Of a stretch of 64,000 nucleotides of DNA, positions 1-64,000 are shown one piece after another. The stretch covers positions 735,236 through 799,235 of the forward strand of contig OY969087.1 in the NCBI GenBank assembly GCA_963697525.1, in the 5' to 3' direction. Under the pieces are notes generated by a model. It ran no database searches. It was not told where the DNA came from and was given only the letters and a program-made list of their open reading frames with translations. The stretch comes from an uncultured delta proteobacterium (GTDB taxonomy: Bacteria; Myxococcota_A; Bradymonadia; Bradymonadales; Bradymonadaceae). Within the stretch, counting starts at the first letter, position 1. Every line of letters starts with the position of its first letter. The translations under genes and the position numbers were made by a program.

Positions 1-370
1 GCTGGACGCCACCGTCTACGCCACCAGCGCCGGCACGCTGCCGCTTCTGCTGGTCGTGCCCTTTGGCTGGCACGCGCTCACCCACATGGGGATGACCGCC
101 TGGCTCGTCACGATCTACCTGGGCGTCGTGCCCATCGCTCTGGGCTACCTGCTCAACACCATGGCGCTCTCAGCGCTCGACGCCAACCGGGCGTCGCAGA
201 TGCTGCTTCTGGTGCCGATCATCGCCTCGCTTGTGGCGTGGGCGACGCTCGGCGAGCAGCCAGGCACGAAGCTGTTGATCGGCGGGCCGTTGATCTTGGT
301 AGGGGTGTTGTTGGGGAATTGGCGCAAGCGCGGCGCTCGCGCGAATCGTGCAATGCCTAAAGATGCGTGA
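1..370 (+). CDS. DMT/EamA-family transporter, C-terminal fragment (5' end lies outside the window)
   Basis: ORF 56..370 is hydrophobic TM-rich (LLLVPIIASLVAWATLGEQP, GGPLILVGVLLGNW), typical of an EamA C-terminal half. The reading frame is open to the window edge. Confidence 0.55.
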   Translation, partial: LDATVYATSAGTLPLLLVVPFGWHALTHMGMTAWLVTIYLGVVPIALGYLLNTMALSALDANRASQMLLLVPIIASLVAWATLGEQPGTKLLIGGPLILVGVLLGNWRKRGARANRAMPKDA

Positions 371-470
371 TGTGCCAACTCGTGGGCGTCCGAAGGTAGG
401 CGCTTCGCGCCAACCCTCGGCTACAAAGGCCGCGCAAAAAGCGCGCGGCGCGGCGCCAAACCACGGCGCC

Positions 471-720
471 TCGAACATCTTTCCAAGCCTCGAACATCTT
501 TCCAAGCGTAGCCGCAGGCGAAGCGCGCCAAGCGTTTTCCCGCTTGGCCTCTGTAGCGGAGGGTTGGCATGAGGCCTTGGCCGAATGCCACCTTCCGACA
601 CGTGGGCGAAGCGCGCCAAGCGTTTTCCCGCTTGGCCTCTGTAGCGGAGGGTTGGCATGAGGCCTTGGCCGAATGCCACCTTCCGACACGTGGGAGAGTC
701 GGCACCTTCCGACACGTGGG
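471..720. repeat. 19-bp tandem duplication (471–507) followed by an 88-bp tandem repeat x2.3 (519–720); each unit carries a GCCAAGCG-TTTTCC-CGCTTGGC hairpin
   Basis: Direct reading: the unit cgaagcgcgccaagcgttttcccgcttggcctctgtagcggagggttggcatgaggccttggccgaatgccaccttccgacacgtggg occurs at 519–606 and 607–694, with a partial third copy to 720. Confidence 0.85.
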
Positions 721-755
721 TTGAGTCGACACCCTACGCCATCAAATCCCGCCGC

Positions 756-2265
756 TCAAAACGACGCCACCCGCAACCGACGCCGATGGGCGTCGAAGGT
801 GCCATCGGCCTGCATCGCGGTCACGTACACGACGTGGTGGTCACCGGTCTCCAACACGCGCAGCACCTTTCCAAGGGACTTCACATGCTCCGCGGTCGCC
901 GTGGCCGCGTGCGGCACGACGTACACTCGCTGTGTGCATACTTGGTCGCACTCGCGGCTCGGATAGCACACGTCCGCGCATCGCTCCCGGTCGACCGGTC
1001 CGTTGGCGATGAGAGACACTCCGTCGGGCGTGTCCCATAGACGCGAGCCGTCAATAGTTCGCACCAAGTTGTGGGCACGGGCCTTTTCGAAGTCCCAGCG
1101 GGTCAGCTCACCAACGCCCACCTCGTTGGGATTGGCCACATAAAGCAGCGATTGCGCGTCCGCGGGAACGTACGGCGGGTTCGCGGTGGACACCTGGCAG
1201 GTCACATCACCGTGCTCGTTCCAGGTCGAGAGCCGACTGAAACGCAGCATCCTCCTGTCGCGCCGGGCCACGCGTTGTGTCTCCACCGCAAAGCCGTTGT
1301 GCGACGAGTCACTGAGCAACTTCGCAGATGACACGCCCGCGCTCCACGTCCACAAGCTGTAGCTCCCGTCCCAGCCACCCTCGGCCGGCTCGGATAGCCA
1401 GAAGAAGACGTCGGCCGGGAGCCTCCTGCACCCACTCTGCTTCCGTACCTAGCGTCAGGTCCTGACGGTCCGCCATGCGCCAAACGTGCAGCTCGCCCGG
1501 CTCGTGTGCGTCTTGCGACACCTCGAAGTACACGTAGCCGCCCTCGGCCATGAAGTGCTCCCCGAAGATGCGGCCGCCGCCTTCGTAGATGGTCTGGAGC
1601 TGACCGCTCTGGGCATCCCACAGGAGCAGGCGGTCGTAACCATCTTGGGGCTCTCCGACCGGAAACAGCAGGTGGCCTTCATCATCGCGGAAGTCATCTT
1701 CGAAACCGAAGTTCGAGGCAGGACCCGACGCCGAAGACCCGAGCCGGTGCTCCTCGCCGGTGCGCAGAATCCCACGCGTACCAATCGTGTTCGTCGTCCG
1801 CAAATTCACGCTGCGCACTGGTGGTGCGCCACCCGACGATCTTTCCGTATTTCGTGAAGTCCAAAGACCAAACGGCCCCGTCAGCGAGCACGCTGCCGTA
1901 GGTAGAGGACTCGGGCCACACGCGGATCTGCGAGGCGTGTCCCGGCGGGTTGATCATGTAGGCGAACCCGTCGGCGGCGACCCGTCGGCGGCGAGCTTTC
2001 TCCAGATGACGTCGACCTCACCGTCGGCGTCCGTGCCCAATTCGTGCGACTGACCCAAAGCGACGTCGTAGACGTACACGTCCATCGAATCGGCGTCGTC
2101 GGTGGCGGCCCCGTAGACGAAGTAGTCCTCATCGGGCGACATGCCATAAAACGCGAAACCCCGCCCCGTGGCCACGGAGGGCGCCTCATCGGAGCTACAG
2201 GCCGCGAGCGATGCCAACAACAGCGCCGCGACAAATCCGTACATCACTCTGGTTCGCCGCGACAC
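756..2265 (-). pseudogene. Secreted lipoprotein (beta-propeller-like) with its reading frame broken into at least 4 pieces; pseudogene or assembly error
   Basis: ORFs 1954..2265 (lipobox LLASLAAC), 1694..1957, 1309..1818 and 756..1355 read as consecutive parts of one protein in different frames. A 14-bp direct duplication (cccgtcggcggcga, about 1967–1994) lies at one junction. Confidence 0.4.
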
Positions 2266-2512
2266 TGCAGCCCCTCTGGTTTGGCGTAGCTTTTGGTTTG
2301 GCGTAGAACCCCTCCGCCTCGCGCAGGACTACGCGCGAGGCACCTCCCCTTGAAAGGGGAGACTCAGTAGCCCCGACAACCACTTGTGGTGGATGTGGCT
2401 AATGAAACTCCCCCGCCGAGGGGGTGGTGGAGTTGGCCTAGAGTACAACCGGGAGCCGAGGCTCCGTGTTATGCGGCCAAGGGCAAGATGCCCTTGCTCC
2501 GAAAAAAATGCC

Positions 2513-3346
2513 TCAAATCCCACCAATCTCATCAAACTTGATCTGACAGCCCGGCGCCACCTTGAAGGGATCGTCGCCCTCGCAATGGGTCATGATCTCC
2601 GCCCCCTCGTCGCCCACCACCAGGGTGTGCTCGAACTGCGCCGACAGGCTTCGGTCGCGGGTGATGGCGGTCCAATCGTCGTCGAGGACTTTGACCGGGT
2701 AGTCGCCCAGGTTGATCATCGGCTCGATGGTAAAGGCCATGCCCCGGCGGATGCGCATGCCGGTGTTGTGCTTGCCGAAGTGAGGCACCTCGGGAGCGCC
2801 GTGAAACGTGCGCCCGACGCCGTGGCCGATGAAGTCGCGCACCACCGAGAAGCCCTGGGCCTCGGCGTGCTCCTGGATGGCGGCGCCGATGTCGCCGATG
2901 CGCGCGCCGGGGCGCACCTCTTGGATGCCGCGCATCAGACATTGGGCGGTCACCTCCACGAGCTTGCGGGCCTCCTCGGAGACCTCGCCGACGAAGAACG
3001 TCGCGCAGGTATCCCCGTGGAAGCCGCCCACGATGGGGGTGACGTCGACCGAGATGATGTCGCCGTCGGCCAGGATTTGCTCCTCGTTGGGGATGCCGTG
3101 GCAAACGACCTCGTTGATGCTGGTGCAGATGCTTCGCGGAAATCCTTTGTAGCCCAGCGGAGCGTGGGTGGCGCCGCGCTCTTTGGCCCAGGCGTCGGCC
3201 TCGTCGTTGAGGTCCTGGGTGGAGATGCCCGGCTCGACCATCTTCCCGAGATGGCACAACAGCTCGGCGGCGACGCGCCCGGCGTCGCGCATCTTCTGGA
3301 TTTCGTCCTCGGAGAGGATCGTCAGTCGGCGGCGGCGTTTTCTCAT
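2513..3346 (-). CDS. map: Methionine aminopeptidase, type I
   Basis: MetAP-I motifs are present: ICHGIP, DIISVDV, GGFHGD, FIGHGVG, MAFTIEPM. The start is taken at the internal MRKRRRRLTIL of ORF 2513..3433. Confidence 0.9.
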   Translation of the reverse strand: MRKRRRRLTILSEDEIQKMRDAGRVAAELLCHLGKMVEPGISTQDLNDEADAWAKERGATHAPLGYKGFPRSICTSINEVVCHGIPNEEQILADGDIISVDVTPIVGGFHGDTCATFFVGEVSEEARKLVEVTAQCLMRGIQEVRPGARIGDIGAAIQEHAEAQGFSVVRDFIGHGVGRTFHGAPEVPHFGKHNTGMRIRRGMAFTIEPMINLGDYPVKVLDDDWTAITRDRSLSAQFEHTLVVGDEGAEIMTHCEGDDPFKVAPGCQIKFDEIGGI

Positions 3347-3429
3347 GGTGGGGCAGGGGTCTGGGGGTCCAGGGGTCGAGGAATCCGGGGTCCCACGGAC
3401 CCCGAAGTTGGATATAACACCGCTGTCGC

Positions 3430-4440
3430 TCAATACAAGCCCTGAAGCTCGGGCTTGAGCTCCCGGCTCATCAAATCGGAGACCGCCTCGCGGGTGGATT
3501 TATCCTCGTAGAGCACCTTGTAGACCTGCTCGCAGATGGGCATCTCCACGCCCAGCTCGCCGGCCAGGCTGTGCACGCTCTTGGAGGTCTTGACGCCCTC
3601 GGCGACCATATTCATCTCGCCCAAGATCTCCTCGAGCGAGTAGCCCTGGCCGAGCTTGAAGCCCACCGAGCGGTTGCGGCTCAAGCCCCCGGTGCAGGTG
3701 AGCACCAGGTCGCCCATGCCCGCCAGGCCCGACAGCGTCAGCGGGTTGGCGCCGATGCTCACCGCCAGCCGGCTCATCTCGTGCAGCCCGCGGGTGATCA
3801 TGCCGGCCATCGAATTCAGCCCTAACTCCATGCCGGCCACGGCGCCGGCGGCGATGGCAATGACGTTTTTGACGGCCCCGCCGATCTCCACCCCGATGAC
3901 GTCGGTGCTGGTATAGGCGCGAAACACATCGTTGCTGAACACCCGCTGGACGCGCTGGGCGAGCTTGTGATTGTAAGAGGCCACGGTCACCGCCGTGGGC
4001 TTCTTGGCAGCGACTTCTTTGGCAAAACTCGGCCCCGACAAGTACACCAAATACGGATGGCAGTACTCGGGCAAGACATCCTCGAGGATGTCGCTGACCA
4101 GCATCTGGGTTTCGTTTTCGATGCCCTTGGTGGCGCTGACAATGGCGGTCGCCGGCGGGATGATGTCGGCGACCCGGCTGATCACCGAGCGCAGCACGTG
4201 GCTGGGCACCACCGACACGATCATATCACTGTCGCTGACCACCGACTCCAGATCGCAGGTCGCCACCAGGTTGTCGGGCAACTCGAAGCCCGGCAAATAC
4301 TCGGTATTCTCGTGCTTCTTGTTGATGATCGCCGGCAACGGCTTTTCATGCACCCACACCAGCACGTCGTGGCCGTTTTCGGCCAGTAGTTTCGCCAGGG
4401 CCGTGCCCCACGATCCGCCTCCGATGACGCCGATATTCAT
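3430..4440 (-). CDS. gpsA: NAD(P)H-dependent glycerol-3-phosphate dehydrogenase
   Basis: N-terminal Rossmann motif IGVIGGGSWGTALA, GpsA core motifs GVEIGGAVKNVIAIAAG and MVAEGVKT, and length 336 aa. Confidence 0.9.
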   Translation of the reverse strand: MNIGVIGGGSWGTALAKLLAENGHDVLVWVHEKPLPAIINKKHENTEYLPGFELPDNLVATCDLESVVSDSDMIVSVVPSHVLRSVISRVADIIPPATAIVSATKGIENETQMLVSDILEDVLPEYCHPYLVYLSGPSFAKEVAAKKPTAVTVASYNHKLAQRVQRVFSNDVFRAYTSTDVIGVEIGGAVKNVIAIAAGAVAGMELGLNSMAGMITRGLHEMSRLAVSIGANPLTLSGLAGMGDLVLTCTGGLSRNRSVGFKLGQGYSLEEILGEMNMVAEGVKTSKSVHSLAGELGVEMPICEQVYKVLYEDKSTREAVSDLMSRELKPELQGLY

Positions 4441-4640
4441 GTAAACCTCAGTGATCGAGTTATTGAGTGATCGAGTGATCGAGTAAACTACAACTGCATA
4501 GCTACAACTGCGTCCGCCCGCCCTGACCGTGACCGTGACCGTGATCGCGTGATCGTGATCGTGATCGTGATCGTGACCGGCCGTTCCCCGCGCCTCAGCG
4601 CAAGAACTCGATCACTCCCTCACTCGATCACTCCCCTCAC
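4441..4640. repeat. Microsatellite (GTGACC/GTGATC)n flanked by inverted GTGATCGAG / CTCGATCAC repeats, intergenic
   Basis: Direct reading: gtgatcgagt x3 at 4449–4485, (gtgaccgtgatc)n at 4526–4580, ctcgatcact x2 at 4603–4640. Confidence 0.75.
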
Positions 4641-5146
4641 CGGCTGCGCCGCCGGAGCATGCGCAACGTCTCCGCGGGATGTCCAAACACCTCGTGCAGC
4701 CGGCGGTTGGCGTCGCGCATCTCCTGGACGAGGTCGTCGGCGATGGCGTCGACCAACACGAACGCCGCCGGGCGGCGCGCCTCGAAGAGGTCGGCAAATG
4801 CCTCGCGGGTCAGGCGCAGCACCTGGCTTCGCTCCAGCGGGGTGCCCGCGCTGCCGTGCGGCCACGGGTAGACCAGGGACGACAGCGTCATCAGCGAGCC
4901 CGGCTCGGTGATCTGGTCGCGGCGTTGGCCGTCGGGCTGGACGCGGTAGCTGATCTCGACGCGCCCGGCCAACAGAATATAGGCCGCGTCTTTGACATCA
5001 CCAGGCGCCCATAACGCCTGGCCGGGCATGACCGTCAGGTGTTCGCCGGCGTCGACGAGCTCGGCGAGGTCGGCGCGCTCCAGCCCGGACAAGAGCCCCT
5101 GCTCGGCGAGGATGTCGACATCTTGGGTTGCGTCTGCCATGGACAA
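4637..5146 (-). CDS. Cyclic-nucleotide-binding (cNMP/CAP-family) domain protein
   Basis: cNMP-binding beta-roll signature: GQALWAPGDVKDAAYILLAGRVEI ... GSLMTLSSLV. 169 aa. Confidence 0.65.
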   Translation of the reverse strand: MSMADATQDVDILAEQGLLSGLERADLAELVDAGEHLTVMPGQALWAPGDVKDAAYILLAGRVEISYRVQPDGQRRDQITEPGSLMTLSSLVYPWPHGSAGTPLERSQVLRLTREAFADLFEARRPAAFVLVDAIADDLVQEMRDANRRLHEVFGHPAETLRMLRRRSR

Positions 5147-5166
5147 TCCTAAAGCGGGGGAGCCGG

Positions 5167-5829
5167 CTAGGCCTTTTTGAAGCGGCCGAGCATCTCGTGG
5201 ACCTGGGATTCGAAATTGTCGAGGTATTGCGCGGGGTCCTCGAAGACCTCCTCGACGCGCGCGTCGGTCTGGCGGCGGCGCTCGCCGAGGATGCGCGCCA
5301 GGCGCAAGATGATCTTGTAGGCCGCCGGCCGGTGCGCGGCGCGCAGCTCGTCGAAGGAGTCGCGGCCCAGCTTAAAGATGGACGCGTCGCTGATCACCTC
5401 GACGGTGGCCGAGCGCGGCGCCCCGGCGATAAGCGACATCTCGCCGACGACCGTGCCCGAGCCCAGCATCGCCAGGATGACGTCCTCGCCGGCGGGCGTG
5501 GTCGCGCGCACCTGCAGCTCGCCGGATTCCACGATATACAGCGCGTCGGCCTCGTCGCCCTGGCGAAATAGCTCCTCGCCGGCGGGCACCGTCAACGGCT
5601 GACAGGCGCCCACCACCTCGCGCACCTCCTCGGGGGCGAGCTTCTCGAAGAGCTCGATGGAGTGGAACACCGACTCGGCATCGCCGGTGACCTCGGCGGC
5701 GGAGGTCGACCCGCCCAGGCCGCCCTCGCCGTCGGGGATGCTCGGGCGCATCGTGACCGTCTCGCTCAGAATCGGCCGCCCCTTCCTCCATCGACTCGTC
5801 GATCGACTCGTCGGGCGAGCCGCTGCCAT
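5167..5829 (-). CDS. Cyclic-nucleotide-binding domain protein (alternative start at 5751)
   Basis: GEELFRQGDEADALYIVESGELQV ... GEMSLIAG matches a cNMP-binding domain. The N-terminus is R/S-rich; an internal ATG at 5751 gives a 194-aa alternative. Confidence 0.6.
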   Translation of the reverse strand: MAAARPTSRSTSRWRKGRPILSETVTMRPSIPDGEGGLGGSTSAAEVTGDAESVFHSIELFEKLAPEEVREVVGACQPLTVPAGEELFRQGDEADALYIVESGELQVRATTPAGEDVILAMLGSGTVVGEMSLIAGAPRSATVEVISDASIFKLGRDSFDELRAAHRPAAYKIILRLARILGERRRQTDARVEEVFEDPAQYLDNFESQVHEMLGRFKKA

Positions 5830-5919
5830 CGTGATTACTCATTCGCCTTGTCCGGGTTCGCGTGGTTGACAAGTCGAGTGTACAGTCGGCGGGTTGCACG
5901 TGCAACGCTGACACGGGAG

Positions 5920-7269
5920 TCAAAAATCGTCGATCTTGTCGACCAACTCCGGCCGGTCGATGAATGGATTGCGCGAGTGCTGGAAGTTGTAGACCGCCTG
6001 GTTGCGCACCCGCTCGGGCCCGTCGACCGGGTCCTGGGTATTCCACTGGCGCAGCACCTGCTCCTCGAAGTCGGGGATATGCTTGTTGTACATCACCGCG
6101 AAGTAGAACAGCGCGCGGGCGACGTTGCCCTTGTGGACGTCGCGCGGCTCGAAGCGCACCGCGCCGGTGGCGTCCTCGCCGAGCTGCGAGCCCCCCTGCG
6201 ACCAGGACACATTGCCGGTGACGATGCCGAAGTAGTTATTCGAGCGGCGCTGGTTGGCCTCGGCGGTCGCCGGGAACAGGTGGTGCAGGTCGGACTTGGC
6301 CGGCTCGACCTGGGCGCCCTGGCTCTGCGGCCAGGTATGCTCGGCGTTGAACCCCTGCTGGTAGGCGTCGTCGGCGTTGCTGGTGGTGATGGTCACCCCG
6401 GTGTACACGCCGGTGACCTTGCCGCCGTGGTTGTCCACGGTGCTGAACATATAGTCGCGCGCCTGGCTGTACGAGTAGGTGATGTGGCCCTGGTGGTCGG
6501 CGCGAAGGGCGTCTTCCAGCGCGCCGTTGGTCAGCCCGGCGTAGGGGTCGTTGCCGGCCTGGGGGTCGCAGGCGTCGCCCAGCCCGTCGCCGTCACTGTC
6601 GAGCTGGTCGGGGTTGGGCTCGCTGACGCAGTTGTCCAGCGAGTCGTTGACCCCGTCGTTATCGGCGTCGCTGGCGTCGGCGCACGGCCCGCTCTTGCAC
6701 TCCAGGGTGAACTGGAAGTGGCCGTCGACATCCGAGAAATTCTGCAACGCCAGCTTGAAGTGGCCGCCGTTGTAAAACTCCCAGCCCGCGTCGAGCTGGC
6801 TCTCGTTGTAGGGGATATGAGCGTCGGTATCTCCCTGCGGGTTGCCCCACACCAGGGCGTCGGTCTGGCTGTCCGAAAAGATCGACACCGACGGGTTCCA
6901 CGACGGATCACCCACGATGCGCAGCCAGATGGTCACCCGGTCGTTCTGGTTGGCCAACAGGTTGAGGTCGATCTCACCCTGGGCGGGGATGATCCCCTCG
7001 AACTCGGCGCCGGCGGTAGTGATCTCGTCGGGGAGGTTTTGGGACCCGACGTCCGACGCCGCGTCCGCCCCCGCATCGGCGCCCGACGACACGGTGTCAG
7101 ACACCGTGTCGGCCCCGGCATCAGCGGTGATCCTCGCATCCGTCCCCCCGCTGTCGTTCTGGGTGACGCCGCCCCCACCGGTGTCGGTCTTGCCGTTGGT
7201 GGCGTCTGCAGAACAGGCGGCGAGGACGAGAGAAGTGGCGAGGGCGACGAGGTACGAACGATGCGTCAT
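5920..7269 (-). CDS. Secreted lipoprotein: thrombospondin-type-3 (DxDxDGxxD) calcium-binding repeats fused to an Endonuclease-I (EndA/NucM-family) extracellular nuclease domain
   Basis: Lipobox LVLAACS. TSP3 repeats DADNDGVNDSLDNC and DSDGDGLGDACD. C-terminal AEHTWPQS ... DLHHLFP ... NQRRSNNYFG resemble Endonuclease_1 motifs. Confidence 0.6.
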   Translation of the reverse strand: MTHRSYLVALATSLVLAACSADATNGKTDTGGGGVTQNDSGGTDARITADAGADTVSDTVSSGADAGADAASDVGSQNLPDEITTAGAEFEGIIPAQGEIDLNLLANQNDRVTIWLRIVGDPSWNPSVSIFSDSQTDALVWGNPQGDTDAHIPYNESQLDAGWEFYNGGHFKLALQNFSDVDGHFQFTLECKSGPCADASDADNDGVNDSLDNCVSEPNPDQLDSDGDGLGDACDPQAGNDPYAGLTNGALEDALRADHQGHITYSYSQARDYMFSTVDNHGGKVTGVYTGVTITTSNADDAYQQGFNAEHTWPQSQGAQVEPAKSDLHHLFPATAEANQRRSNNYFGIVTGNVSWSQGGSQLGEDATGAVRFEPRDVHKGNVARALFYFAVMYNKHIPDFEEQVLRQWNTQDPVDGPERVRNQAVYNFQHSRNPFIDRPELVDKIDDF

Positions 7270-7522
7270 GGGGCGGCTTGGCTAAAATTGTCGGCGTTTG
7301 TCGTGGAAAGACTTCGTAGCCGCACACAATAATGCAATCCGATGGAAAATGCGAATTGCATTGTGCGCTTACGCCGCCCCGAACCCGCGCGCGAGTCCCA
7401 CGTCGTCGCGCTCGCCTCCATCGCGGGGGAGAATATCAGCGCCGGCGTCGACCGCCGCCGACGTTCGCAATCTGGGAAAACGCGCCAGGTCTCGACTTGC
7501 GAACCGTTAGAGCCGCCTACTC

Positions 7523-8182
7523 CTAATCTCTGTTCGGAGCGCCTAACGGAAAAAAGTGTCGGTACGGGCGTGCCTCGTCGACGACTCGCGCCACCGAAGC
7601 GCGGGACAACAGTCGAGCTCTGTAGGTGGCGAGAGCGTCGTGGCGATCCGAGATCGGATGAACCCAGTCTGCGTAGAAGAGTGCCGGCGCAGCGGCACAA
7701 TCTGCGATCGTGAAGCGACCGCAAGCCGCCCAATCCTTCCCCTCCAAGCGAGGCTCCAGCCAATCGTAGCAGCGCTCCAGCGCTGCACGAGCCTCTGAGA
7801 CGCCACGCTCGTCGCTCTCCGCCTTGTCACGTAGCGCGTCGCCGACAATGCGCTGCATCGGTGCATGGACATAATCGTCGAACACATCGGCCATCATGCG
7901 AGCCTCCAACGCTTCGCGAGGATCGCTCGGAACCATTGACAATTCATTTCCATGAAACAGGTCGAGGTATTCAATCACCACGCTGCTTTGCGTTAGTTGG
8001 TTGTCTCCGTCAACCAGTGCCGGAAATTGTCCCGTGGGAGAGAGTTCGGCAATCCGCGCCTGATTCTCCGGGTGTTCGGCATCGACCATTTTGAACTCGA
8101 AGCTCACCTCGCGCTCATACAGCGCAATCAACGGTTTCCATACGAACGAGGCAAAGGGGTGCCCATAAAGTGCAAGCGTCAT
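7523..8182 (-). CDS. Glutathione S-transferase
   Basis: GST N-terminal thioredoxin-like fold (LYGHPFASFVWKPLIAL ... FPALVDGD ... ESSVVIEYL) and C-terminal helical domain. 219 aa. Confidence 0.85.
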   Translation of the reverse strand: MTLALYGHPFASFVWKPLIALYEREVSFEFKMVDAEHPENQARIAELSPTGQFPALVDGDNQLTQSSVVIEYLDLFHGNELSMVPSDPREALEARMMADVFDDYVHAPMQRIVGDALRDKAESDERGVSEARAALERCYDWLEPRLEGKDWAACGRFTIADCAAAPALFYADWVHPISDRHDALATYRARLLSRASVARVVDEARPYRHFFPLGAPNRD

Positions 8183-8348
8183 CGTGCTTCTCCTCTAAAA
8201 TGCCAGGTTGGGTTGCATCAAACACTTAAGCATCCACTTAAGCTTATACGGCGAGCCCACCACAATCAAGCAGACACTTAAGTATTTTCACGCGATAATT
8301 TCGCACCCCACCCCCACAGCTAAACGGCCTCCCCTTATGTTTCCAACG

Positions 8349-8828
8349 TCATTGTCTCTCGTTTCCGACTTGGAGCACTGCTTCGATCATGTCGAAATGG
8401 AAGTTGGTACCGTGGCGGCGGTCCGCAGTACCGTCGCTTCCATTCAGAAATACGATCTGTTCAGTGTAGGAAACGCGGGTTCCGTCCACTATGGGCTCGA
8501 GCTGCAGGCTCGACAGGGTGACGGAATGGAAACGCCCCGAGTGAAAGAGGTCGTAGGCGTAAACGAGGCGCTCGGCAGGCTCGATCACATGGAAGCGAGC
8601 CTGGAAAAGTGTCACTAGACCACTTTCATTGAAGCGCCCCTCGAGCACCTCCGCGCCTCCCACCCGAAAATCCATCGACCGTCGAAGCAGGGTCCATCGC
8701 TCCTCCGGTCCGGTAAACCACTGCGCCTTGAGGTCCGGATCGGACCACGCGCGAAACACACGCTCGGGGGGAGCGGCCCATTCGCGCTCCAAATTGAACG
8801 TGCCGTGGCACAGAGGCATATCCGTCAT
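8349..8828 (-). CDS. SRPBCC / AHSA1-family (activator of Hsp90 ATPase homolog-like) protein
   Basis: 159 aa START-like protein lying 4 bp downstream-overlapping an ArsR gene, which is the classic ArsR–AHSA1 pairing; conserved W/F-rich core. Confidence 0.7.
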   Translation of the reverse strand: MTDMPLCHGTFNLEREWAAPPERVFRAWSDPDLKAQWFTGPEERWTLLRRSMDFRVGGAEVLEGRFNESGLVTLFQARFHVIEPAERLVYAYDLFHSGRFHSVTLSSLQLEPIVDGTRVSYTEQIVFLNGSDGTADRRHGTNFHFDMIEAVLQVGNERQ

Positions 8829-9208
8829 GATTCATCTCCTGGAACCGTCGGGGTCGAGGGCCCCGGGGGATCGTTGATATCGTCGCCTTCGAGCAACGCG
8901 CCCAGGCGATCAAACCGGCTTTCCCAGAGCTGGCGGCGCTCGTTCAGCCACTGCTCGACGCGCTTGACCGCGTCCCGAGAGAGCCGGCATTCGCGAGTGC
9001 GCCCGCGTTTCTCCGTAATAACGAGTCCGCCCTCCACGAGCACCTGGATGTGCTGGTGGATCGCGGCAAGCGACATGTCGAATGGCTCGGCCAGCTCGCT
9101 AACCGAGGCCGGACTTCGCGAAAGTTGATCGACAATCCCCCGACGCGTTGCGTTCGCTAACGCGTGAAATGCCAGGTCGAGTTGCTCTGATTCTTCCAGC
9201 ACGGGCAT
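8825..9208 (-). CDS. ArsR/SmtB-family transcriptional regulator
   Basis: Helix-turn-helix LANATRRGIVDQLSRSPASVSELAEPFDMSLAAIHQHIQVLVEGGLV. The start is taken at the internal MPVLEES. Confidence 0.75.
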   Translation of the reverse strand: MPVLEESEQLDLAFHALANATRRGIVDQLSRSPASVSELAEPFDMSLAAIHQHIQVLVEGGLVITEKRGRTRECRLSRDAVKRVEQWLNERRQLWESRFDRLGALLEGDDINDPPGPSTPTVPGDES

Positions 9209-9288
9209 AATTTCACAAAGTTGAGCTCGAAAGTAAAGCAATCACTTAAGTGAATTCATCGTAAGTTTTCGATATCAGCCGCAACGTC

Positions 9289-10845
9289 TCAGAGCTTCAA
9301 TCGAGTGCGAAGCTCGTCCTCCAACGGGTTGTAATAATCCGGCGCCCGCTCGTACACGCCGTCGAGGCCCTTGCCGCCGTCCTTGGGCCGAAAAACGTCG
9401 GCAAAGGTGCCGGCGGCGAGCGTCTCGAACAGCCCCTCGTCGCGCACGTTCTCCAACAGCTCGGTCGCCTCGGCGAGCACGGTCTGGGCGCGGGTCTGGA
9501 TGATGCCGCCCTCCTTGTACTGGACCTCGTCACCCAGGGCGCGGGCGTTGTTCATGACGTACTGGGCGTTTTCCAACGCCAGGTAGCGATCGCCCATATG
9601 CGGGGTGTGCATCGCCTCGGTCATCATGCCCAGAAGCTGGATGCCCTGTTTGGACCAGGCGCCGATGAGGTTGAACAACGCGTCCTGGATGTGACCGCGA
9701 AAGACGTTGCCGGTCATATACTTGGTGGGTGGCATATACTTGAGCGGCGCGTCCGGGAAGATCTCGCGGGCCATCTCGGCCTGGGCGAGCTCGAGCAAAA
9801 AGCCGTTTTCGATGGCCGGGTTCATCTCGAAGGCGTGGCCCAGCCCCATCTGCTCGGCGGGCAGGCCGCTGCGCAGGGCGAATTGCTCGTTGATGAACTG
9901 GCTGGCCAGGACCGTATGGGCGGCGTCGACGGCGTCGGCGGTGGTCAGATAGTTGTCCTCGCCGGTGTTGATGACCACCCCGGCGTAGGCGTTGATCATA
10001 CGGCTGAAGTATTGGTCGACGAAGGTGCGCTGGGGGTTGATGTCGCGAAACAAGATCCCGTACAGCGCGTCGTTGAGCATGACGTCGAGGCGCTCGAGGG
10101 CGCCCATGGCGGCGATCTCGGGCATGCACAGCCCGCTGCAGTAGTTGCACAGCCGGATGTAGCGGCCCAACTCCTCGCCGACCTCGTCGAGGCCCTCGCG
10201 CATGATCCGGAAATTCGCCTGGGTGGCGTAGGTGCCGCCGAAGCCCTCGGTGGTGGGCCCGTAGGGCACGTAATCGAGCAGGCTCTGGCCGGTCGAGCGG
10301 ATCACCGCGATGATGTCGGCGCCCTGGCGCGCGGCGGTGCGCGCCTGGACGACGTCCTCGTAGATATTACCGGTGGCGACGATGACGTAGTGCAGCGGCT
10401 GGGGGCGCTCTTCGGAGCGCTGCAGGCGCCGGTCACGCTCGGCGACGGTGGCTGCGATGTGATCGGCGGCATCCGCGGCCAGCTCCTGGCCGACCTCGCG
10501 CACCCGGGCCTCGTCGAATTGGGGCAACTCGGCCAGGCGCAGATCCCCCGAGGCCACAGCCTCGGCGATGGTCTGTGGCTCCCGGTTGGTCTGCAACATC
10601 GCCCGCGCCACCAGGCGCGTGACCCCCTCTCCGACCAGCCCGGCCTCGGCGGCCGCGTCCACCACCACGTTGGCCAGCGGGATATCGTCGGCGTCCACCC
10701 CGTCGATCCCCATCAAGCGCAGCACCGTGCGCTCGACCGCCACGGTCGTGCGCGCCCGGATGAACGCGTCCATCTCATCGGCGATCTGCGCGGCCGCCTG
10801 GCGCCCCCGCGCGATCATCTCGGCATCGAGACCCAGCTTCGACAT
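9289..10845 (-). CDS. kamD: Lysine 5,6-aminomutase alpha subunit (KamD family)
   Basis: 518 aa with long conserved blocks recalled from clostridial KamD: YVIVATGNIYED, IRSTGQSLLDYVPYG, TEGFGGTYATQ, IRLCNYCSGLCMPEIAAMGA, INTGEDNYLTTADA, LGHAFEM, APLKYMPPTK. Confidence 0.8.
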   Translation of the reverse strand: MSKLGLDAEMIARGRQAAAQIADEMDAFIRARTTVAVERTVLRLMGIDGVDADDIPLANVVVDAAAEAGLVGEGVTRLVARAMLQTNREPQTIAEAVASGDLRLAELPQFDEARVREVGQELAADAADHIAATVAERDRRLQRSEERPQPLHYVIVATGNIYEDVVQARTAARQGADIIAVIRSTGQSLLDYVPYGPTTEGFGGTYATQANFRIMREGLDEVGEELGRYIRLCNYCSGLCMPEIAAMGALERLDVMLNDALYGILFRDINPQRTFVDQYFSRMINAYAGVVINTGEDNYLTTADAVDAAHTVLASQFINEQFALRSGLPAEQMGLGHAFEMNPAIENGFLLELAQAEMAREIFPDAPLKYMPPTKYMTGNVFRGHIQDALFNLIGAWSKQGIQLLGMMTEAMHTPHMGDRYLALENAQYVMNNARALGDEVQYKEGGIIQTRAQTVLAEATELLENVRDEGLFETLAAGTFADVFRPKDGGKGLDGVYERAPDYYNPLEDELRTRLKL

Positions 10846-10939
10846 CAGTCCTACTCCTGCACCAATCCCACATGATCGTCACCGTGCTCTCTGTGACATT
10901 GAAGCGCATCGGTTGGCAAGTCGGAAGGTTCGTCCCATA

Positions 10940-12370
10940 CCGCGACCAAACGGGTGTCAGACACCGCCCCAAATGGAGTGTCAGACACCGTAAGGGGCAG
11001 CTAGCATGCGGGTTTTCGAACAATGCCGGTCGTGCGAAACATCCGCGGGAGAAGAATTTGATCGGATTTGGAAACAGAACGCACGCCAAAAACGGAGGTG
11101 GCGGCCGACTAAGGTATGTACACCTGTGCGTTGGGTGATTCGGCGAAGGGACAGGCGCTGGAAAGGCACACCAGTGCGCTCAAACGCTGCCCGGACGGGA
11201 GTGTTCGGAGTTTCTTGGCGTGTTGTGTTACGGCCCGGCGGGTATCGCGCTTAGGCGAGGTCTTCCTCGCGCGGCTCGGGCGCGCCGACGCACTCGCGGT
11301 GGCCCGGCGGGATGGTGCCGTTGGGAAATTCGAGGTCGGTCTTGCCGTCCCTCCACTTGTCGGCGGCCTGTTTGTAGAGGTCGCGGACCTCCCAATACGT
11401 CGTTGTGTACTCCTCGCGAAGCTTCGGGTCGGTCGTGTGGCACAGCGGACACGGAGAGCTTTCGGAGTCTTTCGGGCGGTCGTACCAGTTCTGCTCGAGG
11501 ATTTTATCGACGCCCACGCACCCGCTTTTGCGGTGCTCGGCCAGGTGCTCGGCGTGGTCGCGAAGCTCCTCTAAGACCTTTTGGTTGTACGCCTCGTCGC
11601 TCAAATCCTTCCACATGGGCAGCTTGGCCATCTCGAGCTCGTAGTCGACCATGGCGCGGCGCTCGGCCTCGGCGTGGTCGATGTCTTTTCGGCGAAGCCG
11701 CCAGTACTCTTTTTTGTTGACGCGCTGTCCCACAAGCGGCGTTGCCGACTCGTGGAGGTCCCAGGAGGACAGCCCCGGCCAGAACTTGGGATGGGCGACC
11801 AGGTTGGACTCGCAGGGGTTACACACCGTGTAGCGAAGTTTGTTCAACAGCTCGTCGTCGTCGAGGATCGGCGAGCACTTGTAGCGGCTCTCGAAGAACG
11901 AGCCCGAGCGGCCCCAGTGGGCGTTTAGTTGCTTGGCGAGCTCGGTGTCGAGGAGCTGCATGAACTTCTGAATCTGACAGGAGTGCGAGCCGACCATCAG
12001 GTGGAAGTGGTTGGACATGAACACAAACGCGTAGATATCGACGTCGAACTTGTCGGCGGCGTAGGCGAGCACGTTGGCGATGATGGTGTTGACGTCCTTG
12101 CCGGGGCGAAAGAAGTAGCGCTGCTGCAGGCAGCGGATGGTGATGAAATAAATGATACCGGGTTCGAAATGACGCAGTCGATTTCCCATTGGGGTGGCTC
12201 CATAGGTTCGAGGTGATCGTTAATCCTCTCATTATGGTTTTCGGCAAAAAGGGGCGAATCGTTGCGTGATCGGGCAAAGTTTTTTTGCGAAGGGGGCCAT
12301 TGGCGGAGGAGTGCGATCGCGCGCTGAGGCGCATAGATGCTGGGTTGTGACGGTGTCTGACACCGTTTTT
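10940..12370. mobile_element. IS200/IS605- or RAYT-like element: HUH transposase gene flanked by GGTGTC(A/T)GACACC palindromes
   Basis: The palindrome sits at 10946–10959 and 10979–10992 (downstream) and 12350–12363 (upstream), each next to a C4/G4–A/T tract. It brackets the Y1-transposase-like CDS. Confidence 0.5.
11251..12189 (-). CDS. HUH Y1-transposase-like protein (IS200/IS605 TnpA / REP-associated tyrosine transposase-like) with a C-terminal extension
   Basis: HuH motif SNHFHLMV preceded by the IYFITIRC beta-strand, and the downstream catalytic-Tyr region FFESRYKC. C-terminal 150 aa carries a CPLCH Zn-finger-like motif. Confidence 0.55.
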   Translation of the reverse strand: MGNRLRHFEPGIIYFITIRCLQQRYFFRPGKDVNTIIANVLAYAADKFDVDIYAFVFMSNHFHLMVGSHSCQIQKFMQLLDTELAKQLNAHWGRSGSFFESRYKCSPILDDDELLNKLRYTVCNPCESNLVAHPKFWPGLSSWDLHESATPLVGQRVNKKEYWRLRRKDIDHAEAERRAMVDYELEMAKLPMWKDLSDEAYNQKVLEELRDHAEHLAEHRKSGCVGVDKILEQNWYDRPKDSESSPCPLCHTTDPKLREEYTTTYWEVRDLYKQAADKWRDGKTDLEFPNGTIPPGHRECVGAPEPREEDLA

Positions 12371-12618
12371 TGGGGCGGCGGGGTGGGGGGTGTTGTCTGC
12401 GGGATGCTGTTTGGTGATGGAGTCTGATTCCGCGGTGGATGCGGACACCGCAGTAGATACGTTTTTTTCAATATGGTAGGTTGGCAAGCACATACAACCT
12501 CTTTTGGGGCGGAACCGGCTGTCATACACCCGGTGGTGCGTCCGCGGTAGAGGTCAACTTGGTCCGACTCACTCACACTCATGGCGCTGAGCCGCTCGAA
12601 GCGACCTCGGAAGGAGAC

Positions 12619-13194
12619 ACGATGAACATGCCCCACCCATCAAACCACAATCCATACGCCGCCCCGGAGTCGATCGTCGACGAGGACCGCTCGTTCCAAC
12701 CGGATCCGTGGGCGACGCGCCCGTTGGCCACCCGGATGAGCCGGCTGGGCGCGGCGTTCGTCGACGGCCTCGCGCTCCTCGCGGCGATGCTGCCGTTTAT
12801 CGTGGTCGCCGGCATCGGCGGGGCGGCCAGAGCGCCCAAGCAGGCCCTGGCGGGCGTGGGTGGGCTGGCGCTGGTGGTATGCCTGTTGGCCCTGGGCGGC
12901 TACAATCTGTACCGGCTGCACACCCACGGTCAGACCATCGGCAAGCAGTTGCTGGGCATCCAGATCGTGCGAAGCGACCTGCAAACCCAGGCGTCGCTGG
13001 GGCGCATCATCGGGCTGCGCGTCGTGCCGCTGTGGCTGGTGGGCATGATCCCGTTTCTGGGACCGCTGCTCCAGTTGGCCGACCCGCTGTTCATCTTCAG
13101 CGACTCCCAGCAGTGCCTCCACGACCTGATCGCCGACACCAACGTGGTTGCCGGCAGCGAGCCGCTTTCGGCCTCGAGCAACGCCGGCTGGTAA
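12619..13194 (+). CDS. RDD-family membrane protein
   Basis: RDD-type topology: TM helices, a conserved R..D.D region, and LHDLIADT near the C-terminus. First gene of the overlapped operon. Confidence 0.65.
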   Translation, partial: TMNMPHPSNHNPYAAPESIVDEDRSFQPDPWATRPLATRMSRLGAAFVDGLALLAAMLPFIVVAGIGGAARAPKQALAGVGGLALVVCLLALGGYNLYRLHTHGQTIGKQLLGIQIVRSDLQTQASLGRIIGLRVVPLWLVGMIPFLGPLLQLADPLFIFSDSQQCLHDLIADTNVVAGSEPLSASSNAGW

Positions 13195-13889
13195 TGACGC
13201 GACTGGACACCATCCATACCATCGAGACGCCCGAGGGCGTCGAGTTCGAGGTGCACCTGGCCGGCCCGCTGCCGCGTATCCTGGCGGCGGGGGTCGACCT
13301 GTGCATTCGGGTGGTGGTCTACGCCATCATGGCGATCCCGCTGGCGATCCTGGGCAAGATCGGCATGGGTCTGCTCTTCCTGGCGATGTTCGTTGTCGAA
13401 TGGGGCTATCCGATCTACTTCGAGATGTACAAAAACGGCACCACCCCCGGCAAAAAGATGTTCGGCTTGCAGGCGCTCAACGCCGACGGCACCCCCATTA
13501 GTTGGAAGGGCTCGATCTTGCGCAACCTGTTGCGCACCGCCGATTTTTTGCCGGTGGGCTACACCCTGGGCATCGTCGCCATGGCCGTCACCGGGCGCTT
13601 CCAGCGCCTGGGGGACCTCGCCGGGGGCACGGTGGTGTGCTACCGGCGCACCGACGACGCCCGCCTGGGCGGCGATCTGCCCGACGTCCAACCGGTGGCC
13701 ACCAGCGAGCCGCTGTCCATCGAGGAGCAGCGCGCCATCGTGCAGTACGCCGAGCGCAGCGCCCAGTGGAACTACACCCGCAAGGCCGAGCTCGCCCGCC
13801 TGCTCGACGACCTCACCCACACCCAAAGCGGCACCGCCGCCATCAGCTTCCTGCAGGGGCTGGCCAACTGGATCATGAGGGGGCGATGA
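13194..13889 (+). CDS. RDD-family membrane protein (second copy)
   Basis: The ATG overlaps the previous stop (TAATG). TM-rich, with GTTPGKKMFGL ... RLGDLAGGT typical of RDD proteins. Confidence 0.65.
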   Translation: MTRLDTIHTIETPEGVEFEVHLAGPLPRILAAGVDLCIRVVVYAIMAIPLAILGKIGMGLLFLAMFVVEWGYPIYFEMYKNGTTPGKKMFGLQALNADGTPISWKGSILRNLLRTADFLPVGYTLGIVAMAVTGRFQRLGDLAGGTVVCYRRTDDARLGGDLPDVQPVATSEPLSIEEQRAIVQYAERSAQWNYTRKAELARLLDDLTHTQSGTAAISFLQGLANWIMRGR

Positions 13890-14851
13890 GCCAGGCAAGC
13901 TTCGTCAAAAAGAACGCGCCCCTGTGGCACGAGTTCGAGCACATGCTCGACGACCTCGACAAGGACTACCCCAGCTTTCCGGTCGACGACTTTCCGCGCC
14001 TGTACCGCACGCTGTGCCAGCACCTGTCCATCGCGCGCCACCGCGGCTACAGCGCCGCGCTGCTCGCCCGGCTCAACCCCCTGGTCGAGCGCGGCCACGC
14101 CGCCCTGTACGGCTCGCGCACCGGCCGCTGGCAGCCGATGTTGCGCTACATCCGCGCCGGCTTCGCCCGCGACGTGCGCGCCAACTGGCGCTACCTGCTC
14201 ATCTCGCTGTTCCTCTTTCTGGCCCCGGCCGTCGGGCTGTTCGTCTGGCTGCATTACGAGCCGCAGTGGGCCTACCACGTGCTCGGCGACCGCATGGTCA
14301 CCCAGATGGAGAAGATGTACTCCTCGGCCGACGCCATGAAGAAGGCGCGCCAGGCCGACTCCAACTTCATGATGTTCGGCTACTACATCTACCACAATAT
14401 CGGCATCGCCCTGCGCACCTTCGGCTCCGGGGCGGTCGCCGGCGTCGGGGCGATGGTCGCGGTGTTCTACAACGGCCTGATCTTGGGCGCCGTCGCCGGC
14501 CACCTGAGCAACGTCGGCGAGGCCCATAACCTGTGGCCCTACGTCATCGGCCACAGCGCCTTCGAGCTCACCGCCATCGTCCTGGCCGGCATGACCGGGC
14601 TCAAGCTCGGGTTCTCGCCCATCTGGCCGGGCCGAAAGAGCCGCCTGCAATCCCTGCAGGACACCGCCCGCGACAGCCTCGGGCTGGTCGCCGGCTTTTT
14701 CACCATGCTGGTGATCGCCGCGTTCATCGAGGGCTTCTGGTCAGCCACCGCCACCGAGCCCACCGTCAAATACGTCGTCGGCGCGGGGCTGTGGACCGTG
14801 GTCATCGGCTACTTCCTCTTGGCCGGCCGGGGGGGCGATGGATCTCGATAA
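13886..14851 (+). CDS. SpoIIM-like (DUF95) membrane protein
   Basis: ATGA start overlap. Multi-pass membrane protein with the stage-II-sporulation-M-like pattern (YYIYHNIG ... FYNGLILGAV ... GHSAFELTAI). Confidence 0.65.
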   Translation: MSQASFVKKNAPLWHEFEHMLDDLDKDYPSFPVDDFPRLYRTLCQHLSIARHRGYSAALLARLNPLVERGHAALYGSRTGRWQPMLRYIRAGFARDVRANWRYLLISLFLFLAPAVGLFVWLHYEPQWAYHVLGDRMVTQMEKMYSSADAMKKARQADSNFMMFGYYIYHNIGIALRTFGSGAVAGVGAMVAVFYNGLILGAVAGHLSNVGEAHNLWPYVIGHSAFELTAIVLAGMTGLKLGFSPIWPGRKSRLQSLQDTARDSLGLVAGFFTMLVIAAFIEGFWSATATEPTVKYVVGAGLWTVVIGYFLLAGRGGDGSR

Positions 14852-16451
14852 GATCGCCGCGCGCCTTCGCCCGCGCACCCCCTACGAGGCCACCGATCTG
14901 GGCTTTGTACTGGCGCGTCACTTCTGGAAGCCGCTGCTTCTGGGGTGGTTGGCCTGCGTATTGCCCATCGTGGTGGGCGCGGCGGTAATAGCCGCCCTCA
15001 CCCCGCTGTTCTGGCTGCCGCTGTTGGTCATCTGGTGGCTCAAACCGATGTACGACCGCGTACCGCTGTTCGTCCTGAGCCGGGCGTTCTTCGGCGAAGT
15101 CCCCACCACCCGCCAGACCGTCGGCTACGTCATGGGCACCTGGCGAAGCGGGCGGGTCCTCGCCGACATCACCTGGCGGCGCTTCAACCCCTACCGCGGC
15201 CCGGCGATGCCGGTGCGCGAGCTCGAGCGCCTGGGCGGCGCCGAGGCCTCCGAGCGTCTCAAGACGCTGCTTCGCCGCGGCCTGCAGGTCCCCTCGGGCT
15301 GGCTCGTCCTGGTGTGCATGGCCGTCGAGTGGCTCCTGGTGGGCGCAGCCATCGCCTTGATGTTCATGGTCACCCCGGACGCCCTGGGCCTCGACCTGGG
15401 CAGCAAGTTCCACCACTTGTTCACCAGCGGCAATATGCCGGGCTTCGAGCTGGTCATGCTCGGCGTGTACGTCCTCGCCATGAGCGCCGTCGAGCTCGCC
15501 TACGTGGCCGCGAGCTTCGGGCTGTACATCAACCGCCGGGTCCTCCTGGAGGGTTGGGACATCGAGATCGTCTTCAAGCGCCTGGCCAGCCGGCTGCGCG
15601 AGCGAGCGTCGGCTGCCCTTCGCGGCGCCGCCATCGTCGCGCTGGTCGGCCTGACGACCCTGGCCGCCACCACGCGTCCCGCCGCCGCCCAGCAACCCGC
15701 GGCCCAGACCGCCGGACAGTCCGCCTCGCCGGTCGCCAGCGCCAGCCCCGCCCCCGGCCCCAAGACGCGCAAGGTCGAGCCCTCCAAGCCCGCCCTCGAC
15801 CCGCAACAGGATATCGCCCACATCCTGAAGGCCCCGGAGTTCGGCCACACCAAAAAGGTCGAGCACTGGACGCTTCGCGAAGACCTCTTCGGCAAAAAGA
15901 AGAAGAAAAAGGCCGACATGAGCTGGCTGGAGAACGTCATCGCCAGCGTCGCCCCCGTCCTGCAGTACATCATGTGGGCGATCGCCGCGCTGCTGCTCAT
16001 CGCCGTGCTCTACTACATCATCCGAAAGGTGCGCATACCCGAAGGCGGCGCCGAAAGCGAGGTCGAGGTCGCCGCCCGCACCGACTACGACACCCCCGAG
16101 GAGACACCCCGGGTGACGCTTCCGGCCGACATCGTCGACGCCGCCATCGCCGCCTGGCGCCAGGGCGATCGGCCCCAGAGCCTGAGCCTGTTGTACCGGG
16201 GCACCATCCGCGGGCTGGCCAGCGGCTACCGCATCGAGATCGACGACAGCATGACCGCCCGTGAATGCGCCGGCAAGGTCCGCGAGGCCGGCGGCCCCGC
16301 CGACTACGTCGCCGAACTCGCCCGCGCGTGGACGGCCACGGTCTACGCCGATCGTCCCGTCAGCGACGAGCGCGCCCAACAGCTCTTCGGCGACTGGAAG
16401 CGCCACTTTCGCCCCGACACCGGCCCGTCCGCCCCGGGAGGTGTGCGGTGA
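14838..16451 (+). CDS. Membrane protein with a C-terminal DUF4129 domain
   Basis: N-terminal TM segments and a P/A/Q-rich linker. The C-terminus AAIAAWRQGDRPQSLSLLYRGTIRGLA ... MTARECAGKV is the DUF4129 signature. Confidence 0.6.
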   Translation: MDLDKIAARLRPRTPYEATDLGFVLARHFWKPLLLGWLACVLPIVVGAAVIAALTPLFWLPLLVIWWLKPMYDRVPLFVLSRAFFGEVPTTRQTVGYVMGTWRSGRVLADITWRRFNPYRGPAMPVRELERLGGAEASERLKTLLRRGLQVPSGWLVLVCMAVEWLLVGAAIALMFMVTPDALGLDLGSKFHHLFTSGNMPGFELVMLGVYVLAMSAVELAYVAASFGLYINRRVLLEGWDIEIVFKRLASRLRERASAALRGAAIVALVGLTTLAATTRPAAAQQPAAQTAGQSASPVASASPAPGPKTRKVEPSKPALDPQQDIAHILKAPEFGHTKKVEHWTLREDLFGKKKKKKADMSWLENVIASVAPVLQYIMWAIAALLLIAVLYYIIRKVRIPEGGAESEVEVAARTDYDTPEETPRVTLPADIVDAAIAAWRQGDRPQSLSLLYRGTIRGLASGYRIEIDDSMTARECAGKVREAGGPADYVAELARAWTATVYADRPVSDERAQQLFGDWKRHFRPDTGPSAPGGVR

Positions 16452-17674
16452 GCAGGCGCCAAAAGATCGCGCTCGCGCTCGCCGCGTTCGGCCTCGTCAT
16501 CGCCGGCGTCGTGGGCCTGTTCTTCATCTGCTTCCACAAGGTCACCTCGGAGGTGCGCGAGCCGCCCTCCGGCGAGGCCCGCAAGAACCCGTATTTGGCC
16601 AGCGAACGACTGCTCGAAGACCTGGGCTACACCGTCGACACGGTCGCACGGGCCAAGCGGCCCCCCTACGAGCGCCAGATTGTCATCCTGGCCGACCCCA
16701 ACCGGGACTTCTCCCCCGAGCAGGTCGACCAATGGGCGCGCTGGGTACGCGTGGGCGGCCACCTGATCGTACCCGCCCCGCTCGACCCCGACGCCGACGA
16801 AAAGCAGGCCGCCCTGCTGGGCCGGCTGGGCTTTACGCACCGCCAGGCATCCCAAAGCTCCGACACGAAGACCTCCGCGCCTCCGCAGACCTCCGCGCCT
16901 CCGCAGGCCTCCGCGCCTCCGCAGGCCTCCGCGCCTCCGCGCCCCCAGGCGCCACGCCCCAAGCCCCGCGCCACCGGCGCCACGCCCGCGCACACCTACG
17001 CCATCGACCCCGCCCCCGACGACACCCTGGCGTGGACCGCCTCTGACGCCGACTGGGTCGCCCGCGACCAGAACGACCACGTCTTCGCCCTCAGCCGCCC
17101 CGTGCACAGCGGCCGCGTCTCGGTGCTGCACAACACCTACGTGCTGCAAAACGACGCCATCGGCGACGGCACCCACGCCACGCTCTTGCGTGATCTGGTC
17201 GCGCTGACGCCCGGCGACGCCCCGTCGGTGCAGATCGTCAAGTTCAACCAGCGCCAGTCATGGACGGCCTACGTGCTTCGGTTTACCTGGCCGTTTTTCG
17301 TGGTGCTCCTGGTCGTGTTGGTGTTGGCCATTCAGGCCGGACGCAAGCGCTTCGGCCCGCTGCTCGCCCCACCGAGCACTCGGCGCCGCAGCCGCCTGGA
17401 GCATATCGAGGCGACGGGGCGCTTTTTGTGGAAGCACGACGCCACCGCCACCTTGCTCGAGTCCGTCCAGCAGGCGCTCGTCGGCGAGCTCGAGCGGCGC
17501 CACCCCGGCCTGGAGCAGGCGGTGGGAAGCGAGCGCGAACAGATCATCGCCCAGGAGTTGGGCACCTCCACCGAGGAGGTCCACCGGCTGTTTCGTCCAG
17601 CCTCGGGCAACCGCAACGTCGACCAGTTCATCGTCCAAATTCGCACCCTGGAACGCTACAGGAGAGACCTGTGA
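16448..17674 (+). CDS. DUF4350-domain protein
   Basis: GTG start overlapping the preceding stop. One N-terminal TM, then IVILADPNRDFSPEQVDQWARWVRVGGHLIV (DUF4350-like). It contains an in-frame (APPQxS)n repeat. Confidence 0.6.
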   Translation: MSRRQKIALALAAFGLVIAGVVGLFFICFHKVTSEVREPPSGEARKNPYLASERLLEDLGYTVDTVARAKRPPYERQIVILADPNRDFSPEQVDQWARWVRVGGHLIVPAPLDPDADEKQAALLGRLGFTHRQASQSSDTKTSAPPQTSAPPQASAPPQASAPPRPQAPRPKPRATGATPAHTYAIDPAPDDTLAWTASDADWVARDQNDHVFALSRPVHSGRVSVLHNTYVLQNDAIGDGTHATLLRDLVALTPGDAPSVQIVKFNQRQSWTAYVLRFTWPFFVVLLVVLVLAIQAGRKRFGPLLAPPSTRRRSRLEHIEATGRFLWKHDATATLLESVQQALVGELERRHPGLEQAVGSEREQIIAQELGTSTEEVHRLFRPASGNRNVDQFIVQIRTLERYRRDL

Positions 17675-18666
17675 CCACATCGCCTCCCCCCACGACGGCC
17701 CCGCCGATCGACATGGGCCAGATCACCCAGATTTTGCAGCGGCTGCGCGCCGAGATCCGCAAGGCCGTCGTCGGCCAGGACGAGGTGCTCGACCAGGTAT
17801 TATGCGCCTTTTTGGCCAGCGGCCACGTCCTCGTCGAGGGGGTGCCCGGGCTGGGCAAGACCCTGATGGTGCTGTCTCTGGCGCGCACCTTCGGCGGCAC
17901 GTTCAGCCGCGTGCAATTCACCCCCGATTTGATGCCCTCGGACGTCACCGGCCACGCCATCTTCCACGCCACCAGCGGTGATTTTCGGGTGCGCAAGGGC
18001 CCGGTCTTCGCCAACCTGCTGTTGGCCGACGAGATCAACCGCGCCCCCGCCAAGACCCAGGCGGCGCTGCTCGAGGTCATGCAGGAGCGCCAGGTCAGCA
18101 TCGAGGGACAGTCCTACCAGCTCGAGCCACCGTTTATGACGCTGGCCACCCAGAACCCCATCGAGCAGGACGGCACCTACCCGCTGCCGGAGGCCCAGCT
18201 CGACCGGTTTTTGTTCAAGATCGAGATCGACTACCCCGCCGAGCACCACGAATTCGACATCGTCGAGGAGGTCACCCGCGGGCGGGTGGGCGACTCGTTC
18301 AAGCTCGACCAGATCGAGCAGGTCATGACCCTCGAGCAGGCCCGCAAGCTCCAACAGATCTGCGCCCAGGTGCGCGTCGACCGGCGCATCATCGAGTACG
18401 GGGTGCGCCTGGTGCGCGCCACTCGCCAGTGGCCGGGCATGCGCGCCGGCGCCGGGCCGCGCGGGGCGATCTCGCTGATCCGCGCCGCCCGCGCCTTTGC
18501 CCTGCTCGACGGGCGCGACCACGTCATCCCCGACGACCTCAAGGAGATGGCCCTGCCCAGCCTGCGCCACCGCGTGCTGCTGAGCCCGGAGGTCGAGATC
18601 GACGGCATCCCCGCCGACGACCTGCTGCGCGACATCCTGCGCAAGGTGGAGGTACCGCGCACGTGA
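17671..18666 (+). CDS. MoxR-family AAA+ ATPase
   Basis: Walker A GVPGLGKT, Walker B LLADEINRA, sensor region; about 331 aa. Start overlaps the upstream stop. Confidence 0.9.
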   Translation: MTTSPPPTTAPPIDMGQITQILQRLRAEIRKAVVGQDEVLDQVLCAFLASGHVLVEGVPGLGKTLMVLSLARTFGGTFSRVQFTPDLMPSDVTGHAIFHATSGDFRVRKGPVFANLLLADEINRAPAKTQAALLEVMQERQVSIEGQSYQLEPPFMTLATQNPIEQDGTYPLPEAQLDRFLFKIEIDYPAEHHEFDIVEEVTRGRVGDSFKLDQIEQVMTLEQARKLQQICAQVRVDRRIIEYGVRLVRATRQWPGMRAGAGPRGAISLIRAARAFALLDGRDHVIPDDLKEMALPSLRHRVLLSPEVEIDGIPADDLLRDILRKVEVPRT

Positions 18667-19967
18667 TTGCGACCTCACGGCTCTACTGGTGCCTGGGCGG
18701 CCTGGCCGTCTGGGGTCTGGTGGCGGGGATCTTCTCGTTGGCCCTGCCGCTGTGGCTGGGCGGCTGCGCCGCGCTGGCGGCGGCGGTGCTCGTCGAGTGG
18801 TGGTGGCTTCGCCGCGTCGAGCCGCCGCGCCTGACGCGCGAGGTCCCCGACTCGCTGGCCGTGGGGGTGTGGACCGACGTCACCCTGGTGGTGCGCTCGT
18901 TCCAGCGCCAGACACTGCGCCTGGAGCTGTTCGACAAACCGCCGGCGACCTGCGAGATGCAGGGCATGCCGGCGACGCTTCGCCTGCCCTACGACAAGCG
19001 CGCCCGGCTGACCTACCGCCTCAAGGCCAACGAGCGCGGCGCCCGCCACTTCAGCGCCCCCGACCTGCGCATCCACGGGCCGCTGGGGCTGGTGATGCGC
19101 CAGATCGAGCATGGCCCCACCGGGGCGTTTCGGGTGCTGCCCAACTTCAAAGCCGTCAGCCGCTACGCGCTGATGGCCACCGCCGATCGCATCGGCGAGT
19201 TGGGCATCCGCAAGCTTCGCCGCCGCGGGGCGGGCATGGAGTTTTCGCACCTTCGCGACTACCGCCAGGGCGATTTGAGCCGCCAGATCGACTGGAAAGC
19301 CACCGCCCGGCGCAACAAGCTCATCTCGCGCGAATACGAGGACGAACGCAACCAGCATATCGTGTTTCTGCTGGACTGCGGCCGGCGCATGCGCGCTCGC
19401 GACGGCAAGCTGTCGCACTTCGACCACTGCCTCAACGCCACCCTGCTGCTCAGCCACGTCTCGCTTCGCCAGGGCGACTCGGTGGCCCTGATGGCCTTCG
19501 GCGGCCACAAGCTGTGGGTGCCGCGCCAAAAAGGCCCCGGCGGGATGAACGCCGTGCTCGAGAAGGTCTACGACCTGGAGACCACCACCGCCCCCAGCGA
19601 CTACAGCGAGGCCGCCCGCCGACTCACCGCCGTCCAGCGCCGCCGGGCGCTGGTGGTCGTGCTCACCAACCTGTACGACCAGGACAACGACGAGCTCATC
19701 GAAGCCGTCTCGCTTCTTCGCCAGCGCCACGTGGTGCTGGTGGCCAGCCTGCGCGAGGCGGCCACCGAGCAGGCCATCAGCCGGCCGGTCGTCGACCTGG
19801 ACGACGCCCTGTGCGTCGCCGCCGGCCACGAATACCTGCGCCACCGCGACAAAACCCACCGCCAACTGATCAGCCGCGGGGTGATGATGCTCGACGTCCA
19901 GCCCCAGCAGCTCTCCGTCCAACTGGTCAATCGCTACCTCGAGATCAAGCGCGCGGGCCTTCTGTAG
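18663..19967 (+). CDS. DUF58-domain protein (MoxR partner, VWA-like)
   Basis: DUF58 core GMEFSHLRDYRQGDLSRQIDWKATAR, then a VWA-like region IVFLLDCGRRM. Overlaps the MoxR stop. Confidence 0.8.
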   Translation: MIATSRLYWCLGGLAVWGLVAGIFSLALPLWLGGCAALAAAVLVEWWWLRRVEPPRLTREVPDSLAVGVWTDVTLVVRSFQRQTLRLELFDKPPATCEMQGMPATLRLPYDKRARLTYRLKANERGARHFSAPDLRIHGPLGLVMRQIEHGPTGAFRVLPNFKAVSRYALMATADRIGELGIRKLRRRGAGMEFSHLRDYRQGDLSRQIDWKATARRNKLISREYEDERNQHIVFLLDCGRRMRARDGKLSHFDHCLNATLLLSHVSLRQGDSVALMAFGGHKLWVPRQKGPGGMNAVLEKVYDLETTTAPSDYSEAARRLTAVQRRRALVVVLTNLYDQDNDELIEAVSLLRQRHVVLVASLREAATEQAISRPVVDLDDALCVAAGHEYLRHRDKTHRQLISRGVMMLDVQPQQLSVQLVNRYLEIKRAGLL

Positions 19968-20044
19968 GGCGCTCTTTTTTGCGACCAAATCGATCGACCG
20001 ACGCGCTTTGCGCGCGCGGCGAAGCTTGCTAATCTGTCGCAATA

Positions 20045-22042
20045 ATGCGTACCTCTCTCTTCGTATCCGCGACGCTCGTCGTCGGCTCACTCGCAGTCAG
20101 CTTGCTCTCGCCGAACGCCTATGCCGACGACGGCCTCTCGCTGCGCGTGGGCATATATCAAAACGAGCCCAAGATCTTCCGGGACAAGCAGGGAAACCCC
20201 CAGGGATTATTCGTCGACCTCCTCGACGCCGTCGCCGCCGACCAGGGGTGGTCGCTGACCTACGTCGATTGTCGTTGGCCCACCTGCCTGAAGATGCTTC
20301 GCGCCGGCCAGATCGACGTGATGCCGGACATGGCGATCTCGGCGCGGCGCGCCAAACACTTCGACTTCTCGAACGAGGCCGTCACCGACAGCTTCTCGCG
20401 CATCTACGCACCCGACAGCGCCGACATCGACACCCTCGACGACCTGCGCGGGCGGCGCATCGCCGTGCTCGACGGATCGAGCCAACAGGCCGAGTTGCAA
20501 CGGCGCAATCAGCGCCTCGGTGATGCCCTGCGGCTCGTCGCCGCCGATTCCTTCGACCAGGCCTTCCGGATGGTCGAGCAGGGACACGCCGACGCGGTCA
20601 TCGCCAACAACTTCTTCGGCGACCGGCGTGCCTCGACGTTTGACCTGAAGCGAACGCCCGTGGTCCTTCAGCCGGCCAGGCTATACTTCGCGGCCCATCG
20701 AGGCACGCCGCCCGAGGTCCTGCAAAGCATCGACGAGCACCTGTCGGCCTGGCAGAAGCAATCCCCTTCGCCGTATTACGACGCGTTGCGCCGCTGGACC
20801 GCCCCGCCCGACAAGCCACGCACGCCCGGATGGCTGAAGTACGTCCTGATGGCCGCGGTGGGCGTGCTCGTGCTCGCCGGTTTGATCATCGTCGTCTTGC
20901 GGCGCGAGGTCGCCAAACGCACCCGCCACCTGCACCAGAAGAACGAGGAGTTGCGCCAAAACCAGCGCCACCTCAGCCTGATGGTCGACCACGGCCCCGA
21001 CATCGTCGCCCACGTGGACACTTCCGGGCAGCTCGTCTTCGTCAACCGACGCATTGAAGACATCGCCGGGTGGAGCCCCGAGGACGTCGTCAACACCCCC
21101 TTCGCCGAGCTGTTCGAGGAGGTGGACGACGCCGACGGGGCCGCCTGCCTAAGAGGCGAGGTCCAGCAATCGCCGGTCTTTCGCGCCAAGCTGCGCCACC
21201 AAAACGGACACGCCGTCCCGGTGGAGGTGCGCGCCGGGACCATTCGCAACGAGCAGGGCGACGTGTGGCTTTGTCAGATGACCCTGCGCGATTTGAGTCG
21301 ACAGATGCGCGCGCTTCGCGCGCTCGAGCGCACCCAGCGCATGGAAACCGTGGGCACGCTCGCCGGGGGCATCGCCCACGACTTCAACAATCTGCTGGCC
21401 GTCATCAGCTCCTGCGCCCAGCTCGCGCTCTCCCAGGTCGACGACGACAGTGCCATCACCCAAGACCTGCAGGATATCCTGGAGGCCACCCACGCCGCCT
21501 CACGGGTGACCGGGCAGCTCCTGTCGTTCAGCAAGCGCCGCGCGGGCCAGCGCCAACCGACGAGCGTCTCGGAGACCATCCGCAAGCTTTCAGAGGTGCT
21601 CGAGCGCTTCGTCGACGAGCGTATCGACCTGCAGATCGAGCTGAGCGACGGCACCGACGAGGTGCTCGCCGACCCCAGCCAGCTCGAGCAGATCGTGCTC
21701 AACCTGACGGTCAACGCCCGCGACGCCATCGCCGACCAGGGACATATTCGCATCACCACGCGGGTCGACGACGTCGACGATGAGGTCGTCCTCGAGGTCT
21801 CGGACACCGGCTGCGGCATGGACCAGGAGACCCTCGAACACGCCTTCGAGCCCTTTTTCACCACCAAGGAAGACCACGGGGGCACCGGCCTGGGCATGGC
21901 GACCATCTACGGCGCCGTGCTGCAGGCCGACGGTCACATCGACATCACCAGCGCCCCCGGCGAAGGCACCTGCGTGACCATTCGCCTTCCCCGCCGAGCG
22001 GCGGACGCCCACACCCCCGCGGTCGCCCCGACCGACCCGTGA
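20045..22042 (+). CDS. Sensor histidine kinase with a periplasmic solute-binding (SBP_bac_3-like) domain, TM, PAS, HisKA and HATPase_c
   Basis: Signal peptide. The periplasmic domain resembles amino-acid-binding proteins. H-box AHDFNNLL, N box LNLTVNARDA, G boxes DTGCGM and GTGLGMA. Confidence 0.8.
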   Translation: MRTSLFVSATLVVGSLAVSLLSPNAYADDGLSLRVGIYQNEPKIFRDKQGNPQGLFVDLLDAVAADQGWSLTYVDCRWPTCLKMLRAGQIDVMPDMAISARRAKHFDFSNEAVTDSFSRIYAPDSADIDTLDDLRGRRIAVLDGSSQQAELQRRNQRLGDALRLVAADSFDQAFRMVEQGHADAVIANNFFGDRRASTFDLKRTPVVLQPARLYFAAHRGTPPEVLQSIDEHLSAWQKQSPSPYYDALRRWTAPPDKPRTPGWLKYVLMAAVGVLVLAGLIIVVLRREVAKRTRHLHQKNEELRQNQRHLSLMVDHGPDIVAHVDTSGQLVFVNRRIEDIAGWSPEDVVNTPFAELFEEVDDADGAACLRGEVQQSPVFRAKLRHQNGHAVPVEVRAGTIRNEQGDVWLCQMTLRDLSRQMRALRALERTQRMETVGTLAGGIAHDFNNLLAVISSCAQLALSQVDDDSAITQDLQDILEATHAASRVTGQLLSFSKRRAGQRQPTSVSETIRKLSEVLERFVDERIDLQIELSDGTDEVLADPSQLEQIVLNLTVNARDAIADQGHIRITTRVDDVDDEVVLEVSDTGCGMDQETLEHAFEPFFTTKEDHGGTGLGMATIYGAVLQADGHIDITSAPGEGTCVTIRLPRRAADAHTPAVAPTDP

Positions 22043-22048
22043 ACGTGC

Positions 22049-23421
22049 TTACGCGGCCTTCGTGGTGGTCAGCCCGCGAATGGACGCCTCCATGCCGCCC
22101 TCCTCGCGGTTTTGCAGCGTGAGCGTCCACCCGTGCAGCTCGCAGACGCGCCGGGCGATGGACAGCCCGAAGCCCTGCCCGCCGGGGCGGCGCGTGCGCG
22201 CCTCGTCGACGCGAAAGTCGCGGTCGGTCAGGTGTTCGACCATCTCGGCGGGCACGCCCGGCCCGTCGTCGATGACCCGCAGATCGAAGGCCCCGTCGAC
22301 CGGCTCGAGCACCACGCTGACGTGGCCGCCGGCGGAGTTGTACTGGATGGCGTTCTGGACGAGGTTGCTCAGCGCCTGCTCGACCAGCGTGGAGTCGCAG
22401 TCGAACTCGATGGCCTCCGGGGGCACCGCCCAGTTGAGCTCGACGCCCTTCTGCTCGGCCAACGGCTGGTGGCGCGCGGCCACCCGCTCGACGATCTCCC
22501 CCATATTGCACCGATGGATGGTCAGCTCTTCGCCGCGGCGATCCAATCGGGCGGCCGCCCCCATATTGGAGATGAGCGCGGCGATATAATGGGCCTCCTC
22601 CATCGCCGAGGCCGCCAACGCCGCGGCGTCCTCGTCGTCTTCGAGCTGGCGCTGCAGCTTGCGGATGCGATGCTGGACCACCGTCAGCGGGATGGCCAGA
22701 TCGTGGGTGGTGTTGGCGATATACTCGGTCAGCGCGCGGTCGCGCGCCTCCAGCTCGTCGACCGTCTCGCGCACCCGGTCGCCGGCGGCGTTGAACGCGC
22801 GCGCAAGCTCGCCAATCTCGTCGTTGGCGTCGGTCTCCGCGTCGACCTGGTAGTCCGGCCCGCCAGCCTCTTCGATGGCCTGGGTCAGCCGCCGGATGCG
22901 CCGCACCATCGGCCCGGCGGCGACCAGCGCCGTGAGCACCAGCACGATGAAGGCGACCACCGCCTGCAGCGCCACGTCGGCCATGAAATGGCGCGGCCCG
23001 CGCCCCGGCCGCTTGGGCCAGTACACCGCCACCACCGAGCACGGCGTGTTCGGCCAGGGCGTGCGAATGGCGGTCACCCCGCCAAAGCGCGGGTTGCGCC
23101 AAAAATCCTCGCTGGCGGTGTCGTCGCCGCTTCGCAGCGCGCCGATCACATCCGACGGAAGCGGCGGCGCGTGGCGGTTGGCCGAACGAAAATCGGCCCC
23201 GTAACCAAAGATCATAAACCCGTGGCGCACGCGCAGGTGAAACTTTTCGGGCCGCTCCAAGCAACGCCCGCCCCCGCGCGCCTCCATGCGCGCCGAGATC
23301 CGGCTGGCCACCCGCTCCTGGAAGGCGCGCCGCTCCCCGTACACCCGAAACACGGTGAACAACACCATCACGGGCACCACGATCGCCGCCAGGGTCAACG
23401 CCAATTTCGGTCTAAGTTTCA
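22049..23421 (-). CDS. Sensor histidine kinase (TM–HAMP–HisKA–HATPase_c)
   Basis: Start MKLRPK overlaps the response-regulator stop (ATGA). H-box TTHDLAIPLTVV; N/G boxes LVQNAIQYN, DDGPGV, GQGFGLSIA. Confidence 0.85.
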
Positions 23422-24102
23422 TGCCTCGCTTCGCTTCGCTGAGTGATCGAGCTTGTAGCCGATGCCCCACACCGTGGCGACAAGCTTGCCGGCCTCGCCG
23501 AGCTTCTTGCGAATGCGCGAGATGTGGACGTCGAGGGTGCGCTCGGTGCCTTCGCTCTCCTCGGGCAGGGCGCGCTCGACCAATTGGCGCCGGGTGATCG
23601 CCATGCCCGGCCGGCGCGCCAGCGCGGCGAGGATGTCGAACTCCGCGGGGGTCAGGTCGACCGGTTGGCCGTCGACGGCGACCGTGTGCGCCTCGAAGTC
23701 GATGGCCAGCGGGCCGAACTCCCGATCGGCCTGGCGCCGCATCACCGGCCGGCGAAGCCGGGCGCGGATGCGCGCCAACAGCTCCTCGGGCCAAAACGGC
23801 TTGGTCATATAGTCGTCGCCGCCCAGCTCGAAGCCGCGAAGCTTGTCGTGGGTCTCCTGGCGCGCCGTCAAAATGATCACCGGCACGTCCGATTGAGTGC
23901 GGTATTTTTTGAGCACGTCGAAGCCGTGTTTGCCCGGCAACATCAGGTCGAGCACCACCAGATCGTAGTCCTCGATGGCCTCGAAATACGCCTCCGAGCC
24001 ATCCTTGATCCAGGTAACCTCGAAGCCCTCCTCGTCGAGCGACTCGAATAATTCGTCGCCCAGCGCGAAATCATCTTCGACCAATAAAATGCGATCAGTC
24101 AT
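23419..24102 (-). CDS. OmpR-family response regulator
   Basis: Receiver domain ILLVEDD ... DLVVLDLMLPG ... ILTAR plus a winged-helix output LTPAEFDIL ... GIGYKL. Confidence 0.9.
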   Translation of the reverse strand: MTDRILLVEDDFALGDELFESLDEEGFEVTWIKDGSEAYFEAIEDYDLVVLDLMLPGKHGFDVLKKYRTQSDVPVIILTARQETHDKLRGFELGGDDYMTKPFWPEELLARIRARLRRPVMRRQADREFGPLAIDFEAHTVAVDGQPVDLTPAEFDILAALARRPGMAITRRQLVERALPEESEGTERTLDVHISRIRKKLGEAGKLVATVWGIGYKLDHSAKRSEA

Positions 24103-24232
24103 GGGCCTGGGGGGGCTGTGGGTTGTCGGGGGGAGCCGCGGTGAGCAATTTCATAGGAGGCGTTTCCTCCGAATCGACGATGGACTACAATGTAGTGAGA
24201 AAAGCGACCGTTTCTCGCAAGGGGACCTGGGC

Positions 24233-24532
24233 ATGTTTTATATTTTAGCAGCAGTGATTCTTCTGATCTGGGTCGCTCTCATTGCCATGATGGTCCGCGC
24301 GGTCATGAGCACGCCCTCGTGCCCGGAATGCGGCGGCACCAGCATCCAATCGGTCGACATCCGCACCTCCACCATCGTCATCGACGGCGCCAAAGTGCCC
24401 GCCGCCTGGATGTATCGGCGTTGCCGCGACTGCGGCGCGCGGCTCAAATGGGACGTCGGCCAGGACAAATGGGTCGAGCTCGAACCCGGCGAATGGGACG
24501 ACGTGGTGCGCAACGCCGAGGAAGTCCCCTGA
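24233..24532 (+). CDS. Small membrane-anchored zinc-ribbon protein (hypothetical)
   Basis: N-terminal TM (ILAAVILLIWVALIAMMV) and a CPECGG ... CRDCG four-Cys ribbon. 99 aa. Confidence 0.35.
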   Translation: MFYILAAVILLIWVALIAMMVRAVMSTPSCPECGGTSIQSVDIRTSTIVIDGAKVPAAWMYRRCRDCGARLKWDVGQDKWVELEPGEWDDVVRNAEEVP

Positions 24533-24546
24533 TCCGAACAACGCGC

Positions 24547-25815
24547 CTACCTCTCCGGTTCATCCTTTCGGCGCGGATAATGCCCGTTCGACAACACGAA
24601 AGTATCGAAGCGCGGCGAGCATGACGTCGACGCCGCGCCCGCCTTCGCGTCGGCCTTCGGCGAGGCGTGCGACGCCTTCTCGAGCGCACAACTCGCCTGC
24701 AGCGCCCGCTCGACGAACGCCACCGGCAACGCCGTATGCGGGCGCACCATCAGCGTCGTCGCCTCTGGATAGCGCCGGTGAACCTTAGCCAGCGTCGCGT
24801 ATAGCCACGCCCACGGATACGCCTTCGGATCGCCCAGATGCTGGTCGTCGACGCGCGCCGATTCCAACACGTCACCGACCCGGCTGGGCCCGTATTTGGA
24901 GACCACCTGCACCTCGATCCGATGCGGCCGCAGGTGGACGACGACGTGGGTCAGCGCCGGCAGCTTCTCGGCTTGCTTGGCCCGAGCGTCGCAATACCGG
25001 CCCTGCCGGAGGCCTAATCCGAGGCCGCCAAACGTCCCGATCAACTGCGAATTGCCCGAAGCGCCCAGTGTACCCATCGCGACGTTGCCGTAGCCCGTGC
25101 CCAACCCGCCCAGCCCACCGACGCCAGCGGCCTGCCCGCTGCCCATTAGCCCGCCGAGGGCGCCGAGCTGACTCGTGGCCGACGATGCTTGCGTCGATGT
25201 CTCCTTGGCCCGTTGGGCGGGCGCCACAATCGGGGCGCGCTCGTCGATGGGCAACATCCGTTGGTTCAAAAAATCCATGCTCAGGCGAAGATGCATCATC
25301 TGCCCGCCGCCAACCTCCAGCGTCAGCCACTTCACTCCGGCTTCGCTCAGGGTGTACGCCACCGCCAACAGCGTGTCCGAGGCCACCGCCGGATCGATGT
25401 CGACGCGCACCTGCCGCGCCCCCAGCGGCTTGCCGTCGACCAGCCGCCGACGCCGCGCCACGGTCATCTCATCGGCCACCGCCTCGCCGATCGCCTTGAC
25501 GTAAAACGAGTTCGACGAGCGAAATTGGTCGCGCGCGATCAGCCCGTGCTTCAACGCCACGACCTTCTTGCCGCCGACGGCCACCCCGTCCGCCGAGATC
25601 TTAAGCTGGGCGTCCACCGCCGCCGGCGGCGTGGGCTGGTCGGCCGAGTCGGGCGTCCCACCCGGTGTCGCCCACACGCTGTCCGCGGCCGGCGCGGGCG
25701 GCACCGGCGCGCTCGCCGACGCACGAGGCGCCCCATCACGCACGGGCGCCCCGGTCTGGCAGCCCGCCAGCAACGCCACCACGCATCCACCCACGATGTT
25801 CCACCAACACCTCAT
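24547..25815 (-). CDS. Hypothetical lipoprotein with a G-rich low-complexity middle region
   Basis: Lipobox VVALLAGC at the internal Met of ORF 24547..25872. No recognisable catalytic motifs. Confidence 0.45.
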   Translation of the reverse strand: MRCWWNIVGGCVVALLAGCQTGAPVRDGAPRASASAPVPPAPAADSVWATPGGTPDSADQPTPPAAVDAQLKISADGVAVGGKKVVALKHGLIARDQFRSSNSFYVKAIGEAVADEMTVARRRRLVDGKPLGARQVRVDIDPAVASDTLLAVAYTLSEAGVKWLTLEVGGGQMMHLRLSMDFLNQRMLPIDERAPIVAPAQRAKETSTQASSATSQLGALGGLMGSGQAAGVGGLGGLGTGYGNVAMGTLGASGNSQLIGTFGGLGLGLRQGRYCDARAKQAEKLPALTHVVVHLRPHRIEVQVVSKYGPSRVGDVLESARVDDQHLGDPKAYPWAWLYATLAKVHRRYPEATTLMVRPHTALPVAFVERALQASCALEKASHASPKADAKAGAASTSCSPRFDTFVLSNGHYPRRKDEPER

Positions 25816-25999
25816 CCGCTCCTCCGCTCCACGCCCCGCGCCGCAGGCGCCACGCCGCGCCGCAGGCGCCACAAATTAGCTTCAGAAACTCTTAAGATCC
25901 ACCGCGTACATTACACATGAAGCCACGGAGAAGCGACTCCTCCGGCCTCATGTGATACGCTGACATCATTCTCTCTCGACCCGAGAAGGAGCAAACATC

Positions 26000-26728
26000 A
26001 TGAAGTTCAAAAAAATCCTGATCGCTGGACTGGTTACTTGTTCGATGGCTGCCGGCTCGTTCGCCCTGGGCGCCAGCGCCTTCGCCTGCGGCGGCAAGCA
26101 CGGCCACAAGCACGGCCGCTGGTCGCAGATGACCGACGAGCAGCGCCTCGAGGCGATGGACAAACACCTCGACAAGCGCATGGCCCGCCTGGACAAAAAG
26201 CTCAACCTGAGCGCTGCCCAGCACAAGCAGGTGCGCCAGATCTTCGAGTCCACGCGCACTCAAATGATGGACATCCGCCAGCGCCACAAGGGTGATCGCC
26301 AGGGCGCCCGCAAGGAGGCGCGCCAGGTCTTCCAGCAGAGCAAGGCGAAGATCAAAAAGGTGCTCACTCCCGAGCAGCAGCAAAAGTTCAAACAGCTTCG
26401 CCAGAAGCGCCGCCAGCACCACGCCCGCCGGCGCATGCACCACATGTTCCGCCGCCTGGACAAGGCGCTCGACCTGAACGCCCAGCAGGAAAAACAGGTC
26501 AAGCAGATCATCAAAGAGACCCACCAGCAGGTGCGCCAGGCGTTCAAAGATAACACCGACCGCAAGGCGCGCCGTCAGGCCATCCGCGCGGCCTTCAAAA
26601 ACGGCGGCGACAAGATCGAGGCCGTCCTCAACGCCGACCAGAAGGCCAAATTCCAGAAGATGCGCGAGCGCATGAAGAAGCGCTTCGGCCATCGCCATCA
26701 CCGCCGCGGCCCCGGCGAGCAGATGTGA
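26000..26728 (+). CDS. Spy/CpxP-like periplasmic protein (LTxxQ repeats)
   Basis: Signal peptide, then repeated LSAAQHKQV, LTPEQQQKF, LNAQQEKQV and LNADQKAKF modules; highly basic and helical. Confidence 0.7.
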   Translation: MKFKKILIAGLVTCSMAAGSFALGASAFACGGKHGHKHGRWSQMTDEQRLEAMDKHLDKRMARLDKKLNLSAAQHKQVRQIFESTRTQMMDIRQRHKGDRQGARKEARQVFQQSKAKIKKVLTPEQQQKFKQLRQKRRQHHARRRMHHMFRRLDKALDLNAQQEKQVKQIIKETHQQVRQAFKDNTDRKARRQAIRAAFKNGGDKIEAVLNADQKAKFQKMRERMKKRFGHRHHRRGPGEQM

Positions 26729-26778
26729 GCCAATGTCCCCGGGCTTCGGCCCGGGGCTTTTTCTCCGCATAGAGCACC

Positions 26779-27402
26779 ATGACGACCAAAACCTCCGACG
26801 ACCACCACGGCCGCGACGAGCTCATCGCCGCGGCCTCCCAACTCTTCGCCGACCGCGGCTACACGGGCACGACGACCACCGCCATCGCCCGGCGCGCCGG
26901 CGTCTCCCAACCCCTGCTGTACCACCACTTCGGCTCCAAAAAGGGCCTGTGGCGCGCGGTCATCGACACGCTGTTCGGCCAGCTCAAAGACGAGCTCGAT
27001 CGCGTCACCCACGAGCTCGCCAAGATGCCCCGCCCCCAGCGGCTCGCCGAGCTGCTGCGCGCCTTCGTGCGCTTCAGCGGGCACCACCCCGAGCTCGCCA
27101 GGCTCATCCGCACCGAAAGCGGCGGCGGCGGCGACGCCTTCGACGACTTATACGGCCGCTGGCTCGAAGACCTGGTCAGCTTCTTCAACGGCGAACTCAC
27201 CGCCGCCCACGACGACGATACGCTGCGCCCGATCGACCCCACCTGCCTGTATTTCATCATCGTGGGCGCGGCCACCGAGCCGTTCGTCCAGCCCGAGATC
27301 GCCCGGCGCAACTTCGGCCTCGATCCCACCGACGACGGCTTCATCGACCGCTACGCCGACGCCATGGTCGACGCGCTGTTGCGCGGCGTGCTCGCTGGCT
27401 AG
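26779..27402 (+). CDS. TetR/AcrR-family transcriptional regulator
   Basis: The N-terminal HTH YTGTTTTAIARRAGVSQPLLYHHFGSKKGLW is a TetR_N signature. Confidence 0.85.
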   Translation: MTTKTSDDHHGRDELIAAASQLFADRGYTGTTTTAIARRAGVSQPLLYHHFGSKKGLWRAVIDTLFGQLKDELDRVTHELAKMPRPQRLAELLRAFVRFSGHHPELARLIRTESGGGGDAFDDLYGRWLEDLVSFFNGELTAAHDDDTLRPIDPTCLYFIIVGAATEPFVQPEIARRNFGLDPTDDGFIDRYADAMVDALLRGVLAG

Positions 27403-27409
27403 AACACCA

Positions 27410-27625
27410 CTCCTTCGGCATCTTGGCCTCGTTCGCCTTTCCTTCGGTGCGTGGGCATCTTGGCCTCGTTCGCCTTTCCTTCGGTGCGTGGGCATCTTGG
27501 CCTCGTTCGCCTTTCCTTCGGTGCGTGGGCATCTTGGCCTCGTTCGCCTTTCCTTCGGTGCGTGGGCATCTTGGCCTCGTTCGCCTTTCCTTCGGTGCGT
27601 GGGCATCTTGCCCTCGTTAGCCGAA
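27410..27625. repeat. 37-bp tandem array (about 5.8 copies): tcggtgcgtgggcatcttggcctcgttcgcctttcct
   Basis: Direct reading. Contiguous identical units with no spacers. Lies between the convergent stops of the TetR gene and the CYP102 remnant. Confidence 0.9.
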
Positions 27626-30013
27626 GACGTCCGCCACGTAACGCCCATCGGCCTCCAGGGCCTCCAGCCAGGCCTTGGCGTCGGCGTCGGTGCAGCCGGT
27701 TCGCTCCTGGTGGATGCGCGCGAGCGTATCGCGCACGGCGGGAGCCATGCGCTGGCCGTCGCCGCAGACGTAGACGTGGGCGCCGTTGTCGAGCAACGCG
27801 CCGACGCGATCGCGCTCGGCCCACAGGCGGTGTTGGACGAAGGTGATGTCGCCGTCGGGTTTTTTGAAAAAAGCCGGGTGGACCTCGACGAGGCCGGCCT
27901 CTTCGAAGGCGGCGAGTTCGTCGCGATACAGGAAGTCGACCTCGGGGTGGTCGCAGCCGAAGAAGAGCGCGGCCGCGCCGAGGTCGTCGCCGGCTTCTTG
28001 GCGAGCGGCGCGCTCCTGCAAAAAGCCTCGGAAGGGGGCGAGCGTGCGGCTGTCGGCGGGCGGGTGAAAGTCGGGCCCGGAGGGGCGCACGGTGACCTCG
28101 ACGTGCTCGCCGGGGCGACGGCGGGCGAGGAAGTTCGAGCAGGTGCCGCGGTAGCGGCCGTGGCCCGACCAGGCGGGGGCGTTGACGACGGCGACGGTGA
28201 GCGCGCAGCGCGTGTCGTCGACCGAGGGCGACGAGGAGATGGAGTATTGGCGCGGGCGCATCGGCGGCAGCATCTCCAAAAACTCGGCAAAGCCGAGGGT
28301 GCATGAAGCGGTCTGCTCGAGGAGGTCGAGCAGGCTGACATTCGTGTCGAGCACCTCGGCGCGGTAGCGCTCGGGGTCGTTGGCCAGGGCCTGTAGGCGC
28401 TGCTTTTCGGGCGGGCACGGGGTGAGCTCCGCCAGACGGCCGAGGTCGCGGCGGGTGGCCGGTTGGCCGAGCTCGACGTAGCGGCCCAGGAGCTCGGCGA
28501 CGGCGATGGGTCGGCCGGTCGGCAGCGCGCTGGTCTCGGCGCGGGCGCTCGACAGGCGGATGAGTTCGTCGAGTTCGAAGCCGAAACGCTCGGCAGCGCG
28601 CGCGACGCGCTCGGGGTCGTTCTCGGGGAGCACCGCCAGGTAGTCGCCGACCTCGTAGCTCAGCCCGTCGGGCAGCTCCAGCTCGACGTGGCGCTTCGAG
28701 CGCCCCAGCGGCGAGGACATGTCGACGAGCTCGCGGTTTTCGAGCACCGTCGCCAGGCGGGTGCCGTGGGCGTCGACCAGCGGGTCGGCGGCGGCGTCGA
28801 GGCGCTCGATCTCGTAGAGCGGCCCGTCGTCGACCGCCTCGACGGTGACGTCGAATTCGTCTTCGAGCGTCGGCCACACCGGCTCGTACCAGGCGTCGAA
28901 GTCCCCGAAGAAGTCGCCACGCGCGTCGGCCTCGCCGCGCTCCATGAGGCGCTCGGCGCCGGCGCGGCTCAAGGCCTCGTCGACCCGGCGCGGCACCGCC
29001 TGGTAGGTCGCCGACCAGTCGCGGTTTCCGCAGCCAAAGACCGCGTAGCGCACGCCGTCGAGCGCGCCGGGCTCGAGTCCGTCCAGCCACTCACAGAACA
29101 CACGGGCGTTGTCCGGCGGCTCGCCGTTGTACGAGGCGGTGACCACGGTCAGCGCGCCGCCGGTGGGAAGGTCGCCGACGTGGTCGTCCATGGCGGCGAG
29201 CTCGGCGTCCCAGCCGCGCGCCTGGGCGTCGCCGGCGATGCGCCGGGCGAAGGCTTCGGCGGAGCCGGAGTTGGAGCCGTAGAGGACGAGCAGGGGCGTG
29301 CCGTGCGCGGCAGCGCTTGGCGCCTGCAGCGCGGGGCTTGGGGCTTGGCGCCTGCGGCGCGGGGCTTGGAGCGGAGCATCGGAGGAGCGCAGGCTTGGCG
29401 CGGAGGAGCGGGGGTGGGCCTGGATGTGGAGGGCGGCGGGCTTGAGGGTGAGCGTTTCCTTGATGTCGAGCTGGTAGTCGTCGACGTCGACGAGATCAAA
29501 GCGGCGAAGCATCATCGCGAGGACGAGCTTGGCCTCCTGCATGGCGAACGGGCGGCCAATGCAGGCGCGTTGGCCGCGGCCGAACGGCTTCCAGGCGTTG
29601 GCCGGGATCTGGTCGATGTGCTCGGGGGCGAAGCGCTCGGGATCGAAGCGCTCTGGATCGTTCCACACCGTCGGGTCGCGGTGGAGCATGGGGAGCAGCA
29701 CGAACAGCTCCTCGCCGGCTTCGACGCCGTAGCGCCCGCCAATGGTGGTGTCTTCCTTGGGGTACAGCGCGTAGGCCGGCGCCGTGGGCCACAGCCGCAA
29801 CGATTCGCGAAGCACCTGGTCGATGTAGCCCAGCTCGCGCAGGTGCTCGAAGCGCGGCGCGTCGGCGCCGAGCACGCGGTCGGCTTCCTCCTGGGCGCGG
29901 GCGAGCACCTCGGGGTGCTGAAGGAGTTGGTAGATCGTAAACGAGAGCAGGCCGCTGGTCTTCCCGCGCTCGCCTACGGCGCCACCACGCCTAAGCCTTG
30001 TTAAACCCGACAA
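27617..30013 (-). pseudogene. 5'-truncated CYP102-family (P450 BM3-like) P450–NADPH-reductase fusion gene; the first ~250 aa of the heme domain are missing
   Basis: The ORF begins mid I-helix (GLLSFTIYQLLQHPEV). It contains the heme-loop FGRGQRACIGRPFA, the flavodoxin LLVLYGSNSGSAE and FAD/NADPH domains. No P450 N-terminus exists in any frame upstream, and the next gene starts at 30107. Confidence 0.7.
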
Positions 30014-30106
30014 AATTCACTACAAACATCGCCGTACTCTTTCACCATGACGCAGCGAGGGTCGACCCGGGTGCGCACCACGATGAGCGCGCTGTAGGTC
30101 CGCAAC

Positions 30107-30916
30107 ATGCAACAGTTTCTCCAGATCGCGCTCGCCTTTCCCACGGTCGTCTTTACGGCCGTACTCTTGGTATTGGGGCTGTATTGGTTGTTGGTGATCC
30201 TGGGGGCGCTGGACCTGGACACCTTCGACATGAGCGCCCACGTCAATATGCACGGCCACGTCGACGCCCATGTGCACCTGGACGCCGACGTCGACCCCGA
30301 CGGCATGTTGCCGGGCCCGGACCTCATCGAGGCGGTGATGAGCGCGTTAGGGATGGGCACCGTGCCGCTGACGGTCATCCTGAGCTTTCTGACGCTGACC
30401 GCCTGGATGGTCTCGTTCGCCGCCGTCTACTACCTGGCGCCGATGATCGGCGGGCTGACCTCGCTGTACGCCGCGTTGTTCGGCGTGGGCAGCTTCGTGG
30501 CCGCGCTGCCGGTGACGATGCTGATCATGCAGCCGTTCATCCAGTTGTTCGACACCAAGGGTGAGAAGCACGGCGGCGAGTCGCTCATCGGCTCGGTCTG
30601 CCGGGTGACCACCAGCCGGGTCGACGCCAAATTCGGCCAGGCCGACGTCGACGACGGCGGCGCCGGGCTTCTGCTGCCGGTACGCTGTGAGGCCCAAAAC
30701 AACGGGCTGAGCCGCGGCTCCAAGGCGCTGATCATCGACTACGACGACGAGCAGCACGCCTACATCGTCGAGCCCTACGACGTGCTCGTGGGCGACGACA
30801 AAAAGCAGCACGACGGCGATGCCGAGGCCATCCTCGACCAGAAGATCACCGCGGCCGCCGAGGAACAAGAGGCCAACGAACAGCAACCCGAATCCGCGAC
30901 TTCCACCCACAAATGA
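30107..30916 (+). CDS. NfeD-like / YqiJ-like (DUF1449-type) membrane protein with a C-terminal OB-fold
   Basis: TM1, a His/Asp-rich loop (HVNMHGHVDAHVHLDADVD), two more TMs, then GSVCRVTTSRVDAKFGQADVDDGGAGLLLPVRC (NfeD C-terminal beta domain). Sits immediately upstream of a flotillin gene, as in yqiJK. Confidence 0.6.
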   Translation: MQQFLQIALAFPTVVFTAVLLVLGLYWLLVILGALDLDTFDMSAHVNMHGHVDAHVHLDADVDPDGMLPGPDLIEAVMSALGMGTVPLTVILSFLTLTAWMVSFAAVYYLAPMIGGLTSLYAALFGVGSFVAALPVTMLIMQPFIQLFDTKGEKHGGESLIGSVCRVTTSRVDAKFGQADVDDGGAGLLLPVRCEAQNNGLSRGSKALIIDYDDEQHAYIVEPYDVLVGDDKKQHDGDAEAILDQKITAAAEEQEANEQQPESATSTHK

Positions 30917-30931
30917 CGCAGGTGACCACTC

Positions 30932-33070
30932 ATGCATGACTTCAACGCCATGAATTACGCGTGGCTCTTCTATCTCGTCGGCGGTGCCGTCATCCTCGGC
31001 GGCATCATCGCCATGTTCATGAAGTTTTACGTCAAGGTCGACCAGGGCCAGGCCCTCATCGTCAACACGATGAAGGACATCAAGGTCACCTTTACCGGCG
31101 CCGTGGTGCTGCCCATCGTGCACCGCGCCGAGATCATGGACATCTCGCTGAAGACCGTCGAGATCGATCGACGCGGCAAGGAAGGGCTGATCTGCGCGGA
31201 CAATATCCGCGCCGACATCAAGGTCACCTTCTTCGTGCGCATCAACAAAACGCGCGAGGACGTGCTGCGCGTCGCCCAGTCGGTGGGCTGCAAGCGCGCC
31301 AGCGACCAGGACAAGATCGAGGAGCTGTTCGTCTCCAAATTCTCCGAGGCGTTGAAGACCGTCGGTAAGCAGCTCGAATTCGAGGCGCTGTACAAAGAGC
31401 GGGTGCACTTCCGCGAGAAGATCATCGAGATCATCGGCCAGGACTTGAACGGCTACGCCCTGGAAGACGCCGCCATCGACTTCCTCGAGCAGACCCCCGT
31501 CGAGAGCCTCGACCCCCAGAATATCCTGGACTCGCAGGGCATCCGGAAGATCACCGAGCTGACCTCGGAGCAGAAGTTTCGGACCAACGAGTTCGCCAAC
31601 AAGTCCAAAAAGGACATCGGCAAAAACGACCTCGAGACCAAGATGACCATCTTGGAGTACGAGCGCCAGCAGGCCGAGGCCGAGGCCAAGCAGCACCGCG
31701 AGATCGCCGTCGTCCAGGCGCGCGAGCAGGCCGAGGCCCAGGAGCTGACCTCCAAGGAGCAGGCCCGCGCCCAGGTGGCCACGCTCAAGGCCCAGCAGGA
31801 GATCGAGGTCCAGAAGATCAACAAGCAGCGCGAGCAGGAGGTCGCCCAGAAAAACCGCGAGCGCGTCATCGCCGTGGAGACCGAAAACGTCGAAAAAGAG
31901 CGCCAACTCCAGGTCATCGCCCGCGAGCGCGAGACCCAATTGCAGCGCATCTCCAAGGACAAAGAGGTCGAGGTCGAGAAGAAGAATATCGCCGAGATCG
32001 TGCGCGACCGCGTCTCGGTGGACAAGACCGTGGCCGAAGAGGAAGAGCGCATCAAAGACGTGCGCCGCATCGCCGAGGCCGAGCGCGAGAAGAAGGCCGC
32101 CGTCGTCGCCGCCGAGGGCGAGGCCGAGCAGGCCCTGGTCAAGGACATCAAGAAGGCCGAGGCCGCCGAACAGGCCGCCCAGCACAAGGCCAAGCAGAAG
32201 GTCATCGAGGCCGACGCCGACCTCGACGCCGCCGAGCGCACCGTCAAGGCCAAGAAGTTGGTCGCCGAGGGTGTCACCGCCGAGGAGGCCGCCCCGGGCT
32301 TGGCGCAGGTCCGCGTCAAAGAAGCCGACGCCCAGGCCAACGAGAAGCAGGGCCTGGTGGAGGCGCGCATCACCAAAGAGAAGATGATGTCGCAGGCCGC
32401 GGGCAAAGAAGAGCAGGGCATGGTCGAGATTCGCCTGACCCAGCAACGCGCCGAGGCCATCGAAAAAGAGGGCATGGCTCAGGCCAAGATCATCCGCGAG
32501 AAGGCGGTCGCCGAGGCCGCCGGCGAGCAGGAAAAAGGCCTGGCGCAGGTGCGCATCAAGGAGGCCAGCGCCGACGCCATCCGCAAAGAGGGCACCGCCC
32601 ACGCCGACGTGCGCGCCCAGCAGGGCGAAGCCGAGGCCAAGGCCATCCTCGACCGACTGGCCGCCGAGGCCAAGGGCCTGACCGAGAAGGCCAAGGCCAT
32701 GAAAAACTTCGACGAGGAGGGCTTCAACTTCGAGAAGTTCCAGATGCAGCTCGACCTCGAGCGCGACCTCACCCTCGAGAAGCTCGCCAAGGGCATCGAC
32801 ATCGCCAAGGCCCGCTCCGCCGTGCTCAGCGAGGCCCTCAAGGCCGCCAATATCAGCATCGTGGGCGGCGACACCTCGGTGTTGGACAACTTCACCAAGT
32901 CCATCACCGCCGGCAAGATGCTCGAGGGGTTCATGGACACCAGCCCCACCGCGCGCAGCCTGCTCGACAAGGTCATGGGCAAGGCCGCCAAGGCCGCCAA
33001 GGCCGACGGCGCGGCCAAACCCAACGGTGAGGTCGAAGAGGCGATCACTGATATGACGCCGGGTGAGTGA
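30932..33070 (+). CDS. Flotillin-family (SPFH/Band-7, YqiK-like) protein
   Basis: N-terminal TM, an SPFH domain (QGQALIVNTM ... VTFFVRI), a long EA-rich coiled coil and flotillin-type C-terminal repeats. 712 aa. Confidence 0.85.
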   Translation: MHDFNAMNYAWLFYLVGGAVILGGIIAMFMKFYVKVDQGQALIVNTMKDIKVTFTGAVVLPIVHRAEIMDISLKTVEIDRRGKEGLICADNIRADIKVTFFVRINKTREDVLRVAQSVGCKRASDQDKIEELFVSKFSEALKTVGKQLEFEALYKERVHFREKIIEIIGQDLNGYALEDAAIDFLEQTPVESLDPQNILDSQGIRKITELTSEQKFRTNEFANKSKKDIGKNDLETKMTILEYERQQAEAEAKQHREIAVVQAREQAEAQELTSKEQARAQVATLKAQQEIEVQKINKQREQEVAQKNRERVIAVETENVEKERQLQVIARERETQLQRISKDKEVEVEKKNIAEIVRDRVSVDKTVAEEEERIKDVRRIAEAEREKKAAVVAAEGEAEQALVKDIKKAEAAEQAAQHKAKQKVIEADADLDAAERTVKAKKLVAEGVTAEEAAPGLAQVRVKEADAQANEKQGLVEARITKEKMMSQAAGKEEQGMVEIRLTQQRAEAIEKEGMAQAKIIREKAVAEAAGEQEKGLAQVRIKEASADAIRKEGTAHADVRAQQGEAEAKAILDRLAAEAKGLTEKAKAMKNFDEEGFNFEKFQMQLDLERDLTLEKLAKGIDIAKARSAVLSEALKAANISIVGGDTSVLDNFTKSITAGKMLEGFMDTSPTARSLLDKVMGKAAKAAKADGAAKPNGEVEEAITDMTPGE

Positions 33071-36000
33071 TGTCCCAAGACGCCAAACAACCCGCGGTCT
33101 CCGCCTCCAACTACGACATCATCCGCAAGCGCCTCGAAGACCAGGCGCGCGAGCTCGGCGAGCGCACCGACGCGCTCAACGACAAGCGCGCCCAGATGTT
33201 CGGGGGCGTGGAGATGACCGTGGTCGGCCAGGAGCGCGTGCGCACCGAGCATAACTGCGTGCCGCGCGACATCGTCAACGTCGGCGGGCGCATGCTCTTT
33301 GGCTACAACGTCAAGTTGGGGCTGAAGGCCAAGACCGACGTCGACGACGTCTTCAGCCTGCACGCCTTCCAGAAGGACGACGACGGCTTCAAGCTCGAGC
33401 CTCTGGCGCAGGACACCAAGGATAACTTCCTCGGCGAAGAGAAGTTCGTCCGCGATTTCGACGAGCTGTACACCTACTACAAGGACGCGCGCTTAAGCCA
33501 ACTCATCAAGCTGGACACCCGGCTTTTGGCGGTCTTCCAGATCGGCACGACCCTCGAAGACCGCCGTGTGCTTCGCTGGGGGCTCGACGCGGTCGACAAC
33601 ATCCAATATATCGACAACGCCGGGGACCGGGACTTGACCCCACCCGAGCCCCACGACTTCCAGTGGCGCACGGTCACCCGCGAGGACCACCACAAGGGCA
33701 AACACCCCCACGTCAGCATCCTCGACGAGGTCTTCGTCGAGACGGTCGGCGGCGACCTGACCATCAAGATCGAGGACAACACCGACGACGGCAAAGGCAT
33801 CTACAACGAGCCCGTCGACGACCTGCACCAGTCGCTGGGCGACGGCGAATTTCTCTTCGCCAAGATCGGCAACCTCATCGTCCTCAAGATCTTGCCCTAC
33901 CGCGAAGAAAAGTGGCGCTACTTCGTGTTCAACACCCTCACGAAACAAGTCGAGCGCATCGACGCCATCGGCCAATCGTGCATCCAACTGCCCGACGAGC
34001 AGGGCATCGTCTTTCCCGGCGGCTTCGTGCTGTCCAACGGGCAGTCCAAAAACTTCGACGCCAACGTCGAGGGCATGCGCGTCCACCAGGTCGTCCGCTC
34101 GGCCAACGGCGAGGACGTGCTGTACGTGTTTTACCGCCCGCAGGACGGCAGCTACCTGCTCTTGGCGTACAACGTCATCCGCAAGGACGTCCAAAACCCG
34201 ATCAACTGCCACGGCTACTCGCTGTTCGACGACGGCACGATGATCGTGTTTCGTTTCCAAGGTGACGAGCCCACCCGCGTCCACCCGATGCAGATCTGGC
34301 AGACGCCCTTTGTCAGCGACGAGCACGCCGCCAACCAGCCCCAGGACGACTCGCTGTTGTCCAATATCGGCAACGCCGAGTTGGTGCGCGGCATCTCCGA
34401 CGCCTTCAGCCTATGCTCGATGATCGACGATCTCGAGCCGTCCATGGCGGTCTACGAGGCGCTGATCACCAGCGCTCAGCGCCTGCTCGACGCCTACTTC
34501 TGGCTGGACAAGGACGAGGTCGGCGACCTCGCCGCAGTCGTCGGCGACATCATCGACACCGCTGGCCTGGTGGTCGACGAGTTTCAGAAGGTCACCGCCC
34601 TCAAAAAGAAGGCCAAAGAGGCGCTCGCCGACGCCGAGCAAAAGCAGCGCTCGCTGTTTACCGACGTGCGTTACAACGACTGGAAGCGCATCGAGCGCTT
34701 CGTCGAGGGGCTGGACAAATTGCGCCAGCAGCGCGGCCGGATCATCACCTTGAAGGAGACGCGCTACATCGACGTCGACCGCCTCGACGAGCTCGAGGCC
34801 GAGGTCACCGAGCGCTACGACGACTTGAGCAAGGCCACCGTGGAGTTCCTGCTCGACGACCAGGCCTTAAAGACCTACCAAGACGGCCTCGACGAGCTCG
34901 AAAGCAAGGTCGACAACCTCGAGAATACCAAGCAGGCCGCCGAGCTCGACGACAAGCTCGACACCATCAACAAGGGCCTGAATTTACTCACCGAAGTCGT
35001 CAGCGGCCTGCAGGTCGACGATCCCACCAAGCGCACGAAAATACTGGAGAATATCGGCGAGGTCTTGAGCCGCCAAAACCGCGACCGCGCCAAGCTCGAG
35101 CGCAATCAAAAGCAGCTCGCCGAACAAGAAGGCAAGGCCGAGTTTGCCGTGCAATTCCAGCTCTTTACCCAGAGCGTGACCAGCGCGTTGGGCATGTGCG
35201 ACACACCCAAGGCCTGCGACGAGCAGTTGACGCGCATGATGGTCCAGCTCGAGGAGTTGGAGAGTCGGTTTAGCTCGTTCGACGGCTTTTTGACCAAGCT
35301 CGCCGAGAAGCGCGACGAGGTCTACGAGGTCTTCGAGTCGCGCAAACGCGCGCTGTTGGACGAGCGCCAGCGCCAGGCCAACAACATCGCCCGCAGCGCC
35401 GACCGCATCCTGTCGGGCGTGGTGCGCCGGGCGTCCAATATGGACTCGGTCGAAGACCTCAACGCCTACTTCGCCTCCGACGCCATGGTCATGAAGGTGC
35501 GCGACCTGGCCACAAAGCTTCGCGAGCTCGAAGAGGACGTGCGCGCCGACGACATCATCACCCAGCTCAAGGCGTCCAAAGACAAGGCCATCCGCCAGCT
35601 TCGCGACAAACTCGACCTCTTCGAAGGCGGCGACAACGTCATCAAGTTCGGCCAGCATCGCTTCAGCGTAAATACGCAGGCCGCCGAGCTGACCATGGTG
35701 CCCGACGGCGACACCATGGCGCTGCACATCACCGGTACCGAATTCCTGGAGTCCATCGACGACCCCGACTTCGCCAAAACGCGCCCGTTTTGGAACCAGC
35801 CGCTGGTCTCCGAGACCGACCAGGTCTACCGCGGCGAGTATCTGGCCGCGGCCATCGTCTTCGACGCCGAAAACGCCGCGAATGGCCTGACGGTCGCCGA
35901 GCTGCAGAAGCGGCGCAAAGACCCCGCCGAACTCAAAAAGCTCATCCGCGGGTATATGGACGAGCGCTTCGACGAGGGCTACGAGCGCGGCGTGCACGAT

Positions 36001-38415
36001 GAGGACACGGCCAAGATCTTGGACGCGTTCATGAGCATGTACGCCACCGCCGGCCTGCTTCGGTTCACCCCGGCGGCGCGGGCGCTGGCGACGATGTTCT
36101 GGGCGTTTGGCGACCAGCCCGAGCGACGCAAGAATTGGGCGCGCCGGGGCGTGAGCATGGGGCGTCTGCGCGAGATCTTCGGCCACGGCGAGCCGCTGAG
36201 GGCGTTGGGCGAGGAGTTGGCGGGAGAAATCGCGGACTTCATTGCAGCCACATCCTTCGGTGCCAGGGCTTCTAGCCCTGGTTTTAGTGAGGGAGTCATC
36301 GCCGAAGCCGGCCGCTACCTCGCCGAGGAGCTCGTCGACCAAACGCCCCGTTTCGTCGAATCCAGCGAGGCCACCGCCCTGCGCGACGCCTTCTTTAGCT
36401 ACCTCGACCAGAAGCACTCCCGCCTCGACTTCACCGAGGACCTCGCCCAGATCGAAGACAACCTCGAGGCGAGCTGGCAGCTCGTCGTCGCCTGGCTCGC
36501 CGGCTTCGCCCAGAGCCAGCTCGACGAGGACGTCAGCCACCTCATCCCCGAGGTAGCCGCGCTCGTTCTCACTGGCGACCATATCGAGCGTCAGACCGCC
36601 GAGGCGCGCACCACCGCCGAGGTGAGTGACCTGTTGGGCGACCATCCGCGCATCCAAAACGGCGCGCTGAAGCTTCGCCTCGACGAGTTTTTGACCCGGC
36701 TTCGCCGCTACACCGACGAGCACGTGCCCGCCTACCGCGAGTACAAGCGCCTGAGCCGCGCGTTGCTCGACCGCGAGCGCCAGCGGCTGCGCGTCGACGA
36801 CCTCGACCCACAGGTGTTCAGCGGTTTTGTGCGCAACCAGCTCATCGACGAGGTCTACCTGCCGCTCATCGGCGACAACCTCGCCAAGCAGATGGGCACC
36901 GTCGGCGAGGACAGCCGAAGCGACCGCAGCGGCTTGTTGCTTTTGATCTCGCCGCCCGGCTACGGCAAGACGACCCTGATGGAGTATATCGCCGACCGCC
37001 TCGGCCTGATGTTCATGAAGATCAACGCGCCGTCGTTGGGCCACGACGTCGTCTCGTTGGACCCCGCGGAGGCGCCCAACGCCACCGCCCGCCAGGAGGT
37101 CGAAAAGATCAACCTGGCGCTCGAGATGGGCAATAACGTCATGCTCTACCTCGACGACATCCAGCATACCCACCCGGAGTTTTTGCAAAAATTCATCTCG
37201 CTATGCGACGCCACCCGCCGCATCGAGGGCGTGTGGAACGGCAAGACCAAGTCCTACGACCTGCGCGGCAAGCGCTTCTCGGTGGTCATGGCCGGCAACC
37301 CCTACACCGAAAGTGGCGAGCGCTTCCAGATCCCCGACATGCTCGCCAACCGGGCGGATACGTACAACCTGGGCGACATCCTGAGCGGCAAGCAGGGCGC
37401 CTTCGAGATGAGCTACATCGAAAACGCGCTGACCTCCAACAAGGTCACCGCCCCGCTGGTCACCCGCGAGCGAAGCGACATCGGCCGGTTCATGAAGATG
37501 GCCGGCGGCAAGCAGATCCCGCTGACCGAATTCGACTACGCCTACTCCTCGGTGGAGGCCGGCGAGATCGTCAACGTGCTGCAGAAGCTGATGGACATTC
37601 GCGACGTCGTCTTGAAGGTCAACCAGCAATACATCGAGTCGGCGGGCAAAAAAGACGAGTACCGCACCGAGCCGCCCTTCCAGTTGCAGGGAAGCTACCG
37701 CAACATGAACCGCATGGCCGAGAAGGTCGCCTCGGCGATGAACGACGCCGAGGTCCAGGAGGTCATCGACAACCACTACAACCAGGAGTCCCAGACGCTG
37801 ACCACCGGCTCCGAGCAAAACTTGCTCAAGCTCGCCGAGCTTCGCGGCAAGCTCACCGACGAGCAAAAACAGCGCTGGGCCGAGATCAAGCGCGAGTACA
37901 CCCGCCGCAAGATGATGGGCGGCGACGACGATCCCATCTCGCGCGTCGCCGGCCCGCTGGCCACGCTCGTCCAGCGCCTCGAAGACGTGCACAGCACGCT
38001 GGAAGCCGACAACGTCTCCACCCACCTCGGCGACATCCGCGGCGTACTTGAAAAGGCTTTGCAATCGGCCGAAAAGGCCGCGAAGCAGCGCCCCCACGTG
38101 GAACTGCAACAAATCCCGGCAAACCAGCAGTCGCAGGCCGCCCAACAGGCCTCCCCCGCCGCCGTCGAAGCCCTCTCCGAGGCGCTTTTGTCCCTGCAGC
38201 AGGCCAAACTCGAGGTCCAGGTCGTCGGCGACATGCCCACCAAACTAGGCGAAATCTTGGAGAGCCAGCTCGGGCTTATCGAGAGCGCGATCTTGCCGCT
38301 GGCCAAATTCGTCTACCGCGAGGCCGAAGACGACCAAAAGCGCGACGAGCAGCTCGTCGAGGTCATGCGCAAGCTCGACGCCCTGGGTCGCCAGGCGGTG
38401 CCGGAAGGCGAGTAA
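33067..38415 (+). CDS. Giant (1782 aa) coiled-coil protein with a dynein/MoxR-like AAA+ ATPase domain; function unknown
   Basis: ATGA overlap with the flotillin stop. Walker A LLISPPGYGKTTLMEY (nt about 36955), Walker B NVMLYLDDIQ (nt about 37140), sensor/Arg region NRADTYNLGD. Long coiled coils at aa 480–1000 and 1500–1782. No other family motif recognised. Confidence 0.75.
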   Translation: MMSQDAKQPAVSASNYDIIRKRLEDQARELGERTDALNDKRAQMFGGVEMTVVGQERVRTEHNCVPRDIVNVGGRMLFGYNVKLGLKAKTDVDDVFSLHAFQKDDDGFKLEPLAQDTKDNFLGEEKFVRDFDELYTYYKDARLSQLIKLDTRLLAVFQIGTTLEDRRVLRWGLDAVDNIQYIDNAGDRDLTPPEPHDFQWRTVTREDHHKGKHPHVSILDEVFVETVGGDLTIKIEDNTDDGKGIYNEPVDDLHQSLGDGEFLFAKIGNLIVLKILPYREEKWRYFVFNTLTKQVERIDAIGQSCIQLPDEQGIVFPGGFVLSNGQSKNFDANVEGMRVHQVVRSANGEDVLYVFYRPQDGSYLLLAYNVIRKDVQNPINCHGYSLFDDGTMIVFRFQGDEPTRVHPMQIWQTPFVSDEHAANQPQDDSLLSNIGNAELVRGISDAFSLCSMIDDLEPSMAVYEALITSAQRLLDAYFWLDKDEVGDLAAVVGDIIDTAGLVVDEFQKVTALKKKAKEALADAEQKQRSLFTDVRYNDWKRIERFVEGLDKLRQQRGRIITLKETRYIDVDRLDELEAEVTERYDDLSKATVEFLLDDQALKTYQDGLDELESKVDNLENTKQAAELDDKLDTINKGLNLLTEVVSGLQVDDPTKRTKILENIGEVLSRQNRDRAKLERNQKQLAEQEGKAEFAVQFQLFTQSVTSALGMCDTPKACDEQLTRMMVQLEELESRFSSFDGFLTKLAEKRDEVYEVFESRKRALLDERQRQANNIARSADRILSGVVRRASNMDSVEDLNAYFASDAMVMKVRDLATKLRELEEDVRADDIITQLKASKDKAIRQLRDKLDLFEGGDNVIKFGQHRFSVNTQAAELTMVPDGDTMALHITGTEFLESIDDPDFAKTRPFWNQPLVSETDQVYRGEYLAAAIVFDAENAANGLTVAELQKRRKDPAELKKLIRGYMDERFDEGYERGVHDEDTAKILDAFMSMYATAGLLRFTPAARALATMFWAFGDQPERRKNWARRGVSMGRLREIFGHGEPLRALGEELAGEIADFIAATSFGARASSPGFSEGVIAEAGRYLAEELVDQTPRFVESSEATALRDAFFSYLDQKHSRLDFTEDLAQIEDNLEASWQLVVAWLAGFAQSQLDEDVSHLIPEVAALVLTGDHIERQTAEARTTAEVSDLLGDHPRIQNGALKLRLDEFLTRLRRYTDEHVPAYREYKRLSRALLDRERQRLRVDDLDPQVFSGFVRNQLIDEVYLPLIGDNLAKQMGTVGEDSRSDRSGLLLLISPPGYGKTTLMEYIADRLGLMFMKINAPSLGHDVVSLDPAEAPNATARQEVEKINLALEMGNNVMLYLDDIQHTHPEFLQKFISLCDATRRIEGVWNGKTKSYDLRGKRFSVVMAGNPYTESGERFQIPDMLANRADTYNLGDILSGKQGAFEMSYIENALTSNKVTAPLVTRERSDIGRFMKMAGGKQIPLTEFDYAYSSVEAGEIVNVLQKLMDIRDVVLKVNQQYIESAGKKDEYRTEPPFQLQGSYRNMNRMAEKVASAMNDAEVQEVIDNHYNQESQTLTTGSEQNLLKLAELRGKLTDEQKQRWAEIKREYTRRKMMGGDDDPISRVAGPLATLVQRLEDVHSTLEADNVSTHLGDIRGVLEKALQSAEKAAKQRPHVELQQIPANQQSQAAQQASPAAVEALSEALLSLQQAKLEVQVVGDMPTKLGEILESQLGLIESAILPLAKFVYREAEDDQKRDEQLVEVMRKLDALGRQAVPEGE

Positions 38416-38462
38416 CTTCTTTAACGTTTGGCGACTAACTCGCAGGAGCGCACACGGTATTC

Positions 38463-38951
38463 CTACTCGAAAGTTGGCGGGGTACTCGGCAGCTTCTTCG
38501 CGGCATGAAGCACCGCTACGACGGAAATATGGTGTTCGTCGACGCGATAGATGATTCGGTAGGGAGCCTTGATCACCTCGCGAATGGAGGGATCGGCATA
38601 TTCGGGCACATGGCGGCCCGACTGCGGGAAAGTTTCGAGCCGTGCCGCTGATTCGATGATTTCCTCGACGACCCGCTGCGCGGCTTCAGGTGCGTTTCCT
38701 CTCACATAGTCGTAAATATCTTGGAGATCATTGAGAGAATCGGTGCTCCAACGCAGCTTCACGTGTCGCCCAATCCGAGCCGTGCCCGAACTTCGTCTGT
38801 GGTCAGGGTGTGTCCTTTCTTCGATGCTCTCCAGCCCCTGTTCAATCTTGCGACGCACGTAGATCTTGTACTCGAGTTCCTCCCACGTCGCGTCGTCGGG
38901 CAACTCTTCGACCAGCTTACGTGCTTGTTCTTTGATTCCGGGCGTTGGCAT
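38463..38951 (-). CDS. ParE/RelE-family toxin with an in-frame N-terminal antitoxin-like (addiction-module component) domain
   Basis: N-terminus KEQARKLVEELPDDATWEELEYKI resembles antitoxin or addiction-module components. C-terminus LNDLQDIYDYVRGNAPEAAQRVVEEI ... YRIIYRVDEHHISVVAVLHAAK matches the ParE/RelE fold pattern. One continuous frame. Confidence 0.5.
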   Translation of the reverse strand: MPTPGIKEQARKLVEELPDDATWEELEYKIYVRRKIEQGLESIEERTHPDHRRSSGTARIGRHVKLRWSTDSLNDLQDIYDYVRGNAPEAAQRVVEEIIESAARLETFPQSGRHVPEYADPSIREVIKAPYRIIYRVDEHHISVVAVLHAAKKLPSTPPTFE

Positions 38952-39086
38952 CGCACCTCCTGTTGCTGGATACCGACTTCTCCACTGTGCATTCTAACAA
39001 CCAGCCTGAATTGTTCCAACCGGTACGGGGTAACGACGGCCGTAGGGCGCGGCGAGGCCGCGGGGGTGGTCGCGCTGGCAAGGATT

Positions 39087-40082
39087 TCATGCCCCAAACG
39101 CCTCAGCGACCAGCTCGTAGGAGCGCACGCGGTCGTCATGGCTGTGGATGAAGCTCGTGATCATCAGCTCATCAGCGCCGGTGCGCTCGGCGAACGCGCT
39201 CAGCTCGGCATGGACCGTCTCCGGGCTGCCGATGAACTGCTGGCGGCGGTTCTTCTCGACGACCGCGCGCTCCATCGGAGAGTACGGATAGTCGGCGGCC
39301 TGCTGGGGCGTGGGCAGCGGCGCGAACTCGCCGCGCTGCAAGCGCACTCGGCTCAGGTCGAGCGTCTTGGCCAAAAAGTCGGCCTCCTCGTCGGTCTCGG
39401 CGCAGACCACCGACACCGCCAGGATGACGTGCGGCACGGGAAACGCCTCGGACGGTTGAAAATTCTCGCGATACGCCTGCAGGGCCGGCTCGGCGGGCGC
39501 CGGGCTAAAGTGGCTCGCAAAGCCGTAGCCCAGCCCCAACTGGCCGGCGAATTTCGCGCTGGCGCCGCTCGAGCCGAGCATCCAGATCGGCGGGAGTTTG
39601 ACGCCGTTGGGCATCACCCGCACCCCGTCGAGCGGGTGGCCTTCGGGGAAATCCCCGCGCGACAGGCGAATCAAATCCTGGAGCTCTCGGGCGAAGAGCG
39701 ACGGGTCCGACGGCCGAAGCGCCCTCACCGTCTTCTGGTCGGTGCCGGGCGCGCGCCCGATCCCCAGGTCGATGCGCCCGGGATGCAGCGCCTCGAGCGT
39801 ATGGAAATTCTCGGCGACCTTGAGCGGCGCGTGGTTCGGCAGCATGACGCCGCCCGAGCCTACCCGAATGCGCTCGGTCGCCTGGGCGACGTGCCCGATG
39901 AGGATCTCCGGCGACGAGCTCGCCACACTGGGCATGCCGTGATGCTCGGCAAACCAGTGGCGCTCATAGCCGAGTTCCTCGCCGAGCCTGGCGAGCGCGA
40001 GGCTATCTTGCAGGGCCTGAGGAGCAGTCGAACCCTCGCCAATTGCGGCGAGGTCGAGGATCGAAAGCGGGATGGATGTCAT
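39087..40082 (-). CDS. LLM-class flavin-dependent oxidoreductase (luciferase-like monooxygenase family)
   Basis: TIM-barrel LLM motifs (LGYERHWFAEHH ... IRVGSGGVMLPNHAPLKVAENF ... IWMLGSS). Start at the internal MTSIPL; 332 aa. Confidence 0.8.
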   Translation of the reverse strand: MTSIPLSILDLAAIGEGSTAPQALQDSLALARLGEELGYERHWFAEHHGMPSVASSSPEILIGHVAQATERIRVGSGGVMLPNHAPLKVAENFHTLEALHPGRIDLGIGRAPGTDQKTVRALRPSDPSLFARELQDLIRLSRGDFPEGHPLDGVRVMPNGVKLPPIWMLGSSGASAKFAGQLGLGYGFASHFSPAPAEPALQAYRENFQPSEAFPVPHVILAVSVVCAETDEEADFLAKTLDLSRVRLQRGEFAPLPTPQQAADYPYSPMERAVVEKNRRQQFIGSPETVHAELSAFAERTGADELMITSFIHSHDDRVRSYELVAEAFGA

Positions 40083-40212
40083 TGGGGTCAGTCGGTGTTC
40101 GGGAGGGTCAACAGCGTCGGTCAGCGTTGGGATGCACGAGCCGGCCTCGAGGTTCCAGAATCGTAAGCGCTCGATTGGACGCAAAGCGCCGACATGGCGT
40201 AAGCTTTTAACC

Positions 40213-41223
40213 ATGAAAAAGCTACTGACCGCCATCGTGCTCGCCACAGCATTCATCGCCGGATGCGACTCCAACGTCACCTCGACGCCCGCCGTCGACA
40301 CGGGACATCACGCCGACACCTCGGCGAGCGACGCCAGCGACGCGGCGGCCCAACACGACGCAGACCAGCACGACGCAGACCAGCACGACGCAGACCAGCA
40401 CGACGCGGCCCTGGCCCCGCCGTGGGACCCGAGCACGCCGCTAGGCGGCGACCGCCCGGCCACGGTGATGCTGCCCGACGACTACACCACCGCGCACCGG
40501 TGGCCGCTGATCGTGCTGCTGCACGGCTACGGGGCGTCGGCGACCATCCAAAACGCCTACTTTCACCTCAGCCAGCGCCGCACCGATCGCGGCTTCATCC
40601 TCGTGCTGCCCAACGGCACCGTGGACGCCTCCGGCAAGCGCTTCTGGAACGCGACCGACGCGTGCTGCAACTTCAACGGCAGCTCGGTCGACGACGTGAC
40701 GTACCTGACCGACCTGGTCGCCGAGGCCAAGCAGCGCCTGGCCGTCGACCCCGACCGGGTCTACTTCATGGGTCACTCCAACGGCGGGTTCATGAGCTAC
40801 CGCATGGCCTGCGAGCTGGGCTCGAAGATCGCCGCCATCGCCAGCCTGGCCGGCGCCGCGTTCAACGATCCCCAGAACTGCGCCGACGACGGCAAGGTCA
40901 GCGTCCTCGAGATCCACGGCGACAGCGACCAGACCGTCGCCTACGACGGCGGCACCTTCTTCGGCCACGACTACCCCGGCGCCCAGCAGAGCACCCAACG
41001 CTGGGCCACCCGCGACGGCTGCGACGCCCAGCCCCACGACGGCCAGCCCATCGATCTGGTCAGCAACCTCAGCGGCGCGGAGACCGACGTCACCCAGTGG
41101 ACGGGGTGCGACGCTGGCACCGACGTCGCGCTGTGGACCATGCACGGCGCCGGCCACATCCCCAACATCAACCCCGACTTCATCGACCACGTGCTCGACT
41201 TTTTGCTGGCACACAAACGCTGA
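40213..41223 (+). CDS. PHB-depolymerase-family esterase lipoprotein (LpqC-like)
   Basis: Lipobox FIAGC. WPLIVLLHGYGASA ... WNATDACCNF ... YFMGHSNGGFMSY match the Esterase_PHB family. The N-terminus carries a (DADQH)3 repeat. Confidence 0.75.
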   Translation: MKKLLTAIVLATAFIAGCDSNVTSTPAVDTGHHADTSASDASDAAAQHDADQHDADQHDADQHDAALAPPWDPSTPLGGDRPATVMLPDDYTTAHRWPLIVLLHGYGASATIQNAYFHLSQRRTDRGFILVLPNGTVDASGKRFWNATDACCNFNGSSVDDVTYLTDLVAEAKQRLAVDPDRVYFMGHSNGGFMSYRMACELGSKIAAIASLAGAAFNDPQNCADDGKVSVLEIHGDSDQTVAYDGGTFFGHDYPGAQQSTQRWATRDGCDAQPHDGQPIDLVSNLSGAETDVTQWTGCDAGTDVALWTMHGAGHIPNINPDFIDHVLDFLLAHKR

Positions 41224-41313
41224 AGCCGTTGCCGTATGCAGTTACGCAGTCGTAGTTCACTCGATCACTCGATCACTCAATTACTCGATCACTCGAGCAT
41301 CGTCGGCGCAGCC

Positions 41314-42525
41314 TCACCGCCGACACCCAATGCGCTTGGTCGCTACGACCACGTCGTCGTAGTAGATGGTCTGCTCGTCGGAGACCGTCAGCCCCTTACC
41401 CTCCAGGGCCTGGCGTTTGCGCGCGCTGGAGGCGCGCTCGTAGTAGGCGTCCAAGATCACCCGCTTGAAGCCGACGTCCGGGGAGGTGCGGAAGTTGAAG
41501 CCCTCGAAGGGCTGGGGATCGGTGCACGCGCTGTAGTTGCAGCCGCCGGTGTGGAAGCTGTCGCGCAGCCAGGTGCCGTCGGGGTAGCCCGGCCGGTAGT
41601 CGCCCACCAGCTTGTCGTCGATCCAGTAGGTCAGCTCGCCGTCGTTCTGGCCGGGGGTGTTGGCCTTGGCGCGCATCTCGATGCATACCCACTTGTCGCG
41701 CGGGTAGGGCTACTGGTTGGGCGGGCGAAAGACGTTGCCGTAGTAGTAGGTCGTGCCCTGGTCGCCCGCGCAGCCCGGGGTGGCGCTGCCGTCGTTGCAC
41801 CGCCCGGAGCGCATGTCGTGCCAGTAGACGTAGAAGTCGAAGACGTTGTCGTTGTTGATGTCGAAGTCGAACCAAAAACCCTGGTCGCCCGGCGGCACCG
41901 TGTTGGCCAGCCCGCTGGAGTTTTAGTCGTCGGTGCCCGCCGAGACGCGCACCCAGTGGTGGGGATTGGGGGCGATGTTGGGGAAGCGCGCATAGAACCG
42001 CCAGTACACCTCGTCGACCTGGTCGAACGAGACGCGCGCGTTTGACGAGATGTACTGGTCGTTTTGCAGGTCCTGGGTGGTCACCGTCGACTTCAGGTAG
42101 CCGCTTCCCGAGTGGGCGATGCTCGCATCCGTCTGCATCGTCAGATATTGGGTGTCCGCCTGTGGGGCGTCCCACCGGCCCCAGCCCTGCTCGAAGTCGT
42201 CGAAGAAGATCACCGCCGGGTCGTCGGCGATGCCGTCGTCTCCGGGATAGCGCTCGCTGAGCGTGGTCGCGCCTTCGGATGCGTCTGCCTGCGCGTCGTC
42301 GCCCGAATCGGCCGCACCGCTGTCCGGCGTGTCGCCCGGTGCAGCGTCCGTCTGCTCGTGGCCAATATCTGCCGTAGAGGTATCCGGCGAGGCGGCGGCA
42401 TCGGCGCCCTGGTCGCCGCCTGACGACGAACCGCCGCTACTGCACCCGAGGGGCGCCAGCACCACCACCACAGCCAACACGCCCAACCGCCACGACCACG
42501 CACGCTCACCCATCACCATGCTCAC
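41314..42525 (-). pseudogene. Secreted lipoprotein gene interrupted across 3 frames (pseudogene or assembly error)
   Basis: ORFs 41923..42525 (lipobox LAPLGCSS), 41710..41898 and 41314..41676 are consecutive pieces. Stops cluster around 41898–41923. Confidence 0.4.
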
Positions 42526-42722
42526 CGGGATCTTCGAGAACCGAAACAGATTGTTTGTTCACCCAGGGATCATAGCGCAAAAGCGACGACAAGCCGACAT
42601 CCCTGCTGCATGCCGTCTCCGCCGTCTCCGAGCAGTCACAAATGAAACGGTTGCGCGAGCGCACTTGTCGCTTTACGGTAACGGTCGTTCGTCTCACAAC
42701 CCACCATCTGGAGCAAAGCCCC

Positions 42723-43379
42723 ATGTTGTACGCAGAAGATACCACCGGCGCTGTCATCGCGGGATTCAAGATCTTCACCGACGGCCAACTCACTGGCGCT
42801 CAGGCGCGCGAAATCGAGACGACTCTCGAGCAGCTCGACGAGACCTATGACCACGGCATCCGCCTTATCGTGCCGGGAGATACCTCCTACTTGGAGAGCG
42901 ACCCCGACTCGAATATCCCCGCGGACTACATCGCCCTGGGACTTACGGTGGTCAGCGACAGGACCTACCAGCCCCGGGAGGTCTCTGTGGAGGCAGTCGA
43001 AGCGGCGCTGCAGGGTGTGCGCGACCTGCCCGCGGACTTCTGGGAAGCGCTGGCGCAGAAGGTGCCCGCGCTCGCCGACTTTACCGCCGGCGAGCCCAAG
43101 ACGTACCTGACGAGCTTCGGCCCGCTGGCTCAGGCGTGCCTGGTCGCCGGCGTCTTGGTGCCTCGCGAGCAGAGCGCCACGGCCACTTACGACTTCTTCA
43201 ACGTCCAGGATATGTACCAGCAGTCGTCGAGCGACGGGGTCGACGGCGTTCTGGTCAACGCCGTACAGTTTTCGAGCGTGTCGACCACCGACCTGAGCGA
43301 GGAGGCCGTCGCCGGGTACCTCGCCAAGGCCGACCAGCTCGACGAACCCAAGCTGTACATGACCGTGCGCTACGACTGA
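42723..43379 (+). CDS. Hypothetical protein, paralog family member 1
   Basis: Starts MLYAEDTTGAV, ends KLYMTVRYD. Collinear along its full length with the 45518–46180 product. Confidence 0.5.
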   Translation: MLYAEDTTGAVIAGFKIFTDGQLTGAQAREIETTLEQLDETYDHGIRLIVPGDTSYLESDPDSNIPADYIALGLTVVSDRTYQPREVSVEAVEAALQGVRDLPADFWEALAQKVPALADFTAGEPKTYLTSFGPLAQACLVAGVLVPREQSATATYDFFNVQDMYQQSSSDGVDGVLVNAVQFSSVSTTDLSEEAVAGYLAKADQLDEPKLYMTVRYD

Positions 43380-43505
43380 CAGCGCCACGTTGGCGGTCTA
43401 CCCGAGCGTGTCGACCAGCCCGGCGCTCGGTCATCATCGGTGCGTGCGCTTCCAGCGCTCGCTTTCGAGGGCAAGATGCCCGCACCGAAAGAAGGTGAGG
43501 GCTGC

Positions 43506-43988
43506 TCACGCCCGCGGTCGATGGCTCGCGCCGCGCTCGAAGGTGCCGACGACCTCGGCGCGTTCGATTGCGTGGCCGCGCGCGGCGTCCAGCAGGTCGG
43601 TGATCGAGCAGCCCTGCTCCAGGTCGAGCTCGGGCACGTTGAGGGCGATGACGCGGAAGAAGTAGCGGTGGGGGCCGTGGCCCTCGGGCGGGCGGGGGCC
43701 GTTGTAGCCAACCTCACCGAAGTCGTTGGTCGCCTGCAGAAAGTCGTACCGATGGGCCTCGTCGGCGATTCCCTCGGTCAGCTCGGTCATGTCGGCGGGA
43801 ATGTTGAACACGCCCCAGTGGCGAAACAGCCCGCCGGGGGCGTCGGGGTCCTCGCAGATCACCGCGAAGCTGCGGGTGCCCTCGGGCACGTCGAACCACA
43901 TCAGCGGCGGCGAGACGTTGGCACCCTCGCTGGTGTAGCGCACGGGCATGGGCGAATGGTCGGCGAACGCATCGCTCTGGAGTTGCAT
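43506..43988 (-). CDS. YbhB/YbcL-family Raf-kinase-inhibitor-like (PEBP) protein
   Basis: SPPLMW ... VICEDPDAPGG ... HWGVFNIP ... GYNGPRPPEGHGPHRYFFRV are PEBP bacterial-family signatures. Confidence 0.85.
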   Translation of the reverse strand: MQLQSDAFADHSPMPVRYTSEGANVSPPLMWFDVPEGTRSFAVICEDPDAPGGLFRHWGVFNIPADMTELTEGIADEAHRYDFLQATNDFGEVGYNGPRPPEGHGPHRYFFRVIALNVPELDLEQGCSITDLLDAARGHAIERAEVVGTFERGASHRPRA

Positions 43989-44171
43989 AGCTGTGCTCCT
44001 CGTTCCGAGTTGCCATCCTCCGAACCAAAGCTAGACACGGGCCCAGACCAAGGAATCGTCACTGCGGCAAGCAGCCAGTGGAACCGCTTGCCGGCTGGAC
44101 AACACGAGGCGCGACGACAGCCGCCCTCGCCGTGGGCGTAAGAGGAATCGAGCGCGGGGTTCGGTCACCCC

Positions 44172-45350
44172 TCAGAACCCGCAATTGATGTCGCGCGTGG
44201 AGCACGTTTGGTGGCGGTGGCGGTGGCGGAGCGGGCGCTCGCGGCGCTGGCGGTGCAACCTCATGACGTCGAGATCTTCGAGGACGCGTCGCAGCGTGGT
44301 TTGCCGCGGGGAGTCGGCGTCGAGTTTGGCGTCCGCCCGGCGCAGCTGCACGTGCAGCTTGCCGACCTGGGCGGCCAGCGGCAGCATCAGGGCCTGCTCG
44401 GGGCGAACGCTCAGCATCAAACCGGCGGTGGTGGTCGGGGCCTGGCCGGGCTTGGGCGGACGGGCGGGGACCACGGCCAGCACGCGGCGCAGCAAAAGCA
44501 GGTCGACCTCCGCCGGTGACTTACCGTCGCCCAACTCGGCGCTGAGCTTGCCGTCGGCGTTGTCGATGGCACCGCCCAACTCGGCGACGAGTTCCGCCGG
44601 GGAGAAGGTGGCGGTGACGTCGACCGTGTCGCTGCGATGGATGGCGTGCAGCGGAAGTCTCGCGGGCACGAATACGGCCCGCATACCGCGCGGGACGCGC
44701 TTGGCCAGAACGGGGGCGTCGATAGTGGGCTGGTGGGTCTGGTCGTCTTGCCGCCCACGGCGTGGCGCAGCGAGGCGGGCCAGCTCTTCGAGCGCTGACT
44801 TCAGCGTCCTTCGCCGGCCGGGGGAGTACTCGATGTCCGTGGCGTTGCGCACCAGCAGGTCGAGCCGGGCCGACTGGGCGGCAAGGTCCAGGGTTTGCTG
44901 CTCGCCGGGGACCACGTACAGCCCCAACGTGACATCGTCGGGCGCTGCGGCGTCGTGGGAAATCGCGGCGATTTCCAGGTGCTGCAGCAACAGTATCGCG
45001 ACGTGCCCACGGGAATGGGCGGCGGGATCGTTGACGCCGAAAGTGCCCATCACGTCGACTCGGTCGCCCGGGGCAAGCAGCCGGCCGAACGCCCCCTGTC
45101 CGTGCAGGGTCACAAACGCCAACCGATAGCCTGACGGGATACGCGCGGCGGCCGTCTTGGGGCGCACCTCGGGCGTCTGGTTGGGCTTTGGCGGCTTCGG
45201 GAGGCGGGACGCGGGCCCGGTGTGACGGGTGGTGACGCCGAGCGGGCCGCGCCCGCGGCGGTCGAGCGAGCGCAGCACCACGAAAAAGGCGCCGCAGCTC
45301 AACACGGCGAGCAGACCCGTCAGAAAAACTAAGCGGCGGTTGTGTCGCAT
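44172..45350 (-). CDS. Flp-pilus-assembly CpaB/RcpC-like protein (tentative)
   Basis: An N-terminal TM after MRHNRRLVFLTGLLAVL, a SAF-like region GDRVDVMGTF, and a second beta-rich domain. Weak similarity only. Confidence 0.4.
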   Translation of the reverse strand: MRHNRRLVFLTGLLAVLSCGAFFVVLRSLDRRGRGPLGVTTRHTGPASRLPKPPKPNQTPEVRPKTAAARIPSGYRLAFVTLHGQGAFGRLLAPGDRVDVMGTFGVNDPAAHSRGHVAILLLQHLEIAAISHDAAAPDDVTLGLYVVPGEQQTLDLAAQSARLDLLVRNATDIEYSPGRRRTLKSALEELARLAAPRRGRQDDQTHQPTIDAPVLAKRVPRGMRAVFVPARLPLHAIHRSDTVDVTATFSPAELVAELGGAIDNADGKLSAELGDGKSPAEVDLLLLRRVLAVVPARPPKPGQAPTTTAGLMLSVRPEQALMLPLAAQVGKLHVQLRRADAKLDADSPRQTTLRRVLEDLDVMRLHRQRRERPLRHRHRHQTCSTRDINCGF

Positions 45351-45517
45351 CGGTCGGCTCGCGGTTGGTCGGGTGGCTTGGAGCAATATACCAAACCGGG
45401 AGGTGGATTTCGACGTGGCTCGCCCACCAGCCCACCAATCGAGGTATTGCGAACGCGCCACCGTCGCCCTACAGTAGCCCCACTTATCACATCAACGCGA
45501 AGGCATAGGAGGCGAGG

Positions 45518-46180
45518 ATGCTTTACGAAGAAACGACGACGGGCGCGGTCGTGGCCGGCCATAAGATCAGCACGGGCGGCGAGCTCACCGGCGCGCAGGC
45601 CCAAGAGATCGAAAGCGCGGTGGACGCGCTCAACGAGAAGTACGGCCAAAACATTCGGCTATTCGTGCCCGGCGACTCGGCCACCGACAACGCCATGAAC
45701 CCGGACTCGGAGCTGTACGCCTACGACGTCATCTTCGGGGTGGCCGCCTTGCTCGCCGATCCGTGGGACTGCCCGGCGCCCGTCGCCCCCGAGCGGGTGG
45801 AGAGCTCGATGAAGATGGTGCGCGAGACCCCCGACGAATACTGGGAGGAATTGGCCCAAAAGGTGCCCATCATGGCCGACTTCACCCCCGACGACCCCAA
45901 GACCTATCTGACGAGCTTCGGCCCCCTTCCCTACGCGTGCCTGGCCGCCGGCGTGCCCGTCTCCAAGGACGAGCGCGACAACACCACCTACGACTTCTTC
46001 AGCGTCCAGGATATGTACCAGGAGTGGCAGGACCAGGGCGTCGACGGGGTGCGCATCCAATGCGTCGAGTTCACCAGCGTCTACGAGGTCGACCTGAGCG
46101 CCGACGCCATCGACGAGTGGCTGGCCAAGGCCGACCAGCTCGACGACCCCAAGATCTACATGACCGTGCGCTACGACTGA
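45518..46180 (+). CDS. Hypothetical protein, paralog family member 2
   Basis: MLYEETTTGAVVAG ... KIYMTVRYD; a paralog of the 42723–43379 product. Confidence 0.5.
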   Translation: MLYEETTTGAVVAGHKISTGGELTGAQAQEIESAVDALNEKYGQNIRLFVPGDSATDNAMNPDSELYAYDVIFGVAALLADPWDCPAPVAPERVESSMKMVRETPDEYWEELAQKVPIMADFTPDDPKTYLTSFGPLPYACLAAGVPVSKDERDNTTYDFFSVQDMYQEWQDQGVDGVRIQCVEFTSVYEVDLSADAIDEWLAKADQLDDPKIYMTVRYD

Positions 46181-46211
46181 GGCGCCCCGGACCGTTGTCG
46201 CGAAGGTTCTC

Positions 46212-46790
46212 TCAGCCCAGCGCGTCGACCAACGCCTGGGCGTCGGTGATGGTGGCCTGCGTGGGGAAGACCTTGTCGACGAGCACCCGATGGACCTCTT
46301 CGTCACGGTCGGCGCAGCAATCCTCGACGACCACGATCCGGTAGTCGGCGTCGGCCGCGTGGCGAAGCGTCGACAAGACCACCCCGCTGGTAGCGATGCC
46401 GGCGAGCACAAGCGTCTGGATATTGTTGGCCCGCAGGATCATATCGAGGTCGGTGCCGAAAAACGCGCCCACCCGGTGTTTGGTGACCACCGGCTCGTCG
46501 GCTGCGGGCGCGACCGCCTCGTGCACCTTCGTCGCCTCGCTGCCGACATCGAAGCGCCCGCTCTGGCGAATGCCCGCAAACCTGGCGTTGTTGGGGCTAA
46601 TTTCCGGAAAGCCCTCGCGAAAACCGACCACCACGTAGATGACGCGCATGCCCGCCGCACGCGCCGCGTCGATGACCCCGGCGGTGCGCTCCACGAGGCC
46701 CTCGGGGGCGTAACCCTGCACGATGACGTTTTGATAGTCCATGACCAGCAACGCGCTGGTTTGAGGATCGAGCGACGCAATGTCCTGCAT
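46212..46790 (-). CDS. Isochorismatase-family cysteine hydrolase
   Basis: ALLVMDYQN ... VIYVVVGFR ... LVLAGIATSGVVLST ... VVEDCCAD (catalytic Cys). Start at the internal MQDIASL. Confidence 0.8.
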   Translation of the reverse strand: MQDIASLDPQTSALLVMDYQNVIVQGYAPEGLVERTAGVIDAARAAGMRVIYVVVGFREGFPEISPNNARFAGIRQSGRFDVGSEATKVHEAVAPAADEPVVTKHRVGAFFGTDLDMILRANNIQTLVLAGIATSGVVLSTLRHAADADYRIVVVEDCCADRDEEVHRVLVDKVFPTQATITDAQALVDALG

Positions 46791-46923
46791 AACGGCTCCT
46801 GCGTGTTGGGGAGTTGGGAAGTCGGTGAAAGCGTAGTCCCATTTCGGCGCCCAGGAAAGCCTGCCCGGCCACAAGAACCGACCGCTCCGAAGAATGACCC
46901 ACATCCGCCACGAGAGCCTCAAC

Positions 46924-47069
46924 CCCCGGACTCAAGTCCGGGGCTATTTGGGGGTCGACGTATTGGCAATTGGCTGCTCTCCGTGGCCTCGAAAACCCAC
47001 CTCGTTCCAAAGAAGCAGCCCCCCAATCCTTACGCAGTTCCAACAATAGCCCCGGACTTCAGTCCGGGG
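46924..47069. repeat. MITE/REP-like element copy A carrying two CCCCGGACT(C/T)(A/C)AGTCCGGGG hairpins
   Basis: Direct reading. The core 46945–47020 is the reverse complement of 48827–48922. Confidence 0.8.
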
Positions 47070-47165
47070 TTGAACGATGGCCCAGCCCGCCTCGTCCGCT
47101 TGAGTCAGCCTCGCCGTCTGGCTACTATCGTCGGCACGTGCCACCACATGACTGGAGCCGACCCA

Positions 47166-47740
47166 TGATGTACCGCGTGTCCGCCGTACTTCTCGCCCTC
47201 GCCGCAGTTCTGTTTGTGACCGGCTGCGGGTCCAACCAATGTGACTTCCACGAGCGCTGCTCGGGCAACGTGCGCCAGGTGTGCGGCGACGGGCCGGACC
47301 AGATGGTGGGGCGCGAGGTCCACGAGTTTCCCTGCGCCGATCCCAACCCGGTGTGCGTCGAGATCAACGACGGCAGCTCCACCGCCGCCCAGTGCGTGCA
47401 GGCCGCCGACAGCACCTGCGAGGCGTCGACCTTCGCGCAGAGCTGCCAGGACCAGACGGCCATTCGCTGCCAGAACGGCTATACGGTCGCCGAGGACTGC
47501 AGCTCCGACGGGCCCGACTGCGCCATGGTCGACGGCAACGCGCGCTGCCTGATGTCCCCGGCGACCCCGTGCACGGCCGATTTTCAGGAGCATTGCGACG
47601 GCGACGTGCGGGTGTATTGCCGCAACCCCAGCGACGGCTACGTCACGCGCGAGGACTGCACGGCGCAGTCCCGGGTGTGCCGCACCCAAACCTCCGGCAG
47701 CACCGGCAGCACCTATTGCATGAGCACGGCCAAGCTCTGA
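47166..47740 (+). CDS. Cys-rich secreted lipoprotein (hypothetical)
   Basis: Lipobox LFVTGCGS; 20 Cys in 190 aa with a repeated C..G..C..C pattern. Confidence 0.5.
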
Positions 47741-47836
47741 GCGCGCCCGCCTTCGGGCCGCCGTTGACATCGCCCCGGCGCGTATTAGGTTGCTCCCGCC
47801 GGATACCACACCAACCGCGCACAAATGGGAGCACAG

Positions 47837-48823
47837 ATGAAGACACGCATGCTGGGAAATGACGGCCTCGAGGTCTCCGCCATCGGCCTGGGCTGCATGG
47901 GGATGAGCGACTTTTACGGCACCGCCGATGAGGAGCGCTCCATCGAGACCATCCACCGGGCCCTGGACCTGGGGATCAACTTTTTGGACACCGCCGACAT
48001 GTACGGGCCGTTTACCAATGAGAAGCTCGTGGGCAAGGCCATCGCCGACCGGCGCGACAAGGTCGTGCTGGCGACCAAATTCGGCATCCAGCGAAGCGAA
48101 GACGGCACGAGTCGACGCATCAACGGCCGCCCGGACTATGTGCACCATGCCTGCGACGCCTCGCTGGAGCGCCTGGATGTCGACCACATCGACCTGTACT
48201 ACCTGCACCGCGTCGACCCGGACGTGCCCATCGAGGAGACCGTCGGGGCGATGGCCGAGCTGGTCGAGGCCGGCAAGGTGCGCCACCTGGGCATCTCCGA
48301 GGCCAGCCCGGACACCCTTCGGCGCGCCCACGACACCCACGAGCTGACCGCCCTGCAGACCGAATACTCCGTGTGGAGCCGGTTTGCCGAGGACGAGATC
48401 TTGGTCACCGTGCGCGAGCTGGGCATCGGGTTCGTCGCCTACTCGCCGCTGGGCCGCGGCTTTCTGACCGGGCGCTTCTCGCGCCCCGAGGATATCCCCG
48501 AGGGCGACTGGCGGCGCAACAATCCCCGCTTTCAGGGCGACAACTTCTACAAAAACCTCGAGCTCGTCGAGCATATGCGCGCGCTTGCCGCCAAAAAGGA
48601 CGTCACCGCCGCCCAGCTCGCCATCGCCTGGGTGCTCCACCAGGGCGACGACATCGTGCCCATCCCCGGCACCACCAGCCCCGACCACCTGCAGGACAAC
48701 GTCGACGCCGCCAGCGTCGAGCTCAGCGACGCGGAGCTCGCCGAGATCGACGAGATGTTGCCGCCCGGAGCGGCCGCGGGCACGCGGTATCCGGAGGCGG
48801 GGATGGGGACGGTGGGCCGGTGA
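47837..48823 (+). CDS. Aldo/keto reductase (Tas/YghZ-like)
   Basis: LGCMGMS, the catalytic tetrad context (DTADMYG ... LATKFG ... YYLHR), HLGISEA and PIPGT. 329 aa. Confidence 0.9.
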
Positions 48824-48826
48824 GGA

Positions 48827-48950
48827 GGCTGCTTCTTTGGAACCAGGTGGGTTTTCGAGGCCACGGAGAGCAGCCAATTGCCAACACGCCGACCCTCAAA
48901 TTCCAAAGCCGTTCCCCAAATAGCCCCGGACTTGAGTCCGGGGGTTGAGG
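48827..48950. repeat. MITE/REP-like element copy B (inverted relative to copy A) with a CCCCGGACTTGAGTCCGGGGG hairpin
   Basis: Direct reading. About 90% identical to the reverse complement of copy A, with a 20-bp insertion. Confidence 0.8.
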
Positions 48951-49130
48951 CTCTCGTGGCAAATGTGCCCCGCCTTGCGTGTTTGCGCGCGCCCTGCAGG
49001 GTTTGCGACGCCATCTATTGAGGGCGCTGGACTGCGCGCGGCAGGGGTGAAATTAATTTCGCTTGTGGCAGATCTCCCGGCTGCTAGCCTCTTCTCAGTA
49101 AGCTGATGAATTGGTTGCTGGGGAGAACCT

Positions 49131-49826
49131 ATGCCACGCACAATTGACGCAATTATTCTGGCTGTCTCGACAGCCCTCATCCTGGCCTCTTGCTCGTCGG
49201 ACGGGGGATCGACCGATGGCAGCGCCGACAGCGAGACCCATTGGGAGTCCGCGCTGAATGTCTGCCAGTCCGACGGCGACTGCGCGAGCGGGCTGTCGTG
49301 TCTGTGCGGGGTGTGCACGAAGGTGTGCGCGCCGTCGTCGAATGACTGCAGCGCCCTCGGCCAGTCGGCGAGCTGCGTGGCGCCCTCCGGAGGGCTGCCG
49401 TCGAGATGCTCGTCGGCGATTCCCAGCGCCGCCGGTGGACTCTGCCTTGCGCCGTGCCGGAACGACGGCGAGTGTGCGCAACAGGGGCGCGATCTTACCT
49501 GCGCCGGCGCCGGCTACTGCGTGTCCAACGTGGACACGAGCGCGACCGACGCCGGCACCCATCGCGACGCGTCCACAACGCCCGACGCCGGCCTCGACGC
49601 CAGCGCCGACACCACCGACCCCAACTGCCACATCGATTGCTTCGGCGGCCTCGCCTGCGAAAACGGGGTGGTCTATCAAATCGACTATGGCGCGATGCCC
49701 TGCAGCGTGGGCGATGTGTGTACGCGCCATCAGGTGGGCACGTGCTCCAACGGTTGCGCAGCCCCGGGCATCGACGGGATTATCGACGCGGGTAGTGGGT
49801 GGGATCAGATCTGCAATTCGCCGTAG
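49131..49826 (+). CDS. Cys-rich secreted lipoprotein (hypothetical)
   Basis: Lipobox LILASCSS; about 26 Cys with CxDGxC and CxxGxC spacing. Confidence 0.5.
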   Translation: MPRTIDAIILAVSTALILASCSSDGGSTDGSADSETHWESALNVCQSDGDCASGLSCLCGVCTKVCAPSSNDCSALGQSASCVAPSGGLPSRCSSAIPSAAGGLCLAPCRNDGECAQQGRDLTCAGAGYCVSNVDTSATDAGTHRDASTTPDAGLDASADTTDPNCHIDCFGGLACENGVVYQIDYGAMPCSVGDVCTRHQVGTCSNGCAAPGIDGIIDAGSGWDQICNSP

Positions 49827-50191
49827 AGGTCCGCGATGCGCGCCCTGCAGAGACTGTGACGCCGTCTATTGAGGGCGCTGGACTGCGCGCGGACGGCTCT
49901 TGCAGGGCGGACGATCCGCCACGTTTGCGCGAGACGCATGTTTGGGCAATAGCCACGTGGCTTTTCTGCGGGGCAGACTCTTCGCTCATGCGTTGCGAAT
50001 CGTCCGCCCTGCAATGCTAGTTTCACGCCAATAGCCGGCGCCCCAACATCGGTGCGATGTGCTCCCAGCGCTCGCAAGCGAGGGCAAGATGCCCCCGCAC
50101 CGAACAAGGAGCCCAGCGCTCAGCTACCCCTGCAAGGCGCGCATCGTTGGTGCTTCTAACTCAGATCTGCAATTCGCCGTAGAGGTCCCCG

Positions 50192-51182
50192 ATGAACGTC
50201 AAATTGCTCATCGACATGCTCATCCAGCAGACCACGGTGTTGGTCGCCCAGTTGGCGACCACGGCGGGGATCCGCGCGCCGCTGGCGCACGTGGCCAACC
50301 AGGTATTTTTGGATCTGAGCAACGAGTTGGAGGCGCAGGGCGTGTCGCGCAAGGTCGCCGCCGACATGTTCGGCCTGGCGCTTCGCTCCTACCAGCTCAA
50401 GATCCAGCGCCTCTCCGAGAGCCTGACCGACCGCGACCGCTCGCTGTGGGAGGCCATGCTCGCCCATGTCCGCGACCAGCAGGTGGTGCGCCGCGCCGAC
50501 GTGCTCGCCAGGTTTGCGCACGACGACGAGGCCAGCATCAAGGGTATTTTGCGCGACCTGGTGGAGTCGGGGCTGGTCTTCCAGGCCGGCCGCGGCGCGC
50601 AGACGAGCTACCGGGCGGCCAGCGACGAGGAGATTCGAGCAGATCGTCGCCGGTCAGAACGCCGACTCGCTGGCGATGCTTCTGTGGATCGCCATCTACC
50701 GCGGCGGCGCGCTCACGCTCGACCAGATGGTCGCCATGACCGGCGCCGCGCGCGCCGAGGTGGGCGACGCCCTCGACCAGCTCCTCGAGGAGGGGCGCGT
50801 CATCGAGGAGGAGCGCGACGCCGAACTCGTCTACCGCTGCGAGACCTGCCTCATCCCCATGGACCAGACCGCCGGCTGGGAGGCGGCGATCTTCGATCAC
50901 TACAACGCGCTGGTCACCGCCCTATGCGTCAAGCTGCGCCAGCTTCGCCTGGCGACGCTTCCCTCCGATGTCGTCGGCGGCAGCACCTACTCCTTCGACG
51001 TCCCCGAGGGCCATCCCCACGCCGACGAGGTGCTGGCGCTTCTGCGCGAGACCCGCGAGCGGGTGTCGGCGCTACGCCAGAAGGTCACCGCTTATAACGA
51101 CGAGCACGGGCGAGGCGAGGAAGCTGGGCGCAAGGTGACGTTTTATTTTGGGCAGTCGGTGGTGGAGCCGGATGAGGGTTGA
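50192..51182 (+). pseudogene. Hypothetical winged-helix-like regulator-like gene with an internal frameshift near 50640
   Basis: ORF 50192..51097 and ORF 50466..51182 form one collinear protein if a +1 shift is allowed at about 50630–50650. Confidence 0.4.
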
Positions 51183-51283
51183 GGGCCTGGAGCGCAGGCT
51201 GCCAGCCTGCCTTGGGCTTGGCGCGGAGGCGTGCGCCCTGCAGGGGTTGTGGCGCCCCGACCTCTGCAAGGCGCACCGCGTGG

Positions 51284-53731
51284 CTACTGCCCCACCGTCG
51301 GCACGCCGTCGGCCACCGCCGTGCCGAAAAACTGCGCGATGTCGGCCTTCGCCTGGTCGTTTCGGAAGGCCACGAAGTGGCCGTCGTAGCCGTCGGGGGT
51401 GTATTGACGGCCGAAGGCGGTGTAGTCCTTTCCGCCGGTGGTCATGTTGGCGCTGACGGGCAGTGACACCGATTTGGGGCTGCCGATGTCGAACTCGAAC
51501 GGGTCGACGTAGGGGATGCGCATGGCCTTGACCATGATCTCCAGGGAGTGCGGCGGGGTGTAGGTGTCGCCCTTGCCGTACAGGTGGAAGACGTTGGTGG
51601 GGTGGGTCTGTCCGTCGATCTGCTTGGCGACGATGAACTGGGCGTAATTGAGCGGGTCGACCGGATCGAAGAAGCCCTGCAGCAGGCTGACGACGGGCTC
51701 GTCGATGCCCACCTTGGGGTCCTGCAGGGCGACCATCAGGCCGGCCTTGGCGTTGATCGGGCTGGTCTTGGCCAAAAGCGCGCGGCGGAGCTCGGCGCCC
51801 GAGCCGCTCAACACGGCCCCGGCGATGCTGTCGTTGTAGGGAAGCGCGATCGGGCCGGTGGTGCCGCCCTGGGAGTGGCCCATGAAGTAGATCTTGGTGG
51901 GGTCGAGCTTGATCTCTTCGCCGGTTGGCGACTGGGCGGCGGGCAGGTCGAAGCTCTTGGCCCAGGCGACGATGGCGTGGATGTCGGCGGCGCCCTGCAG
52001 GAAGTTGCCGCGGGCGGCCAGAGGGTTGGCGTAGTTGTATACCAGCCCCTCGGGGTCGTCCTGGCTGTCGCCGCGGCGCGTCCCGTGGAGCACCTGATCC
52101 CAGCCAACGACGACCATGCCCACCTGGGTGCCGCCGACGTCGATCTTGCTGACCATCGGCGAGACCTCGCCGACGTGGCTTCGGAAGCTTCCGCCGGTGC
52201 CGTGAGCGTAGATGAGCACCGGCCAGCCGTCCTGGGGCATGGTCGTCTTGGGCACGGTGATGGCGGTGCAGACCTTTTCGTCGCGCACCTTCTTGGGTGC
52301 ATCTCCGTCCATGGCGATGTCGCCGCCGCCGTCGAGGTAGGGCGGCTGGCCCTCCTGGAAGATCGGCAGCGACAGCTTGCCCTGGATCTCGGCGAAGTCG
52401 GGGTTGGCGCCAAAGCAGCCGCGGATATGCGCGTCACCGCTCAACCCGTCGTCGCACGGCGAGGTCACCCCGTCGTCGCACAACGTCGCGTCGCTGAGCG
52501 TGGGCGCACTCTGGGCGGCCGCGTCGGCGAGCTTCTGGGCGGTGGCCAGGGGGTTGCCGGTGGTGAACACGGCGGCGTCGAGCACGTCGTCGGGGTTGAT
52601 GCCCTGGTCGCTCAGCCAATCGCGCAGCGGCTGGTAGGCGTCCCAGGAGGTCTCGTCGAAGTCCGCCGGCCGGTTGGGCGAGATGATCTTGTCGAAGTCG
52701 CTGTCACGGGTGACGTCGCCGCCGTCGGTGTCCTTGACGCCCTTCATCATCACCACCGCATAGGTCGTGTCGGGGGTGAGCGGCCGGCCGGTCTCCGGGC
52801 GCACCGTCAGCCAGTTCTGGCACATATACCGCTGCTTGCCGGTGCTGTAGCGCCAGCTCATGCCCCGGTGGCGGTTGTAGCCCGGCGAGTTGGCGTCGAT
52901 GTTGACGAACTCCAGGGTGGGGCTGTCGCCCGAGCCCTTCAGCGTGTCGAAGTCGATATTGGCGCTGAAGCGGAAGTACACCGTCTGGCTCAGCCCGAAG
53001 CGGTCTTGCTTGGTCGAGATCGCGTCCAGGTAGCGCTGGACGATGTCGTAGCCCAACACGCCCGGCCCCGGCGTGGGGTGGCCGCTCATATCCGGGTGGC
53101 CGTCTTTGATGCGGATGTCGTTGGGAAACGGCAGCCGATAGAACTCGTGGTCATCGCCGCCAGGCAGCTCGAAGAAGGCCCGGGCGCCGGAGTCGTCGTT
53201 GGGCGCGCACTGCACGCCGGTAAACGGCTGGGGCGGCGTCATGGGGTTGGTGCTGCACACGCTGGTGCTGGGGTCGTCGGGCTTGGGAAGGCAGTTGAGC
53301 CCGGCGGCGCAGTCGGTCGACGCCGAGCAAGTCACGCCCACCCCGGCGTCGCCGGTGGCCTGACAGCTCCCCGAGAAGCCGCGCGCCACGCACAGAAGCC
53401 CGCGCTTGCAATCGCCGCTGTCCCCGCAGGTCTGGTTGACGTCGGCGCCGCCAGCCGATGTGCACACCCGGGTGGTGCCGTCGCAATACAGCCCGTCGAG
53501 GCAATTGCCCGTAAACGTGCACGGCTCGCCTTCGGCCGCGGTCGCCTCCGGCTGGCAGGTGCCGTCCTGACAGCTCAACGCCTCGCGGCACATCGTCGTG
53601 CCGCCGCAGGCCTCCCCGTAGCCGACCAATTGCTGGCGGTTGGGCGCCGCCACGCCGGCATCGCTCGAGCCGCAACCGGCGACGAAGCTCAAACACACAC
53701 CCAAAAGCAGCCACTTGCCGTACTTCATCAC
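51284..53731 (-). CDS. Secreted lipoprotein: N-terminal Cys-rich repeats fused to an alpha/beta-hydrolase (lipase/esterase) domain
   Basis: Lipobox SFVAGCGS. Repeated C..G.C..G..C modules over aa 40–150. FMGHSQGG nucleophile elbow; 815 aa. Confidence 0.7.
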   Translation of the reverse strand: MMKYGKWLLLGVCLSFVAGCGSSDAGVAAPNRQQLVGYGEACGGTTMCREALSCQDGTCQPEATAAEGEPCTFTGNCLDGLYCDGTTRVCTSAGGADVNQTCGDSGDCKRGLLCVARGFSGSCQATGDAGVGVTCSASTDCAAGLNCLPKPDDPSTSVCSTNPMTPPQPFTGVQCAPNDDSGARAFFELPGGDDHEFYRLPFPNDIRIKDGHPDMSGHPTPGPGVLGYDIVQRYLDAISTKQDRFGLSQTVYFRFSANIDFDTLKGSGDSPTLEFVNIDANSPGYNRHRGMSWRYSTGKQRYMCQNWLTVRPETGRPLTPDTTYAVVMMKGVKDTDGGDVTRDSDFDKIISPNRPADFDETSWDAYQPLRDWLSDQGINPDDVLDAAVFTTGNPLATAQKLADAAAQSAPTLSDATLCDDGVTSPCDDGLSGDAHIRGCFGANPDFAEIQGKLSLPIFQEGQPPYLDGGGDIAMDGDAPKKVRDEKVCTAITVPKTTMPQDGWPVLIYAHGTGGSFRSHVGEVSPMVSKIDVGGTQVGMVVVGWDQVLHGTRRGDSQDDPEGLVYNYANPLAARGNFLQGAADIHAIVAWAKSFDLPAAQSPTGEEIKLDPTKIYFMGHSQGGTTGPIALPYNDSIAGAVLSGSGAELRRALLAKTSPINAKAGLMVALQDPKVGIDEPVVSLLQGFFDPVDPLNYAQFIVAKQIDGQTHPTNVFHLYGKGDTYTPPHSLEIMVKAMRIPYVDPFEFDIGSPKSVSLPVSANMTTGGKDYTAFGRQYTPDGYDGHFVAFRNDQAKADIAQFFGTAVADGVPTVGQ

Positions 53732-53832
53732 ACAGACCTCGTTTGTCGCACGAACATCAATGGGTTCACTGTGGCGAAAAATGCCGGTCCTGGCAAATAA
53801 GTTCGGCGACGGTGCCCGTCGACCGGCACGAC

Positions 53833-53940
53833 GTGCTCGTAGTCGTAGTCGTGATCGTGCTCGTAGTCGTAGTCGTAGTCGTAGTCGTGATCGTGATCGG
53901 TTGTTCGACCAAACGGCCGACCACGATCACGATCACGAAC
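53833..53940. repeat. Symmetrical simple repeat (GTCGTA)n/(GTGATC)n with an inverted CGTGATCGTGATCG / CGATCACGATCACG stem
   Basis: Direct reading of the 5' leader region of the lipase gene. It overlaps small ORF 53728..53994 (minus), which encodes DHDYDYDYDYEHDHDYDYEH. Confidence 0.8.
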
Positions 53941-54041
53941 GACGCGGCGCGCCCACTTGATGTAGCCCTTGTTGGCAACTTGCCGCGTCCCCACATTTCA
54001 GGGCGTACGCCGTCAATCATGTACGACCGTGGGAGGACGCC

Positions 54042-55439
54042 ATGCATCCCGGCTTGCGCGCGCTGTTGGTCATGTCGCTGCTCGTGCCCGTCGCCACGAC
54101 GGGTTGCCAGCACCGCAAGAAACCCATCGAGGAGGCCAAGACCCACAAGGGGAAACACCTCTCGGAGGCTGCGCGCGAGGCGTGGGACATCCACGTGGAC
54201 ATCGGCGAGGGCATCGACCCCCAGAAAAAGCAGATCACCCTGGGCGTGCTCACCGACAAGCGCGGGCCAGCCAAGCGCATCGGCCAGCGGCTGACGCTGG
54301 GGCCGACGATCGTGGCGCGCATGACCAAACAAGGAAAGCTGCTGCCGCGCGGCTGGAAGCTGCACCTGAAGGTCGAGGGCATGGACTACGACCCGGTCAA
54401 GGCGGATAAGAAGTACGAGGAGATGCACGACGACGTGCTGTTCTTCGCCAATATTCTGGGCTCGTCGGTCATCATGCACCTGCTGCCGAAGCTTCGCCGG
54501 GACAAGATCTTGGCGTTTCCGGGCTCGCAACTGTCCGATCTGGTCGAACACCCGTACACGCCCCGGATCGGCCCGTCGTACAAGCTCGAGGCCGAGCGCG
54601 GCTTCGACTGGGCGATCCGCCACGCCCACAAGCAGAAGCGGCCGTTCAAGCCGGCGATCGTGTGGCAATTCGACGACTACGGCAACGACGCCAAGGAGGG
54701 CTGGAAGCAATCGGCCACGCTATACGGCGTCGACGACGTCGCCGAGCCCCACGCCATGGCCGGCCAACTCACCGCCGACGACATCGTCGACAAGCTGGAG
54801 AAGGCCGACGCCACCTACGTGATGCTGGCCGTGCTGCCGGAGACCACCGCCGCCATCATGCAAGAGGCCGCCAACCGCGACTACCACCCCATCTGGCTGG
54901 GCAACACCCCGAGCTGGGACGACGTGTTCTTTCGCCGGCAGGGCACGCTGCGCGAGACCGGGCTGTACCCGGATAGCGACGTCGCCCCCACCGAGGTGAT
55001 CAACGAGCTGTTCAACAACTACTACTGGGTGACCGGCTTTCCCTACTGGGGCGAGGACGTGCCCGGCATGAAGAAGTTCGAGCAGGCCTTTCACGCCTAC
55101 CTAACCAAGCGGGTCCACCGCGATTTCTATGTCCTGCTCGGCTATATCCAGGGGTTGTTGGAGGCCAAGATCATCTCGCAGGCCATCGAGCAGCAGGGCG
55201 CGCTGACCCGCGACGCGATCATGGAGTCGCTGCACAATATCAGGGGGTGGGACGCCGGCGGGATGCTGCCGGCCAAGGTGGACCTGTCCCAGACGCCGTA
55301 CGTCTCCTGGGCGAAGGTGCGCGTGCTCAAGCCGTTGTACAAGCAGCAGACGTGGAAGGTGGTGGGCGACTGGGCCGAGCCCGCGGTGTTCAAGGCGAGG
55401 ACGTCGGCGGGCTACAAGCCCGAGCATTTCAAACCATAG
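54042..55439 (+). CDS. ABC-transporter substrate-binding lipoprotein (type-1 periplasmic-binding-fold, LivK-like; tentative)
   Basis: Lipobox VATTGC. Alternating beta-alpha pattern characteristic of branched-chain amino-acid-binding family proteins. 465 aa. Confidence 0.5.
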   Translation: MHPGLRALLVMSLLVPVATTGCQHRKKPIEEAKTHKGKHLSEAAREAWDIHVDIGEGIDPQKKQITLGVLTDKRGPAKRIGQRLTLGPTIVARMTKQGKLLPRGWKLHLKVEGMDYDPVKADKKYEEMHDDVLFFANILGSSVIMHLLPKLRRDKILAFPGSQLSDLVEHPYTPRIGPSYKLEAERGFDWAIRHAHKQKRPFKPAIVWQFDDYGNDAKEGWKQSATLYGVDDVAEPHAMAGQLTADDIVDKLEKADATYVMLAVLPETTAAIMQEAANRDYHPIWLGNTPSWDDVFFRRQGTLRETGLYPDSDVAPTEVINELFNNYYWVTGFPYWGEDVPGMKKFEQAFHAYLTKRVHRDFYVLLGYIQGLLEAKIISQAIEQQGALTRDAIMESLHNIRGWDAGGMLPAKVDLSQTPYVSWAKVRVLKPLYKQQTWKVVGDWAEPAVFKARTSAGYKPEHFKP

Positions 55440-55523
55440 GAGCACCCCGAGCGGCCGCCCTCGCACCGATGATGACGACGAGCGCTGGAAACACTCGCAC
55501 CGGAGAATGCGAGTCCGGGATAG

Positions 55524-56534
55524 TTACAAGAACCTGCGGCTGCCGGCCACGCCGTCGCTGGCGAGGTCCTCGGCAAATTGGTACTCCGGGTCGAGCAGCC
55601 CGTTGATGCGGTCCATGACCACGTCGACGTAGCCCTGGAATTTGTCGCGGTGCTTCTTTTCGGCCTCGGCGGTGAACGGCTCGAAGTGCTCGTCGATGTG
55701 GTAGTCGCTCATCTCCTCGTAGGTCAGCGGTTCGCCGATGCGGTAGACGATGTGGCCGGGGCGGCCCACCGGGGAGTTGCCCGGGTAAACATGGTCGGAG
55801 CCGTTGCAGCCGACGGGCACCACTGTCTTTTTCATGTGCAGCGCCATCTGCGACAGCCCGATGCGCCCGCGCGACAGGCGAATCGAGCGGGTGCCCTGGG
55901 GGAAGACCAGCAGGTCGAGGCCCTTGTCGAACGCCTCCTGGTTGAGCGCGACGAAGCGGCGCATCATCGCGCCGAACAGCCCGTTGATGTAGTCGGTGTA
56001 GTGCTCGCGGCCCGGGAAGAACTGGCGGCCGAGCACGTTGCGGGGCCGCTCCAAGACGGGCGCGGGCACCAACTCGGCGGGGTCGACCATGTCCTCGGGG
56101 GCGTCTTTGACGCCGGCGGCGACGTCGACCGCCGTGCGCAGCACGCGGTACTCCTCGCCGGTGGGTGGCCGCTCGCACACCGCCTTGAAGTCGCGCGCGA
56201 TCAGGTAGCCGCGCGAGACGGTGGGGATGTTGTTGGTCATCTCCATGAACTTGCCCAACCACTCATTCTCGTAATACTTGCCCTTGACCCAGGTGGACGT
56301 AAACCGGTCGAATTGGCGCCACAGCTTGTACTGGAACGGCCAGTAATTGTAGCGATCGGTGTGGTTCATCGCGTAGATGACCGGCTCGTCGGGCACCTTG
56401 TCGAAGCCGACGATGTCGATCTTGACGCGCGGCGGCAGGTCGAAGTTGGGCATCAGCAGCGCCCCGGCGACGGCGATCTGGCCGTAGGGGACTGCGGAGA
56501 GACGAATGCGTTCGAGGCGGTTGAGATCGAGCAT
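55524..56534 (-). CDS. Lysophospholipid acyltransferase (PlsC/LPLAT superfamily)
   Basis: Motif I-like NHTDRYN and motif III VFPQGTRS. Start at the internal MLDLNRL. Divergent from cls. Confidence 0.6.
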   Translation of the reverse strand: MLDLNRLERIRLSAVPYGQIAVAGALLMPNFDLPPRVKIDIVGFDKVPDEPVIYAMNHTDRYNYWPFQYKLWRQFDRFTSTWVKGKYYENEWLGKFMEMTNNIPTVSRGYLIARDFKAVCERPPTGEEYRVLRTAVDVAAGVKDAPEDMVDPAELVPAPVLERPRNVLGRQFFPGREHYTDYINGLFGAMMRRFVALNQEAFDKGLDLLVFPQGTRSIRLSRGRIGLSQMALHMKKTVVPVGCNGSDHVYPGNSPVGRPGHIVYRIGEPLTYEEMSDYHIDEHFEPFTAEAEKKHRDKFQGYVDVVMDRINGLLDPEYQFAEDLASDGVAGSRRFL

Positions 56535-56710
56535 GGGTCTTTGGCGCCTGCGGCGCAGGGTTTGAGTCTTGGCGCCTGGCGGCGCGGGTCTTGGAGCGGA
56601 GGCTCGGAGCTTGAGTCTTACGCAAAACCAAGAACCAATTACCAAGAACAAAAGCGAGTGTCGACCAAGCTGCATCACGCCATATTGCGCACGAGCAGGC
56701 AAGGATCACT

Positions 56711-58177
56711 GTGTTGGATTTGATCGCGTATTATACTCCCGAGATCGTCAGCGTCCTGGCGACGCTGTCGGCGGTGCTGACCACGGTGCATATCGTGCTG
56801 CACAAGCAGGAGACCCGCTCGGCGATCGGCTGGATCGGATTGAGCTGGCTGGTGCCCCTCGTGGGCAGCGCGCTGTACTTGCTGCTGGGGGTCAACCGCA
56901 TCCAGCGCCGCGCGGAGTCGCTGCGCGCCGACCTGCAGCGCTACGAGGTCAGCCGCGACCAGCCCGGCCGCGGCGTCCAGGTCGTCGGCGGCGAGGGCAT
57001 CGAGGAGCACCTGCCCGCCACGGCGGCCCACCTGGGCCCGCTGGTGAGGGTCGTCGACCGGGTGGTCCACCGCTCGCTGGTCGCCGGCAACGCCATCGAG
57101 CCGCTGTTCAACGGCGAGGAGGCCTACCCGGCGATGCTCGAGGCCATCGAGGCCGCCCAGGTGTCGATCTCGCTGGCGACCTACATCTTCGACAACGACA
57201 AGTGGGGTCGAAAATTCGCCGACGCGCTCGCCGACGCCGTCGAGCGCGGCGTCGAGGTGCGCGTGCTCATCGACGCGGCCGGGCTGCGCTACTCGTTTCC
57301 GTCGATCTTGCACCGCCTCAAGCGCGGCAAGGTGCGCGTGGCGCGCTTCTTGCCGTCGATCTGGCCGCCGCATCTGATGAGCGCCAACCTGCGCAACCAC
57401 CGCAAGATCATGGTGGTCGACGGCACCCTCGGCTTTACCGGGGGAATGAATATCCGCACCGCCCACGTCATCGCCGAGGACAGCAAGATGCCCACGCGCG
57501 ACCTGCAATTTCGGGTGCGCGGGCCGGTAGTCGCCCAACTGCAGGAAGTGTTCGTCGACGACTGGACCTTCGCCACCAAGGAGAAGCTTCGCGGCGAGGC
57601 CTGGTTCCCCGAGCTCGAACGCGCCGGCGACCTGTACGCGCGCAGCATCGTGGACGCGCCCGACGAGAACGTCGAGAAGCTGCCGTGGACGCTGCTGGGG
57701 GCGATCTCGTGCGCCCAGACCAGCATCCGCATCGTCACGCCGTATTTTTTGCCCGACGAGTCCATCGTGGACGCGCTCAACGTCGCCGCCATGCGCGGGG
57801 TGAGCGTGGACATCATCATGCCCCAGAAGAACAACCTGCCCTACGTGCAGTGGGCGAGCTTCGGCCAGCTACGCCCGCTTCTGGTCCACGGGTGCAACGT
57901 GTGGCTGACCCCGCCGCCCTTCGAGCACAGCAAGCTGGCGGTCGTCGACCGGTTCTGGACGCTGTTCGGCTCGTCGAATTGGGACCCGCGCAGCCATCGG
58001 CTCAACTTCGAGTTCGACGTCGAGTGCTACGACGCCGACTTCGCCGGCCGCCTCGACGACTGGGCCGCCCACAAGCTCGACGACGCCCACCGCATCACCC
58101 TGGAGGAGTACGACGGGCGGGGCACGGCGCGCAAATTGCGCGACGGGACGTTTCGATTGTTTGCGCCGTATTTGTAA
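56711..58177 (+). CDS. cls: Cardiolipin synthase
   Basis: Two N-terminal TM helices and two PLD HKD motifs (HRKIMVVDG ... and HSKLAVVD ...). 488 aa. Confidence 0.9.
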   Translation: MLDLIAYYTPEIVSVLATLSAVLTTVHIVLHKQETRSAIGWIGLSWLVPLVGSALYLLLGVNRIQRRAESLRADLQRYEVSRDQPGRGVQVVGGEGIEEHLPATAAHLGPLVRVVDRVVHRSLVAGNAIEPLFNGEEAYPAMLEAIEAAQVSISLATYIFDNDKWGRKFADALADAVERGVEVRVLIDAAGLRYSFPSILHRLKRGKVRVARFLPSIWPPHLMSANLRNHRKIMVVDGTLGFTGGMNIRTAHVIAEDSKMPTRDLQFRVRGPVVAQLQEVFVDDWTFATKEKLRGEAWFPELERAGDLYARSIVDAPDENVEKLPWTLLGAISCAQTSIRIVTPYFLPDESIVDALNVAAMRGVSVDIIMPQKNNLPYVQWASFGQLRPLLVHGCNVWLTPPPFEHSKLAVVDRFWTLFGSSNWDPRSHRLNFEFDVECYDADFAGRLDDWAAHKLDDAHRITLEEYDGRGTARKLRDGTFRLFAPYL

Positions 58178-58290
58178 AAAGCGTCTTCTCATCCAACGCA
58201 CGCCCTGCAGAACGCGACGCCGGCTGCTTCTCCAGGGACTGTGGTTAGCTTTCGTGGTGAAAGTGCGACCCAACCCAAGGAGCCCACGCC

Positions 58291-58770
58291 ATGGAACTAC
58301 ACGACATTCGCGAGATGGCCGCCCACGAACTCAAGCGCATGTACAGCGCCCACCAGCAGTTGGTCGAGTACTTGCCGCGCATGCGCCAGATGGCCAGCCT
58401 GCCGTTTTTGGCAGAGTGCTTCCAGGACGAGATGGACGACGCCGACGGCCAGTCGGAGCGCTTCCCGCACCTGTTCAACCAGCTGGGGATCGACCCCGGC
58501 TCCATCGACGACGCCACCATGCGCGGCATCCTCGCCGAGCTCGACGACCTCGAGGTCGACAAGTCCTCGCCGCCGGTCGTCGACGCCAAGCTCATCGACG
58601 TGGGCAGAAAGGCCAACCTGTACCTGGAGGCGAGCTACGGCACGCTGAGCGACATCGCCGAGCAGATGCGGCTGCGCCGCTTCGGCGAGCTGCTGCACGA
58701 CCGGCTGCACGAGACCGACCGCGCCGCCGAGAAGCTGCTCAACGCGGTGCCCGACGTGGTGTACGTGTAG
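58291..58770 (+). CDS. DUF892 (YciE/YciF-like ferritin-like) protein
   Basis: LHDIREMAAHELKRMYSAHQQLVEYLPRM resembles the DUF892 N-terminal helix signature. 159 aa. Confidence 0.55.
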   Translation: MELHDIREMAAHELKRMYSAHQQLVEYLPRMRQMASLPFLAECFQDEMDDADGQSERFPHLFNQLGIDPGSIDDATMRGILAELDDLEVDKSSPPVVDAKLIDVGRKANLYLEASYGTLSDIAEQMRLRRFGELLHDRLHETDRAAEKLLNAVPDVVYV

Positions 58771-58865
58771 GGACGTCGCGGCGATTGGATGTGCGCGCAT
58801 CTTGCCAGCGGCCCGGCGTGTTGCTAATAATGCGTCGACTTTAGGCATCATCCCCGCCGGGCTCC

Positions 58866-59309
58866 ATGTTCTCGTTTCGTCATACAGCGCATTCGCATTT
58901 GACCAAGGCGGTCGCCGTCTTGGTGTCCCTGCTGCTGTTTCAGGCGTTGGGCGCGGCCATCGTGCACGTGACGTTGGTCCAGCACGTCTGGTGCGAGAAC
59001 CACCACGTCTTCGAACACGCCGACACCACCGACGCCGGCGTCCACGACGACGGCCGGGCGCACGTGGTCGACATGCAGAAGCATCCGCCCACGCGCAAGG
59101 ATGGTTCCTCGGGCAAGACCTGCCACTTTCTGACCTGGCTGCACGGCCCGACGGTGACGATGCCGCGGGTGCATATCAGCCTGCTCAATCTTCCGCCTCC
59201 GGCGGAACCCGACGCCGCTCGCCCCCTGAGCGCGTGTGATGACGACCTCTCCCCCATCGCGATCTTGCGATTGTCTCCGGGTCACTCTCCTCCCGTGACC
59301 CTGGCCTGA
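58866..59309 (+). CDS. Hypothetical His-rich secreted protein
   Basis: Signal-peptide-like N-terminus; 14 His including HVWCENHHVFEH. Lies upstream of the zinc-uptake locus. Confidence 0.3.
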   Translation: MFSFRHTAHSHLTKAVAVLVSLLLFQALGAAIVHVTLVQHVWCENHHVFEHADTTDAGVHDDGRAHVVDMQKHPPTRKDGSSGKTCHFLTWLHGPTVTMPRVHISLLNLPPPAEPDAARPLSACDDDLSPIAILRLSPGHSPPVTLA

Positions 59310-59524
59310 GTACGTCTTGACAGCTTGTTTTTAGTTAGGACGCCTCGGCGGCCGTGTGCCCGTACAATTTGAGGGAAAGACGACGGCGCGAAGACCGTCG
59401 CTCCAATTCCGGCAGCAATGCCATTGGAGCGACGCCGGCCCTGGTGTCGACTCCCTACCCTCACCTACCGGCACTGCGCGCCCCGACGGCCCAGTAAAGC
59501 GCCGCATCGCGGCCCCTTGGATTT

Positions 59525-60910
59525 ATGAAAAAACGCAGTGTGATCACGCTCGCCCTCACGGGTGTGCTGTGCCTTGTTTCGCAGACGCAATCCTTCGCCC
59601 AACAACCCCAACCGGCCGACCAGAAGGCCGATCAGAAAACCGAACCCCAGAAACCCTCCGACGTCGACGTCAGCAACGAGCTCGAGCAGCTCGAGGCGGA
59701 AGTCGGCGCAAAGAGCGGCGACAAGAGCGCCCCGTCGACCGCCAGCCAGGTCGCCCAGAGCGTGGGGGCAGCGGTGCAGTCGATGAACCCGGATATCTCG
59801 TTCATTTTGGACCTGGCGGCGGCCTATTTCTCGGACACGCCCGCCCCGCTGGGGGGACCCAACCCCAGCGTCAACGGGTTCAACCTGCAGGGGTTGGAGA
59901 TGGCGGTGTACGCCGACGTCGACCCCTACTTCCGGTTCGCCAGCGCCATCGTGCTGCACCAGGATGGCGTGGAGGTCGAGGAGGCATTCGGCTCGACGCT
60001 GGCGCTTCCCTACCAGCTCGGCGTGCGCTTCGGGCAATACAAGACCTTTTTCGGCCGACAAAACGCCAGCCATCTGCATACCTGGGCCTTCGTGGACGAG
60101 CCGCTGGTCAACGCCAAGCTGCTGGGCCCGGAGAGCATGCGCGGGCTCGGCGCCGAGGTGAGCCAATTGGTGTTGTGGATGCCGGGGACGTTCCGCTGGT
60201 TCGCCTCCTACCAGAACATCACCGGCAGGGGCAGCTCGCCGGCGTTCGTGCCCGACGGAGGGGTCCAAAACTGGGGCGATCTGGTCGCCTCCGGGCGCAT
60301 CGAGGACTTCTTCGACCTGTCCGAGAACTGGGACTTGCTGCTGGGGGCGAGCTACGCCAACGGCCCCGATCAGTGGGGCACGGGCGTGGTCAACCCGGAC
60401 ACCGGCGAGCTGACGACGCACGTCGGCTCCGGCGACCGCTCCCAGATCGTCGGCATCGACACGTTTTTGAAGTGGCGCTCGCTGTCCAGCGGCGGGCGCA
60501 GCCAGCTCGGCTGGCAGACCGAGGCGATGCTTCGGCGTCGCCAGGTACCCGGCGGCACTCTGGAAGACTACGGGCTGTATAGCTGGCTCGAGTTTAGCCC
60601 CAATCGCTACTGGAGCACGGCGGTGCGCTACGACTACGTGTCGGGCATCGACCCCAGCACCGACGGCGGCGCGCTGTTCGGCAACGCCAACCAGGCTGGC
60701 CTCATCGATCCCCTCCACCCGCAGTGGACCAAAGCCCGCCAGCGCGGCTCGGTCGACGTGAGCTGGTTCCCCAGCCATTTCTCGAAGCTAAGACTGCAAT
60801 ACAACCTCGACTACATGCCCTGGCGCACGGGTTCGGCGGACAAGATCGTCCATACGGTCATGCTGCAAGCCGAGCTCGTCACCGGCGCCCACGGCGCCCA
60901 CGCCTATTGA
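59525..60910 (+). CDS. Outer-membrane beta-barrel (porin-like) protein
   Basis: Signal peptide ending SFAQQ, alternating amphipathic beta-strands, C-terminal aromatic residues. Immediately upstream of znuA. Confidence 0.5.
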   Translation: MKKRSVITLALTGVLCLVSQTQSFAQQPQPADQKADQKTEPQKPSDVDVSNELEQLEAEVGAKSGDKSAPSTASQVAQSVGAAVQSMNPDISFILDLAAAYFSDTPAPLGGPNPSVNGFNLQGLEMAVYADVDPYFRFASAIVLHQDGVEVEEAFGSTLALPYQLGVRFGQYKTFFGRQNASHLHTWAFVDEPLVNAKLLGPESMRGLGAEVSQLVLWMPGTFRWFASYQNITGRGSSPAFVPDGGVQNWGDLVASGRIEDFFDLSENWDLLLGASYANGPDQWGTGVVNPDTGELTTHVGSGDRSQIVGIDTFLKWRSLSSGGRSQLGWQTEAMLRRRQVPGGTLEDYGLYSWLEFSPNRYWSTAVRYDYVSGIDPSTDGGALFGNANQAGLIDPLHPQWTKARQRGSVDVSWFPSHFSKLRLQYNLDYMPWRTGSADKIVHTVMLQAELVTGAHGAHAY

Positions 60911-60953
60911 ACCCATGAATGAATCAACGTCACTCGATCGCACGGATAAGACC

Positions 60954-61880
60954 ATGCAACGATTTAAGAAATTAGCGCTGAGCCTCATCGCCCTGACCAC
61001 GTTTCTCATCCCCCAGGTGGCCTCGGCCAAGGTCAAGGTCGTGGCCACCCTGGGCGACCTGGCGGCCACGGCCCGCGCCGTCGGCGGCAAGGACGCCGAC
61101 GTGGTCCTTCTGGCCAGTCCCCACCAGGACCCGCACTTTGTCAAAGCCAAGCCCAGCTTCATCCGCAAGGTCGCCGAGGCCGACCTGCTGGTGCTCGACG
61201 GCATGCAACTCGAGATCGGCTGGCTTCCGACGCTGACGCGCAATTCTCACAACGGAAAGATCCAACGCGGGGAGGACGGCTACTTCGACGCCTCCGAATA
61301 CGTCCATCGCATGGAGGTGCCCAAGACCAAGATCAGCCGCGCCCAGGGCGACATCCACGCGATGGGAAACCCGCATTACACCTACGACCCTCGCCAGATG
61401 GCCCGCGTGGGCCTGGCGCTCGGCCAGCGCCTCGCCAAGATCGATCCCTCCCACGCCGCCGCCTACAAAAAGCGCGCCCATGACTTCGCCAAACAGGAGC
61501 TGCAGACCGCCAAGTTCTGGAAGCAGAAGTTTAGCGAACTGCCCGCCAAGTGCCGCAAGGTGGTGGTGTACCACGAGGCCTGGATCTACGTGACCGACTG
61601 GCTGGGACTGAACATGGTCATGCCCGTCGAGCCCAAGCCGGGCGTTCCGCCCAACCCCAGGCACGTGGCCAAGCTGTTCCAGACCATGAAGGAAGAGCAC
61701 GTGCCCGTGATCATCCAGATGGAATATTACCCCGACAGCAATACCGACATGCTCGCCAAGCGCACCGGCGCCTACCAGATGCACGTGCAGGGCCAGGCGC
61801 GCCCCATCGAGACCTACCAGGCCCGCATCAACAAGATGGTCGGCGAGCTGTACGGCGCGATCAAATCGAGGTGTCAGTGA
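60954..61880 (+). CDS. znuA: Zinc/manganese ABC-transporter substrate-binding protein (ZnuA/TroA family)
   Basis: Signal peptide. LASPHQDPHF, DIHAMGNPHYTYDP and VYHEAWIYV are TroA-family metal-ligand regions. Confidence 0.8.
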   Translation: MQRFKKLALSLIALTTFLIPQVASAKVKVVATLGDLAATARAVGGKDADVVLLASPHQDPHFVKAKPSFIRKVAEADLLVLDGMQLEIGWLPTLTRNSHNGKIQRGEDGYFDASEYVHRMEVPKTKISRAQGDIHAMGNPHYTYDPRQMARVGLALGQRLAKIDPSHAAAYKKRAHDFAKQELQTAKFWKQKFSELPAKCRKVVVYHEAWIYVTDWLGLNMVMPVEPKPGVPPNPRHVAKLFQTMKEEHVPVIIQMEYYPDSNTDMLAKRTGAYQMHVQGQARPIETYQARINKMVGELYGAIKSRCQ

Positions 61881-62524
61881 TGGGAATCTTGACGATGAAC
61901 CAATTGGAGGTGGGCTACGACATGACCCTGTTGGGCCCACTGGATCTGGAGATCGACGAGGGCGTCTTCTTGCTCATCGAGGGGCCCAACGGCATCGGCA
62001 AGTCGACGCTTCTCAAGACGCTCATCGGGCTTAGAAGCCCCCGGCGAGGCGCGTACGACTGGAAGGTGCCCCCCGGAAAGCTTCGCTTCGTGCCCCAGAC
62101 GCGCACGCTGGACGTGTTGCTGCCGGCGACGGTCACCGATGTGCTGGAGACCGGCTTCCAGCGCGGCCGCGGCTGGCAGGCGCTTCGAAGCTCGCACTCC
62201 ACCGAGGAGATCGAGCGAGCGCTCGATCTGGTGGGCATGGGCGGCTACCACTCGCACCTCTTCCGCGAGATGTCCGAGGGCCAAAAGCAGTTGGTGCTCT
62301 TGGCTCGAGCGCTCCTGGGCGACCCGGCGGTCATCCTGCTCGACGAGCCGTCGGCGTCGATGGACCCCGAGCGCGAGCAGATGGCCGTCGACATTTTGAC
62401 CCGCGAGCGCGACGAACACGGGCGCACGATCTTCATGATCGCCCACGGCAGCCAGGCCTCCCAGGAGGCCGCCGACTGCGTGCTGCGCATCGACCGCGAC
62501 CGGCGCGTCACCTTGGAAAACTAA
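61880..62524 (+). CDS. znuC: Metal ABC-transporter ATP-binding protein
   Basis: Walker A GPNGIGKST, signature MSEGQKQ, Walker B ILLDEP. Its ATG overlaps the znuA stop. Confidence 0.85.
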   Translation: MGILTMNQLEVGYDMTLLGPLDLEIDEGVFLLIEGPNGIGKSTLLKTLIGLRSPRRGAYDWKVPPGKLRFVPQTRTLDVLLPATVTDVLETGFQRGRGWQALRSSHSTEEIERALDLVGMGGYHSHLFREMSEGQKQLVLLARALLGDPAVILLDEPSASMDPEREQMAVDILTRERDEHGRTIFMIAHGSQASQEAADCVLRIDRDRRVTLEN

Positions 62525-62535
62525 CTCAGGAATTC

Positions 62536-62611
62536 ACCACAGAGGTCACAGAGGCCACAGAGGAAACGACTATTAAAGCTGTCCTCAGTGCCCTCTGTGC
62601 CCTCTGTGGTG
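62536..62611. repeat. Intra-operon long hairpin (about 29-bp arms) between znuC and znuB
   Basis: caccacagaggtcacagaggccacagagg (62536–62564) pairs with cctcagtgccctctgtgccctctgtggtg (62583–62611). Confidence 0.75.
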
Positions 62612-62634
62612 AAATAGGACCTACGGAATCACCT

Positions 62635-63486
62635 ATGTGGGACGCATTGATTGTCAACTGGGAGCTGTACCGAGATCCCATACTGTGCGCGGTCGCCGCC
62701 GGCGCGGTGCTGGGCATGCTGGGCGTGTACGTGGTGGCGAGGCGCATCGTATTTGTCAGCGCCGCGCTCAGCCAGGTCTCCGCGCTGGGCATTGTCCTCG
62801 GCTTTTTTCTGAGCGCCACCTTCGCCCTGACCGGCGTGGTCGCCGGCATCTTGCCGGTGGGCCTGGCGCTGGTGCTTGCCCTGGTGGTCGTGTTCGCGCT
62901 GACGTGGATGGGCGACCGGCCCAGCCTGGGGCGCGACGCCATCCTGGGCGTGGCGTTTATCGTGCCCACCGCGCTGGTGCTGGTGGTCGGCCCCATGATC
63001 CCCCAGGAGCTGCACGTCGTCGAGCAGTTGTTGCATGGCTCGGCGGTCATGGTGCGCCAGTCGGATCTATACGCGGTGACCATCGTGGGCGCCGTGGTGG
63101 TGCTCATCCAAGTGGTGGCCTTGCGCGGGTTTATCTTCGCCAGCCTCGATCCCCTGGTCGCTCGCACCCAGGGCGTGCCCGTGCGCACGCTCGACCTGGT
63201 GTTGTTTAGCTCCATCGCCATCATGACCGGCCTGGTCACCCGCGCGCTGGGGGCGCTTCCGACCTTCGGGCTGACGGTGCTGCCGGCCATTGGCGTGCTC
63301 GGCCTGAAGATCGGGCTGCGCAACGTGTTCATCCTGGCCGCCATCATCGGCGCGGTCTCCGGCGGCGGCGGGTATCTGGTCGCCTATATGATGGACTGGT
63401 CGGTGGGCGCATCGCAGACACTGGTGGCCACCGGATTTGCCATCGGCATCCGCCTGGCGATCATGGCGGGCCGGCAGATGCGGTAG
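62635..63486 (+). CDS. znuB: Metal ABC-transporter permease
   Basis: 8-TM ABC-3 family permease pattern. 283 aa. Confidence 0.85.
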   Translation: MWDALIVNWELYRDPILCAVAAGAVLGMLGVYVVARRIVFVSAALSQVSALGIVLGFFLSATFALTGVVAGILPVGLALVLALVVVFALTWMGDRPSLGRDAILGVAFIVPTALVLVVGPMIPQELHVVEQLLHGSAVMVRQSDLYAVTIVGAVVVLIQVVALRGFIFASLDPLVARTQGVPVRTLDLVLFSSIAIMTGLVTRALGALPTFGLTVLPAIGVLGLKIGLRNVFILAAIIGAVSGGGGYLVAYMMDWSVGASQTLVATGFAIGIRLAIMAGRQMR

Positions 63487-63496
63487 CCACGGGGAA

Positions 63497-63735
63497 CTGC
63501 AAAAGCGAACTGCTTTTTTCACCGCAAAGGCGCAGAGGCGCAAAGTAAGACAGACATTTTATTTTCCCCCCTTTGCGTCTTCGCGCCTTTGCGGTCAATA
63601 CGCTGTTCGCTGTACGACAACTGCGAACTGCTTTTTTCACCGCAAAGGCGCAGAGGCGCAAAGAACTGCCCCTATTTTGTTTTTTCTTTGCGTCTTCGCG
63701 CCTTTGCGGTGAATACGCTGTTCGCCTTTCGCTGT
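63497..63735. repeat. Tandem duplication (2 x about 118 bp), each unit containing a 26-bp-stem hairpin caccgcaaaggcgcagaggcgcaaag / ctttgcg(t)cttcgcgcctttgcggtg
   Basis: Direct reading. Lies between convergent genes and is likely a bidirectional terminator or REP-like element. Confidence 0.8.
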
Positions 63736-63981
63736 TTAGAGCAAGGCGAGGCCCACGAAAAATGAAAAGCCGTTCGCCGCGACAGACATCACCGTCGCGA
63801 GCGTCCAGCGCGTGGGCAGGCCCTTGGCGTACACGACCGCCTCGATGAGGGTCACGCCGGTCTCGATGAGCGCCGCGCGTGGCCAGAACGGCCACATATT
63901 CTGGGTGTGGATCGCCAGGTACCAGGCGAAGGGGTGGGTGATCAGGGAAGCGGCGACGCTGACCGCGGCGGTGCGCCACAT
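63736..63981 (-). CDS. Membrane protein, C-terminal part (the gene may continue beyond the window end)
   Basis: ORF 63736..63981 is hydrophobic (VTLIEAVVYAKGL ... MSVAANGFSFFVGLALL). Only 81 aa are visible. Confidence 0.3.
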   Translation of the reverse strand: MWRTAAVSVAASLITHPFAWYLAIHTQNMWPFWPRAALIETGVTLIEAVVYAKGLPTRWTLATVMSVAANGFSFFVGLALL

Positions 63982-64000
63982 CTTGTCGCGCAGCCCGGCG

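Follow-up and report, generated by a model that had tools for sequence, protein, structure and literature searches.

A MoxR/DUF58 membrane operon from a Bradymonadales genome and an N-terminal tail common to small membrane proteins encoded beside its cassette

Several described gene neighbourhoods combine a MoxR-type ATPase with a vWA or DUF58 protein and membrane partners. The mycobacterial moxR2 cluster Rv3689-Rv3695 contains the same six families as genes g2-g7 of the operon analysed here (table in PMC8191103), namely RDD, SpoIIM-like, DUF4129, DUF4350, MoxR and DUF58; the same six families are also present, in a different gene order, in permuted cassettes of Rhizobium, Paracoccus and Nocardia. 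The archaeal arCOG01314 neighbourhood likewise brings together a DUF4350 GIFT/GldG-like anchored protein, a COG0714 MoxR and a vWA protein, which Makarova et al. 2015 predicted to form a secretion or membrane-remodelling complex, and bacterial SpoIIM homologues adjoin vWA and COG0714 genes (PMC5898192). The literature on these families assigns no function to them (PMC5898192, PMC12067865).

Layout and spread of the operon

The window (the whole 64-kb stretch of DNA analysed), which comes from a Bradymonadales bacterium related to Persicimonas, contains seven + strand genes at 12622-19967 that overlap at each junction, as established by GC3 frame analysis and direct reading.

12190..12621, + strand: intergenic region 5′ of g1, presumed promoter region, divergent from an IS200-like gene
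12622-13194, + strand: g1, ATG start, 190 aa
13194-13889, + strand: g2, 231 aa
13886-14851, + strand: g3, 321 aa
14838-16451, + strand: g4, 537 aa
16448-17674, + strand: g5, GTG start, 408 aa
17671-18666, + strand: g6, GTG start, 331 aa
18663-19967, + strand: g7, GTG start, 434 aa
19957..19980, + strand: terminator-like hairpin and T-run, from consensus scan and sequence, overlapping the g7 stop codon

The overlaps are 1 bp at g1/g2 (TAATG), 4 bp at g2/g3 (ATGA), 14 bp at g3/g4 and 4 bp each at g4/g5, g5/g6 and g6/g7 (GTGA). In the closest relative (L083), whose g4 is 64% identical, these seven genes recur with junctions of 1/4/14/4/4/4 bp, and because this pattern is identical, the coupling is conserved rather than accidental. 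Genes g1-g7 are thus one tightly coupled unit, as the first-pass annotation had proposed; its overlaps of 4 or 14 bp hold at five junctions but not at g1/g2, and its operon start at 12619 lies three bases ahead of the g1 ATG. For g4 and g5 the chosen starts agree with those of homologues, whose alignments open at the same residue. The g1 ATG is preceded, at a distance of 4 nt, by a Shine-Dalgarno sequence, GGAAGGAGA. The GC3 plot indicates no coding frame in the intergenic region, where a consensus scan of the + strand found no sigma-70-like site, and the hairpin at the operon end has a weak stem of 5 pairs.

Pfam assignments were judged by the curated gathering score, which all seven proteins pass. 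Since every match exceeds this score, DUF4129, DUF4350 and SpoIIM (former DUF95) are recovered in the ORFs to which they had first been ascribed. The gene order also agrees with that in other genomes: the cassette g2-g7 has the same order in 80 of 80 genome loci examined, counting order and strand as far as each contig reaches. These loci span at least five phyla and include Gamma- and Betaproteobacteria, Verrucomicrobiota, Acidobacteriota and Myxococcota/Bradymonadales; in Catenovulum, the six cassette genes are likewise annotated by PGAP. Relatives of the g4 DUF4129 protein are encoded in at least 557 genome stretches. The seven-gene operon is therefore not unusual but belongs to a widespread cassette type, and the earlier description of a conserved but functionally uncharacterised membrane module fits both the order kept across phyla and the literature. 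That the six families stay together in Rhizobium, Paracoccus and Nocardia despite their permuted order favours functional coupling over inherited adjacency.

Protein families and predicted topology

The g6 product is a MoxR-type AAA+ ATPase (AAA_3, 210.8 bits, E = 7e-63, plus AAA_lid_2; PDB 2r44, E = 3.8e-79) with intact ATPase motifs (Walker A GVPGLGKT, Walker B LLLADE); AAA_3 scores far higher than a weak match to PF20030 bpMoxR (E = 1.8e-12). Its partner g7 is a DUF58 protein (98.9 bits, E = 3e-28) that also matches VWA_2 just under the 27-bit cut-off (26.8 bits, E = 8.2e-6). Its hydrophobicity profile predicts an N-terminal TM hairpin followed by a cytoplasmic VWA-like domain.

19374..19391, + strand: expected VWA MIDAS (DxSxS) site of g7, which reads DCGRRM in translation

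The D, G, R and M of this site are conserved in 56-59 of the 59 sequences of a g7 orthologue alignment, and permuted cassettes carry DSGRLM or DTGHLM at the same position. Lacking the MIDAS serines, the g7 VWA domain therefore cannot bind ligands in the canonical metal-mediated manner.

The core RDD-family membrane protein g2 (63.7 bits, E = 2.9e-17) carries a conserved C-terminal helical extension, and its position is kept in nearly all 80 genome loci. The g3 product is a SpoIIM-like polytopic membrane protein (PF01944, 111 bits, E = 7.1e-32) whose first 100 aa or so form a domain predicted to be cytoplasmic; in g3 orthologues this part corresponds to PF28475 DUF8413 of newer Pfam. In g5 (DUF4350, 58.5 bits), a signal-anchor TM precedes a GIFT/ThuA-like domain predicted to be periplasmic, after which come another TM and a helical cytoplasmic domain in which an RFGP motif is invariant. 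Structural matches to the g5 model are IFT52-N (GIFT), ThuA-like domains and OST48/WBP1, a subunit of oligosaccharyltransferase; neither a conserved Cys nor a catalytic triad was found in g5.

In the DUF4129 protein g4 (42.2 bits, E = 8.7e-11, residues 452-517), a conserved N-terminal domain with 4 TM is followed by TM5, a disordered linker, TM6 and, at the C-terminus, the DUF4129 helical bundle (AlphaFold2 model, mean pLDDT 80).

14838..15611, + strand: g4 N-terminal domain, residues 1-258, pLDDT > 90
15669..15965, + strand: g4 linker, residues 278-376, Pro/Ala/Gln-rich and Lys-rich, low-complexity, predicted periplasmic
16131..16409, + strand: g4 DUF4129 helical bundle, residues 432-524, predicted cytoplasmic

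The N-terminal domain has no Pfam match even at E <= 10, and its invariant residues include R11, R13, D20, P70, R74, R115, R120, E130, R140, Y230, R234, E238 and W240. A phmmer search with this domain alone recovered 1993 cluster representatives, the best 150 of which are nearly all about 500 aa long, that is, fused to DUF4129. The multi-TM domain that had been called extra is indeed present, but it is standard for the cassette type, with 379 near-full-length g4 homologues; it is absent from permuted cassettes. The Pro/Ala/Gln-rich linker was correctly recognised. Its pLDDT is below 50, and homologues differ in its length and sequence.

Topology was predicted from hydrophobicity and the positive-inside rule only. 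By these criteria, almost all soluble parts that are conserved would lie on the cytoplasmic side, namely MoxR, the VWA domain, the g3 N-domain, the g5 C-domain and, in g4, the DUF4129 bundle and the conserved face of the N-domain. The g5 GIFT/ThuA-like domain is the only part predicted to face the periplasm.

The variable slot and the NPYxAP tail

A slot beside the cassette, either immediately upstream of g2 or beside g7, is occupied, depending on the lineage, by small membrane proteins of g1-type RDD, BPSS1780/YciC-like (BPSS1780: NF041043, E about 1e-60) or DUF805 type, all of which are compact and polytopic. The BPSS1780 and YciC-like groups are related to each other; RDD and DUF805 are separate families.

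At the present locus the slot holds g1, an RDD protein (63 bits, E = 4.8e-17) with about 3 TM. Both g1 and g2 retain the R and D residues that are conserved across the RDD family. The g1 subfamily has invariant GQTxGK and CxHD motifs. The two proteins belong by sequence to distinct subfamilies, and their identity of just 28% (E = 4e-6) rules out g1 as a recent duplicate of g2. Among 375 metagenomic relatives of the g1-type RDD, g2 lies directly downstream in 57 of 66 loci, and the full six genes follow in 27 of the 32 with enough downstream DNA. In five of the nine other loci, no cassette gene was found in the ~8 kb downstream of the g1-type gene. Orthologues of g1 flank the cassette, in the closest relative as elsewhere, and in L124, which has no g2 directly downstream of the g1-type gene, this gene instead sits just after a g7 gene. 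The RDD-RDD layout is thus a widespread variant: two RDD genes are present, as first noted, but they are not a duplication peculiar to this operon. We infer that g1 may be an interchangeable seventh subunit of a complex.

What is new here is that one N-terminal tail occurs on unrelated small membrane proteins encoded in the slot adjoining the cassette.

12649..12684, + strand: tail motif NPYAAPESIVDE, g1 residues 10-21, from translation

The tail, [ND]-P-Y-x-A-P-x-A-x-[VL]-x-[DE], is common to g1-type RDD, BPSS1780/YciC-like and DUF805 neighbours. In hhalign comparisons, g1 matched BPSS1780 (90.7% probability) and DUF805 (87.4% probability) over about residues 1-23 only. In the 198 kb that lie within 1.5 kb of cassette ends, the strict motif was counted 23 times, against not once in 447 kb of farther flank. 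Such a split has a chance of about 1.6e-12 if motif ORFs are evenly spread, a value that overstates independence because the loci are phylogenetically related. The effect of kinship is mitigated by the several unrelated protein families and four orientations involved. With a relaxed motif and at least two TM segments, 36 of the 80 loci have a tagged neighbour, and the distant flank yields no match. In the 64-kb window, g1 is the sole motif-bearing ORF.

In about half of the cassettes (e.g. Pseudomonas L047, L068, L074, L078), no gene within 3 kb carries the tag. The short-DUF4129 cassettes of Rhizobium, Paracoccus and Nocardia either begin with a DUF805 gene that is untagged or have no ORF with the tag at all, which suggests, on the basis of just these three lineages of permuted cassettes, that the tail tracks the g4 N-terminal domain.

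A putative remodelling complex and its relation to known systems

From gene neighbourhood and sequence, the likeliest product is a MoxR/VWA remodelling complex of the inner membrane, to which membrane proteins bearing the tail would be recruited; we give this tentative reading somewhat less than an even chance. The cytoplasmic ATPase g6 would be coupled through the membrane-anchored VWA adaptor g7 to four polytopic or bitopic partners, the core RDD g2, SpoIIM-like g3, DUF4129 g4 and DUF4350 g5. The NPYxAP tail would serve as a docking tag that brings small membrane proteins to the complex, either as clients or as interchangeable subunits, and the MoxR/VWA pair would spend ATP on assembling, remodelling or releasing them, much as other such pairs act on their targets. 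The likeliest tail receptor would be the g4 N-terminal domain, because permuted cassettes without this domain also have no tagged neighbours. Its physiological output might be homeostasis of the membrane or envelope, or else transport through the small subunits. In Mycobacterium tuberculosis, the SpoIIM-like Rv3694c and the RDD protein Rv3695 both co-purified with Rv0954 (PMC8093794), a precedent for physical association of two cassette subunit families.

A secretion or surface-assembly system, in which the periplasmic GIFT/GldG-like domain of g5 handles an exported glycan or protein, would accord with the structural matches of g5 and with the link of archaeal DUF4350 to GldG and a predicted secretion or membrane-remodelling complex (PMC5898192). 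It is unlikely, however, since only small polytopic proteins of the inner membrane recur as bacterial neighbours, the larger annotated flank clusters include nothing secreted and no S-layer, Ig-like or outer-membrane component, most of the conserved surfaces are predicted to be cytoplasmic, and g5 has no conserved Cys or catalytic triad. Similarly improbable is that the RDD, DUF805 and BPSS1780/YciC-like proteins are ion or solute transporters, with MoxR/VWA as regulator or assembly factor of the transport complex. A Halobacillus RDD protein was reported to be a Na+(Li+,K+)/H+ antiporter (PMC5996927), and compact polytopic accessory proteins and the R and D residues kept in g1 and g2 would suit such a role; yet Bacillus subtilis SppI, 39% identical to the Halobacillus protein, has no salt/pH phenotype and binds a protease (PMC7568657), and the present data indicate no substrate. 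Transport overlaps with the remodelling-complex explanation and does not exclude it.

More doubtful is a scaffold for cell division or cell-wall remodelling, an idea suggested by the analogy with SpoIIM, the protein that brings in the peptidoglycan hydrolases SpoIID and SpoIIP during engulfment. While g3 is a clear SpoIIM-family member and Rv0954 is divisome-associated, the Rv0954 co-purification list is long and unspecific (PMC8093794), SpoIIM homologues are widespread in non-sporulating organisms with roles unassigned (PMC5898192), and no hydrolase gene is found in the operon or among annotated recurrent neighbours. An anti-phage or conflict system is highly improbable: some bacteria have ternary conflict systems built on MoxR-vWA pairs, as cited in PMC12067865, and g6 has its weak bpMoxR match, but AAA_3 lies far above it, PADLOC assigned none of the seven proteins to a defence family above noise, beta-propeller, effector and VMAP-type genes are absent, and the cassette is chromosomal with an order stable across phyla, unlike defence islands.

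The moxR2-type order is DUF4129-DUF4350-MoxR-DUF58-SpoIIM-RDD, or has RDD divergent; here DUF4129 belongs to a short protein of about 250 aa without the N-terminal 4-TM domain of g4, and no NPYxAP-tagged neighbour occurs, the first gene of the permuted operon in Alphaproteobacteria being an untagged DUF805. The Rhizobium and Paracoccus DUF58 proteins nevertheless resemble g7 in having DxGxxM in place of MIDAS. Archaeal arCOG01314 systems have additional S-layer or Ig-like surface proteins and no described RDD, DUF4129 or tagged small membrane proteins.

The Pseudomonas TgpA-type cluster combines MoxR and DUF58 with a transglutaminase membrane protein ending in DUF4129. The bifidobacterial PFNA operon also resembles the present one in encoding MoxR, DUF58 and a membrane protein ending in DUF4129 (PMC12067865), and has an additional Ser/Thr kinase and FN3 protein. 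In contrast to the proteins of these MoxR-DUF58-transglutaminase clusters, g4 has no transglutaminase-core Pfam match, and its membrane domain is of a different, unnamed family. Bat operons encode BatA/BatB VWA-TM proteins with canonical MIDAS motifs, plus TPR and SH3 proteins. The present operon has none of these, and Bat operons lack RDD, SpoIIM, DUF4129 and DUF4350. Common to the present operon, Bat-type operons (Bacteroides aerotolerance; Borrelia BB0170-BB0176) and mycobacterial moxR1 is an MRP-subfamily MoxR with DUF58 and membrane-anchored partners (PMC5700661, PMC12067865).

The B. subtilis RDD membrane protein SppI (YteJ) complexes with and regulates SppA via its C-terminal domain, an arrangement that the conserved C-terminal extension of g2 resembles, and sets a precedent in which a membrane protein has a regulatory partner of the RDD family (PMC7568657). 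The present operon has no SppA-like protease, and the SppI system no MoxR/VWA partner.

In exosortase/PEP-CTERM and rhombosortase/GlyGly-CTERM systems, a short terminal motif occurs on unrelated proteins, and the motif gene often adjoins the machinery. No protease or transpeptidase is evident in the present operon, where tail recognition is putative; the NPYxAP tail is N-terminal, predicted cytoplasmic and on polytopic membrane proteins, so that the likeness is one of analogy only. CbbQ-CbbO and NorQ-NorD are MoxR-type AAA+/VWA pairs that act on a specific target complex. The same scheme of an AAA+ ring and a VWA adaptor is shared by RavA-ViaA (PMC12067865). The VWA adaptors of the characterised pairs are soluble and have a MIDAS metal site, whereas g7 is membrane-anchored with its MIDAS serines replaced, and the shared NPYxAP tail hints at what its complex may act on.

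Organisation and distribution of the operon

The operon lies on the + strand of a window with a G+C content of ~65%, and from 12.6 to 20.0 kb third-position GC indicates a single coding frame at any point on this strand. Its seven genes, g1 to g7, are as follows.

Genes of the operon (window coordinates; assigned by sequence reading and Pfam)
12622-13194, + strand, g1, RDD protein
13194-13889, + strand, g2, RDD protein
13886-14851, + strand, g3, SpoIIM-like protein
14838-16451, + strand, g4, DUF4129 protein
16448-17674, + strand, g5, DUF4350 protein
17671-18666, + strand, g6, MoxR ATPase
18663-19967, + strand, g7, DUF58 protein

All domain assignments made in the first-pass annotation, namely RDD, RDD, SpoIIM (formerly DUF95), DUF4129, DUF4350, MoxR and DUF58, scored above the Pfam gathering threshold, and the start of the operon, placed there at 12619, is corrected to 12622. 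Consecutive genes overlap at all six junctions. The overlaps had been described as 4 or 14 bp throughout, which holds from g2 to g7 (ATGA, 4 bp, at g2/g3; 14 bp at g3/g4; GTGA, 4 bp each, at g4/g5, g5/g6 and g6/g7); the TAATG at g1/g2 is an overlap of 1 bp. Most start codons are preceded by purine-rich Shine-Dalgarno-like sequences, and homologues of g4 and g5 begin at the same residue as the assigned starts. At the 3′ end, the g7 stop codon is overlapped by a weak hairpin and its T-run, and a 430-bp gap 5′ of g1 separates the operon from a divergent IS200-like gene. The operon is thus real and correctly annotated.

The core of this arrangement, the six-gene cassette g2-g7, is widespread. A search with g4 gave 379 homologues at E <= 1e-3, and most of those listed align at 30-35% identity over 93-100% of the g4 length. 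Scanning a single genome for each species gave 557 g4 relatives, the best 80 of which constitute our main set of genome loci. These 80 loci belong to Gamma- and Betaproteobacteria, Verrucomicrobiota, Acidobacteriota and Myxococcota/Bradymonadales, with genera including Pseudomonas, Microbulbifer, Dyella, Thiothrix and Accumulibacter, and homologues of g2-g7 keep their order and strand in them, within the reach of each contig. The same six genes are annotated by PGAP on a replicon of Catenovulum adriaticum. We define a long-type cassette operationally as the six families in one order on one strand, with the N-terminal domain of g4 fused to DUF4129; the window, the 80 genome loci, the two closest relatives of the window (L083 and L084) and Catenovulum all carry such a cassette.

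Other bacteria have the same six families in permuted order. On Rhizobium and Paracoccus plasmids the order is DUF4129, DUF4350, MoxR, DUF58, SpoIIM, RDD; Nocardia has a similar order, but its RDD gene is divergent. The Mycobacterium tuberculosis Rv3689-Rv3695 cluster (table in PMC8191103) agrees with the permuted order. That the composition is retained despite rearrangement is good evidence for a joint function of the six proteins. As an operon, the locus is an ordinary member of a widespread, previously noted and functionally uncharacterised MoxR-DUF58 membrane module, as had been surmised from the sequence; a 2025 review still lists the role of DUF58 adjoining MoxR as unknown (PMC12067865).

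Several variations accompany these cassettes. In the permuted cassettes of Rhizobium and Paracoccus the first gene encodes an untagged DUF805 protein and shows translational coupling to the short DUF4129 gene, and the Rhizobium cassette has an additional DUF2314 gene after RDD (extra DUF805 and DUF2314 genes at L082 4285-4728 and 10982-11611, and at L166 8235-8675). On a Bernardetia plasmid (L168 8076-10854) an RDD gene is divergent from an unusually long SpoIIM-family gene (617 aa), with no MoxR or DUF58 gene nearby. This pair points to an RDD-SpoIIM sub-module able to exist alone.

Further genes of the window are recorded here for completeness. The IS200-like gene divergent from g1 is a 312-aa ORF (11251-12189, - strand) with a Y1 transposase domain (E = 5.8e-9), and exceeds the typical length of IS200 transposases. 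Beyond it lies a gene for the D-lysine 5,6-aminomutase alpha subunit (9289-10845, - strand, E = 1.5e-260), whose closest named relatives are those of Persicimonas caeni (86% identity) and Bradymonas sediminis (83%). These identities assign the window to the Bradymonadales, so that its host is a Gram-negative bacterium. Directly downstream of the operon is a sensor kinase with a periplasmic solute-binding domain (SBP_bac_3) and PAS, HisKA and HATPase domains (20045-22042, + strand), and a response regulator is found at 23419-24102. The same type of kinase follows the operon in L083 (8045-10012), with a second kinase and a response regulator further on. A P450-flavodoxin-FAD-NAD fusion of the P450 BM3 type (27617-30013, - strand) matches the P450 profile only from position 278; its N-terminal half may be missing, frameshifted or located in a neighbouring ORF. 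Finally, AT skew is strongly positive (up to 0.32) at 30000-38500, a region containing a 1782-aa ORF at 33067-38415.

The core proteins

The MoxR protein g6 belongs to the MRP subfamily of MoxR ATPases. It matches AAA_3 with 210.8 bits (cut-off 27), AAA_lid_2 with 77 bits and the Cytophaga MoxR structure (PDB 2r44) with E = 3.8e-79. Its Walker A (GVPGLGKT) and Walker B (LLLADE) motifs are intact, each at least 90% conserved across 67 sequences. The adjoining g7, whose reading frame overlaps that of g6 by 4 bp, matches DUF58 (PF01882) with 98.9 bits (cut-off 23.4) and VWA_2 with 26.8 bits, just under the cut-off of 27. It consists of an N-terminal transmembrane (TM) hairpin followed by a VWA-like domain. 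The canonical MIDAS motif DxSxS is absent from g7, where the position reads DCGRRM; D-x-G-R-R-M is conserved in 56-59 of the 59 sequences of the orthologue alignment, and the corresponding residues in the DUF58 proteins of permuted cassettes are DSGRLM or DTGHLM. Since the serine positions are replaced, the g7 adaptor is not a canonical metal-dependent VWA domain. A search of NCBIfam gave only sub-threshold matches, of the chelatase/GvpN type, for g6 and no family for the other six proteins.

The SpoIIM-like g3 matches PF01944 with 111 bits (cut-off 26.9). The DUF4350 protein g5 matches its Pfam family and has a class-I glutamine-amidotransferase-like (GIFT) fold. It starts with a signal-anchor helix, then has an extracytoplasmic domain and, after a second TM helix, a helical cytoplasmic domain in which an invariant RFGP motif lies just past the membrane. 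This anatomy agrees with the reported similarity of DUF4350 to GldG (PMC5898192). The conserved residues are G103, G104, H105, G222 and N235; no cysteine is conserved in g5, so that it lacks the Cys and His/Glu triad of a catalytic class I glutamine amidotransferase. A near-perfect tandem repeat of 18 bp x 4 within the gene (16869-16940) encodes TSAPPQ/ASAPPQ in a loop of the periplasmic domain that is variable and modelled with low confidence.

The DUF4129 domain of g4 (PF13559, 42.2 bits, cut-off 24.8) occupies residues 452-517, C-terminal to a TM helix, and two stretches of the structural model, residues 10-240 and 430-520, are confident (pLDDT above 90). The protein opens with a four-TM domain containing a helical cytoplasmic insert, followed by a fifth TM helix resembling the signal peptide of short DUF4129 proteins, a disordered linker, a sixth TM helix and the DUF4129 helical bundle. 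The linker had been described as rich in Pro, Ala and Gln, which is borne out, and it is also rich in Lys. The extra N-terminal multi-TM domain that had been singled out is likewise present, and is standard for the cassette lineage. The bundle resembles HEPN proteins in fold only, as the catalytic Rx4-6H motif is not conserved. TgpA-type membrane proteins have a transglutaminase core (Cys-His-Asp), for which g4 has no Pfam match, and the N-terminal domain of g4 is all-helical.

The N-terminal domain of g4 has no match in Pfam, even at E <= 10. Searched alone, it gave 1993 cluster representatives, and the best 150 listed are nearly all DUF4129 fusions of ~500 aa. Invariant residues are R11, R13, D20, WWxKP, R74, R115, R120, E130, R140, Y230, R234, E238 and W240. 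The domain is missing from the permuted cassettes, where the DUF4129 protein has ~250 aa. Two derivations of the domain were considered and rejected. A diverged RDD, SpoIIM, DUF805 or BPSS1780 protein received hhalign probabilities of at most 12%, and a fused neighbour of permuted cassettes had no match in the Rhizobium, Paracoccus and Nocardia loci. Judged by hydrophobicity and the positive-inside rule, nearly all conserved soluble surfaces of a complex of these proteins would be cytoplasmic, with only the GIFT-like domain of g5 and the linker of g4 outside.

The accessory slot and its N-terminal tail

Both RDD proteins match PF06271 well above its cut-off of 24.1 (63 bits for g1, 63.7 bits for g2). 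Invariant RDD residues of g1 are R38, R41, D48 and D168; R28, D35, D117 and D141 are at least 90% conserved in g2. The first-pass annotation had presented the RDD component as duplicated in this operon. There are indeed two RDD genes, but the second is standard in the cassette lineage and not a local feature. The two proteins share 28% identity over part of their length (E = 4e-6) and an hhalign probability of 98%. They are thus related at the family level only, and a recent tandem duplication of g2 is ruled out as the origin of g1.

True orthologues of g1, recognised by invariant GQTxGK and CxHD motifs, adjoin the cassette at six of the 80 genome loci, and are also present in L083 and L084. 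In L084 (478-1175, GCA_964386725.1) the g1-type gene is broken into two overlapping ORFs, the N-terminal piece of which starts MMNQPNPYAAP; the split may reflect a frameshift, a pseudogene or an error of MAG assembly. The reverse search started from g1-type RDD genes in metagenomes, with a profile from a four-sequence alignment (375 relatives, 80 loci). Where at least 600 bp of downstream DNA were available, g2 directly followed the g1-type gene in 57 of 66 loci, and all six cassette genes were present in 27 of the 32 loci with at least 7.3 kb. The other nine of the 66 loci have no g2 directly downstream, and five of these have ~8 kb of downstream DNA without a cassette gene. These counts establish the RDD-RDD seven-gene layout as a common variant and g1 as a dedicated accessory gene. 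Some metagenome cassettes (L104, L118, L150, L152 and L158) have two or three tandem g1-type genes ahead of g2.

In other lineages, the slot beside the cassette is filled by a different small polytopic membrane protein: a member of the BPSS1780 family (NCBIfam NF041043, E ~1e-60), a YciC-like relative of that family, or a DUF805 protein. The slot is usually just upstream of g2 on the same strand, and at times divergent or after g7. By hhalign, g1 is linked to the BPSS1780 (90.7%) and DUF805 (87.4%) groups only via its first ~22 residues. This stretch contains a common tail, a few residues past the start codon, with the consensus [ND]-P-Y-[QA]-A-P-x-A-x-[VL]-[AT]-[DE]. In translation, the N-terminus of g1 reads MNMPHPSNH-NPYAAPESIVDE. 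The BPSS1780 gene of Catenovulum, 2.4 kb downstream of the cassette on the opposite strand, also starts MENTETNPYQAPESD. By our operational definition, a tagged accessory protein is encoded beside a cassette, has [ND]-P-Y-x-[AST]-P no more than ~15 residues from its start and has two or more TM segments after this motif; g1, with its start MNMPHPSNH-NPYAAP-ESIVDE and about three TM segments, is such a protein. Literature searches for NPYAAP, NPYQAP and NPYxxP returned nothing relevant.

The tail is concentrated at the cassette. Counting ORFs in which the strict motif is followed by 100 or more residues, there are 23 within 1.5 kb of the cassette ends (198 kb) and none in the remaining 447 kb of flanks. 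With a relaxed motif and at least two TM segments, 36 of the 80 loci, which are not phylogenetically independent, have a tagged neighbour in the 3 kb around the cassette, in nearly all cases no more than 250 bp away, and there were no matches beyond 3 kb. About half of the cassettes in this set have no tagged neighbour. Within the 64-kb window, g1 is the sole ORF with the motif in all six frames.

The tail is not intrinsic to the families that carry it. The first genes of the permuted Rhizobium and Paracoccus operons encode DUF805 proteins without it, the core RDD protein g2 does not have it either, and the Nocardia locus has no tagged ORF. The presence of the tail thus follows the cassette type with the N-terminal domain of g4, a comparison involving three permuted lineages only. 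The permuted-cassette DUF805 genes and g2 are the only untagged controls, as the distant flanks contained no untagged DUF805, BPSS1780 or g1-type genes to act as an internal control. A tblastn search of plasmids with BPSS1780 gave two records, too few for an independent reverse test. In g1, R38 and R41 lie just ahead of the first TM helix, which would place the tail in the cytoplasm.

A proposed role and comparison with known systems

The cassette encodes six conserved, co-translated, membrane-associated proteins, including a functional-looking MoxR ATPase and a VWA-type adaptor, and it is accompanied by an interchangeable seventh membrane protein that always bears a common N-terminal tail. 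We infer that these six cassette proteins assemble into an inner-membrane complex. On a cytoplasmic surface of this complex, most likely the N-terminal domain of g4, the tail would dock the seventh protein, and MoxR, acting via DUF58, would spend ATP to assemble, remodel or release these small membrane proteins, in the manner of MoxR-VWA pairs such as RavA-ViaA with their own targets (PMC12067865). In its full form this proposal is tentative, and we regard it as possible rather than probable: the tail would be a previously undescribed cytoplasmic recognition tag on small polytopic membrane proteins (RDD, DUF805, BPSS1780/YciC-like), marking clients or exchangeable subunits of a MoxR/VWA machine, with the unnamed N-terminal domain of g4 as its receptor. 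Candidate physiological outputs are small-subunit transport, envelope sensing via the GIFT-like domain, and division-site functions.

Other roles can be envisaged for the module. A pure transport system would overlap with the docking proposal, and Na+/H+ antiport has been reported for one RDD protein (PMC5996927). The module might also be a secretion or surface-assembly system: archaeal DUF4350-MoxR-vWA operons are predicted to be a secretion/membrane-remodelling system, and bacterial SpoIIM homologues were noted beside vWA and COG0714 genes in the same study (Makarova et al., PMC5898192). However, the annotated flank clusters of the bacterial cassette contain no recurrent cargo, Ig-like or outer-membrane component. 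The SpoIIM homology of g3 could also point to a cell-wall role, but the expected hydrolase partners, SpoIID or SpoIIP, are found neither in the operon, nor in the scanned neighbours, nor in the annotated recurrent flank clusters. A defence role is unsupported, as PADLOC returned noise-level matches only, the bpMoxR match of g6 is far weaker than that to AAA_3, and no beta-propeller or effector partner was found.

If the tag-and-receptor proposal is true, the cassette would represent a dedicated tag-plus-machine system for inner-membrane proteins, and its tagged proteins would be rare identified clients of a MoxR-DUF58 module. Few uncharacterised AAA+ systems of bacteria and archaea are as widespread as MoxR-DUF58 modules, which include the moxR2 cluster of M. 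tuberculosis. The comparison offers three handles on them, namely a defined six-gene core, a variable seventh slot and a short shared NPYxAP tail on slot proteins, which together yield a testable hypothesis on what this class of MoxR machine acts on. Were the tail a docking signal, candidate clients could be read from genome sequence. Culturable carriers of the cassette include strains of the Pseudomonas fluorescens group, Dyella, Microbulbifer, Catenovulum and possibly Persicimonas.

Among known systems, the Bat (Bacteroides aerotolerance) operon differs in composition, its BatA/BatB VWA-TM, TPR (BatC) and SH3 (BatE) domains being absent from all seven proteins. In Bacillus subtilis the RDD protein SppI binds a membrane protease and regulates it (PMC7568657), and the SpoIIM-like and RDD homologues of M. 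tuberculosis were both recovered in one membrane-protein pull-down (PMC8093794); both observations fit a membrane complex.

Follow-up and report, generated by a model that had tools for sequence, protein, structure and literature searches.

Organization of the locus

The window, i.e., the whole 64-kb stretch of DNA that was analyzed, contains on its minus strand an open reading frame (ORF) that encodes part of a CYP102 protein. In the self-sufficient enzymes of this family, of which P450 BM3 is one, a P450 is fused to its own reductase. A TetR-family gene runs towards the ORF from one side, and a divergent gene lies on the other. The features of the region are as follows:

26779 to 27402, plus strand: intact TetR-family regulator of 207 aa (Pfam TetR_N and TetR_C_9)
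27417 to 27622, no strand assigned: tandem array of a 37-bp unit, 5.6 copies, five of them identical
27617 to 30013, minus strand: CYP102 remnant ORF, 798 codons and a stop, with a TTG start set mechanically by the ORF listing
27731 to 28042, minus strand: rest of the NAD(P)-binding domain (Pfam NAD_binding_1, residues 658-761)
28042 to 28043, minus strand: site of a 30-bp in-frame deletion between codons T657 and L658 (BM3 and MAFFT alignments)
28130 to 28762, minus strand: FAD-binding domain with an RPRQYSISSSP motif (Pfam FAD_binding_1, residues 418-628)
28889 to 29287, minus strand: FMN (flavodoxin) domain (Pfam Flavodoxin_1, residues 243-375)
29315 to 29370, minus strand: tandem duplication of 28 bp (two copies, read in different frames) in the heme-FMN linker
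29441 to 29959, minus strand: partial P450 heme domain, C-terminal third (Pfam p450 profile positions 278-454 only; BM3 alignment)
29543 to 29584, minus strand: Cys-ligand loop FGRGQRACIGRPFA, residues 144-157, with Cys151
29960 to 30106, no strand assigned: junction DNA without CYP102 homology, including the first 18 codons of the mechanical ORF (tblastn, codon comparison)

The ORF was found as the original prediction had described it. The public gene call at this place, P0001, starts at GTG 29908 and gives a protein of 763 aa; in a cluster look-up, P0001 and four neighboring proteins formed singleton clusters on the same 7,504,895-bp contig. The TetR gene is convergent (tail-to-tail) with the remnant, also as predicted, and ends 214 bp from the stop codon of the remnant. 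In NCBIfam it returned only sub-threshold matches to generic TetR models. Almost all of the DNA between the stop codons of the TetR gene and the remnant belongs to the 37-bp array, which runs into the stop codon of the remnant with its final, incomplete copy. A role of the array as an RNA or a terminator was considered and rejected, as there was no Rfam match above noise and the folding z-scores were -0.9 and -0.3. On the other side of the remnant, a well-formed divergent gene begins at 30107 on the plus strand. It is the first of three same-strand genes (30107-38415, plus strand), whose upstream region adjoins the break described below and which encode a membrane protein (269 aa), a flotillin-like protein (712 aa) and a DUF3686/AAA protein (1782 aa).

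Domain content of the CYP102 remnant

Sequence comparison placed the ORF in the CYP102 family. Its best matches were all CYP102 proteins, with 54-65% identity, and they covered the heme, FMN and FAD/NADPH parts. Among the matches listed, the closest homologue was P0002 with 65% identity, followed by a protein from L001 (labelled as a Lujinxingia vulgaris MAG) with 62%, and the CYP102 proteins of Archangium, Cystobacter and Chondromyces shared 59-61% identity with the remnant. The alignment to CYP102A1 (P450 BM3 of Bacillus/Priestia megaterium) that had been suggested as a check was made by phmmer against PDB sequences, in which residues 266-1032 of the BM3 chain 8dme_A aligned with residues 18-797 of the remnant (E 2.3e-214). 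The remnant is thus collinear with CYP102A1 from about T269 to the C-terminus, and its four Pfam domains stand in the CYP102 order (C-terminal part of the heme domain, FMN, FAD, NADPH).

The heme domain retains the distal half of the I-helix (TSGLLSF), the ExxR motif (ESLR) and the Cys pocket, in which the FxxGxRxCxG signature reads FGRGQRACIG at residues 144-153. The RxYS and CGD motifs of CYP102A1 are kept as well. The Pfam scores of Flavodoxin_1 (97 bits) and FAD_binding_1 (128 bits) were on par with those of the full-length relatives. Hence, the prediction that the Cys-ligand loop and the flavin domains are retained was borne out, but the NADPH domain, which had been counted among the retained parts, carries a deletion of ten residues.

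Truncation of the heme domain

The original prediction regarded the ORF as a 5'-truncated CYP102 pseudogene, and the truncation was seen in both profile and pairwise comparisons. Nothing before residue 266 of BM3 aligned, and the Pfam p450 match (residues 19-191 of the remnant) covered only positions 278-454 of the 462 in the profile, compared with positions 2-457 in the full-length homologues P0002 and P0005. Instead of an end-to-end PF00067 domain, only its last part is present.

The CYP102 homology starts at window position 29959 with TSGLLSF, which corresponds to about T269 of BM3. The claim that the ORF begins within the I-helix was therefore correct for the homology but not for the ORF itself, because its first 18 codons (29960-30013) are not CYP102 sequence. 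Since these codons are unrelated, 147 nt of unrelated DNA lie between the start of homology and the neighboring gene; the distance of 94 bp that had been reported for the next gene agrees with the 93 nt between the TTG and position 30107, but not with the distance from the homology. When the region was compared codon by codon with eleven homologous loci, nucleotide identity dropped off upstream of about 29960-29969. At the breakpoint the window reads CGC GGG AAG, whereas the family reads CAC GAG ACS. In the protein, the family sequence IAGHETTSGLL is replaced by GERGK followed directly by TSGLL, so that the A-G-H-E-T-T motif of the I-helix is absent and the homology begins at its second Thr. 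No repeats were found at this junction.

The missing N-terminal part amounts to about 268-276 residues, somewhat more than the 250 or so of the original estimate. Its absence from all frames was confirmed by tblastn, in which the N-terminal 300 residues of six full-length homologues served as queries against the six frames of the 64-kb window (word size 2, E up to 100). The sole match was the start of the remnant itself (residues 277-299 of P0002 against window positions 29959-29891), and the remaining matches had E values of at least 0.04, so that no N-terminal heme domain was detected in any frame of the window with any of the six queries. As a positive control, the same method was applied to L081, a metagenomic CYP102 locus called as a 722-aa protein (P0108). 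The N-terminus of its heme domain was found at once, directly upstream in another frame. A continuation upstream in a shifted frame, which had been named as the observation that would overturn the pseudogene reading, was thus not found in the window, although the method detected one in the control.

Deletion in the NADPH-binding domain

The second structural defect lies between codons T657 and L658, where 30 bp are deleted without a change of frame; the remnant passes from ADSRT directly to LAPFRGF and lacks ten residues. In the MAFFT alignment the lost block has the consensus P-[MVIL]-[VI]-[ML]-[IV]-x-A-G-[TS]-G and was present in all 113 full-length homologues; four of its columns (P, A, G and G) are at least 97% conserved. 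In the ferredoxin-NADP reductase/CPR fold, this block is the β1 strand of the NADP(H)-binding domain together with the glycine loop that touches the NADPH pyrophosphate. In agreement with the loss, the remnant enters the NAD_binding_1 profile only at position 8 and reaches 35.7 bits, whereas the relatives match from position 1 with 50-60 bits. An intact NADPH-binding domain, with the β1 strand and the A-G-T-G loop, is therefore not present. An AlphaFold2 model of residues 416-798 was confident overall (mean pLDDT 89.6), but its values fell under 50 precisely over residues 650-658, for which no strand was modelled; AlphaFold gives no measure of stability, and the model at the deletion site is supportive only. 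No convincing microhomology was found at the deletion.

State of the remaining sequence

To describe the condition of the retained region, 164 alignment columns that are at least 97% conserved among the 113 full-length homologues were used. The remnant departs from the family at four of the 164 columns, all of them inside the deletion, and keeps the expected residue at each of the other 160. For the full-length homologues themselves the median was one departure and the worst case was ten. The GC content at third codon positions (GC3) of the remnant was 0.90, within the range of the neighboring genes (0.85-0.93). Horizontal transfer was considered as a source of the high overall GC content of the remnant (0.717, compared with a window mean near 0.65) and was rejected, because GC3 is neighbor-like and the excess lies at first codon positions (GC1), reflecting the amino acid composition.

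The damage to the remnant is entirely structural, and decay by point mutation is absent. Besides the truncation and the deletion, it includes the duplicated 28 bp between the heme and FMN domains, which read QAPRRRRQA in one copy and PSPALQAPS in the other. If one copy is taken out, the parts of the protein on either side no longer share a frame, and therefore at least one further compensating indel must exist in the linker. Since all 160 columns outside the deletion are kept and GC3 is host-like, the damage looks recent. The undecayed remainder fits a recent inactivation, and it would also be compatible with continued constraint, the nearest relative being 65% identical.

Gene arrangement in relatives

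In five relatives that have an orthologue of the TetR gene (41-66% identity to the TetR of the window), the regulator lies directly upstream of a full-length CYP102 gene on the same strand, with a gap of 35-162 bp. These loci are L082 (the locus of P0002), L001, L075 (Archangium minus), and L052 and L054 (two Myxococcales MAGs), and they include the two closest CYP102 relatives of the remnant. In the three of the five loci with full downstream flanks, no second TetR gene was found downstream of CYP102. A TetR-family gene adjoins CYP102 in the window too, but the two genes are convergent, and the arrangement of an upstream regulator with a promoter/operator spacer is not seen. Because the regulator is upstream and co-directional in the relatives and tail-to-tail here, an inversion is needed besides the 5' deletion. 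The description of the remnant as deletion-derived was accordingly right about the 5' loss but incomplete.

No homologue with the architecture of the remnant was seen; shorter matches were cut by contig ends or frameshifted. The full-length CYP102 orthologues of the Myxococcota type have 1046-1109 aa with complete heme and NADPH domains, in contrast to the truncated and inverted remnant. A scan of metagenomes for the right flank as it was before the rearrangement found no relatives of the flotillin-like neighbor.

Proposed history and alternative explanations

The ORF is shorter than all full-length homologues and has lost parts that are essential in the family, as would be expected of a pseudogene. 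We consider it very probable that the ORF is what is left of a CYP102 gene under TetR control, that it is non-functional, and that it was inactivated recently by an inversion with a 5' truncation; the deletion at the NADPH site comes on top of this. Residues 1 to about 268 of BM3 have no counterpart in the remnant. This stretch includes the acid-alcohol pair E267/T268 of the I-helix as well as helices A-H and the substrate channel. Without these helices, the β1 sheet and the acid-alcohol pair, the protein would probably be unable to form a P450 fold, and without the ten residues equivalent to PLIMVGPGTG of BM3 it should not bind NADPH. Both monooxygenase and reductase activities are therefore predicted to be lost, and enzyme activity like that of CYP102A1 is not expected.

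In the ancestral unit, the TetR gene would have been followed by CYP102 on the same strand at a distance of 35-162 bp. The CYP102 gene, or its 3' part, may then have been inverted relative to the TetR gene, and its first 270 or so codons would have been lost, presumably together with the promoter and operator. The break in the I-helix would thereby have been joined to the upstream region of the unrelated membrane-protein/flotillin-like/DUF3686 cluster, and, separately, the NADPH-binding domain would have lost its β1 strand and glycine loop through the 30-bp in-frame deletion. A minimal history would thus consist of an inversion and the loss of the 5' third with the promoter/operator spacer, either as one complex event or as several. 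A mobile element was considered as the cause and rejected, as the genes examined from 20 to 43 kb contained no transposase or integrase domains. No inverted repeats beyond chance-level GC-rich matches were found at the two junctions. The 37-bp array is placed where the junction of the proposed inversion would fall; a mechanistic link was not found.

Some observations speak against the pseudogene reading. The 2.4-kb frame is open and the near-invariant residues are kept, as would also be expected under selection; gene callers predict the 763-aa product P0001; and the 30-bp deletion and the linker duplication both leave the frame intact. A working, N-terminally truncated protein could be made from an internal start, for instance GTG 29908 or a Met ahead of the FMN domain, and serve as a stand-alone diflavin reductase or electron carrier. 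The original prediction had offered such a reductase-only protein as its alternative, and the open frame of 798 codons, the 160 of 160 near-invariant positions outside the deletion, the flavin domain scores equal to those of full-length relatives and the public gene call are all in its favor. However, the NADPH β1 strand and glycine loop, invariant in the family, are lost, and model confidence collapses there. The product would also include a heme fragment of about 180 residues that is unable to fold alone, and its architecture is matched by no homologue. A sigma-70 scan gave no promoter-like site in the remnant region, although for an organism of this type such a scan says little, and reading the sequence by eye revealed no Shine-Dalgarno-like sequence at a suitable spacing upstream of the TTG or GTG. 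Useful expression is probably lacking. We therefore regard a working truncated protein as improbable. A related reading, which we consider very unlikely, is that the truncated ORF is expressed and retained as an FMN/FAD module with a heme tail and no canonical NADPH site in a new role, for example in carrying electrons from a different donor or in serving the orphaned TetR as its partner or decoy. Selection, and not a young age, would in that case account for the conserved residues and the frame-preserving indels.

The other alternatives concern the missing 5' part rather than the protein. A large inversion or insertion could have moved this third of the heme domain outside the window, to another place in the 7.5-Mb genome, and the TetR orientation requires an inversion anyway. 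Against such a split gene, the 5' part leaves no trace in 64 kb, and no same-contig protein was among the best 120 matches to a CYP102 N-terminal query, where a complete fragment should have scored well enough to be listed. This negative result is weak evidence, as the list contains only proteins of up to 482 aa and does not include P0002. There was likewise no other CYP102 from this contig among the best 120 CYP102 homologues. Furthermore, had one inversion broken the gene at a single point, the 5' part would still lie beside the TetR gene, where it is absent. A split gene is thus unlikely. An artefact of sequencing or assembly, in which a frameshift or misjoin hides an intact gene, is hardly credible at all. 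The perfect 37-bp tandem array that abuts the 3' end is of the kind that confuses assemblers, but the upstream DNA contains no heme-domain N-terminus in any frame and leads into a well-formed divergent gene, the I-helix junction has no repeat, and a clean loss of 30 bp is untypical of read errors. The genuinely frameshifted CYP102 of L081 looks quite different.

If it is indeed a recent, non-functional remnant, the ORF illustrates how a gene can die through structural mutations (inversion, truncation, a small deletion and a tandem duplication) before point mutations erode it. CYP102 enzymes, their linkage to TetR regulators and pseudogenes are all well known, and the finding is an ordinary one that opens no new question. 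Its value lies in annotation: the public call of a 763-aa P450/reductase should be marked as a pseudogene and the adjacent TetR as an orphaned regulator.

Comparison with known systems

The FMN-FAD-NADPH order of the remnant is also that of stand-alone diflavin reductases such as CPR and CysJ, and a weak match to the NCBIfam cysJ model was obtained (229 bits, against a cut-off of 668). These reductases differ from the remnant in that they have an intact NADPH strand and loop and no N-terminal P450 fragment.

In Bacillus, Bm3R1/FatR is a TetR-family repressor of CYP102 that is displaced by fatty acids (PMC3814354). The TetR of the window may be compared with it on the basis of gene arrangement, as it is linked to CYP102, and its orthologues in the relatives lie immediately upstream of that gene, the position in which a cognate repressor would be expected. 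The window differs in that the presumed target no longer works as a gene and has lost the promoter/operator region of the ancestral unit, which leaves the TetR, though itself intact, as an orphan. Genomes of the Myxococcota type do contain a linkage of TetR and CYP102 genes that resembles the arrangement of Bm3R1 in Bacillus.

Tandem repeats in and beside the CYP102 remnant

Two tandem repeats were observed at the truncated CYP102 gene (27617-30013, minus strand), one between this remnant and the convergent TetR regulator gene and the other within the remnant itself.

27417-27622, 37-bp tandem array of 5.6 copies, in the spacer between the TetR and remnant stop codons
29315-29370, tandem duplication of a 28-bp unit (two copies), inside the heme-FMN linker of the remnant

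The 37-bp array fills the gap between the two convergent stop codons, and its final partial copy overlaps the TAA of the remnant. Five of the copies are 100% identical to each other. No further copies of the unit were found elsewhere within the window, no Rfam match to the array was obtained, and its folding showed nothing unusual.

The two copies of the 28-bp duplication are 96% identical. At 28 bp the unit does not span a whole number of codons, and translation gives QAPRRRRQA for one copy and PSPALQAPS for the other. Removing one copy breaks the frame of the remnant, and therefore an additional compensating indel is implied. The heme-FMN linker of the remnant is 46 aa, compared with a family median of 41.

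The TetR regulator and a candidate operator

The TetR gene (26779-27402, plus strand) encodes a full-length regulator that aligns collinearly with its orthologues, even though the gene it presumably controlled is dead and the spacer with the ancestral operator has been lost. It is preceded, after a gap of 50 bp, by an LTXXQ-family gene (26000-26728), with which it may now be co-transcribed. In L001, a locus labelled as a Lujinxingia vulgaris MAG, the spacer between TetR and the full-length CYP102 (8963-9070) holds a repeated or palindromic element, ATAGATTTAT...TCAGAACTCTGCTGA...ATAGATTTAT, which could be the TetR operator. The GC content of the L001 contig is much below that of the window, despite the protein similarity.

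Another CYP102, with a frameshift

L081 1995-5169, frameshifted CYP102 on a metagenome contig of 68.8 kb from ENA; the gene call gives a protein of 722 aa

In this gene, a frameshift near locus position 2993 splits the N-terminal 338 residues from the remainder. The frameshift may be an error of sequencing, or else the gene is a pseudogene of independent origin.

Neighboring genes

30107-38415, three genes on one strand, encoding a 269-aa membrane protein, a 712-aa SPFH/flotillin-looking protein and then a 1782-aa protein
23975-24532, ORF of 185 aa with coding-like GC3
24547-25872, ORF of 441 aa with coding-like GC3

The 1782-aa protein carries DUF3686, DUF7902 and AAA ATPase domains. Neither the 269-aa nor the 712-aa protein had a Pfam or NCBIfam match. 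All three are singleton clusters at 90% identity, and the metagenome scan returned no relatives of the 712-aa protein. The 441-aa and 185-aa ORFs, for which no Pfam match was found, adjoin a two-component system composed of a histidine kinase (22049-23794) and a response regulator (23419-24102).

Follow-up and report, generated by a model that had tools for sequence, protein, structure and literature searches.

The cassette described here lies within a 64,000-nt stretch of contig OY969087.1 (hereafter, the window), from an uncultured member of the Bradymonadaceae, and consists of three open reading frames on the forward strand, at positions 30107–30916, 30932–33070 and 33070–38415, which match the public gene calls exactly. 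The first, g1, encodes a YqiJ/NfeD-type inner-membrane protein of 269 aa; the second, g2, a divergent YqiK-type flotillin of 712 aa; and the third, g3, a giant cytoplasmic AAA+ protein. The genes are as tightly linked as the initial annotation proposed, with a spacer of 15 nt between g1 and g2 (30917–30931), in which direct reading of the sequence reveals an AGGTGA ribosome-binding site, and an overlap between the stop of g2 and the start of g3. This overlap is not, however, the ATGA reported previously: the junction reads GTGATG, the TGA stop of g2 occupies 33068–33070, and g3 may start at the ATG at 33070 (1-nt overlap, 1781 aa, as in the public call) or at the GTG at 33067 (4-nt overlap, 1782 aa). 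Upstream of g1 there is no sigma-54 or sigma-70 consensus promoter, and genes of the PspA, DUF2170, PLD and rhomboid types are absent from the window.

Pfam searches at E ≤ 0.1 yielded no match for the window copies of g1 and g2, and their identification therefore requires profile comparison. With hhalign, the g1 family aligned to Escherichia coli YqiJ with a probability of 94% (E 8.5e-8), and individual members were occasionally recognized by the Pfam models YqiJ_N (3/30) and NfeD (2/30). The family alignment runs from TM1 through an acidic loop that varies to TM2 and TM3, and on to a C-terminal block that is conserved; the window protein has three TM helices and, at residues ~158–225, a soluble, beta-rich (OB-like) domain at its C-terminus. 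Judged by these profiles, g1 is a remote YqiJ/NfeD-type 3-TM protein, in agreement with its initial assignment. The His/Asp-rich loop also described for it is present (residues ~36–70), but its length and sequence vary among homologues and only its acidic character recurs. The assignment of g2 was likewise borne out, since its family aligned to E. coli YqiK over 407 columns (probability 99.9%, E 8e-33, about 27% identity). The protein is anchored in the membrane at its N-terminus, continues through an SPFH domain and a long helical region rich in Glu, Ala and Lys, and ends in a conserved tail of flotillin type. It is far below the NCBIfam FloT cut-off, and Pfam Band_7 matches four of 29 family members; within the cassette, mean g2 identity across phyla is 55%.

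The product of g3 combines the Pfam families DUF3686, DUF7902 and AAA (E 1e-204) and carries the NCBI product name 'DNA repair ATPase', so that it can be placed among described families, contrary to what had been thought. Residues 29–478 (33151–34500) form an N-terminal helix and the DUF3686 beta-propeller, which has about six to seven blades of four strands each and is closed by a helical bundle. A coiled-coil-like helical arm follows at residues ~480–870 (34504–35676), including DUF7902 at residues 599–682 (E 8e-25). In a heptad-periodicity scan, the heptad-like signal spans roughly residues 450–870, about 400 aa, which halves the 800 aa of coiled coil first estimated; beyond it, structure modelling confidently predicts a globular, all-helical and new-looking middle domain at residues ~920–1240 (35824–36786), with no recognizable relative. 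The AAA+ module (residues ~1285–1650; 36919–38016) is matched by Pfam AAA_5/AAA at residues 1291–1415, and its fold is nearest to those of the MoxR-type maturases NorQ and CbbQ, and of dynein and midasin. It contains a Walker A motif (SPPGYGKTT, 36949–36975), a Walker B motif (LYLDD, 37141–37158), a predicted beta-hairpin ahead of sensor 1, the sensor-1 residue Asn1411, a conserved IPDMLANRAD motif holding Arg1429 and, within the lid, LQGSYRNMN. Thus, the description of a giant MoxR/dynein-type P-loop ATPase with a coiled coil was correct. By column conservation, the residues of Walker A, sensor 1 and the Arg motif do not vary, pointing to a functional nucleotide site. Walker B reads DD, instead of DE, in 80 of 80 sequences; on that account g3 may act as a slow switch and not as a motor. 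A helical C-terminal tail, predicted with low confidence, covers residues ~1651–1782 (38017–38412; column conservation 0.12–0.19). Pfam models of protease, nuclease or DNA-binding domains did not match g3, which also has no TM segment, and among solved structures none is related to it beyond the P-loop.

The three genes are kept together across hundreds of bacterial species, with at least 589 species matches. We examined the neighbourhood of 80 loci from Myxococcota, Actinobacteria, Proteobacteria and Acidobacteriota, finding a flotillin-like gene in 78 and a YqiJ-like gene in 73, with almost all misses at contig ends. Wherever upstream DNA existed, every ATPase gene had both genes upstream, adjacent in all but a few loci, and order, strand and short gaps were preserved in nearly the entire sample. 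This arrangement is far beyond chance, and the pairwise distances of g1, g2 and g3 are strongly correlated (r 0.87–0.94). The co-conservation that had been predicted is therefore supported: g3 does not belong to a well-characterized family that is only occasionally found next to flotillin genes, the SPFH/NfeD pair being present in every locus that could be checked. Only these three genes are universal, with no client gene conserved across phyla in the 80 loci. In 19 loci, all gamma- or betaproteobacterial, genes for DUF2170 (YjfI, CesT-like) and PspA/IM30 lie directly upstream, and g3 is followed by a phospholipase-D-type gene in 10 loci and by a rhomboid gene in seven, an eighth rhomboid gene being upstream on the opposite strand.

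The locus of Pseudomonas aeruginosa reads DUF2170-PspA-213 aa-688 aa-1746 aa-PLD-YaeQ-RecJ-M4 protease, corresponding to PA3732 to PA3724, and includes the biofilm-associated cluster bacABCDEF (PA3732–PA3727; PA14_16140–16200). Its bacC, bacD and bacE genes (PA3730–PA3728) share order and strand with the window cassette, and their products are full-length homologues of those of g1 (33% identity, E 1e-31), g2 (49%) and g3 (46%, with the P. aeruginosa P0131 homologue); by this homology, g1, g2 and g3 are orthologues of bacC, bacD (PaFlo3) and bacE, respectively. Unlike the bac cluster, the window lacks bacA (DUF2170/YjfI, CesT-like chaperone), bacB (PspA), bacF (PLD-type) and a recognizable sigma-54 promoter. 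Nor is the system undescribed, as had been supposed. Ravi et al. (2024, mSystems; PMC11237479) reported an operon with CesT/Tir and PspA, a band-7/flotillin, a YqiJ/YuaF 3TM protein and a novel AAA+ protein that contains a coiled coil and a beta-propeller, including 'abbreviated' forms without PspA. The window is an example of these abbreviated forms, agreeing point by point in domain architectures and gene content, with no substantive difference. Our analysis adds the survey of 80 loci, the at least 589 species matches, the invariant DD Walker B and structure models for two parts of the ATPase. E. coli has this two-gene membrane pair as YqiJ-YqiK (SPFH2/flotillin and a short partner of NfeD type; Hinderhofer et al. 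2009, PMC2636767), with gene order retained and a short gap, but there without the third gene, sRNA/toxin genes and hldE coming next. Since g3 was never found without g1 and g2 in loci with upstream DNA, whereas the E. coli pair exists without g3, the dependence runs from the ATPase to the scaffold.

HflK/C with FtsH, and prohibitin with the m-AAA protease, are SPFH scaffolds functionally coupled to an inner-membrane AAA+ machine. By analogy with this background, g3 would correspond to the AAA+ member of such partnerships, although in the window the SPFH and AAA+ genes are co-operonic and g3, unlike FtsH, has neither a TM segment nor a protease domain and is MoxR/dynein-like, outside the classical FtsH clade; its closest comparators are the MoxR-family proteins NorQ, CbbQ and RavA, and the AAA_5 modules of dynein and midasin. 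The proteobacterial cassettes, being co-operonic with PspA (ESCRT-III superfamily), also recall ESCRT-III/Vps4, and it could be hypothesized that here too an AAA+ partner remodels a membrane-bound polymer. Nevertheless, g3 is not a Vps4 homologue, because it lacks an MIT domain and falls in another AAA+ clade, and the window has no PspA gene.

We propose, with a probability of about 0.6, that the window cassette is the Bradymonadales copy of a bacC-bacD-bacE-type core, belonging to a flotillin/PspA-associated inner-membrane stress module. This function in membrane stress and remodelling is suggested by gene context and by expression data, which come from Pseudomonas and concern mostly the PspA and BacA genes rather than bacC-E. 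The genes bacA-F form a single sigma-54 operon, and a bacA mutant shows a joint rise of all its products (PMC10948618). Osmotic shock induces PA3731, the mutant of which has defects in biofilm formation, swarming, rhamnolipid production and virulence (PMC2587700); the gene is also up-regulated with membrane-damaging staphylococcal PSMs (bioRxiv 2023.01.29.526047), as are PA3728–PA3732 upon phage infection (PMC12041424). Deletion of PaFlo3 in strain PA14 reduced biofilm by only ~20% (PMC13086221), and chaperone-like or membrane-dynamics roles have been suggested for the operon (PMC11237479).

Instead of general membrane repair, the cassette might encode a dedicated chaperone for the assembly, quality control or export of particular membrane-associated clients, for instance of a secretion or vesiculation pathway, much as MoxR ATPases mature specific complexes or HflK/C corrals FtsH. 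The similarity of the g3 AAA+ fold to those of maturases, the propeller, a typical peptide- or protein-binding platform, the scaffolding of client enzymes by SPFH proteins (HflK/C-FtsH being a background case, cited in PMC13086221) and the loss of rhamnolipid secretion and swarming in bac mutants (PMC2587700, PMC10948618) are consistent with this idea. We nonetheless consider it unlikely, if plausible, because no client gene travels with the cassette across phyla, the VWA partner that defines MoxR systems was not seen among the conserved neighbours, and the published phenotypes are those of bacA and bacB, not of the ATPase gene bacE. The name given to g3 in NCBI and its Pfam description ('ATPase involved in DNA repair') would make it a DNA-repair enzyme, and weak compositional matches of the coiled coil to SMC-like LmuB, marginal P-loop matches to RuvB and the position of P. 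aeruginosa recJ three genes downstream point the same way. However, the similarity to RuvB is confined to ~40 residues around the P-loop, with E~2e-3, far under family cut-offs; Pfam detects no DNA-binding, nuclease or SMC/ABC head domain; the universal partners of g3 are two membrane proteins; the closeness to recJ is not kept in other loci; and, in the literature searched, no paper ties DUF3686/PF12458 to repair, all of which makes this reading highly improbable.

The initial annotation linked the cassette to conflict or defence, and an abortive-infection type of system could be envisaged in which the flotillin/NfeD pair senses the membrane perturbation caused by an invader and the AAA+ protein triggers an effector, possibly the PLD-type enzyme of proteobacteria, or a shutdown of the cell. 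Compatible with this are the induction of PA3728–PA3732 by phage infection (PMC12041424); the HKD/PLD-family and rhomboid genes behind g3 in some loci; the presence, twice, of toxin-antitoxin genes beside or inside the cassette, one case being a ParE gene 47 nt downstream of it in the window and the other an MNT-HepT pair, together with a NYN-domain gene, between g2 and g3 in locus L076; and a copy on megaplasmid pQBR103. Likewise, a truncated gene precedes g1 and the GC content of the cassette is below that of its flanks, as could result from horizontal acquisition. Yet the cassette of the window has metabolic genes for neighbours and is not flanked by repeats; the window has no tRNA gene, and there is no defence island. 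The PADLOC models gave no meaningful match, the only one below E 0.01 being of coiled-coil type, to LmuB, and the three-gene form has no effector domain by Pfam. Copies were found in none of 50,697 phage records and in only 13 of 72,556 plasmid-collection records, several of them chromosome-sized. In P. aeruginosa, moreover, the locus belongs to the core genome, in a fixed place beside recJ/lasB, with one 90% cluster of 3222 member sequences, and its induction by phage is expected of any envelope-stress (phage-shock) regulon. A defence function is thus quite improbable.

All three proteins are made from one operon, translationally coupled as its sequence shows. Under the preferred membrane-stress reading, and by analogy with known SPFH proteins, g2 would be anchored by its N-terminus, with the long helical region mediating oligomerization into a large cage or scaffold at the cytoplasmic face of the inner membrane. 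The g1 protein would occupy the same membrane patch and bind the flotillin through its C-terminal OB-like domain, as suggested by the 'partner-binding domain' of NfeD proteins and the universal pairing of SPFH and NfeD. Soluble g3 would then be recruited to the scaffold through its beta-propeller and coiled-coil arm and assemble via the MoxR/dynein-like AAA+ module, and through ATP binding or hydrolysis it may remodel or load the scaffold or its clients, or take them apart. The cassette would in this way help to maintain or repair the cytoplasmic membrane when the envelope is under stress, joined in gamma- and betaproteobacteria, within one operon, by an ESCRT-III-type PspA and a CesT-like chaperone, while in the Bradymonadales genome the core would work by itself or together with a PspA from another locus.

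In the window, the three genes of the cassette are adjacent and co-directional on the forward strand, an arrangement that recurs in related loci: g1, a YqiJ/NfeD-like gene (30107-30916, 269 aa), is followed by g2, a YqiK-type flotillin gene (30932-33070, 712 aa), and by g3, which encodes a giant AAA+ ATPase and starts either at a GTG (33067-38415, 1782 aa) or, as in the public gene call, at the ATG at 33070 (1781 aa). For g1 and g2, our ORFs and the public calls, which lie on a 7.5-Mb contig, were identical. The first two genes are separated by a spacer of 15 nt with an AGGTGA ribosome-binding site, and the g2/g3 junction reads GTGATG, where the TGA stop codon of g2 (33068-33070) overlaps the start of g3 by one base (ATG at 33070) or by four (GTG at 33067). 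The tight linkage described in the initial annotation was thus confirmed, as was the coupling of g2 and g3, and only its wording of the overlap as ATGA had to be corrected. By its sequence, the cassette is a translationally coupled operon. Promoter and terminator scans around the operon returned nothing credible, with no sigma-54 or sigma-70 consensus upstream of g1 and no TGGCAC-N5-TTGC-like (sigma-54) site near it.

Scanning one genome per species, we confirmed at least 589 relatives of g3 and compared the best 80 of these, found in Myxococcota, Actinobacteria, Gamma- and Betaproteobacteria, and Acidobacteriota. A homologue of g2 was present in 78 of the 80 loci and one of g1 in 73, always upstream and on the same strand; both loci missing g2 lie at contig ends, as do all those missing g1 except one (L030, from Myxococcales bacterium 68-20). 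Clustering of the neighbouring ORFs of the 80 loci identified g1, g2 and g3 as the only universal genes. Co-conservation, a check that the initial annotation had proposed, therefore gave a strongly positive result, and the three genes form a universally linked triad. Their pairwise distances correlate (r 0.87-0.94, to which shared phylogeny alone contributes), as would be compatible with inheritance as a unit. E. coli K-12 carries yqiJ-yqiK without the third gene, so it is the ATPase that depends on the scaffold pair and not the reverse.

Gaps between the cassette genes are short, and actinobacterial loci typically show 4-base overlaps. Three loci (L008, L020 and L060) have a larger insert separating g1 from g2, and the spacer from the g2 stop to the g3 start reaches 410-480 nt in four Pseudomonas and Lysobacter loci (L018, L025, L039 and L057), compared with less than 150 nt elsewhere. 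The cassette tolerates splitting, as seen in Lampropedia hyalina (L076, 4841-7932), where a 3.4-kb insert between g2 and g3 holds an NYN-domain gene together with a toxin-antitoxin pair of the MNT (Polbeta nucleotidyltransferase)-HepT type. In L030 (82-7926), a flotillin-like ORF of reduced length (493 aa) is separated from g3 by about 6.4 kb with genes for OmpA/thrombospondin-repeat and DUF11 surface-type proteins, and no g1 homologue was found; the cassette may here have degraded or been rearranged.

Direct searches of g1 and g2 against Pfam, NCBIfam and PDB sequences gave nothing useful, with no Pfam match at E<=0.1 for either. Therefore, we built family alignments from the related loci and compared them by hhalign with E. 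coli YqiJ and YqiK. The g1 family matched YqiJ with a probability of 94% (E 8.5e-8), and the g2 family matched YqiK with 99.9% (E 8e-33, 407 columns). Conversely, Pfam mostly missed these families, since YqiJ_N and NfeD matched only 3 and 2 of 30 g1 family members, respectively, and Band_7 was reached by only 4 of 29 g2 family members. The identities first assigned to g1 and g2 by inspection were therefore right, although both belong to divergent clades. Aligned members of the g1 family share three hydrophobic helices, the first of which is followed by a variable acidic loop, and a C-terminal block that is beta-rich and conserved. The loop of g1 itself is rich in His and Asp (30212-30322, residues ~36-72), and its length in homologues lies between a few and about 90 residues, the loop being acidic or Gly/Ala/Glu-rich. 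Because both length and composition vary among homologues, a conserved metal site in this loop is unlikely, and the His/Asp-rich stretch is lineage-specific.

The g3 product, whose closest named relative is from Persicimonas caeni (Bradymonadales, 81% identity), contains DUF3686 (residues 29-478, Pfam E 1e-204), DUF7902 (residues 599-682) and an AAA_5/AAA/AAA_22 match (residues 1291-1415). The AAA_5 match and the fold matches favour its description as a giant MoxR/dynein-type P-loop protein. A crude heptad scan placed coiled-coil-like sequence at ~450-870, so that the coiled coil noticed in the initial annotation is present, but over roughly 400 aa and not 800. Residues 2-520 gave a confident AlphaFold2 model (pLDDT 86.7, pTM 0.85) in which a helix at the N-terminus precedes about 6-7 four-stranded blades closed off by a helical bundle, and the top Foldseek matches of this model were beta-propellers only (E 1e-7 to 1e-5, with low TM-scores). 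The model of residues 850-1660 (pLDDT 79.5) comprises a small beta unit, a helical domain and the AAA+ module. Its all-helical domain (residues ~920-1240) was confidently predicted, and none of the top 60 fold-search matches aligned to it. Reading of the translation revealed no evident hydrophobic segment, and Pfam no peptidase domain. The g3 product is an apparently soluble giant that joins a propeller of the protein-binding type to a long helical arm.

Across the 80 sequences, conservation of g3 is highest in the AAA+ region, where Walker A (PPGYGKTT), the sensor-1 Asn, the PDMLxNRAD motif with its Arg, a candidate Arg finger, and the LQGSYR motif are invariant. The nucleotide-binding site is predicted to be intact and appears strongly constrained. 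Walker B reads LYLDDIQH (window 37141-37158, g3 residues 1359-1364), with DD in place of DE in all 80 homologues, which may indicate slow, switch-like hydrolysis; the Walker B of DnaA (DDIQ) is similar. A profile search of the PDB with the g3 family as a whole retrieved likeness to p97, NVL and Rix7 at the P-loop level only, and no solved structure was related to g3 beyond the P-loop. We did not follow a classical-AAA reading, given that both Pfam and the fold search point rather to the AAA_5/MoxR type. We found no VWA-domain partner gene of the kind typical of MoxR systems among the scanned neighbours, g1 and g2 being the only conserved ones in the 80 loci.

In 19 of the 80 loci, all gamma- or beta-proteobacterial, genes for the CesT/Tir-like DUF2170 (YjfI) and for PspA/IM30 lie directly upstream of g1, and these neighbours led us to Ravi et al. 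2024 and to the literature on the bac genes. Ravi et al. (PMC11237479) describe exactly this flotillin-YqiJ-AAA+ operon and report abbreviated operons without PspA as more widely distributed. The P. aeruginosa 'biofilm-associated cluster' bacABCDEF is one sigma-54 operon in which BacA is DUF2170 and BacB is PspA (PMC10948618, PMC2587700). Around the g3 homologue of P. aeruginosa (P0131, 1746 aa), the gene order is DUF2170-PspA-213 aa-688 aa-1746 aa-PLD-YaeQ-RecJ-M4 protease, which corresponds to PA3732 down to PA3724, taking lasB as PA3724. Against the equivalents PA3730, PA3729 and PA3728 (bacC, bacD and bacE), g1, g2 and g3 show 33%, 49% and 46% identity over their full length. Thus, the view that this was an undescribed system with an unplaceable ATPase has to be abandoned, as the operon is published and its Pseudomonas version has both a name and phenotypes.

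The window shares with the published operon and the bacCDE core a protein with a TM segment, a band-7 (SPFH) domain, a coiled coil and a flotillin C-terminus (g2), a YqiJ/YuaF-type (short NfeD) protein with three TM segments, for which Pfam support is weak (g1), and a third protein with DUF3686, DUF7902, AAA_5 and a propeller fold (g3). The full bacABCDEF has DUF2170 and PspA/IM30 upstream, a sigma-54 promoter and, downstream, a PLD (HKD) gene; none of these was found in the window, and no PspA, DUF2170, PLD or rhomboid gene occurs anywhere in its 64 kb. By gene content, the cassette is a PspA-less Bradymonadales member of the published class, which in one lineage is fused with a PspA module. 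A PLD-type gene lies 3' of g3 in 10 of the 80 loci and a rhomboid gene in seven, whereas in an eighth rhomboid locus (L048) the gene is upstream and on the opposite strand. In gamma-proteobacterial loci, PLD/HKD-family and rhomboid intramembrane protease genes follow the ATPase gene (13155-13844 in L015; 13223-13789 and 13790-14479 in L018), sometimes both in series. The available parts of the cited papers contain no mention of the rhomboid association.

The operon is induced by stress and phage in Pseudomonas: PA3728-PA3732 are upregulated on phage infection (PMC12041424), and PA3731 with membrane-damaging staphylococcal PSMs (bioRxiv 2023.01.29.526047) and with osmotic shock (PMC2587700). 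PA3728 is listed among recurrently mutated genes in cystic-fibrosis isolates (PMC8190622), and PA14_16180 is described as 'PaFlo3', paired with a short NfeD, its deletion lowering biofilm by ~20% (PMC13086221). PA3729 also appears in an Arc-pathway paper, which we set aside, as it is only a background protein in the pull-downs there. In the literature searched, we found no paper on the ATPase itself or on DUF3686/PF12458, nor any joining flotillin with 'DNA repair ATPase'.

Upstream of g1, on the reverse strand, lies a P450-BM3-like fusion of P450, flavodoxin and FAD/NAD reductase (27617-30013, homology 29405-29959) whose haem domain lacks its initial ~268 residues; BM3 similarity begins at residue 269, at a distance of 147 nt from the g1 start, and the missing half of the domain is nowhere in the window. 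This gene is probably a 5'-truncated pseudogene marking a rearrangement or insertion border. Downstream, a ParE-family toxin gene (38463-38951, reverse strand) converges on g3, 47 nt after its stop, with an ORF lacking any Pfam match in the expected antitoxin position upstream of it (38759-39139, reverse strand), and is followed by genes for a luciferase-like monooxygenase and an esterase. The cassette has a GC content of 0.62-0.65, against 0.72 in the left flank. The truncated P450 gene, ParE and the GC contrast hint at past rearrangement or acquisition; no tRNA gene was found in the window and no direct or inverted repeats flank the cassette.

A role in conflict or defence, which the initial annotation had raised, is in our judgment quite improbable. 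Despite the adjacent ParE toxin gene and the truncated gene upstream, the flanking features do not seem to amount to a defence island, neighbours in the window are metabolic, and in P. aeruginosa the cassette occupies a core-genome position. PADLOC-DB v2 gave no match to g1 or g2, and its sole match below E 0.01, of g3 to LmuB (E 2e-6, residues 513-880), was rejected as due to coiled-coil composition. Homologues of g3 were absent from the phage collection and occurred in 13 records of the plasmid collection, several of them chromosome-sized replicons, and including the 425-kb megaplasmid pQBR103 of P. fluorescens SBW25 (NC_009444.1, 92440-93846).

Our preferred explanation, to which we assign a probability of about 0.6, is that the flotillin and the NfeD-type protein would form a membrane-bound oligomeric scaffold on which the AAA+ protein docks through its N-terminal parts and uses ATP to remodel either that scaffold or its clients, and that this module would serve inner-membrane maintenance under stress. 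The known pairing of SPFH proteins with an AAA+ enzyme in HflK/C-FtsH is of a different type, as the partner there is a membrane-anchored protease, whereas g3 has no peptidase domain. That the cassette is instead a chaperone for the assembly or export of a specific client seems unlikely. A literal reading of the 'DNA repair' annotation, which is the database name of PF12458, is hardly credible, since searches of g3 showed no nuclease or DNA-binding domain and no ABC head of the SMC/RecN type, and we rejected the name as lacking a supporting domain or context.

We know of no bacterial flotillin with a characterised energy-consuming partner. The cassette combines, in one operon, a flotillin and its NfeD partner with an AAA+ protein that is both very large and strongly conserved. 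It is carried by at least several hundred species; one of them is P. aeruginosa, in which the operon reacts to phage and to damage of the membrane and influences biofilm and virulence. The window contributes an example of the PspA-less form from Bradymonadales, of limited value as the system is already published, and it is the three-gene core, not the PspA pair, that is the universally conserved unit. The point that deserves attention is what the giant ATPase does biochemically, and its family offers a good entry point for biochemistry. More speculatively, and with the odds against it, g3/BacE could represent a new class of bacterial mechano-enzyme, in which a MoxR/dynein-like AAA+ ring with long coiled-coil arms and beta-propeller tips docks on a flotillin cage and assembles, opens or disassembles it under ATP control. 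If so, g3/BacE would be the first dedicated ATPase partner of flotillin, a novel mechanism of control would involve the invariant DD Walker B and the helical domain of 320 residues, and flotillin microdomains would gain an active, regulated cycle comparable to that of Vps4 with ESCRT-III.
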